Shown here one piece after another: positions 1 through 24,000 of a stretch of DNA of 24,000 nt. The position numbers were made by a program, and so were the translations under genes. Numbering within the stretch: position 1 is the first letter of the stretch; every line of letters starts with the position of its first letter. Location of the stretch: positions 80,152 through 104,151 of the forward strand of contig DLGF01000020.1 in the NCBI GenBank assembly GCA_002482545.1. Reading direction: 5' to 3'. Origin of the DNA: Sporomusaceae bacterium UBA7701. Lineage in GTDB: Bacteria > Bacillota > Negativicutes > Sporomusales > UBA7701. The notes beneath the pieces were generated by a model. It saw only the letters and a list, made by a program, of their open reading frames with translations, was not told the DNA's origin and searched no databases.

Positions 1-131
1 AGGAACCGGGCGGGCCTTCTGCCGGCCCGGCGGCGAAAGAGCAGCAGGATCAAGTGCTCATCCGGGAATACGAGGAACTGAAGAAACAAATGGCGGAACT
101 TTACAGGCTGCTGGAAAGCCCCGGCCGCTGA
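1..131 (+). CDS. 3' end of a CDS starting upstream of the window (last 42 codons ...VLIREYEELKKQMAELYRLLESPGR*); product unknown
   Basis: Open frame from nt 3 to TGA at 129-131 with GC-rich third positions. Followed by the strong hairpin at 166-196. Absent from the ORF track because it has no start in the window. Confidence 0.4.
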   Translation, partial: EPGGPSAGPAAKEQQDQVLIREYEELKKQMAELYRLLESPGR

Positions 132-165
132 TATTCCGTCAAAAAAACACAAGCGCCCACAAGAG

Positions 166-196
166 AACCCCCTGCGGAAATTTTCCGCAGGGGGTT
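166..196. terminator. Bidirectional stem-loop between two convergent genes
   Basis: aaccccctgcgg (166-177) pairs perfectly with ccgcagggggtt (185-196) around an A/T loop. It lies between the + strand stop at 131 and the - strand stop at 200. A T7 run follows on the - strand (141-147). Confidence 0.6.
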
Positions 197-199
197 CGG

Positions 200-1591
200 C
201 TATCTGGCGCCGGGATTCATCCGTCCGGCAATGACGCGGGCGACATGGACGCCGCTGGCGCTGGCCTGCGAGAGGCCGCGGGTGATGCCCGCCCCGTCGC
301 CGACGGCGAACATGTTCGGGATCTCGGTTTCGAGTTCGTTGCTGAGCTTGAGCCGCGAGCTATAGAATTTGACTTCGACGCCATAGAGCAACGTGTCGTC
401 GTTGGCCATCCCCGGCGCGATCTTATCCAGCGCATACACCATCTCGATGATATTGTCGAGGTGCCGTTTCGGCAGCACCAGGCTGAGGTCGCCGGGGGTC
501 GCCTCCAGCGTCGGCTTGGTGAAGCTTTGCGACAGGCGGTGTTCGTTGGTCCGTCGCCCCTTCATCAGGTCGCCGAACCGCTGCACCAGCACGCCGCCGC
601 TCAGCATGTTGGAAAAGGACGCGATCCGCTTGCCGTACTGGTGCGGTTCGGTGAAAGGCTCGGTGAACCGGTTGGAGACCAGCAGGGCGAAGTTGGTGTT
701 GCGGCTGTGCAGGCTTTCATCCCGGTAGCTGTGGCCGTTTACGGTGATAATCCCGTCGGTGTTCTCCGTCACGACATAGCCCCCGGGATTCATGCAGAAG
801 GTGCGGACCGCGTCGCCGTACTGCTTGGTCCGGTAAATCAGCTTGGCTTCGTACACCTCGTCGGTAATGTCCTGGAAAACCTCGGCCGGGATTTCGACCC
901 GCACCCCGACGTCGACCTGGTTGTTGAACAGCGACAGCCCCAGCTCGCGGCACTGGTCGGAGAACCATTCCGAGCCGGCCCGGCCGGGGGCCGCGATCAG
1001 ATAGCGGCAGCGGACGGTTTCCTGCTCCGGGAGCTCAAGCGAAAAACCTTCCTCTTCCCGGGCGATCGAGGCGACGGCGGTATGAAACCGCATGGTGATT
1101 TTCTCACGGAGGTATTCATAGATACAGCCCAGGATTTTCAGATTATTTTCGGTGCCGAGGTGGCGGACCTTAGCGCTCAAGAGGTATAAACCGTGCTTGA
1201 TGGCCAGGCGGCCGACATGGCTGTTCGCGGTGGTGAAAAATTCCTGCGGAGCGCCGTATTTCAGGTTGATTTGATCAACGTATTCGATCAGGTCAAGGAC
1301 CGTTTGGTCAGGCAGATACTCATTCAGCCAGCCTCCGAACTGAGTAGTGAAATTATACTTTCCGTCCGAAAAGGCTCCTGCTCCCCCAAAGCCCCGCATG
1401 ATGCCGCAAGGCTTGCAGTGGATGCAGTTGGGAACCTTTTTTTCGGCGATCGGGCAGCGCCGGGCGAAAATGTCCGCGCCGGTTTCGATCATGATGATCC
1501 GCGCGCCGGGATTTCGCAGGGTGAGTTCGTAGGCGGCAAAAATACCGGCGGGACCGCCGCCGATGATGCCGATGTCGAAGGTATTGGACAT
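200..1591 (-). CDS. FAD-dependent oxidoreductase (uncharacterised FAD-dependent dehydrogenase, COG2509-like)
   Basis: 463-aa ORF. N-terminal Rossmann motif DIGIIGGGPAGIFAA, then GFGGAGAFSDGK and C-terminal FAVGDGAG. SD GAGGTG lies 7 nt upstream of the ATG. Confidence 0.85.
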   Translation of the reverse strand: MSNTFDIGIIGGGPAGIFAAYELTLRNPGARIIMIETGADIFARRCPIAEKKVPNCIHCKPCGIMRGFGGAGAFSDGKYNFTTQFGGWLNEYLPDQTVLDLIEYVDQINLKYGAPQEFFTTANSHVGRLAIKHGLYLLSAKVRHLGTENNLKILGCIYEYLREKITMRFHTAVASIAREEEGFSLELPEQETVRCRYLIAAPGRAGSEWFSDQCRELGLSLFNNQVDVGVRVEIPAEVFQDITDEVYEAKLIYRTKQYGDAVRTFCMNPGGYVVTENTDGIITVNGHSYRDESLHSRNTNFALLVSNRFTEPFTEPHQYGKRIASFSNMLSGGVLVQRFGDLMKGRRTNEHRLSQSFTKPTLEATPGDLSLVLPKRHLDNIIEMVYALDKIAPGMANDDTLLYGVEVKFYSSRLKLSNELETEIPNMFAVGDGAGITRGLSQASASGVHVARVIAGRMNPGAR

Positions 1592-1636
1592 GGAGGTTCA
1601 CCTCGTTTTCGTAGTTCGTTTACCAAACCGCCTGAT

Positions 1637-1665
1637 ATTATATAGTATCTTACCCCAAATGTACA
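1637..1665 (-). promoter_or_regulatory. Candidate sigma-70 promoter for the oxidoreductase gene
   Basis: On the - strand: TGTACA, 17 nt spacer, TATAAT, about 40 nt upstream of the start codon. Confidence 0.3.
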
Positions 1666-1688
1666 GCGGAAAATTGCCCGCAGCCAAA

Positions 1689-1716
1689 AACGGAGGAAGC
1701 GCTCGCTTCCTCCGTT
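1689..1716. other. Perfect 13+13 nt palindrome/hairpin at the left edge of the phage-derived block
   Basis: aacggaggaagcg-ct-cgcttcctccgtt, sitting between the host gene promoter region and the first phage gene. Confidence 0.4.
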
Positions 1717-1742
1717 CCATTTCGTACCTGGGAGGTGGTTCG

Positions 1743-2066
1743 ATGAACGCTGGGCAGGACAAACGCCGGCAGCCGGGAAAGGGAGCCGGTCCGGCTCCGC
1801 CGGGGCGGGCGGACGCGGAAGAGGCCGGAGGGCTTCCGGCTTCGGCCCGGAAATACCGGGAACTGGTCAAAGAGAACACCGTCAGCGCCATCCGCACGGT
1901 GCTCGAAATCATGGAAACCGGCAAACCACAGGAGCGGCTGAAAGCGGCGGAAATTATCCTCGACCGGGCGCACGGCAGGCCGGCCCAGCCGGTAGACGCC
2001 GAGGTGAGCGGGAAGGTCAAGGTCGACATCCTCCTGCCGCCCGGTATGGATGATCTCTTAGGATGA
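1743..2066 (+). CDS. Putative terminase small subunit-like phage protein
   Basis: SD GGAGGTGG precedes ATG 1743. Its stop overlaps the TerL start (ATGA at 2063-2066). The motif RLKAAEIILDRAHGRP resembles the RLKAAE..LDR.(W/Y)GKP motif I recall from small phage packaging proteins. The ORF-track start at 1563 is unlikely. Confidence 0.5.
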   Translation: MNAGQDKRRQPGKGAGPAPPGRADAEEAGGLPASARKYRELVKENTVSAIRTVLEIMETGKPQERLKAAEIILDRAHGRPAQPVDAEVSGKVKVDILLPPGMDDLLG

Positions 2067-2931
2067 AGCTGGATCTGTCGCGGATCAACCCCAAGCAGGT
2101 CGAGTTTTTCCGGGCCAGGGCCCGGCACGTCGCCTACGGCGGGGCCCGGGGCGGGGGAAAGTCCTGGGCCATGCGGATGAAGTTCACGGCCCTGGCGATC
2201 CAGTATCCCGGCCTCAAACTGCTGCTCCTCCGGCGCACCCTGCCGGAACTCAGGGAGAATCACCTGCTGCCCTTGCTCGCCCTCCTGACCGGGTTCGCCA
2301 AATACAAGGGCGAGGAGCGGGCCTTCCTGTTCCCCAACGGCAGCCGGCTCAAACTGGGCTACTGCGATAACGAGAAGGACGTATTCCAGTATCAGGGGCA
2401 GGAATACGACGTGGTGGGGTTTGAGGAAGCCACCCTGTTCACCGAAGCGTCTACCGTGAACTTTACGGCTGCTGCGGCCCGGATGCCGGCGCCAGGGAAA
2501 CGGCCACCGAGGTGGCCAAGCGGGTGCGGGTCCTGGAACGGGGCGAGGAGGCGACGGGCTTTGCCGACCCGTCCATCTGGGCGCGGACCGGCCACGACGG
2601 CCCGACCATCGCCGAAGAGTTCGCCCTGCAGGGGGTGGGCTGGCAAAAAGCCGACAACGACCGGCTTCAAGGCAAAATGCAGGTGCATCTCCGGCTGAAG
2701 GAAGGAAAAATCAAAATCTTCGAAACCTGCCGGCACCTGATCCGCACCTTGCCGCCCCTGGTCTACGACCGGCACCGGCCGGAAGACGTGGATACGACCC
2801 AGGAAGACCACGCCTATGATGCGCTCAGGTACGAGCTGATGTCCCGGCCCTGGGCGCCCGAGGGAACCAAGAAACGGCCCTATGACGAGTGGGAAGAAGA
2901 CGAAGACCGCAAAACTTGGATGGGGTCCTGA
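2063..2931 (+). pseudogene. Terminase large subunit, internally deleted and frameshifted
   Basis: Frame A (2063 to ~2447) has Walker A GGARGGGKS and Walker B-like YDVVGFEEA. A different frame, open from 2425, continues VYRELY...FADPSIWARTG...QEDHAYDALRYELM, the C-terminal RNaseH-type nuclease motifs. The segment normally lying between Walker B and VYRELY is missing. Confidence 0.8.
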
Positions 2932-2943
2932 GGGAGTGAGAAG

Positions 2944-4755
2944 ATGGACGAAGCTCAAAATACCGCCGGCGCTGCCGAAAAACTCCGCAGCTATTTCAGG
3001 CAGGCGGTCGAACACCAGAAAAAATGGCGGGAGAAGGCCCGGGAAGACTACGGGTTCTACACCGGCGACCAGTGGAACAGCGCCGACCTCGGCGCGCTGA
3101 AGGAGCAGCAGCGGCCCGCCATAACCATCAACAAAATCAAGCCGCTGATTCAACTGCTGTCCGGCTGGCAGCGGCTTAACCGCTACGAGCCGGATTTTCT
3201 CCCCCGCACCGCCGGCGACCTGGAGCTCTGCAAGGTCCGCAAGGGCGTGACCAAGTTCGTTTTCGACCGCAACGACTATGAATATAAGGAAAGCCGGATC
3301 TTTTTCGACGGCATCGTCTGCGGCCGGGGGTGGCTGTCCGCCGAGTACGAATGGAACTACGAGTCGCTAGAAGGCGACATCGTGCTCCGGCGGCTGTCCC
3401 CCTTCGATATGTACGTCGACCCGGAGGCCAGGGAGCCGGACCTCAGCGACGCGGAATACGTCTGCCGGGCCAAATGGGTGACCAAGGAAAAGATCAAAGA
3501 CGTATATCCCGAGCATCAGGACGCCGTCGAGGCGTTCGCCAGGAAATACGCCGAGGACGAGCCGCCGGACAAAGCCGGCGCCGAAAGCCTGTGGTATTCG
3601 CGGGAGACCAAAAAATGCCGCCTGGTGGAGATCTGGTACAAGGAGCATTACGCCAAGACCCTTTATATCCTGCCCGACGGCCGCGCGGCGGCGGACGGGC
3701 AGGCCGAAGCCGCCCTCCTCCTTGCAGGCGCGCGGCAAATCCGGCTGCCGCTCACCAAAATGAAATTCGCCACGCTGCTGGGCGACCTCATCCTGGAACA
3801 AGGCGACAGCCCCTACCGCCACAACGATTTTCCCTTTGTGCCCTTTATCGCGCAATACACCGGCGAATGCGAACCGGAAAACGATATCCAGGGCATCATC
3901 CGCAGCCTCAAGGACCCCCAGCGGGAGATCAACAAGCGGCGCAGCCAGTCGCTGCACATCCTGAACACCACCGCCAACCCCATCTACTGGGTCCGGGAAG
4001 GCGCCCTGCCGCCCGGCGATTTCCAGCGGTTCAAGGACAAAGGGGCGATTGCCGGCGGCGTGTTCAAATTCGCCACGGAAAAGCCCGTCCGGGAGGAAGC
4101 CGCCCAATTCCCGGCGGCCCTGGCCCGGATGGAAGACGTGTCCACCGGCGACCTGCGGCAGATTTCGGGCATCAACCCGGAAATGCTCGGCGAAGCCATG
4201 CCCAGCGGCACGAGCGGCAAAGCCATCGAGCTTCGCCAGCGCCAGTCGGTGACCCAGATCGCGCCGCTCTTCGACAATCTCCGGCTGAGCAAGAAACGGC
4301 TGCTGTATCTTCTCTGGGGGGAACCGGGCAAGCCCGGCCTCATCCCCCAGTACTACAGCGAAGCCAAGGTCATCCGCATCACCGGCGACGACGGCAAGCC
4401 GGCCTTCCTGGCCGTCAACCAGCCGGAGGTCGACCCCGCCGGCCGGCCGACCGGGCGCATCCTCAACGACCTGTCGGCCGGGGAATTCGACATCGTCGTC
4501 GCCGACGCCCCGTCGACGCCGACCCAGCGCATTGCCCAGTACTACGCCCTGCTCGAAGCCGTCCAGGCCGGGGTAGCGATACCGCCGGACATCATCCTTG
4601 AAGCCTCCGACCTGCCGCAGAAGGAGGAGATCCGGCAACGGCTGCTGGCCGAACAACAAGCGGCCCTGCAATCAGCGCGGCAGCCGCAGCCGGGCCCCGT
4701 CAGGCGGGCCGGACCGCCGGGGACCTTCCCGGACGCCTCCGCGCCCCTGCTCTAG
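2944..4755 (+). CDS. Phage portal protein
   Basis: 603-aa intact ORF immediately after the terminase. The N-terminal signature YGFYTGDQW...LKEQQRPAITINKIKPLI is portal-like (podovirus/P22-type as I recall it). GC3-rich coding frame. Confidence 0.8.
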   Translation: MDEAQNTAGAAEKLRSYFRQAVEHQKKWREKAREDYGFYTGDQWNSADLGALKEQQRPAITINKIKPLIQLLSGWQRLNRYEPDFLPRTAGDLELCKVRKGVTKFVFDRNDYEYKESRIFFDGIVCGRGWLSAEYEWNYESLEGDIVLRRLSPFDMYVDPEAREPDLSDAEYVCRAKWVTKEKIKDVYPEHQDAVEAFARKYAEDEPPDKAGAESLWYSRETKKCRLVEIWYKEHYAKTLYILPDGRAAADGQAEAALLLAGARQIRLPLTKMKFATLLGDLILEQGDSPYRHNDFPFVPFIAQYTGECEPENDIQGIIRSLKDPQREINKRRSQSLHILNTTANPIYWVREGALPPGDFQRFKDKGAIAGGVFKFATEKPVREEAAQFPAALARMEDVSTGDLRQISGINPEMLGEAMPSGTSGKAIELRQRQSVTQIAPLFDNLRLSKKRLLYLLWGEPGKPGLIPQYYSEAKVIRITGDDGKPAFLAVNQPEVDPAGRPTGRILNDLSAGEFDIVVADAPSTPTQRIAQYYALLEAVQAGVAIPPDIILEASDLPQKEEIRQRLLAEQQAALQSARQPQPGPVRRAGPPGTFPDASAPLL

Positions 4756-4766
4756 GAGGCGACGGC

Positions 4767-5011
4767 ATGGACCTGTCGGCGGAATGGTTCTATATGACCC
4801 GGCTAAGAAAAAAGCCGCCCCGCAAAAGGAAGAAGCGGAAGAGGCGGGAAAAGCAGCAGGCGCCGGACTGCAGGTTGAAGTGAAAGGGAGGGCAAGTATG
4901 GGATATCGCGAGGAAGAATATCAAGACCGCCGCAATGCGGGCTGGGCTCCCTCACCGGAAGGGGGGGATACCGGGGCTGGTGAAAACCTTGCTGGCGGGC
5001 TCCCGGCCTGA
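4767..5011 (+). pseudogene. Probable deletion scar/remnant of the scaffold-capsid region
   Basis: A consensus SD AGGAGG lies 7 nt before ATG 4767, but that frame runs only 38 codons. A second frame (ATG 4785 to stop 5011) reads MVLYDPAKKKAAPQKEEAEEAGKAAG... Base composition changes abruptly near 5030. Confidence 0.3.
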
Positions 5012-5096
5012 GCGCGGGGAGGAAGAGAATATTTGGTGGAATTTATTCAGTTCTCAGGGGGACGCCCATAGTGGAGCCCGTCGCGCCGCCGAGCCT

Positions 5097-5696
5097 ATGT
5101 GGCTGCTGAATTTGGCTGAAAGCAGGCCTGCAATCACCGGCATCCGGGACGGTGCGGACGACTATTATCGGAGATTCGGAGGCAGGATAGAACAAGCTGA
5201 AAATAGGGATCAAAAAAGAGAAAGCATGGGAGATGACTCCAACAATAGTATCAATGAAATGGCTCAGGGAGACAACAATTTTGGCCGGAGGGTTCTGGAA
5301 GGGGGAGAGCATCAGCTAGGTTTACCCTATGTATTGGGAGGCGACGGGGTAAATTCAACCGATTGCGGTAAATTTACCCTTGATAATTATAAGAAGGCAG
5401 GGGTGGATCTCGGAACTCGACTAGCAGATGAACAACATAACTATTGCCAAGCCAACGGAGACCTTTTTATGGACATTACCAAAGCAAAACCTGGCGATCT
5501 TGTGTTTTTCAAAAACACATATGGAGACTGGGAGCCCGGAACGATTACTCACGTTGGAATTTACGCAGGTGATGGAAAGATGCTGCACGCTGGAAGCAGT
5601 AAAGGGGTAAGCTACACGGACATAACGAATGATTATTGGAAGCCTCTTCTGGCGGGCTTTGGCAGAGTGCGCCCAGCAAGTTCAAACAGTCAGTGA
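5097..5696 (+). CDS. NlpC/P60-family peptidoglycan endopeptidase (start uncertain; the ORF is open from 4935, other candidate start 5226)
   Basis: Catalytic triad context NSTDCGKF (Cys), ITHVGIYAGDG (His), MLHAGS. Composition is lower-GC than the flanks. No clear SD at any candidate start, which is consistent with a 5'-truncated gene. Confidence 0.75.
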   Translation: MWLLNLAESRPAITGIRDGADDYYRRFGGRIEQAENRDQKRESMGDDSNNSINEMAQGDNNFGRRVLEGGEHQLGLPYVLGGDGVNSTDCGKFTLDNYKKAGVDLGTRLADEQHNYCQANGDLFMDITKAKPGDLVFFKNTYGDWEPGTITHVGIYAGDGKMLHAGSSKGVSYTDITNDYWKPLLAGFGRVRPASSNSQ

Positions 5697-5791
5697 TACA
5701 AATGCACTAAACTGTAATATAAAACCATGGAACGTTTTTCCAAATAATGCTATAATTTGTAGCAACAACACAGTGAGCGGGAGAGAGGAAT

Positions 5792-6304
5792 ATGAAGAAG
5801 CAAAATTCGGTAGTCTGGATATTCGGAATAAAGCGATTGGCTGTTACCTGGATTTTGACTGCTGCTATTTGCGCGCTGACGCTTCCGGCCGCTGCCGGGG
5901 GCAACGGTCTCGGACCGGAGGATTTCACGCTTGTCCAGGAGGCGACGGGGCGGGTGATAACGGTCGGCGCGCCGTTCGACGGAGCGGCCGACGGCCTCCG
6001 GATCAACCGCCAGGGAGACCGGGTAGTCGACCTGACCGTGTCCGCCGCCGGCTATTCGACCGGCAGGGGAATAAAGACCGGCGATTCCCTTTCCCGGGTG
6101 ACCGGAGTATACGGCGAGCCCGCCAGGACGGGCGAGAGCAAAACGTACAAATGGATCGGCTACAGGTATGAGGACACCTCCAGCCCGCTCAAAATTTTCT
6201 TCTATCTGGACAAGGAAACGGATTTGGTTATAGCCGTCAACATCAACTTATATCCCGTGGGAGTGCCGCCGCTCCTGAGAGGCGGGGACAACGGCGGATT
6301 GTAA
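5792..6304 (+). CDS. Secreted hypothetical protein (signal peptide)
   Basis: SD GAGAGG before the ATG. N-terminal hydrophobic leader ...WILTAAICALTLPAAAGG. GC3-rich frame, followed by a terminator. Confidence 0.7.
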   Translation: MKKQNSVVWIFGIKRLAVTWILTAAICALTLPAAAGGNGLGPEDFTLVQEATGRVITVGAPFDGAADGLRINRQGDRVVDLTVSAAGYSTGRGIKTGDSLSRVTGVYGEPARTGESKTYKWIGYRYEDTSSPLKIFFYLDKETDLVIAVNINLYPVGVPPLLRGGDNGGL

Positions 6305-6340
6305 CGGTTGGCTTGCGTTAACAAAATAAGGAGCCCCAAA

Positions 6341-6370
6341 GCGACTGAAAATTTTTTCAGCCGCTTTTTT
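6341..6370 (+). terminator. Rho-independent terminator
   Basis: gcgactgaaaa / ttttcagccgc stem followed by TTTTTT (6365-6370). Confidence 0.7.
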
Positions 6371-6539
6371 GTTGGCCGTTACCACCACGGCCAGCTTCGC
6401 GCACCGCGATTTTTTGCCGTGGGGCAGGCCAAAGCCGGCTCGGGCTTCGCGTCAGCCTGACGTTAACTGCACGAAAACCCCATTTCGCGGACGACACCGC
6501 GCAACAACGAAAGCCCAACAAGCCCGTTAAAAGGCATGA

Positions 6540-7045
6540 TTGGCTATAATACCGAAATTGCCGTTATCGCACGGTGGAATGGCAGCGCATGGCAGCGCGT
6601 ATTCGGGGGATTTTCGCGACAAGATTGATATGTGGTCTGGCTCTGTTGCTGATATTCCTACAGGCTGGGTACTGGTAGATGGCTACAGCGTACGCACCCC
6701 GAAGGCGGCAATTATACCCCTCCTGACCTCCGAACAGGTTTATTGTCGGCGCTGGGCAGGATGATGGGACACATACGCCTGGAACAAATGGCATAGGTAC
6801 GGGGTATTATGCTCCGGGAGCTACAGGCGGCGAAGATAAGCATAGTTTAATCGGAAACGAGAACGGTCCTCATGCACATGGTGTAGGCGTAGACCTTCCA
6901 GGGTCTGCTGGACCCAATACTAATTGTTTTGCAAGCAACAAAGGTATAAGTGTTCAAGGTTATGTATCCACAAATTCTTCTGGTAGCGGCATAGCCCACA
7001 AAATAGACCTCTTACTATGCGCTGTGTTTCTTGTATAAATTATAA
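6540..7045 (+). pseudogene. Tail-fibre C-terminal tip (tail-collar-like), multiply frameshifted
   Basis: Three frames each carry a piece of one domain. Frame 1 (6540-6764): IDMWSGSVADIPTGWVLVDG. Frame 2 (6727-7038): NRFIVGAGQDDG...GGEDKHSLIGNENGPHAHG. Frame 3 (ending 7045): SYYALCFLYKL*. Together they match the I.mwsG..IP.GW..CDG...PDLR.RF.VGAG...H.H...PYYAL.FI.K pattern of phage fibre tips. Confidence 0.6.
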
Positions 7046-7741
7046 ACCTAAATAAAAATTCGTTTGTAAGTCTGCTTTGCGCGGAAACTGTAAAAATTCA
7101 GAATCATAGTTTCGCGTTTTTTTAAGTAGTAAAAACATCCCCCAAGCTGCCGAAGGAAAGACTTGGGCAAGGGGCCTTGCTATTAATGAAGGGAATGGAT
7201 AAAAGTTGCTGCCTCGGCGGCTCATTAATTCATAGCCGCCAGGAAAGCAAGAGTTAAGAAATTTTATAGTATCCTCCAAAGTATAGCCTCTAATATGGGC
7301 TGAGTTTATTTGTATTGAAGTTGGTTGTTGTCCTAATAGTAATAAAATACGATTATGCAAAGAAGCAAGATTTGGGACGCCAATAATCAGTTTCCCTCCT
7401 ATAGGCAACATTCGGGATATTTGATGAAAAATCCAAAAAAGTTCTTTAGTGTGTTCAAGAATTTGATTGGCAATTATAACATCGATAGATGAATCCGCAA
7501 ACGGATAAATATCGTTCTCAATGTTGATCTCTTCCACGCATATACTTTTGTTTTTTAAAACCTGAGCCGATGGCCCATAACACTCTATCGCAGATATAGT
7601 CGATGTTGGGTTTATCTCTCTGGCGATGTCTAAGTCGGCTCCGGAGCCGGCTCCAATATCAAGTACTGACCTATAAGGCATAGATTTATATAAATAATCT
7701 TTAATAATATGGCGCCCATAATTTAATTCACGATCTATCAT
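7040..7741 (-). CDS. Class I SAM-dependent methyltransferase (type 11 / small-molecule or glycan type, not an obvious DNA MTase)
   Basis: Motif I VLDIGAGSGADL, then VIIANQILEH and GGKLIIGVPN. SD AAGGAG lies 7 nt upstream of ATG 7741; the ORF-track start at 7783 lacks an SD. Strikingly AT-rich compared with the surrounding GC-rich genes, and on the opposite strand to them. Confidence 0.85.
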   Translation of the reverse strand: MIDRELNYGRHIIKDYLYKSMPYRSVLDIGAGSGADLDIAREINPTSTISAIECYGPSAQVLKNKSICVEEINIENDIYPFADSSIDVIIANQILEHTKELFWIFHQISRMLPIGGKLIIGVPNLASLHNRILLLLGQQPTSIQINSAHIRGYTLEDTIKFLNSCFPGGYELMSRRGSNFYPFPSLIARPLAQVFPSAAWGMFLLLKKTRNYDSEFLQFPRKADLQTNFYLGL

Positions 7742-7782
7742 TATATATCTCCTTAGTTGGTATAAATAGTTGGTATAAATCA

Positions 7783-7791
7783 ATTATACCA
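7783..7791 (-). promoter_or_regulatory. Extended -10 promoter (TGGTATAAT) for the methyltransferase
   Basis: The - strand reads tttttTGGTATAATtg about 40 nt upstream of ATG 7741. The 5' UTR contains a 13-nt tandem direct repeat, agttggtataaat x2 on the + strand at ~7754-7779. Confidence 0.55.
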
Positions 7792-7811
7792 AAAAAAGGG
7801 CAGGTGAGACC

Positions 7812-9570
7812 ATGCCAAAACAATTACCCGTGACGGCTCCGGATAGGGGCATCAATAAGTATCTGCCGAAGAACCTCATCGACGACCGGGCCTGGAGCGA
7901 CGGCAACAACGTGCATTTCGGCGTCGGATATGCGGAGAAGGTCGGCGGGTGGAAGGAGTTTTTGAACCGTCCCGTCCCTTGGCAGGCGTCCACGGCTTAC
8001 AGCCCGGGCGCTTATATTATGCCCAGCTCTCCTACCGGACACGTCTATCAATGCACGACCGAGGGCACAACCGGTTCCGTGGAACCGGTGTGGCCGGCCA
8101 CCGCCGGCGATACAGCGGCGGACGGCACCGCCGGCTGGACGAATGTGGGAGTCAACCAGCTCAGCGGGATTATTATGGCAATGGACAATTATTATCTGTT
8201 CAACGGCAACAGTTATCTGATGGCCGTCACCACCACCCATTGTTACCGCTACGACCCCGACGCCAATACTTTTGTCGACATCACCAGCGGCACGCCGCTG
8301 AACGGCACGAGCGAGCACCCGGTCATCACCGAAAACGCGCAGAACTGGTTTGTTTTCACTAACGGCGTCGATCCGGTGAAGTACTGGGACGGCGACTTGG
8401 CCCACACCATCGCCGATCTGCCGGGGCTCGACGATGTCGAGGGCGGGGCGACTTCGGTCCGCTGCAAAACGCTCCTCTATTTTCAGAATTTCCTCCTGCT
8501 GGGCGGCACGACGGAGAACGGCACTCCTTTTCCCCAGCGCATCCGGTGGAGCTGTATCGGCGATATCGCCAAATGGAAAAACGTCGCCGGCGACATATCC
8601 CGGTCGGAGGCCGGGTACGGCGACCTGACCGACGACGTGTCCTGGGTGGTCGGCCTTCGCCCGCTGGGCAATTATGTGGCGGTGTATAAGGAGCGCGCCA
8701 TTCAACTCATGAATTACGCCGGAGGGGCGACCATCTGGAACAAGTGGCCGGCATTCATCGGCACCGGGCTGCTTTCGGCCAAGGCGCTGGTCGACCTGGG
8801 AGACGAACACATCTTTGTGGGCAACGACAATATTTACAGCTTCAACGGCCGGGAGCCGAGCATCGCCGGCGACGATGCGGCCAAGGAGTTCTTCCGCGTC
8901 CTGGACCCGGACAAATACGGCCTTATCGCGGGTTTTTACGTCGAGGAGGTGCCGGAACTTTGGTTTGCCTTTCCATCGACTTCCAGCCCGGACGGCCACC
9001 CGGACAAGGCCATTGTCTACAACACCGACACCAAAGCATGGTCGATGCGCGATCTGCCGATGACGGCCTTCGGGTATTACAACCGGCGGGGAGACGGCGT
9101 ATGGGATGCCGACGACGATACCTGGGACAATCATAGCACCGAGTGGGATGCCAGTATAAATCTCGATAACGCGCCGATCAACCTGGCGGGGGGGCGCGGA
9201 CGGCGGCATTTATGTGTTCGAGGGCAACGCCAAGGACGGGGCTTCCGTGCCCATCGACAGTTTCCTGACCACCAAGCTGTTCGATTTCGGCGCGCCGGAT
9301 AAAATCAAGAGGCTCCTCAGGATACAGTTCATGATATCCCGCGAGGGGCCTTACTATTTGCCGGTGTATGTCGGGACGGCGGCCAACGTGGACGAGCCGG
9401 TGACGTGGCACGGGCCGTACAATATGAGCCTGGACAAGACGAGCCCGCCGTGGGTCGATGTGGATGTGTCGGCCCGGTATCTGTGCCTTCGCATGGGCAC
9501 CGCGGGCGCGGACGAGCCGTGGCGGCTGACCGGCTACATCCTATATTACGAACTCAGGGGTGGTTACTGA
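7812..9570 (+). pseudogene. Large phage tail/adaptor structural protein (~586 aa if repaired), frameshifted at a G7 tract
   Basis: Frame 1 (7812-9302) reads ...DNAPINLAGG, then nonsense. Removing one G from GGGGGGG (9188-9194) gives ...INLAGGADGGIYVFEGNAKDGASVPIDSF..., joining seamlessly to ORF 9214-9570. The stop overlaps the next gene's ATG. Structural role is inferred from size, position and repeated beta-strand-like motifs. Confidence 0.75.
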
Positions 9571-10205
9571 TGGCGATACCGCAACTCCCTCAGACGCCGA
9601 ATGTCGGGCCGGAGGTGCCGAATACCCTCTGGAAGTGGCTGATCGAGATGGGGAACCGGCTGCGGCAACTGATCGATTTCGCCAATAAGCCTGTTGCGGC
9701 CGGGGTTCCCGCGCATGCCCCGACCCACGCCAGCGGCGGCGGCGACGTGCTGACGCCGTCGGATATCGGGGCGGCTCCGGCGTTTCGCGGTTGCCGAATC
9801 TACAATGAAAGCGGCGGGTCCCAAAGCATAGCGGCAGCAACCAACACGAAGGTTGCCTTTAATACCACCGCTTTTGACACGAATGGTTTTTATGATTCAA
9901 CCACTGATAAGATCGTTATTCCCGCAGGCGTGTCATATGTGGAATTGACCGCAGAAGTAAACTGGACGGGAACATATACGGCAGCAAATTCAAGACGGCT
10001 GGCAGCCATAACAAAAAATGGCGGCAATGTCGCTTTGTCGGCGTGTTCGGCTTCCAACGGGAATACATATCTAAATGTGTCCACCGGACCGATTTCCGTG
10101 TCAGCAGGGGATTATTTTGAATTGTTCGTCTTGGAAAACGATACTGCAGCAAAAACAATCACGCAGGATACTATTACATTTTTGTCGATGAAGGTGCTGG
10201 CATGA
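9570..10205 (+). CDS. Tail fibre protein with a C1q/TNF-like C-terminal domain (start at ATG 9570, not 9405)
   Basis: ATGA overlap with the upstream stop. The motif HAPTHASGGGDVLTPSDIGAA is the H..tH..GG.D.i.p..IGA motif common in phage fibres. The C-terminal ~130 aa (RIYNESGGSQSIAAATNTKVAFNTTAFDTNGFYD...GDYFELFV) looks like a jelly-roll head domain. DNA composition becomes AT-richer from ~9830. Confidence 0.7.
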   Translation: MAIPQLPQTPNVGPEVPNTLWKWLIEMGNRLRQLIDFANKPVAAGVPAHAPTHASGGGDVLTPSDIGAAPAFRGCRIYNESGGSQSIAAATNTKVAFNTTAFDTNGFYDSTTDKIVIPAGVSYVELTAEVNWTGTYTAANSRRLAAITKNGGNVALSACSASNGNTYLNVSTGPISVSAGDYFELFVLENDTAAKTITQDTITFLSMKVLA

Positions 10206-10537
10206 TGGACCTGGCGCAAATGATCGATGACTTTTGCCGGCGCGCGCCCGGCGACTACACACCGGAGCAAATTATCGCCGCCATAAAAGACAATCACATC
10301 CTTGCCGATGATGATTGTTTTATTGTTTTTGCGGCGGTGCAGGACGAAATCCATATGCTTTTCCCCTATGCCCCGCGCGGGAAGTCGATAGAGGCGGTTC
10401 GCCGCAAGTTGGAAGATTTGGCTAGGAGCAACGGGTATAAACGCATTCAGATCATTACGGACCGCGAAAAGGCGTTCGTGCGCAAATTTAAGGACTATCG
10501 CCCGATAGGAGTACTTTTCGAAAAGGAGCTGATCTAA
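10202..10537 (+). CDS. Hypothetical phage protein (111 aa), weak GNAT motif-A-like segment
   Basis: ATGA overlap with the upstream stop. The segment PRGKSIEAVRRKLEDLARSNGYKRIQIITDREKAFVRKF resembles the acetyl-CoA-binding core of GNAT folds, by eye only. Confidence 0.6.
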   Translation: MMDLAQMIDDFCRRAPGDYTPEQIIAAIKDNHILADDDCFIVFAAVQDEIHMLFPYAPRGKSIEAVRRKLEDLARSNGYKRIQIITDREKAFVRKFKDYRPIGVLFEKELI

Positions 10538-11278
10538 TTGGGAAGCCTGTTCGGCAGCAAAACGACAACGACTTCCAAGCAGACCCCGTTTTCCGGCAAG
10601 CAAAAGGACTGGTACGAAGGGTTTCAGCCTTACCTCATGGGGCGGGTCAACAACCCCATCCGCTACGGCGGCGAGACTGCCGCGCCGATCAATCAGACCC
10701 AGTCGGACGCCATCGGCAAGCTGCAGGACAGCGCCGCTAACCGGACGCTGCAGGACTATGCGGAAGGGGCGTATATCGACCCCATGAGCAATCCTTATGT
10801 GACGGCGCAGGCCGACGCCATCCGGCAGGCCGGGCAGGAAGCCTGGGGAGAGCAGGGACGGCAGGTCAACGATTTGTTCAACAAAAACAGCTTCTGGGGC
10901 GGCAGCGCCCATCAGGACCAAGTGGCCAAGACCCAGAAGGATGTCAACCAGTCTACCCAAAACTCCCTGGCCAGTCTCTACGGCAGCGCTTACAATTCCG
11001 GGGTAAACCAGATGCTGAATGCCCAGGGCGCCCGGCAGAGCGCGGCCGAGGCTCTGTTGAACGCGGGCAACACGGAGTATGGCATCGCCGACACCAAGGC
11101 CCAGCGGGACCTGGAGCTGTTCTTCCGGGAACAGGGGCTGGATGAGCAGACCATCCAGGATTACCTCAGCTATTTGGGGCTGGGCAAGAATCCGACCCAA
11201 ACCCAGACGCAAAGCAGCAACGGCCTGGGCGGAGTTTTAGGGTCGCTGGCCGGCGGCTGGGCGAGTACGTGGAAGTGA
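10538..11278 (+). CDS. Hypothetical virion-internal/ejection-type protein (Gln/Ala/Asn-rich, 246 aa)
   Basis: TTG start with SD AAGGAG 9 nt upstream. GC3-rich frame. Low-complexity helical composition and its position in the tail/internal-protein block. Confidence 0.65.
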   Translation: MGSLFGSKTTTTSKQTPFSGKQKDWYEGFQPYLMGRVNNPIRYGGETAAPINQTQSDAIGKLQDSAANRTLQDYAEGAYIDPMSNPYVTAQADAIRQAGQEAWGEQGRQVNDLFNKNSFWGGSAHQDQVAKTQKDVNQSTQNSLASLYGSAYNSGVNQMLNAQGARQSAAEALLNAGNTEYGIADTKAQRDLELFFREQGLDEQTIQDYLSYLGLGKNPTQTQTQSSNGLGGVLGSLAGGWASTWK

Positions 11279-11290
11279 GGTGTTTGAATT

Positions 11291-12052
11291 ATGGCAATAT
11301 CCTTTGCGGATGCCTTTGCCCAGGCGTATGGGCAGGGAATGCAGCGGCGGTGGCTGCAAGAACAGGAGGAAGCGGAGCGCAAGCGGCAAAACGAAGGGGC
11401 CAAGGCGGTTTTGGAGCTCATCAACTCCATGGGCCGGCAGCAGGCCAATGCGGACGCTTCCAGCGGGCTAAATCAGGCCGTATCCGGGTTTAATGCGCTT
11501 AACCCCGATAAGGGCGCGCCGGATTTTTCGTTTCAGACGCCTGACCTTACGCAGCGCCCGGGCGGTAACTGGCAAAGCCCGACCGGCAGCAGCAGTTTAG
11601 CCGGTTTGGCGCAGAGCACTTTCGGCGGGACTCAGCCGCAGTCAGGCAGCCTTGTTTCATTGATGCCGAAAGTCGAGGCCCCCAAATATGATGATGCTTC
11701 GATGTACGGCACGATGGCTAAGGCGCTGGGGCAGGGTGTGGATTATTCGCTTGCGGCGTCGATTATCCCCGGGTATTTTGAAAGGCAAAAGGCTGAAAAA
11801 CTGAAGAATGAACAGCCCGGTGCATTCAAGGAGGAACGGGCATTCTACACGCCGGAAAAGCAAAAGGAGATCAGGGCGGCGGACGGATACGGCGAGGCCC
11901 ATGGCCCGAACCGGCACGGCGGTGGTGCACAGGGAACTGTCAATGCGCAGCAGATTGATGGAATTGTAGCCCAAATTAAAGCGGAAAATCCTGATGCCAC
12001 ATATGGAGAGATTTTCCAATATCTCTATAGCGCATTCGGATATGGTCGGTAA
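11291..12052 (+). CDS. Hypothetical virion-internal protein (253 aa)
   Basis: SD GAGGTG upstream of ATG 11291. Coding-like GC3. No recognisable catalytic motif. Confidence 0.65.
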   Translation: MAISFADAFAQAYGQGMQRRWLQEQEEAERKRQNEGAKAVLELINSMGRQQANADASSGLNQAVSGFNALNPDKGAPDFSFQTPDLTQRPGGNWQSPTGSSSLAGLAQSTFGGTQPQSGSLVSLMPKVEAPKYDDASMYGTMAKALGQGVDYSLAASIIPGYFERQKAEKLKNEQPGAFKEERAFYTPEKQKEIRAADGYGEAHGPNRHGGGAQGTVNAQQIDGIVAQIKAENPDATYGEIFQYLYSAFGYGR

Positions 12053-12064
12053 AGGGGTGATAAA

Positions 12065-13633
12065 ATGCCTAGTTATCCAGAATGGCTAAATTCCTTCCTT
12101 GCTGGAATTAAGCCATGGAAACAGCAACCGGATGAAGAAGCCGCGAAGGTGACTCTTTCTTTGCTGGGCGGCACTGGGCCGAGAGGATTGGCGAAAGACA
12201 GCGGCTCTAACCCAACGCTACCGGCCACTGGCGGCTCCGGGCCGAGAGGGCTGGCGGAAGACAGCGGCTCTAACCCAACGCTACCGGCTACCGGCGGCTC
12301 CGGGCCGGGAGGGTTGGCGAAGGACAGCGGCTCTAACCCAACGCTACCGGCTACCGGCGGCTCCGGGCCGGGAGGGTTGGCGCAGGACATCGGCTTCACC
12401 CCGAAATTTGCCGATCTAGTAAGGGACTTCAGCGAGTGGAGGCAGGGACGAGGGGAGAACTTTCCCGGACTCGTTTACAATATCGGCGAAAACGCAATCG
12501 ATTCTACCGGTAATTGGGCCAAAGTCGCTGTACAAGGTGCGAGGGAGCAGATCAAGCAGGAACGCACGCTCCGCAAAATCGCGGTGGTGGATGAGTTCGG
12601 CAACGCCATCCCGCGTCCCGGCGTCAGTCCTGAAGATGTGGCGGCGCAAGCGGCTCTGGTCAAGCGAGCCCACACCAATTTCATCAACGAAACCCTGAAG
12701 CCCGCGGCGTATATCGCGGGCTTTGCCAATCCCATCGTGGCCCTGCCGTTTATCGCCGCCGACGCTAAAGCTTTGTACGATCAGGGCGGGGCCGGTAATG
12801 TGGTGAAGGAGTTTACCGGCTATACCGCACTGAGGAACGCGACGCAGAACCCCGAAGAGTTTGGCCGGCGATTCTACGAAAAGCCGCTAACGACCGCCGC
12901 CGAATTCGTGCCGGCCGTTTTGCTGGCTAAAGGCGTATATAGCGGGATTCGCGGCAGGGCTGTACCGAGAGAGACGGCAAAAGGAGTAAAACCGGCAGAG
13001 GAAGTTGCACCGAAAACAAGGCCGGAGCAGGCGGCCGCCACGCCTCAAGATCGCAGCGAAATAAGGGCAATATTTGAAAAGTCGAATGAGCTAACGGCAG
13101 TGATTGATGAAGGCTATAAAGTAAGGCCTGTGCAAAAAATAGTCAAAACCGGTGAGCTTGACCAAGTTGAAATACAAGCAATGAAACAAAAAACCGGCAT
13201 GGATTTAGCCGGTTATAGTCGTGAAATAACCTCTGAAAAAATTCGTCATGCAGTTAAAAAACATGGTGGATCTGCAGAAGCGGCACGGGGACAATTACCG
13301 TTGACAAGAAACGATTTTTTGAAAGTCCCCGAAATCGCCCGGGCTGAAAATGTTGTTAAAGTGGACGTAGGAAAAAGACAGCAGCCTCTCATTATATATG
13401 AAAAACCCGTTAACGGTTACCTCTATGTTGTGGAGGAAGTGTTAACAGGCAAGAAAACGTTGCAGTTTTTGTCTATGCGAAAACTAAAGAGGTCTTCTGC
13501 GCGACCAAATGCCGGGGAACCCGGCCCCGTCTCACACGTCCAAGACGTTCGCAGCCTGACCTCCACTTCTAATATATATAAATCAGAAGGCAAAGTCAAT
13601 GGCAATCCGGACCGTAGCCCTCCTTCCACCTGA
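12065..13633 (+). CDS. Polyvalent ejection-type protein: N-terminal region, 21-aa tandem repeats, hydrophobic central segments, C-terminal PBECR-like (barnase/EndoU/colicin-E5/RelE-like) nuclease module
   Basis: SD AAGGGGTG before the ATG. Repeats at 12167-12403. Hydrophobic stretches AAYIAGFANPIVALPFIAA and TTAAEFVPAVLLAKGVY. C-terminal motif ITSEKIRHAVKKHGGSAEAARGQLPLTRNDFLKVPEI...IIYEKPVNGYLYVVEEVL, as I recall it from PBECR-type modules of phage/ICE polyvalent proteins. Confidence 0.7.
   Translation: MPSYPEWLNSFLAGIKPWKQQPDEEAAKVTLSLLGGTGPRGLAKDSGSNPTLPATGGSGPRGLAEDSGSNPTLPATGGSGPGGLAKDSGSNPTLPATGGSGPGGLAQDIGFTPKFADLVRDFSEWRQGRGENFPGLVYNIGENAIDSTGNWAKVAVQGAREQIKQERTLRKIAVVDEFGNAIPRPGVSPEDVAAQAALVKRAHTNFINETLKPAAYIAGFANPIVALPFIAADAKALYDQGGAGNVVKEFTGYTALRNATQNPEEFGRRFYEKPLTTAAEFVPAVLLAKGVYSGIRGRAVPRETAKGVKPAEEVAPKTRPEQAAATPQDRSEIRAIFEKSNELTAVIDEGYKVRPVQKIVKTGELDQVEIQAMKQKTGMDLAGYSREITSEKIRHAVKKHGGSAEAARGQLPLTRNDFLKVPEIARAENVVKVDVGKRQQPLIIYEKPVNGYLYVVEEVLTGKKTLQFLSMRKLKRSSARPNAGEPGPVSHVQDVRSLTSTSNIYKSEGKVNGNPDRSPPST
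12167..12403 (+). repeat. 63-bp in-frame tandem repeat, 3 full copies plus one partial (GGSGP(R/G)GLA(K/E)DSGSNPTLPAT)
   Basis: Copies at 12167-12229, 12230-12292 and 12293-12355, with a partial copy at 12356-12403. Copies 2 and 3 are almost identical at the DNA level. Confidence 0.95.
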
Positions 13634-13857
13634 CTGCATTAAAGAATTATAAAGAGGCTCTCACTGTCACCGGTGGGGGTTACGGTTCGCGCGGTGCTAC
13701 GCATCCCGAGCATATGCGTACTCGTCCCGGAACGGAGGAAGCCTCTCTAATAAAGGACATTTCCGGTCCTTCTGCCAATACCTCCGAAAGACGATCTCAA
13801 GGGCAAGAAAGCGCAGAGCAAGTAAGGCACCATGCTATGCAGGCCGAGGGGCGGCCA

Positions 13858-14334
13858 ATGATAAAAAAAGAGGTAAAGAATTCCTCGTCACTAAGTCAGG
13901 AGAAGGTGGATTCTTTTGTCGACGAGTCGTTGGTGCGACACGGTCCCCGCAGGTATTTGCCGCTGTCTATCGTTAGACCGGAAGAGGCGGCACGAATAAA
14001 AGAACTTACCGGAGTGGACACCACGGGGTTCAGGCATGAAATCAACAATCACGACTTAAGGCACGCAATCAAACAGCATGGCGATCCTGTCAGAGAGGCA
14101 GCTGTTGGACAACTGCCAATAACACAAAAGGACTTGAAGATGATTCCTCAAGTCCTCAGAGAGTATGATCAAATTTTACCAGGCAGCCCCAATGTTAACG
14201 GTAAGTCGGTCCGCTATGTAAAACGGGTGAACGGCCATATTATCGTCGCGGAAGTCTTACGCGAAGAACGCAAAACAATGGCGGTAAAAACAATATGGAA
14301 GAAGCCCGCTAGCGTAAGTCATGACACCCCGTGA
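13858..14334 (+). CDS. Stand-alone PBECR-like nuclease-module protein, paralogue of the C-terminus of 12065-13633 (the ORF is open from 13714)
   Basis: INNHDLRHAIKQHGDPVREAAVGQLPITQKDLKMIPQV...VRYVKRVNGHIIVAEVL aligns colinearly with the upstream protein's C-terminal domain. SD GAGGGG lies 6 nt before ATG 13858. Confidence 0.65.
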   Translation: MIKKEVKNSSSLSQEKVDSFVDESLVRHGPRRYLPLSIVRPEEAARIKELTGVDTTGFRHEINNHDLRHAIKQHGDPVREAAVGQLPITQKDLKMIPQVLREYDQILPGSPNVNGKSVRYVKRVNGHIIVAEVLREERKTMAVKTIWKKPASVSHDTP

Positions 14335-14411
14335 AGGGATAATCCTTCCTTATACGTCCACCTAGGGAGCACAGCCCCTACCACCCGAACGTAGCGCGAC
14401 TTCTTCGAAAC

Positions 14412-14440
14412 ATTATACCCGAAATTAGCGAAACTATCAA
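14412..14440 (-). promoter_or_regulatory. Near-consensus sigma-70 promoter pointing antisense into the 3' end of the PBECR paralogue
   Basis: - strand: TTGATA (14435-14440), 17 nt spacer, TATAAT (14412-14417). Confidence 0.3.
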
Positions 14441-14764
14441 CGGCGAAGGCGATCGCAGATGGAAAACATGAATAAACTACTGTTGGTAGAGCGCCCACCC
14501 CTACAGCCTTAACTCGGCCAAGGCTCCGATTTGTACGGTTCGCCCCAAAATGCCGAGGGGGGGAACCGCCCAGGGCGGTATAGGCAACAGTAGTTCCATC
14601 ACCAATATAAATCCGTTCGTTCAAATAGTCAAGGAAACTCCCGACGGCATTCGCGGCGGACGGTTGGAAGCGGCTTCCAATCATTTTGGCGATAAGTTAT
14701 AATATTCATACAGGTTGTTTTAGGGACGGTTAGCCACACCCTTTTGCGAAAGGGGGTGGTGCTT

Positions 14765-14839
14765 ATGACTACATATGAGGCGTTGTCTTTTGCGATAGCA
14801 TTTGCCACGTTGATTGTGTTGATCATAAAAAAGAAGTAA
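14765..14839 (+). CDS. 24-aa holin-like small hydrophobic toxin (Hol-Tox-type peptide)
   Basis: MTTYEALSFAIAFATLIVLIIKKK*. Strong SD GGGGGTGGTG 3-4 nt... upstream (ATG 14765). The SD can pair with ccacaccc (14734-14741). Not in the ORF track because it is too short. Confidence 0.55.
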   Translation: MTTYEALSFAIAFATLIVLIIKKK

Positions 14840-14983
14840 CCGCGCCCGGCTAAGGATTGCGGTTACTCTTAAGGACATTCTTTTGGGCTAACCGTTTCCG
14901 GCTAGACAACCTGTAGGGGCTGGCGTGTATCGAGCACGTCAGTCCTTTTACTATATTGTACTCAGTTTCCCGAAAATATTCAA
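14826..14983 (-). ncRNA. Predicted antisense small RNA (promoter, ~120-nt transcript, terminator) overlapping the 3' end of the toxin ORF
   Basis: - strand promoter: TTGAAT (14978-14983), 17 nt spacer, TACAAT (14955-14960). The hairpin GTAACCGC...GCGGTTAC (14836-14866) is followed on the - strand by TTCTTTTTTAT, which is the complement of the toxin's KKK codons. Confidence 0.35.
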
Positions 14984-14992
14984 GCGGTGTTG

Positions 14993-15025
14993 CGGAAAAG
15001 AGACGGTCAGCCCGTCTCTTTTCCG
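14993..15025 (+). terminator. Perfect 14-bp stem-loop (insulator/terminator) between the toxin locus and the lysis cassette
   Basis: cggaaaagagacgg-tcagc-ccgtctcttttccg. There is no long U tail after it, so its function as a terminator is uncertain. Confidence 0.45.
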
Positions 15026-15146
15026 TTGGGGGTTCGCCGGCGAATGCTTCGATAGAGAACACCGGTTTTGTTTCGTATTACCCTAAAGGAGGTGGTCCTA
15101 ATGGAAGAATGGGGAAAACAGGGGAGAAGAGAGAGGAGGCGCAAAG

Positions 15147-15593
15147 ATGGAATACACACAGACGGAACTTAAGCTTTGGGCGGCCTGTTCCGCGGCGGGC
15201 GCGGCGCTGTCGTTTCTGATCGGCGGCTTTGACGCGCCGGTGAAGGCGCTCTTGGTGCTGATCGGCGTCGATTACGCCACCGGAATCCTCGCCGCCTGGA
15301 AAACGGGCATGCTGAGCAGCCAGCAGGGCTTTCACGGGCTAGGAAAAAAGGTCGCGATCGTCGCCATCGTGGCGTTTGCCAATATGCTGGATCTTTCGAT
15401 GGCGCTGAATCATACGCTGCGGTCGATGGCCATATTCGGGTTTGCCGGCATGGAGGGCATGAGCATCATTGAAAATGCCGACCGGGCCGGATACGGGGCG
15501 TATGTCCCGCAGTTTATCCGCGACAGGCTCCTGCAGCTCAGGCAGGAGAAGGGGCTTAGCCAGCCGGGAGGGAGCGACAAAAGCAAATGTTAG
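15147..15593 (+). CDS. Phage holin (holin_4_1 / toxin-secretion holin family)
   Basis: SD AGGAGG 7 nt before the ATG. Three hydrophobic helices plus the signature DYATGILAAWKTG...SSQQGFHGLGKKV...SIIENADRAG. Confidence 0.9.
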   Translation: MEYTQTELKLWAACSAAGAALSFLIGGFDAPVKALLVLIGVDYATGILAAWKTGMLSSQQGFHGLGKKVAIVAIVAFANMLDLSMALNHTLRSMAIFGFAGMEGMSIIENADRAGYGAYVPQFIRDRLLQLRQEKGLSQPGGSDKSKC

Positions 15594-16207
15594 GGAAATT
15601 GTCCAGCGTGTACGAAAGCAACGGCGATCCCGGCTGCATATCATCCGGCGCGGGAGACGCCGGCGGCGTGAGCTACGGGACCTATCAGCTCGCGACCAAT
15701 ACCGGCAGCGTGGATCGTTTTGTCCGATGGCTTAACGATAGCCATCATCCGGCAGGGATGGTTTTAAGCGGCAAACGCGCCGGCAGCCGGGAATTTTCGG
15801 CAGCCTGGAAATTCTGCGCGGAAAACTTGGCCGACTTCGGCGATATCCAGCACGAATATATCCGTCACCTATACTATGACCCTGCCGTGGCCGCGCTCAG
15901 GGACGCCTGCTGGCATCTCGAAAATCACCATGAAGTCATGAAAGATGTCGTGTGGAGCCGCGCCGTGCAGTACGGAACCGGCTACATCGTGGAGATGTTC
16001 GAGACCGCCGCCAAGCGCCTGGGGTATCCGAACCTGTCCTATGTGGACGCGCCGGACTTTGACGCGGCGATGATCCGCGCCATTTATCTGGAGGTCTGCA
16101 AGACGCCCGAATGGACCGGCGGGAGCCCGGCTTTACGCGCAGGGCTGTATGCCAGGTTCGAAAACGAATGCAGCGATGCCTTGGCCAGGTTGGGCCAATT
16201 TGCTTAG
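15587..16207 (+). CDS. Lysozyme-like endolysin (glycosidase superfamily; E...D-GG-SYG motif)
   Basis: Overlaps the holin stop. The N-terminal motif SVYESNGDPGCISSGAGDAGGVSYGTYQL resembles the catalytic Glu / Asp-Gly-Gly segment of chitosanase/lysozyme-like muramidases. Placement directly after the holin supports the call. Confidence 0.65.
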   Translation: MLGKLSSVYESNGDPGCISSGAGDAGGVSYGTYQLATNTGSVDRFVRWLNDSHHPAGMVLSGKRAGSREFSAAWKFCAENLADFGDIQHEYIRHLYYDPAVAALRDACWHLENHHEVMKDVVWSRAVQYGTGYIVEMFETAAKRLGYPNLSYVDAPDFDAAMIRAIYLEVCKTPEWTGGSPALRAGLYARFENECSDALARLGQFA

Positions 16208-16222
16208 GGGGGGCGATTACAA

Positions 16223-16645
16223 TTGATAAAAAGAGTTGCCTTATTATTGTCCTTGCTGCTCTTTTGGCTGGCGCTGCCGGGTACATGCTCGGCGCATCAG
16301 GTAACGGAGGAGCAATTGACCAGGTTAGAGCAGATATTCAGTCAGTTAGAGCAGAACAACAGTCAATTATTGACCGACTTGGAACAATCGAAAACCGACT
16401 TGGGAGAGACGCGGCGGAAGCTGGAAGGATATCGGACGGACTTGGCGAAGCTGCAGGCGGACTTGCTGGCGTTGAAGAGCGAATCGGCGCAGGCCAGACA
16501 AGAGCTGGAGACAGCCAACGCCTCATTGGCGAAGGCCAATCAATCCTTGGCGCAATACGCGAAGGCGGCCAAGGCGCAAAGCGATAGCCTGAAGCTGCAG
16601 CGCAATTTATGCCTGCTCGCCGCCGTGTTTTTCGCCGTCAAATGA
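16223..16645 (+). CDS. Signal-peptide coiled-coil protein with short C-terminal hydrophobic tail (spanin-like, last gene of the lysis cassette)
   Basis: TTG start 10 nt after a G7 SD-like run. Leader MIKRVALLLSLLLFWLALPGTCSA. About 95 aa of heptad-rich coiled coil. C-terminal LCLLAAVFFAVK. GC3-rich in this frame. Confidence 0.65.
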   Translation: MIKRVALLLSLLLFWLALPGTCSAHQVTEEQLTRLEQIFSQLEQNNSQLLTDLEQSKTDLGETRRKLEGYRTDLAKLQADLLALKSESAQARQELETANASLAKANQSLAQYAKAAKAQSDSLKLQRNLCLLAAVFFAVK

Positions 16646-16756
16646 CGGCCCCGCCTCGGCAGGGGTTGTTGTTTGTTGCCGCCCGGAGGCTTAGCCGGGG
16701 CAATCCCCGGGACCATCATTTTTTGACCGGAGCGGTGGGCGCTGGCGGAAACAGGG

Positions 16757-16784
16757 AAGGAGAGGCGGATGCCTCTCCTTTTTT
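16757..16784 (+). terminator. Rho-independent terminator ending the phage late operon; overlaps the stop of the convergent lipoprotein gene
   Basis: aaggagaggc-ggat-gcctctcctt, with a T run continuing to 16784. Confidence 0.75.
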
Positions 16785-17613
16785 AGTCCGGTATGGGGAT
16801 GTTGTTTTCATGGCAGTATTCGTGAACCTGATTCAGCAGGGCCTGCACAATGGAGCCCTGGGAGATTTTCGTCCACCCTTCGGTCCCGGTGTCCCGCGCG
16901 ACTTCCTGGCCGGCGCTGTTGTAGGCGACGCGGCTGACGCCTCGGAACCGGTTCTCAAGGGGTTTGAGTTCCATTTGGCCGACTTCGTACCGTACGCCTT
17001 TCGGCGTTTCCTGGTCATAGACGACGCGGGCGGTGAAGAAGAGGGAATCCTCCTCCAACTTCACGCTGGCCGGGTCGAAAAAGAGCAGGGCGGTCGGATA
17101 GGAGCCCGCGAAACGGTAATCGACGGTGATGTAGGGAGGAGTGGTCGTCCGGATCGGCAGCTTCTTGGCGAGGCAATAGTCGATGATGCCCTGGAATTCC
17201 TTGGCCAGGGGGCCGGCGGGGCTGACGAAGGAGTAGTAGGAATAGCCTTCGGCCTTGACGACTTCTTCTTTCTCGTCCATGCTGGCGTCGGCGATTTTTT
17301 CGCCGGCGGCGTTATAGCCGGTAATAGACAGCAGTTTAACGAGCCGCTCATCGGGCTTTAGCTGAAGTTTCCAGACCGAAAACTTGACGCCGTTCTCGCC
17401 CGGCGTCGCCGCCGTATAGCGGATGTCGGCGAGGACAACGTTATCGGCTACCTTCAGCGTGCGGGGGTCGAGGTGGACTTGGTCGCCTTTTTCGTTGGTG
17501 AACAGGTACTGCTGGGAAGCGGTGTCCGCTTCGCTCGGCTTGGCGTTCAGGCCGGCGCAGCCTGCCAGAACGACCAGGAAGAGAAGAGTCATAGCGACTA
17601 TGGCGTGGCGCAT
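16783..17613 (-). CDS. Lipoprotein, function unknown
   Basis: Lipobox LVVLAGC after a hydrophobic leader. SD AAGGAG upstream. 276-aa GC3-rich frame. Confidence 0.85.
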   Translation of the reverse strand: MRHAIVAMTLLFLVVLAGCAGLNAKPSEADTASQQYLFTNEKGDQVHLDPRTLKVADNVVLADIRYTAATPGENGVKFSVWKLQLKPDERLVKLLSITGYNAAGEKIADASMDEKEEVVKAEGYSYYSFVSPAGPLAKEFQGIIDYCLAKKLPIRTTTPPYITVDYRFAGSYPTALLFFDPASVKLEEDSLFFTARVVYDQETPKGVRYEVGQMELKPLENRFRGVSRVAYNSAGQEVARDTGTEGWTKISQGSIVQALLNQVHEYCHENNIPIPD

Positions 17614-18042
17614 GGGGGAGCTCCTTTCCGGAATGACGGTTTCGCCATTGGCATGGCGCGGCGAAATTTAATATTAGACGTGTGGTCCGTTAATTCCTGC
17701 CAGCCGTATCCATGGGCCCAAGGAGCGTTCCATTGGAACGGAGCGGCGGCCATCGCATACAGCCGGTTGTTTTGGCGAAAGCTAACCGGTATGACCGCCT
17801 GCGCGGGCGGGAAAGGCTCTAAATTACCGCCAGGCCCCAGGATTTGAATTTTTACAGCGATAAGCCGGGCTGAGGAGTCCGGAAACCGCCAAGGCCATCT
17901 TGCATAAATTGGCAGAACAGGTTACGCTGGTGGATAATAGTCTATAATGTAAGAGACCTGTTATTCAGCGGCTATTGGGTTGTCTGGAGTTTGGCGCTAC
18001 GATCTAGGAACAGGCGACAGGTTTTCGAAGCGGGGGATTGGG

Positions 18043-18825
18043 ATGAAGATCGGTTTTTTCGATTCGGGCGTCGGCGGGATGACGGTGCTCTGGCGGGCGC
18101 TGAGGCTGCTGCCCCGGGAGGATTATATCTATTTCGCCGATACGGCTCACGTGCCCTACGGGGAAAAAACGAAAAGCGAGGTACGCGGCTTCGTGTTTGA
18201 GGCGGTCGAGTTCCTGGCCGGGAAAAACATCAAGGCCCTGGTGATTGCCTGCAATGCCGCGACCAGCGCCGCGGCGAAGGAGCTTAGAAAAGAGTTCGGG
18301 TTTCCGATTATCGGCATCGAGCCCGCCGTCAAGCCGGCCATTCAGCGAAGCCAGCAAAAAGGCAAGCGGGTGCTGGTGCTGTCCACCCATCTGACGCTCC
18401 GCGAGGAGAAATACAATAATCTCGTGGCCAGGCTGGACGATGCCGGGCTGGTGGACGGCCTGGCGCTGCCGGGGCTGGTCGCGTTCGCCGAGCGGTTTGA
18501 ATTCCGCCCCGAGGTTGTCCTGCCTTATATTAAGGAAGAGTTGGCCCGTTTCACTGTGGAGCGGTATGGCACGGTGGTCCTGGGGTGCACCCATTTTCCG
18601 CTGTTTACCGACATGCTCCGGCAGCTTTTTCCCGCCGGGACCGATATCATCGACGGCGGGCTGGGGACGGCCATGAATCTGAAGCGGATCCTGACCGAGC
18701 AGAAGCTGCTGAACGGCGGCTCCGGGGAAATTGAGTATTACAGTTCCGGCAGCAAAATAGAAGACGGCGAGAAGCTGGACCGGTATAGCGGCCTGCTGGC
18801 ACGGCTGGATCATATATACGGTTAG
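18043..18825 (+). CDS. murI: Glutamate racemase
   Basis: MKIGFFDSGVGGMTVL, the two catalytic-Cys motifs VIACNAATSAA and LGCTHFP, and IGIEPA. The ORF-track start at 17980 is upstream of the conserved N-terminus. Confidence 0.95.
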   Translation: MKIGFFDSGVGGMTVLWRALRLLPREDYIYFADTAHVPYGEKTKSEVRGFVFEAVEFLAGKNIKALVIACNAATSAAAKELRKEFGFPIIGIEPAVKPAIQRSQQKGKRVLVLSTHLTLREEKYNNLVARLDDAGLVDGLALPGLVAFAERFEFRPEVVLPYIKEELARFTVERYGTVVLGCTHFPLFTDMLRQLFPAGTDIIDGGLGTAMNLKRILTEQKLLNGGSGEIEYYSSGSKIEDGEKLDRYSGLLARLDHIYG

Positions 18826-18860
18826 GTTGGAAGCCCTTATTTTCAGGAGGAGATTCATAA

Positions 18861-19679
18861 GTGAATTTTAATATCCGCCAGGCCCCAAACGGCGTATGGT
18901 ATGGAAGTTTTCCCGAGTTTGACCGGTTGGGCGTCCGGCATGGTTTTGCCACCCGCCTGGGCGGCGCCAGCGAAGGACCGTATAAATCGCTCAATCTGGT
19001 GTTTCGCGCCCGGGACGAAGTGGAAAATGTCATCGGCAACCGGCGGAAGTTTTGCGAGGCCGTCGGGGTCGACCTGACCCGGGCGGTCGGCGGCCATCAG
19101 GTCCACGGGGACCGGGTGGGGGTGGTCGCGCCGGGCGACGCCGGCAAAGGGGCCGCCTCGTCTGACGGGCTGGAAGGAACCGACGCCTTGATTACGAATG
19201 TGCCGGGGGTGCCCCTGATGATCTTTTTTGCCGATTGCGTTCCCCTCTTGCTGGTGGACCCGGTGCGCAAGGCGGTCGGGGCGTGCCACGCCGGGTGGCG
19301 GGGCACGGTCGCCCGGATCGGGGCGAAAACCGTGCAGGCCATGGAGCGCCACTTCGGCACCCGGCCGCAGGATTGCCGGATTGCCCTGGGGCCGTCGATC
19401 GGTCCCTGCTGCTACGAGGTGGACGACAGCGTGATGAACCGCTTCCGGGAAGCCTTTGACTGGTGGGAAGCGGCCGCCGTCCGGCGCGGGGAAAAATGGC
19501 TGCTCAACCTGTGGGAGGCCAACCGGCGCCAGCTTATCGACGCCGGCGTGCCTGCCGGGAACATCGCGATGAGCGACGCCTGTACGGCCTGCAATACCCC
19601 GCTCTTTTTCTCCTACCGGGCGGAGAACGGCGATACCGGCAATCTGGCCGCCGTCATTTCGCTGCAGGAGGGCTGCTGA
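18861..19679 (+). CDS. pgeF: Peptidoglycan editing factor PgeF (YfiH/DUF152, laccase-domain protein)
   Basis: HGFATRLGG...SLNL, HQVHGDRV, DALIT, FFADCVPLLL, CHAGWRGT, GPSIGPCCYEV, FFSYR. GTG start after GGAGGAG. Confidence 0.9.
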   Translation: MNFNIRQAPNGVWYGSFPEFDRLGVRHGFATRLGGASEGPYKSLNLVFRARDEVENVIGNRRKFCEAVGVDLTRAVGGHQVHGDRVGVVAPGDAGKGAASSDGLEGTDALITNVPGVPLMIFFADCVPLLLVDPVRKAVGACHAGWRGTVARIGAKTVQAMERHFGTRPQDCRIALGPSIGPCCYEVDDSVMNRFREAFDWWEAAAVRRGEKWLLNLWEANRRQLIDAGVPAGNIAMSDACTACNTPLFFSYRAENGDTGNLAAVISLQEGC

Positions 19680-19718
19680 AGCGCCGCTTGACCCGACGTT
19701 CCTTTGCAAGCCAAACCC

Positions 19719-19744
19719 AAGGCCGGCACAGCTGTGCCGGCCTT
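19719..19744 (+). terminator. Rho-independent terminator after pgeF
   Basis: aaggccggcaca-gc-tgtgccggcctt perfect stem, followed by a T-rich tail. Confidence 0.7.
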
Positions 19745-19782
19745 CGCTATTTGTTGGTCGTCCCGGGCGATCTTTCAAATCA

Positions 19783-19811
19783 TTGGAAAAACCAATAAAC
19801 TACGCTACAAT
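19783..19811 (+). promoter_or_regulatory. Candidate sigma-70 promoter for the prdD/prdE-like pair
   Basis: TTGGAA, 17 nt spacer, TACAAT. Confidence 0.4.
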
Positions 19812-19877
19812 AAATGTAAGAGTTGAATTATCGAAAGATTGAGTGTTTTTCAGAATGCCGGAAAGGGGATTGGTAAT

Positions 19878-20639
19878 ATGGCGCAAGAAAAAGTAGTAAG
19901 GCGGCTGGTAATTAAAGCTTTTCATATTCAAAACGCCGTTTTAGGAAAAGATAATGATGTAACCTGTGATGGGAAATTGACAATCCATGATGAAGTATTG
20001 CTGGAAATTCTTAAAGAAGAGCCAGCTGTCGCGAAGATCGACATTGCTATCATTCAACCCGGCGACTATGATCGGCATACCAATGCCATCCTGGATTTTA
20101 TCCCGCTTTCAACAAAAGTTTCGGGGAAATTGGGAGAGGGAGTTACCCATACGTTGACAGGAGTGTATTTCATGTTGACCGCCATTGATACAACGGGCAG
20201 GCAAGTAGCCCGATCGGGTTCTCCCTATGGATTGTTGAAAGACCATGTATGCCTGGGGAAAGCAGGCACCCCCAGCGCCGCCGATTACATCATAGCTTTT
20301 AATGTTACCCTGGATGGGGAAACCAGTCATACGCGAAATACTGTAACAGCCGCCCATCGGGCCTGCGATAGGTTTTGCCAGATATTTAGAAATAAGATGA
20401 AAAAATTCGATGGAAATAAATGTACGGAGCAACATGAATTTTTGGACAAAATAAAAGAAGCTAAATTCAGGGTGGCTATATTCAAACAAGTACCGGGGCA
20501 GGGAGCCATGTTTAACACCCATGTTTTTTCGCATGAACCTTCCGGCAATCTGAGCGGGAAATCCGTTATTGATATGGAAAATGTTCCGGTTGTCCTGACG
20601 CCTAATCAATATAGAGACGGCGCCCTGCGCGCCATGTAG
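19878..20639 (+). CDS. GrdE/PrdA-family (glycine/sarcosine/betaine/D-proline reductase) N-terminal-half homologue, PrdD-like
   Basis: VVRRLVIKAFHIQNAVLGKDNDVTCDGKLTIHDE...IIQPGD...GVTHTLTG... is colinear with the N-terminal (beta) part of GrdE/PrdA proproteins as I recall them. It ends ...YRDGALRAM*, where the proproteins carry their self-cleavage site. AT-richer than the flanks. Confidence 0.6.
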   Translation: MAQEKVVRRLVIKAFHIQNAVLGKDNDVTCDGKLTIHDEVLLEILKEEPAVAKIDIAIIQPGDYDRHTNAILDFIPLSTKVSGKLGEGVTHTLTGVYFMLTAIDTTGRQVARSGSPYGLLKDHVCLGKAGTPSAADYIIAFNVTLDGETSHTRNTVTAAHRACDRFCQIFRNKMKKFDGNKCTEQHEFLDKIKEAKFRVAIFKQVPGQGAMFNTHVFSHEPSGNLSGKSVIDMENVPVVLTPNQYRDGALRAM

Positions 20640-20656
20640 CAAAGGAGGGCTGGTTC

Positions 20657-21133
20657 ATGGGAGTAAGCGCGTCGACAAAGGAAACTACTTTGCATTATTT
20701 CCGGGATCCTTTGGTGAATTTAGTGGCGCAAGATGCAGATGTTGATTTGACTGGAATTGTAATTATCGGTGTGCCGCAGGATCAGGAGAGCAAAATACTG
20801 GCATCCGAATTGGCGGCCAATTGGGCGGAAGCCATGCGGTTGGACGGAGCGATCGTTACTACCGAAGGATGGGGAAACGACCATATCGATTTTGCAGAAT
20901 TGGTAGAGCTGTTGGCGGTGAGGGATATCGCAGTATCCGGGCTTAGCTTTATCGGCGGGGAAGGTTTTGTGGTTTCGAATGAATATATGGATACCATTGT
21001 TGATTTCAATAAATCCGAAGAAGGCTATGAGACCGGCCGGATCGGCGAGAACAATGCAGATTTGTTGGATGCGAAAAAAGCATTGGCGTTTTTAAAATTA
21101 AAGATGCAAAAGAAGAAAGGAATAAAACGATAG
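20657..21133 (+). CDS. GrdE/PrdA-family C-terminal (alpha-part) homologue, PrdE-like
   Basis: Consensus SD AAGGAGG. MGVSASTKE...RLDGAIVTTEGWGNDHIDF matches ...C-VSAC...LDGAIISQEGFGNPDTD of the processed alpha subunit. At 158 aa it has the PrdE size. Confidence 0.6.
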   Translation: MGVSASTKETTLHYFRDPLVNLVAQDADVDLTGIVIIGVPQDQESKILASELAANWAEAMRLDGAIVTTEGWGNDHIDFAELVELLAVRDIAVSGLSFIGGEGFVVSNEYMDTIVDFNKSEEGYETGRIGENNADLLDAKKALAFLKLKMQKKKGIKR

Positions 21134-21285
21134 GGGCGAATTTTTTCGCAAAACGCTAATTTGCGTATCACACTGGCGGCAAATCACTGAAATAAACCAA
21201 TATTAAAATCCCGGAAGCCTTATAAGAACCGCCGCCAAATAGGACTGAGGACCCAAGGATGCACGACTTTGGTCCTGGAAAAATA

Positions 21286-21314
21286 TTGACAGTTTTTGAC
21301 GAAAAGTGTAGAAT
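21286..21314 (+). promoter_or_regulatory. Sigma-70 promoter driving the riboswitch leader
   Basis: TTGACA (21286-21291), 17 nt spacer, TAGAAT (21309-21314). Confidence 0.65.
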
Positions 21315-21332
21315 TTAATTTGAATAATAAAA

Positions 21333-21425
21333 GAATCTATAGGCAAACTTATCGAAAGATAAGGACGCAAAGCTATGGGTCTACGGACAGAGGGTCTATG
21401 ATTGCCAGGTTGCATCCGATAGCGG
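21333..21425 (+). promoter_or_regulatory. c-di-GMP-I (GEMM-I) riboswitch aptamer
   Basis: uaGGCAAAcuuaucGAAAgauaaGGACGCAAAGCuaUGGGUCU...GCCAGGUUGC. It has the GNRA-capped first hairpin and the conserved GGCAAA / GGACGCAAAGC / GGGUCU / GCC.GGUUGC blocks. The second hairpin is atypical. Confidence 0.7.
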
Positions 21426-21436
21426 ATTGTATTTTA

Positions 21437-21473
21437 GCACCCGTCTGTCTTTTTTGACGGGTGCTTTTGTTTG
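21437..21473 (+). terminator. Riboswitch expression-platform terminator
   Basis: gcacccgtc-tgtctttttt-gacgggtgc followed by ttttgtttg. Confidence 0.75.
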
Positions 21474-21577
21474 TCCTGAGAAGAATATCTTTAAGCAATC
21501 GTGTTAGGGGAATTGTATGGATTTGGGGATGTTATCGATGCCTATAGCCTGTGCACAGAAGTTTGAAAGGAGAATGT

Positions 21578-22219
21578 ATGCGTATTATAAAAATTCTGAT
21601 CATCGCGTGTCTGAGTGTACTTTTGACGGCTTGCGGAACAAACTTTTCTTCAGGAGCCGGGGATGCCGGCAACTCGCACGCAAGCAGGGATCCTAAGACG
21701 GAAACGGCGTCGGAGACTTCCCCAAATCAGGCGGCGACACCGGCGAAAACTCCCGGCAGAGTAGAGATATCTTTTGATTTCAATCGAAGCTTTAAAATGG
21801 CAAGCGATCAGTTGGCAGTATGGGTGGAGGACGAACAAGGAAACCATATCAGAACGCTGTTTGTCACCAAGTTTACGGCCAACGGGGGATATCGCCAACG
21901 GCCTGAATCGGTGCCCAACTGGCAGAGGGCTTTTCAGCCAGAGCAGGCAAATCGCGCTGTCTTTGACTCTATTGCCTCAGCGACCTTGCAAACGGGACGG
22001 ATTTCAGTAATCTGGGACTGCCTTGATCAAAACGGTGAAGCAGTTGCCGCCGGCCGCTATATTTATAAAGTGGAGGCAAATATAGAATGGCAAAAAGTCG
22101 ACTTATGGCAGGGGGATATTACCGTAGGCTCATCGCCTTCCCAGGCGGACGCCCGATTTGTGCAAGGCGACGGCAGTAAACTGCAAGCAGTGAGGGCTGC
22201 TTTTGTGCCCTCCAATTAA
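21578..22219 (+). CDS. Lipoprotein, DUF2271-like
   Basis: SD AAAGGAG. Lipobox SVLLTAC. DQLAVWVEDEQGNHIRTLFV...ATLQTGRISVIWDCLDQNGEAVAAGRYIYKVEA resembles the DUF2271 pattern (AvWied...tL..., ATr.pG....WdG.d..G..v..G.Y...vE). Confidence 0.6.
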   Translation: MRIIKILIIACLSVLLTACGTNFSSGAGDAGNSHASRDPKTETASETSPNQAATPAKTPGRVEISFDFNRSFKMASDQLAVWVEDEQGNHIRTLFVTKFTANGGYRQRPESVPNWQRAFQPEQANRAVFDSIASATLQTGRISVIWDCLDQNGEAVAAGRYIYKVEANIEWQKVDLWQGDITVGSSPSQADARFVQGDGSKLQAVRAAFVPSN

Positions 22220-22276
22220 TGCGGGAATCTTATCTTCCCCGAAATGGCGCGGCAAAAGGCAAAATAAAGATCGCGG

Positions 22277-22315
22277 AACCGAAAGTCTGCCACAGGCTTT
22301 CGGTTTTGCTTTTCC
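22277..22315 (+). terminator. Rho-independent terminator
   Basis: aaccgaaag...ctttcggtt stem followed by ttgcttttcc. Confidence 0.65.
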
Positions 22316-22646
22316 AGTAAACTTTCTGTCGGGCGTTATTGGCGCCATGTCATATTCCTAGCGGAACCGTTACCTCCCGGGAATTTCGCCGCCGCCATCA
22401 GGCAGCCTGAGTAGGATCACTTTAATGATTGCATATTTCTCTCGACTTGCCGTTAAATTTATGTTATTTGTTGGTAAACATCTGTTGAAGATTGTCGCAT
22501 ACCATCGGGCCATACTGCGGGGGTTGCCGGCTGCCGTCAGGCCAAGAAAAAACGCCCGCTGGAGGGGCGCCTTTCCGTGAGGGGAATGGACAGGCATTGC
22601 GTGTTTTCATGAGAGTAATCCCGTCTCCCATTGACGCATAATCTGG

Positions 22647-22693
22647 TTGACCGGCGGCTAGTCTATTGGTTATCATATAGATATATAGATGAT
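22647..22693 (+). promoter_or_regulatory. Candidate promoter (TTGACC, 18 nt spacer, TATCAT) with overlapping ATCAT-N12-ATGAT inverted repeat and atatagat x2 direct repeat; possible ArsR operator
   Basis: -35 at 22647-22652 and -10 at 22671-22676. Inverted arms at 22672-22676 and 22689-22693. About 170 nt upstream of arsR. Confidence 0.3.
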
Positions 22694-22865
22694 TGTCGAT
22701 GTAATTTCAGTTGATAGAGCTGCTCGCGAGCAAGGTTGCATCGAAGCTTTGCCGATCCATCCGGTTTTCAGGGCCCGGACGACGAGATCGTGAATGGGGT
22801 GCGGGCGGTTTCAGCGGGATTAAAGACCGGATTATTACGACTTCTGGCGAGAGGGGTGAGCCAAG

Positions 22866-23165
22866 GTGAAGGAACAAGCGGAAATCTTCAAAGCGTTAGG
22901 GGATCCGGTCCGCCTGGAAATTATCAAGCTGCTTCTGGGCAAAGAATTGTGCGTCTGCGACATTTTGAGCGCCTTCAAAGTCTCGCAGCCAACTATTTCT
23001 CATCATTTGAAGGCGTTGAAGTACGCCGGATTGGTCAATGACCAGCGCGAAGGAAAGTGGATCTACTATAGCCTGGCTCCGGAGGCGTTTGCGCAGGCGA
23101 ACGCGGTGCTTCAGGAATTCGCGGCGAAATCGGTGGCGAAGGAGCGGGGGAGGACCTGTGAGTAA
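22866..23165 (+). CDS. arsR: ArsR/SmtB-family metalloregulator
   Basis: FKALGDPVRLEIIKLL, metal-site motif ELCVCD, wHTH VSQPTISHHLKALKYAGLV. GTG start after GAGGGGTGAG. Confidence 0.9.
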   Translation: MKEQAEIFKALGDPVRLEIIKLLLGKELCVCDILSAFKVSQPTISHHLKALKYAGLVNDQREGKWIYYSLAPEAFAQANAVLQEFAAKSVAKERGRTCE

Positions 23166-23258
23166 GGCCTTCGGGGTTATAGCGAGGCGGAGAGATTTAT
23201 AAGTAAGACGGCGATCTATACAAAATTGGGCGATTAACGGATGGAGAGGAGTATTGCT

Positions 23259-24000
23259 ATGGAAAAAGGTCCGGTTGCCAGAGAATGTTCCTGTTCTTGC
23301 AACGGTGATCCGCAAAATAGCGAAAACCGGTGCTGCAAGCCAATGCCTCCGGCGCATGCCGGCGAAAACCGCACGCCTTGGGTGATCGGGGCGATAGAAA
23401 CTTCAACAGGGAAAATCCCTCAAGTGAGCACCGAGTATACGCCGCGGGACAGGTTCGGGGCATGGAAGGCGCGCTGGGGCATCGGGCGGATGGACTATAA
23501 AGTTCCGCCCGGTCTCTACGGAGTGGGGAATCCCGATGCTAATTCCCTGGTGCTGGTCTCGGCCAACTATAAGATGAGTTTCGACCGGCTCCGCTCCGAA
23601 TTGAAAGGCCTCGATCTGTGGATCCTGGTGTTGGATACCAGGGGCGTCAACGTCTGGTGCGCAGCCGGCAAAGGAACGTTCGGGACCGAAGAGCTGGTCC
23701 ATCGTATCAGTCAAGTGAGGCTTCCGGAGATCGTGACCCATCGGGCCTTGATCGTGCCCCAGCTCGGTGCGCCCGGCGTGTCTGCCCATAAGGTCTTGAA
23801 GCTGTCGGGCTTTAGAGTGCTGTACGGTCCGGTAAGGGCCGCGGATGTTCCGGCGTTTATCGGCAGAGGCTTGAAGGCCACTGCCGCTATGCGGGAGGTC
23901 CGGTTCGACATGCGGGATCGTTTGGTGCTGGCGCCCTTCGAACTGGTCAGCACCGTCAAACCGGCGCTCCTTCTTTTGGCGGTGCTCTTTTTGGTCAACC
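23259..24000 (+). CDS. hgcA: Mercury-methylation corrinoid protein HgcA (5' ~247 codons; continues beyond the window)
   Basis: SD GGAGAGGA 8 nt before ATG 23259. No stop through to the window end, hence absent from the ORF track. Signature cap-helix motif NVWCAAGKGTFGT (23649-23687) within ...PGLYGVGNPDANSLVLVSANYKMSFDRLRSELKGLDLWILVLDTRGVNVWCAAGKG...LIVPQLGAPGVSAH. The first TM helix begins at the end of the window. Confidence 0.85.
   Translation, partial: MEKGPVARECSCSCNGDPQNSENRCCKPMPPAHAGENRTPWVIGAIETSTGKIPQVSTEYTPRDRFGAWKARWGIGRMDYKVPPGLYGVGNPDANSLVLVSANYKMSFDRLRSELKGLDLWILVLDTRGVNVWCAAGKGTFGTEELVHRISQVRLPEIVTHRALIVPQLGAPGVSAHKVLKLSGFRVLYGPVRAADVPAFIGRGLKATAAMREVRFDMRDRLVLAPFELVSTVKPALLLLAVLFLVN

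Follow-up and report, generated by a model that had tools for sequence, protein, structure and literature searches.

Modules of the PBECR class occur in virion-associated polyvalent proteins, which show extensive domain mosaicism; LPD38 is restricted to the phage-type polyvalent proteins, and solo PBECR proteins also exist in phages (Iyer, Burroughs, Anand, de Souza & Aravind 2017, J Bacteriol, PMC5512222). The locus analysed here lies in a 24,000-nt stretch of the Sporomusaceae bacterium UBA7701 assembly (the window). It resembles the phage-type proteins with PBECR and LPD38 in its PBECR3 modules, its virion or late-gene location and its predicted delivery with the DNA. In addition, the N-terminal domain of its first gene, ORF1, is homologous to theirs, its relatives carry LPD38, and domain mosaicism is heavy. 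Unlike them, the window copy is split and truncated, and lacks LPD38 and the HExxH-containing body. It is a new, degraded member of the known polyvalent-protein family described in 2017, and by itself adds little beyond that.

Other systems are more distant. The jhp1044-type mosaic proteins of Helicobacter prophages also hold multiple divergent PBECR modules per polypeptide, duplicated or rearranged between strains (Iyer et al. 2017), and a Helicobacter cinaedi phage jhp1044-like protein is among the few tblastn matches of ORF1. However, their scaffold is DdrB-ParB and not of the LPD38 type seen at the window locus, host and phage type differ, and the similarity is confined to the PBECR module (~34% identity over 100 aa). 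The MuF polymorphic toxins of temperate Firmicute phages are likewise virion-associated, with a constant N-domain, variable toxin-like modules and proposed phage delivery (Jamet et al. 2017, BMC Biol, PMC5576092). Pfam and PHROGs searches found no Phage_Mu_F domain in ORF1; the window gene lies in the ejection block beside the lysis genes instead of the DNA-packaging module, and has no immunity gene. MuF toxins are also single and C-terminal, whereas the modules of the window family are internal or tandem. The podovirus E proteins (P22 gp7/gp20/gp16, T7 gp16) are comparable in position only, after tail or ejection genes in an element with a P22-like portal; no sequence or structural similarity to the window proteins was detected. 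T7 gp16 carries a transglycosylase module, and some members of the window family carry wall-degrading SLT or NlpC/P60 modules in their effector slot. As in the CDI/Rhs orphan toxin-immunity arrays, the delivery domain of the family stays constant while the variable effector modules that follow it are swapped, and the exchange takes place at a conserved junction motif. In contrast to those arrays, the window locus has neither immunity genes nor silent orphans, its apparent second cassette was once in the same ORF, and its fragmentation probably reflects decay.

We propose, with a probability of about 75%, that the locus is the decayed, split remnant of a single large polyvalent virion protein gene from a temperate phage with a P22-like portal. 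In intact relatives, the gene for one protein of 1400-1650 aa comes directly downstream of the ejection-protein genes and is followed by the lysis genes; the protein is laid out as a conserved helical N-domain, an exchangeable effector slot, a short disordered tail (TSNI...VK), a long, conserved HExxH body and a C-terminal LPD38. Gene position and the 2017 survey suggest that polyvalent proteins travel inside the capsid and are ejected, along with the DNA, into the cell. In the ancestor of the window copy, two divergent PBECR3 modules would have followed one another in tandem, both with tails of their own. Since then the gene would have lost its C-terminal body and gained a stop codon and two frameshifts in tail b; in the window lineage, the loss of 1 nt and a CAG-to-TAG change would also have separated the modules.

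ORF1 (12065-13633, plus strand, 522 aa) is the N-terminal part of a polyvalent ejection-type protein and ends in PBECR3 module a (aa 369-477; 13169-13495, plus strand) and its tail. ORF2, also on the plus strand, ends at 14334; its longest form starts at 13714, and its likeliest start is the ATG at 13858, with GAGGGG 6 nt upstream. Module b occupies aa 87-200 of ORF2 (13972-14313, plus strand). A model that read the letters alone (the sequence-only reading) had called both modules PBECR-like. A Pfam profile search bears this out, with PBECR3 (PF18812) at 56.6 bits (E 2.8e-15) in ORF1 and 77.4 bits (E 1.1e-21) in ORF2, well over the curated gathering score of 30 bits, and with 7-111 and 3-111 of the 115 model positions covered. 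A single effector domain is recognised in each window ORF. The possibility of a third module hidden in a different frame was rejected, as a six-frame search with the PBECR3 HMM finds just the two known modules. The colinear alignment that had been drawn between the modules is sound (35% identity over 95 aa, E 2e-15). Modules a and b are old, divergent paralogues and no recent duplication, as had also been said. The motifs quoted then, RHAxKxHG, GQLPxTxxD and VNG, are invariant or nearly so across PBECR3 family members, and module a shows the conserved pattern R-H...H-G...E...Q..T..D...K.VNG...E. GC is 0.44 at module a versus 0.59 in the flanking phage DNA. Module b is 43% identical to the PBECR3 region of a 1413-aa polyvalent protein (L003). 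In another relative, L002, the gene caller took a 158-aa form of ORF2.

In the predicted AF2 model, the core of module a is one helix followed by four strands. RHA(V/I)K(K/Q)HG falls within model helix 51-61, and the last strand, 126-136, holds the S of FLSMRK in ORF1 and the T of VKTIWK in ORF2. A 5-sequence alignment shows the Arg, both His and the flanking Lys to be invariant, and the Ser/Thr position to be S or T in 5/5. Catalytic roles are predicted for these positions by alignment, and all invariant residues are kept in both window modules. Module a is a predicted metal-independent endoRNase, and both modules may have RNase activity. To our knowledge, no PBECR3 protein has been characterised biochemically, and a sequence search for a solved PBECR3 structure detected none. 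The top PDB match of the module a model is the RelE-like RNase BrnT; with a pLDDT of 56 and a best Foldseek E of 0.02, the model points weakly to a BECR fold.

Upstream of its module, ORF1 begins with the canonical family N-terminus MPSYPEWL...WKQQ, followed by a linker with an in-frame 63-bp tandem repeat of 3.6 copies (12167-12395, plus strand; TRF score 367, 92% matches). The repeat unit is 21 aa, GGSGPxGLAKDSGSNPTLPAT, of which L002 has one diverged copy. Short-read contigs break inside this repeat, and the Logan contigs L009, L010 and L013 are 100% identical to the window apart from 12225-12352, where this break lies. The conserved N-terminal domain (aa 134-313; 12464-13003, plus strand) matches the N-termini of at least 20 polyvalent proteins of 1100-1790 aa (phmmer E 3e-31 to 1e-4), with BLASTP identities of 27-46%. 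It has no Pfam match even at E<=1, and its AF2 model (pLDDT 76) has no structural match in PDB or BFVD. The earlier claim of hydrophobic, channel-forming segments retains weak support: the domain is all-helical and has one moderately hydrophobic stretch, AAYIAGFANPIVALPFIAA, with a Kyte-Doolittle 19-residue mean of 1.65.

The relatives found through this domain carry PBECR1, PBECR3, SLT, NlpC/P60 or ART modules together with a C-terminal LPD38, which is present in 11 of the 15 that were scanned. Pfam finds no LPD38 in ORF1 or ORF2, and when the window is searched by tblastn with L005, L003 and P0005, no trace of anything past residue ~640, the HExxH/LPD38 body included, turns up anywhere in it. 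Judged from the relatives alone, the lost C-terminal body would have been of the LPD38 type. Pfam at E<=1 returned nothing in the HExxH region of L005 or in the C-terminal 433 aa of a 1073-aa protein of L002; we therefore claim no MPTase domain.

The surroundings fit an ejection-type polyvalent gene, as had been proposed. Phages with a syntenic locus have just one gene between the ejection-protein and lysis genes, and it encodes 1633-1641 aa with LPD38 at the C-terminus. In L005, homologs of 10202-10537 and 10538-11278 precede a single 1641-aa gene (PBECR3 and LPD38) and then the lysis genes, and the window has the same order. The 246-aa product of 10538-11278 (plus strand) has no family match itself in Pfam or PHROGs but is 47% identical to the product of L005 7842-8585, which matches phrog_4287 'DNA ejection protein' (E 1.8e-10). 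The next gene (11291-12052, plus strand, 253 aa) corresponds in position to the gene of 350-372 aa that relatives have just ahead of the polyvalent gene. Its product is 96% identical to the 350-aa protein of L002 over aa 1-174, diverging after, and its N-terminus is 42% identical to the 372-aa protein of L005. Downstream, the locus is bounded by lysis genes (15147-16207, plus strand), a holin (15147-15593; PF05105, E 2.8e-29) and a VgrG3_C-like muramidase (15587-16207; PF21277, E 5.6e-37). The element has a P22-like portal, virion structural genes and an ejection-protein ortholog upstream, and a holin and endolysin downstream. What follows ORF2 is a decayed tail, an unsupported reverse ORF without family match and a Hol_Tox mini-ORF. 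No immunity-like gene lies between or after the modules, in agreement with the sequence-only reading; immunity genes are not expected for the polyvalent-protein class. The prophage is defective: with only 211 aa, its TerL is a truncated terminase, a structural gene of 585 aa is disrupted by one inserted nucleotide at 9188, and genes of L005, head genes included, are missing or rearranged.

ORF1 and ORF2 form one continuous reading frame in L001 (98.6% identical), L011 and L012, and in P0002 the frame stays open from module a into module b, giving one ORF with two PBECR3 domains. A three-way DNA alignment locates the splitting lesions at 13609-13617 (plus strand), where the window has GG for the GGG of relatives, a 1-nt deletion, and TAG (13615-13617) for CAG. 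The missing G and the TAG are the sole differences from P0002 at the junction. Sequencing error was rejected as their source because contigs of two other datasets match the window at 100% identity. The split state is also found in L002 and L013; it is present in three independent datasets. Since the two ORFs are one in L001, L011 and L012, ORF2 was the second tandem module and not the stand-alone cassette for which it had been taken. The DNA between the ORFs (13634-13857, plus strand), now partly 'intergenic', is translated in frame in P0002, and homology to the polypeptides of relatives begins at 13771-13813, upstream of the ATG at 13858. Parsimony and family architecture, rather than an outgroup, suggest that the change went from fused to split.

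Alternatively, the split might be tolerated or even adaptive, leaving a functional pair of genes: ORF1 as a shortened ejection protein with one RNase module, and ORF2 as a solo PBECR3 protein that starts at ATG 13858 and perhaps serves the lysogen, for example in the exclusion of other phages. The fused variant has G at 13858 (GTG, a Val codon) where the window has ATG, and therefore the split could be such a tolerated or functional state. The GAGGGG upstream is Shine-Dalgarno-like, ORF1 is an intact 522-aa frame with the family N-terminus, both modules retain every invariant residue, solo PBECR proteins are known in phages (Iyer 2017), and the split recurs across three datasets. However, the surrounding element lacks head genes, its terminase is truncated and one of its structural genes is frameshifted; decay is also plain to see in the tail after ORF2, and every variant of the gene bears a different disabling lesion. 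The window has the junction lesions; L002 shares these and has, in addition, a further frameshift and a degraded N-terminus; in L001 the junction is open and 14 nt are deleted. Between 13493 and 13858, 6/6 substitutions between the lineages are non-synonymous or nonsense in the fused frame, which fits relaxed constraint on this stretch of tail and linker. We consider a working two-gene arrangement unlikely, though it is the alternative to be taken most seriously. Because the lesions in each variant are independent and the prophage is defective, mutational decay best explains the arrangement. The window copy is probably non-functional. One or both predicted RNase modules may still have some residual expression, since ORF1 is still open over 522 aa and the conserved residues are retained in both modules.

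Tail a (13496-13606, plus strand) is a low-complexity linker, predicted to be disordered (pLDDT <40), that ends in the family junction motif LTSTSNIYKSEGKVN (13556-13600). In relatives, PBECR modules are followed by '[ST]MWKKPS', 25-35 low-complexity residues and then 'SLTSSTSNIxxxAATVK'; P0005, L003, L005, L006 and L002 show this motif downstream of their PBECR1 or PBECR3 modules. The tail HMM matches the window at 13487-13603, so the tail first seen after module a is a real recurrent element. The 'orphan tail' proposed at the start of ORF 13714 is not borne out. Its alignment with tail a is not significant, either ungapped (p=0.09) or gapped over the full length (p=0.20), the tail HMM does not match it, and comparing it with five family tails while allowing frameshifts yields p=0.07-0.76. 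This stretch (13714-13810) is instead inter-module linker.

For the 'decayed tail' after ORF2, the proposed resemblance to tail a failed (p=0.7), but a decayed tail is there: 14335-14470 matches the tails of relatives with frameshifts. The frameshift-aware scores of 44 and 49 stand against nulls of 23.3±5.1 and 21.9±4.3, and 0/150 control windows reach them. This tail b (14332-14456, plus strand) has the ORF2 stop, TGA 14332-14334, inside it, and tblastn and HMM alignments continue through that codon. The remnant spans three frames, with RDNPSLYVHLGST in the ORF2 frame (14335-~14375), GAQPLPPERSATSS at 14366-14407 and NIIPEISETINGEGD at 14409-14453; the last is the sole piece in the frame given earlier. 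At the DNA level, 14384-14406 matches the L005 tail (p=0.008). Family homology stops after tail b, which therefore marks the truncation point. The TSNI...VK motif follows both window modules, and the two tails have no significant mutual similarity.

Effector swapping is real at the family level. The same slot holds PBECR1 in L004 but PBECR3 in L005, so related phages do carry different modules at one junction, as the sequence-only reading had anticipated; distant members have SLT, NlpC/P60 or ART there. In blocks of 30 alignment columns, L004 and L005 are mostly 80-100% identical outside columns ~420-630 and mostly 10-23% identical within them. The right boundary of the swap is the TSNI...VK tail motif. 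Such a PBECR1-for-PBECR3 swap between otherwise ~90%-identical phages, with sharp boundaries and a conserved right-hand motif, is a clean natural example and a concrete handle on the diversification of injected phage effectors and the engineering of effector slots. Tentatively, the disordered SLTSSTSNIxxxAATVK tail, whose motif has no Pfam match as searched, might be a dedicated junction element, a fixed right border for the exchange of effector cassettes (PBECR1, PBECR3, possibly others). It might also be a cleavage site at which the adjacent HExxH domain frees the effector after ejection, and the window would be the fossil of one such cassette insertion. We hold this to be possible but short of an even chance. 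If true, the ejection proteins of phages would diversify in the manner of polymorphic toxins, with defined borders between cassettes but without immunity genes.

The same swap speaks for the proposal first made for this locus, a polymorphic-toxin-like array in which a delivered toxin and silent orphan modules and tails recombine to switch the C-terminal effector. The lower GC of the modules relative to the flanking phage genes would also suit it. In addition, the 1073-aa protein of L002 contains a true orphan, a piece made of the 'last strand plus tail' and bordered by a duplicated linker of 27 aa; this short internal duplication is missed by BLASTP and is visible by eye and by HMM. At the window locus, however, ORF2 is contiguous with ORF1 in relatives and so an expressed tandem module instead of a silent orphan, the proposed orphan tail is non-significant in three tests, and immunity genes are absent between and after the modules. 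Nor do the window modules share a DNA-level homology block that could mediate switching (tail a against the DNA after ORF2, p=0.22). The array is thus largely refuted here and most improbable. Least credible of all is recoding into a fused protein by programmed frameshift and stop readthrough, or by reassignment of TAG to Gln as known in some gut phages: a relative has Gln (CAG) exactly at the window TAG, but TAG terminates three bona fide genes of the element (portal, holin, endolysin), recoding would take two separate events within 10 nt, and there is no slippery heptamer at CAATCCGGACCG and no suppressor tRNA within the window, so we rejected both forms.

Our preferred reading, a decayed polyvalent gene, implies that what looks like an array of toxin-like modules in a prophage can consist of debris from one giant ejected protein, which gene callers and readers tend to take for separate cassettes. 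The locus in L002 carries its 1073-aa gene (PBECR1 and PBECR3, with a different C-terminal domain) as an extra gene upstream, and therefore the history of the locus is more complex than simple truncation. Word-index protein searches with the ORF1 module and tail or with ORF2 returned nothing despite identical proteins in the database, and the full ORF1 query gave two near-identical proteins only; the homologs came from an exhaustive search of representatives. The A2 alignment was too divergent for locus scans. GTDB genome scans, by protein alignment and by exact 36-mer, gave no match, and the metagenome scans gave one partial locus.

The locus at 12065-14334 is a degraded phage polyvalent protein gene with PBECR3 domains, a known class. 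Two open reading frames lie there on the same strand, ORF1 (12065-13633, 522 aa) and ORF2 (13714-14334, 206 aa, with an internal ATG at 13858). In Pfam, each ORF matches PBECR3 (PF18812) far beyond the curated 30-bit cutoff: module a, ORF1 aa 369-477, with 56.6 bits (E 2.8e-15), and module b, ORF2 aa 87-200, with 77.4 bits (E 1.1e-21). Over 95 residues the two modules form a colinear alignment with 35% identity (E 2e-15), and R-H, H-G, E, Q..T..D, K.VNG and E are invariant or nearly so in an alignment of five sequences including relatives. The PBECR assignment and the colinear pairing proposed in the sequence-only reading are thus borne out. PBECR domains are predicted metal-independent endoRNases for which "extensive duplications and rearrangements" have been reported (Iyer et al. 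2017, PMC5512222). Our AlphaFold model of module a and its tail, built from an alignment of three sequences only, is of moderate quality (mean pLDDT 56; 64-78 in the core, <40 in the tail) and places four strands after a set of helices. At E<=0.001, Foldseek returned nothing from the PDB for module a; the match ranked first is BrnT, a RelE-like RNase toxin (E 0.02, probability 0.94), and the top four also include HigB2 and MqsR. The model is consistent with, but not proof of, a BECR fold. The GC content of the modules is 0.44-0.49, compared with 0.58-0.61 in the flanking phage genes, and neither is closer to its partner in the window than to modules of other phages. Both features argue that the two were probably acquired separately rather than by local duplication.

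ORF1 and ORF2 correspond to a single gene in a close relative. L001, a Logan contig that shares 98.6% identity with the window, has an uninterrupted frame (protein P0002) running from module a through "…EGKVNGNPGPQPPFHLTALKNYKEALTATGGGYGSRGATHPEHMRTRPGTEE…" to module b. Two differences separate the sequences at the junction, GG in the window versus GGG in L001 at 13609-13610 and TAG versus CAG at 13615-13617. The ORF2 region is already homologous to the polypeptides of relatives from 13771-13813 onward, before the ATG at 13858 is reached. Among the other contigs, the junction is also open in L011 and L012 and also split in L002 and L013. Sequencing error can be dismissed as the cause of the split, as two other datasets yield contigs (L009, L010 and L013) that match the window at 100% identity, and reassignment of TAG is ruled out by its use to end the portal, holin and endolysin genes of the same element. 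Because splitting requires one of the two junction changes and fusion both, and because the reading frame goes on beyond the tail in every intact family member, we infer that the gene went from fused to split. Between the window and L001, six substitutions fall in 13493-13858, all in the tail and linker; read in the fused frame, 6/6 change an amino acid or create a stop, numbers too small for a test. The two PBECR3 cores carry no substitution between these lineages.

In family members, PBECR1 and PBECR3 modules are followed on the 3' side by a recurrent element composed of a last strand "[ST]MWKKPS", 25-35 low-complexity residues and "SLTSSTSNIxxxAATVK". The ORF1 tail (…RSLTSTSNIYKSEGKVNG), disordered in the AlphaFold prediction, is a genuine copy, matched at 13487-13603 by a tail HMM built without it, so the element first described from this tail is real. 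A decayed tail after ORF2 had been proposed from its likeness to the ORF1 tail. That alignment is at chance (p=0.7), but a decayed tail is present: frameshift-aware alignment of DNA 14335-14470 with the tail of L005, a related phage contig, and that of P0005, a polyvalent protein, gives scores of 44 and 49, against 23.3±5.1 and 21.9±4.3 in control windows (0/150 reach the observed scores). The remnant passes through the ORF2 stop codon (TGA 14332-14334). Its first piece, RDNPSLYVHLGST, shares the frame of ORF2; the next frame gives GAQPLPPERSATSS (14366-14407), and the third gives NIIPEISETINGEGD (14409-14453), the only piece in the frame originally proposed. Module b thus once carried a complete tail, since disrupted by a nonsense codon and two frameshifts. 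The "orphan tail" claimed at the start of ORF 13714 finds no such support, with p=0.09 without gaps and p=0.20 over the full length with gaps in shuffling tests, no match to the tail HMM, and p=0.07-0.76 against five family tails in frameshift-aware peptide-to-DNA alignment.

The rest of ORF1 places it among phage polyvalent proteins. When ORF1 aa 100-350 were used as query in an exhaustive phmmer search, the first ~200 residues of proteins 1100-1790 aa long aligned with aa 134-313 (E down to 3e-31). Beyond the shared domain, they carry PBECR1, PBECR3, SLT, NlpC/P60 or ART-PolyVal/DUF3990 modules, and most of them end in LPD38 (PF18857). The window gene belongs to this class. Iyer et al. 2017 (PMC5512222), who gave polyvalent proteins their name, describe LPD38 as specific to the phage type and predict that these proteins are packaged and then injected with the DNA. 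In addition, gene order matches that of three IMG/VR contigs, L004, L005 and L006, where homologs of 10202-10537 (40% identity) and 10538-11278 (47%) are followed by a 369-372-aa gene, weakly similar in L005 to 11291-12052, and then by one 1633-1641-aa gene. An amidase gene lies downstream of the latter in L005, the contig with downstream DNA; in the window, holin and endolysin lie at 15147-16207. The L005 ortholog of 10538-11278 matches the PHROG "DNA ejection protein", and the window encodes a P22-like portal (E 8e-138). Position and family membership together support the label of ejection-type protein, as a prediction from sequence. The channel-forming segments also ascribed to ORF1 fare less well: its N-domain is modeled as all-helical (pLDDT 76) with no match in PDB or BFVD, and it has one hydrophobic stretch, AAYIAGFANPIVALPFIAA, which is moderate, so the channel-forming idea is weak. 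The ORF1 N-terminal linker contains an in-frame 63-bp tandem repeat (12167-12395; 3.6 copies, 92% identity) encoding GGSGPxGLAKDSGSNPTLPAT; in L002 the unit occurs once, in diverged form. Short-read contigs that match the window exactly stop inside the repeat, at 12224 and 12353, so its copy number may be variable or mis-assembled.

The domain call of the sequence-only reading is correct, and its layout was over-interpreted: a local cassette array does not hold at this locus, whereas module exchange is seen at the level of the family. L004 (identical to P0003) and L005 share 80-100% identity per 30-column window over most of columns 1-420 and 630-1659, except for 63% in one window (361-390). 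Identity falls to 10-23% in columns ~450-600, with two flanking windows at 40-47%, and this stretch is PBECR1 in L004 and PBECR3 in L005. Identity rises again exactly at TSNIIDxAATVKSD, the motif that closes the ORF1 tail. L002, 98-99.8% identical to the window elsewhere, carries an extra 3.4 kb (L002 5850-9932 versus window 11812-12514) with a gene absent from the window (L002 6394-9615). In its 1073-aa product, PBECR1 and PBECR3 precede a tail, after which an orphan fragment repeats the last strand and tail (HMM i-E 2.3e-6); this fragment is bordered by a duplicated 27-aa linker that looks like a recombination scar, and the C-terminal 430-aa domain has no family match. No immunity gene is found at the window locus, and for effectors directed against the infected host none would be expected. 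Mosaicism of polyvalent proteins is already in the literature; what is of most interest here is the sharply bounded effector slot with its conserved right-hand junction motif, which merits a systematic survey. A stand-alone NlpC/P60 gene in the window (4935-5696, 253 aa) encodes a protein 45% identical to the NlpC/P60 module in the effector slot of the polyvalent proteins P0013 and P0016, and could be a module existing free as well as fused.

The window copy lacks everything beyond the second tail, and tblastn with L005, L003 and P0005 did not recover any of the HExxH/LPD38 body. The lesions differ from variant to variant: the window has a 1-nt deletion and TAG at the junction; L002 shares both and adds a 1-nt frameshift close to ORF1 codon 174 and an N-terminus that is degraded and lacks an ATG; L001 and L012 have a 14-nt deletion at 12844-12857 with an open junction. 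The damage extends to other phage genes. TerL is reduced to its ATPase half (2063-2698, 211 aa). A structural gene of 585 aa in L002 is interrupted here by one inserted nucleotide at 9188, and another is split over 9576-9776 and 6624-6879. The window contains no homolog of the first four L005 genes (649-4322), which lie upstream of the 693-aa structural gene of that contig. A residual or co-opted function of ORF1 and ORF2 would fit the 522 codons that stay open in ORF1, the retention of every conserved residue in both modules, and the usable ATG and Shine-Dalgarno sequence of ORF2, but we consider it fairly unlikely. The simplest reading is a defective, rearranged prophage whose polyvalent gene is drifting.

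Several smaller features accompany the element. A low-GC island among the structural genes (7001-7800; 0.36-0.45 versus about 0.6 nearby) holds an inserted SAM methyltransferase gene (7040-7783, reverse strand); in L002 this position is occupied by other genes, a glycosyltransferase and Methyltransf_21. On the minus strand, a near-consensus promoter-like site (14440-14412, TTGATA-17-TATAAT, 11/12 matches) and a 13-bp hairpin with a U-tract (14157-14119) would delimit a putative ~300-nt RNA antisense to the 3' half of ORF2 (fold z-score -2.66). This pair may be due to chance, because the TATAAT stems from Asn-Ile-Ile codons of the decayed tail. Between this tail and the holin, a mini-ORF (14744-14839, Met at 14765) matches Pfam Hol_Tox, a putative holin-like toxin, just above cutoff (E 4.7e-5); the hairpin upstream of it, which covers the ribosome-binding region, shows no unusual stability (z=-1.2). 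In the bacterial flank, a gene for a DUF2271/FlgD_ig protein (21551-22219) is preceded by a c-di-GMP-I riboswitch (21332-21417, 72 bits, E 1e-12). Two adjacent ORFs at 19839-21133 match separate parts (2-100 and 243-337) of the profile for glycine/sarcosine/betaine reductase component B, and may represent a split gene or a selenoprotein-type interruption.

Follow-up and report, generated by a model that had tools for sequence, protein, structure and literature searches.

In mercury methylation, the methyltransferase is HgcA, a corrinoid protein anchored in the membrane, and its corrinoid is re-reduced by HgcB, a 2x[4Fe-4S] ferredoxin. Published work has already placed their genes next to genes of arsenic resistance. 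In Pseudodesulfovibrio mercurii ND132, an ArsR-like gene upstream of hgcAB is co-transcribed with them and is arsenic-responsive, and control of hgcAB by ArsR has experimental support in that strain (10.1101/2022.10.17.512643); a related source on this arsR2-hgcAB locus is Goni-Urriza et al. 2020. Of 31 confirmed methylators, 14 carry an arsR gene upstream of their hgcA (PMC10349881). Moreover, ars genes flank hgcAB (PMC7438021), and in MAG methylators hgcAB is linked to acr3, arsC, arsM and arsR (McDaniel et al. 2020, PMC7438021, Fig. 6).

Here, we analysed the arsR-hgcA region at the end of a 24,000-nt stretch of DNA (the window) from a member of the Negativicutes. An earlier note, written from the letters of the window, had described the two genes and had taken ArsR-like regulators beside hgcAB to be known from some methylators, which the publications above bear out. 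Because both the arsR-hgcAB pairing and the neighbouring ars genes have been published, the locus is a further case of a published arrangement. What is new here is modest: the full HgcA and HgcB, an arsC fossil together with a decay series among relatives, and a conserved promoter/operator that differs from the dyad proposed in the earlier note.

Like arsR2-hgcA-hgcB of ND132, the locus has an ArsR/SmtB gene immediately before hgcAB, in the same orientation. The regulators differ, however. ND132 ArsR2 has the non-canonical four-Cys site described for ArsR2 of Desulfovibrionaceae (Cys47/49/86/88) and its hgcAB has no co-localised ars genes, whereas the ArsR of the window, compared by the described cysteine pattern, has Cys29, Cys31 and Cys98 at other positions and is demonstrably descended from an arsC-arsR-acr3 operon. 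Genes of ars type accompany hgcAB here as in the MAG loci of McDaniel et al. 2020, but in the window the structural ars genes have been lost or turned into a pseudogene, and the regulatory front end alone is left. Lucifera butyrica shares the order promoter-(arsC remnant)-arsR-hgcA-hgcB with 78% nucleotide identity over 2.1 kb, but it has other flanks, an in-frame stop in the arsC stump and a 14-aa C-terminal extension of ArsR. Classical Negativicutes operons of the order arsC-arsR-acr3-arsD-arsA (loci L211 and L213) encode an orthologous ArsR (63-73% identity), and their arsC stop overlaps the arsR start; they carry no hgcAB, whereas in the window hgcAB stands in place of acr3, arsD and arsA.

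The reading frame at the window edge belongs to hgcA and is followed by hgcB

No stop codon interrupts the plus-strand frame of ATG 23259 up to base 24000, and the closest in-frame stop upstream is TAA 23235. A second in-frame candidate start is ATG 23241; we prefer ATG 23259 because homologues start with the same MEKGP/MKKGP, and a Shine-Dalgarno sequence, GGAGAGGAG (23243-23251), ends 7 nt 5' of it. The motif NVWCAAGK occupies residues 131-138 (23649-23672, with the codon of Cys134 at 23658-23660), exactly where the earlier note had placed it, and the ANYKMSFD, GTFGT and PQLGAPGV context was found around it. In an alignment of 23 HgcA homologues, N131, V132, W133, C134, A135, A136 and G137 are invariant. 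The gene is indeed missing from the ORF track, as had been remarked, but only because that track omits ORFs continuing past the end of the window. That all listed ORFs in this region are minus-strand shadows holds for the long antisense ORFs (22896-23357, 23403-23789 and 23711-23998), which gave zero Pfam matches, but short plus-strand off-frame ORFs exist as well.

The window holds codons 1-247 of 381 (23259-24000, plus strand). This part includes a Cys-rich N-terminal tail (codons 10-26, 23286-23336, plus strand), the corrinoid-binding domain and the cap-helix motif, and at the window edge it enters the first TM helix (about aa 233, about 23955), as the earlier note had read it. A literature search on the Cys-rich tail gave nothing relevant. 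In the HMM search suggested in the earlier note, the 247-aa fragment scored 328.6 bits on the NCBIfam equivalog NF040863 (cut-off 275).

By exact-protein look-up with ArsR, a public contig of 3957 nt, L001, was retrieved. This contig is identical to window positions 21354-24000 (2647 nt, 0 mismatches), runs 1310 nt beyond the edge, and supplies the last 134 codons of hgcA plus hgcB. The full 381-aa HgcA scored 480.3 bits on NF040863. On the model of the fused HgcAB-like paralogue (NF043039) it reached 188.2 bits and on that of the acetyl-CoA synthase gamma subunit (NF003195) 60.9 bits, below their cut-offs of 285 and 306, respectively. The hgcB gene, which had been expected beyond the window, lies at 3070-3378 of L001 and starts 18 nt after the hgcA stop. 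Its 102-aa product scored 126.3 bits on the equivalog NF040864 (cut-off 99) and has CX2CX2CX3C motifs at 20-30 and 50-60, Cys73, and CC pairs at 88-89 and 99-100. An extra cysteine, here Cys73, and C-terminal Cys pairs are usual for HgcB.

We know of no solved structure of HgcA. An AlphaFold model built with the 23 homologues places five C-terminal helices at 233-249, 256-283, 293-312, 318-342 and 348-379 with medium confidence. The mean pLDDT is 68, and the cap helix, in a region below 50, is not resolved in the model. Hydropathy at a threshold of 1.5 marks four of the five TM segments, with 296-316 falling under the threshold. The nearest PDB chains are large subunits of CFeSP, and the alignment covers residues 81-202. 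HgcA shares its corrinoid-binding domain with AcsC (PDB 2h9a/2ycl/4djd); unlike AcsC, it carries a membrane domain of five helices, is without the [4Fe-4S] and TIM-barrel domains, and has a cap-helix Cys for Thr, Cys134 being aligned opposite the Thr of LTAW in PDB 2h9a. Cys134 in the cap helix would be expected to ligate cobalt.

The closest named proteins are the HgcAs of Lucifera (Allolucifera) butyrica (82%) and Acetonema longum (84% over its annotated 326 aa), both from Negativicutes. Gilmour et al. reportedly assayed A. longum, along with other strains, in 2013. Published primer panels include strain DSM 6540 of this species as an hgcAB+ reference culture. Judged by model scores, motifs and neighbourhood, the window-end ORF is a genuine mercury-methylation gene, and its product would be predicted to act in methylation. 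The organism from which the window comes is related to Lucifera and Acetonema and is a probable methylmercury producer.

ArsR is an ars-operon repressor by descent

The arsR gene (22866-23165, GTG to TAA, plus strand) encodes a 99-aa ArsR/SmtB metalloregulator that scored 71.4 bits on Pfam HTH_5 and 106.8 bits on NCBIfam NF033788 (cut-off 55). It precedes hgcA by 93 nt on the same strand and carries ELCVCD, in agreement with the earlier note. The protein has three cysteines, namely Cys29 and Cys31 (Cys29-Val-Cys31 of ELCVCD, at the alpha3 position) and the C-terminal Cys98, and all three are kept in nine of nine ArsR orthologues. Its ELCVCDILS retains the first two alpha3 Cys of ELCVCDLC and lacks the third; R773/E. 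coli ArsR has three (Cys32/34/37), whereas the ArsR of the window has two. On the E. coli-type subfamily model NF007528 it scored 75.5 bits, below the cut-off of 97. According to quoted literature, two of the three alpha3 Cys are enough in R773 ArsR.

The earlier note had called the site As(III)-type. The motif is present and the ars context fits, but ELCVCD by itself is insufficient to name this protein an As(III) sensor: Lmo1102, the closest solved structure, bears an identical ELCVCDI, and we take Lmo1102 to be a Listeria CadC-type regulator, a Cd/Pb/Zn sensor. The N-terminal arm of CadC carries the extra cysteines of the alpha3N site. This arm is absent from the ArsR of the window, because its first residue corresponds to a point about 20-30 residues into CadC-type proteins (its start aligns to Lmo1102 residue ~20-31).

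Genomic context is more informative about this regulator. By tblastn, the protein is 85-88% identical to the ArsR of arsC-arsR(-acr3)-hgcAB loci, and orthologues at 63-73% identity are found in arsC-arsR-acr3-arsD-arsA or arsR-acr3 operons without hgcAB. The As(III) reading is supported by a fossil arsC in the window, by intact arsC/acr3 in relatives (L084, L085, L211 and L213, with acr3 as a remnant in L085), and by these orthologues in classical ars operons. By this context, ArsR is, by descent, an ars-operon repressor tied to a real ars operon.

The region upstream of arsR holds an arsC remnant

Between 22736 and 22869 on the plus strand, tblastn and DNA alignment revealed the remnant of an arsC gene for a low-molecular-weight phosphatase-type arsenate reductase. 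Positions 22736-22825 correspond to ArsC residues 100-129 of L084 (67% identity, E 2e-10, tblastn), and a second frame matches the C-terminal 18 ArsC residues. The gene has been reduced to its last ~44 codons, a frameshifted stump of 134 nt. In the DNA alignment with intact arsC of L084 and L085, the truncation is clean at about 22736, and one base is missing near 22810/22811. The remnant's TGA (22867-22869) overlaps the arsR GTG. The "leader" between promoter and arsR, in other words, is an arsC pseudogene that the first reading of the window had missed.

Close relatives display the stages of this decay. L084, whose HgcA is 80% identical, has arsC-arsR-acr3-hgcA-hgcB, with an arsC stop that overlaps the arsR start. 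L085, with an HgcA of 84% identity, has arsC-arsR-hgcA-hgcB, where arsR and hgcA are separated by an acr3 remnant of 31 aa. The series thus runs from arsC-arsR-acr3-hgcAB through arsC-arsR-(acr3 remnant)-hgcAB to the window. Lucifera has the same arsC junction as the window, with its stump interrupted by the in-frame stop, and in L088 and L090 about 45 nt of arsC are left. Taken together with the conservation of the promoter, the arsC fossil and its counterparts show an arsR-hgcAB module that appears to have been carved from an arsenic-resistance operon. The ancestral order would have been P/O-arsC-arsR-acr3-hgcA-hgcB, which one relative still has intact. In the lineage of the window, acr3 would then have been lost and arsC reduced to its frameshifted 134-nt stump, and the repressor, the promoter/operator and hgcAB would have survived as a module of about 2.1 kb.

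The promoter is conserved and overlaps a candidate operator

The earlier note had proposed a promoter/operator at 22647-22693. A sigma-70-type promoter-like site, TTGACC-18-TATCAT, was found at 22647-22676 on the plus strand, with TTGACC at 22647-22652, an 18-nt spacer and TATCAT at 22671-22676. It has 10 of 12 consensus matches and is the only plus-strand promoter-like site upstream of arsR and hgcA. Its TTGAC and TAnnAT are invariant in eight related loci, two of which are ars operons without hgcAB. An AT-rich block at 22671-22700 (plus strand), over the -10 and the predicted transcription start, is a candidate ArsR operator by its conservation, to which ArsR would be predicted to bind. It contains a tandem ATATAGAT x2 at 22675-22690, within ATCAT-N12-ATGAT. 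Across six arsR-hgcAB loci, TTGAC, TAnnAT and ATAGAyAyATA are invariant, and both flanking stretches are unalignable. The conserved core, TAnnATATAGAyAyATAGAT, is shared by these six loci, and a related block is present in the two ars operons without hgcAB. Operons of the L211/L213 type keep TTGAC, a spacing of 17-18 nt, TAnnAT and the AT-rich block. This shared architecture argues that the block is the ars promoter/operator of this ArsR lineage, its operator part remaining a candidate.

The promoter part of the earlier proposal therefore stands, but its ATCAT/ATGAT arms are not conserved as a complementary pair. ATCAT-N12-ATGAT (22672-22693) does overlap the -10 of TTGACC-18-TATCAT; the window contains it a single time, where 0.04 would be expected, and four of 100 shuffles have one. 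In relatives, the arm pairs are ATTAT/ATATA (L084), AACAT/TTAAT (L088) and ATCAT/ATAAT (L090 and Lucifera). The arms do not co-vary, and the dyad was rejected as a defined operator. Other dyads appear in other loci, e.g. a perfect 20-nt palindrome in L085. Because the loci suggest differing dyads, computation does not fix the ArsR half-sites. Pseudo-palindromes are easily found in such AT-rich sequence.

A probable arsenic-responsive arsR-hgcA-hgcB operon

The 93-nt spacer between arsR and hgcA (23166-23258, plus strand) includes the Shine-Dalgarno sequence of hgcA, and its part 23196-23258 is conserved with L085 and L082. Neither a promoter-like nor a terminator-like site was found between the two genes. 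The spacer showed no unusually stable fold (z = 0.86), leader and spacer RNAs folded no better than shuffles, and no riboswitch or other Rfam family was found across the arsR-hgcAB region. We consider it probable, with ND132 as a precedent, that arsR, hgcA and hgcB form a three-gene operon, of which the window holds the 5' two-thirds. Its promoter at 22647-22676 would have been inherited from an arsenic-resistance operon, and its control would probably be arsenic-responsive repression by ArsR. We show here the gene identities, the continuation beyond the window, the arsC fossil and the conservation of the promoter, and infer co-transcription, the operator, the inducer and the methylation activity. 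An ArsR dimer would bind the AT-rich block over the -10 and the transcription start and repress arsR-hgcAB. As(III) or Sb(III), bound at Cys29 and Cys31 and possibly with Cys98, would then release ArsR.

The ars structural genes have decayed, so the regulator could have drifted to another ligand. ArsR might now sense another thiophilic ion (Cd/Pb/Zn/Hg) or a metabolite, e.g. S-adenosylhomocysteine, in which case hgcAB would not be tied to arsenic. The occurrence of ELCVCD in Lmo1102, presumably a CadC-type sensor, fits such a drift, as do the score of ArsR under the cut-off of the E. coli subfamily model and the response of ND132 ArsR2 to S-adenosylhomocysteine as well; with arsC and acr3 gone, selection for arsenic sensing may have lapsed. 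We nevertheless regard the drift as unlikely, because the protein is without the arm that bears the CadC alpha3N cysteines, is 85-88% identical to ArsRs in intact arsC-arsR-acr3 operons, and belongs to a set of nine orthologues in which all three Cys are invariant.

The regulator might also have become irrelevant to hgcAB. An upstream regulator is evidently replaceable, MarR having been swapped in for it in sister lineages, and hgcAB transcript levels are a poor guide to methylation according to published work. ArsR could thus be an autoregulating relic, with hgcAB expressed constitutively from a promoter that went unrecognised, either within arsR or in the 93-nt spacer. This is quite improbable in our view: the spacer has no sigma-70-like site and no terminator follows arsR, the mobile module always begins at the ars promoter and never at hgcA, and the arsR-hgcA junction stayed tight after the deletion of acr3. 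Finally, the generic CdhD domain that is all Pfam gives for the hgcA product would also suit a non-methylating HgcA-like or CFeSP paralogue. Such a paralogue was rejected on model scores, the HgcA equivalog being far over its cut-off and the fusion-paralogue and acetyl-CoA synthase gamma models far under theirs. The cap-helix Cys, the TM domain and the adjacent HgcB are all present, and the protein is 84% identical to HgcA of A. longum, the hgcAB+ reference culture; we regard this reading as extremely improbable. With the full HgcA and HgcB on L001 and both paralogue models failing, the two outcomes that the earlier note had named as fatal to its identification, i.e. a downstream region lacking the five-helix TM domain and hgcB, or membership among the non-methylating paralogues, are excluded.

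The locus offers a cleaner test of the proposed link between arsenic and mercury methylation than ND132, because it has a canonical ars-operon ArsR, an ancestry shown by a gene fossil, and a defined 60-bp promoter/operator. Should As(III) prove to induce hgcAB here, co-contamination with arsenic would predict hgcAB expression in Firmicutes-type methylators. Within the Negativicutes clade, ars genes have decayed in at least three different truncation states. Tentatively, hgcAB may have been recruited distally into an As(III)-inducible arsC-arsR-acr3 operon in this clade, with the repressor and operator kept, the resistance genes decayed, and HgcAB natively linked to arsenic or a metalloid; we rate this broader scenario as possible but rather doubtful. 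If it is true, retention of the repressor and operator while the ars genes decayed would mean that selection kept HgcAB under arsenic control, and the native role of HgcAB would be tied to arsenic or another thiophilic metalloid rather than mercury.

The module is portable and ars genes recur near hgcA

Homology of the window and L001 to L082, L084 and L085 starts at 22638 and ends in the last codons of hgcB. The flanks are unrelated, and the flanking genes differ in every genome compared (L001, L082, L084 and L085). No hgcA was found in PLSDB plasmids. When metagenomes were scanned for the operator pattern TAWYATATAGAYAYATAGAT, 80 loci matched, among which arsR adjoins the motif only in L150; the others, where arsR is not adjoining, were dismissed as chance AT-rich matches. 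A relaxed form of the core motif, looked for upstream of hgcA in 87 loci, was absent outside the close clade.

Synteny was surveyed in the 80 hgcA loci listed by an HgcA alignment scan of genome contigs, which have at most 58% identity and do not include Lucifera or Acetonema. In a quarter of the loci listed (20/80), mostly in Firmicutes, an arsR homologue precedes hgcA by no more than 1.5 kb in the same orientation, and acr3 or arsC is present in the fetched flanks of about 25 of the 80. In a sister clade, the upstream regulator is MarR, and arsA-acr3 lies about 3 kb upstream.

Decay of ars genes at the hgc locus

We analyzed the region between the hgc promoter and arsR, which the earlier note had read as a plain leader (22736-22869). 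Results showed that it is instead a truncated arsC pseudogene on the + strand, joined to the arsR start, of which only the last ~44 codons are left and which carries a 1-base deletion near 22810/22811. A 9-nt inverted repeat, TCGATGTAA at 22696-22704 and TTGCATCGA at 22736-22744, lay on either side of the junction left by the arsC deletion. Taken as a whole, the leader 5' of arsR folded no better than shuffled sequence. Another ars gene was found in a decayed state in L085, a relative's locus, where an acr3 remnant of 31 aa (1826-1915) lay between arsR and hgcA and had 81% identity to residues 5-35 of the Acr3 of L084, a locus with the order arsC-arsR-acr3-hgcAB. The L085 remnant is an intermediate step in ars-gene decay.

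[quoted passage not shown] The hgcA and hgcB genes of L087 were not adjacent, and an oppositely oriented molybdopterin oxidoreductase gene intervened between them. The homologous protein record P0101 was a fused MarR+HgcA gene call of 554 aa.

The operator-like motif was also matched in metagenomes. Among the 80 matches listed, the sole one adjoining an arsR homologue (40% identity) was in L150 (Ga0066602_10006390, 2133-2152), where the motif had the opposite orientation and a gap of 9 nt separated it from the arsR match.

Cys-rich N-terminal tail of HgcA

HgcA of the window carried a Cys-rich N-terminal tail, CSCSC...CC, at aa 10-26 (23286-23336), and disorder was predicted for this segment. 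Similar CxC/CC tails were present in 34 of the 47 scorable HgcA loci, across several phyla; within this comparison, HgcA from Desulfosporosinus and Desulfitobacterium had no such tail. No description of the tail was found in searchable literature. It may be a metal-binding arm.

Elements upstream of the hgc module

Upstream of a DUF2271/FlgD-Ig lipoprotein-like gene (21551-22219), the + strand carried a complete c-di-GMP-I riboswitch aptamer at 21332-21417 (Rfam RF01051, 72.4 bits versus a gathering score of 35). Roughly 6 kb separated the hgc module from a prophage-like block upstream of it (~1563-16300), which contained a terminase fragment, a P22-like portal (2944-4755), NlpC/P60, two PBECR3 nuclease-domain proteins (12065-13633 and 13714-14334), a holin (15147) and a VgrG3-C-like lysin (15587). 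The segment 17980-21133 held an Asp/Glu racemase-family gene and, after it, two ORFs; each ORF matched a portion of the glycine/sarcosine/betaine reductase component B family, and the two could be proline- or glycine-reductase-like subunits.
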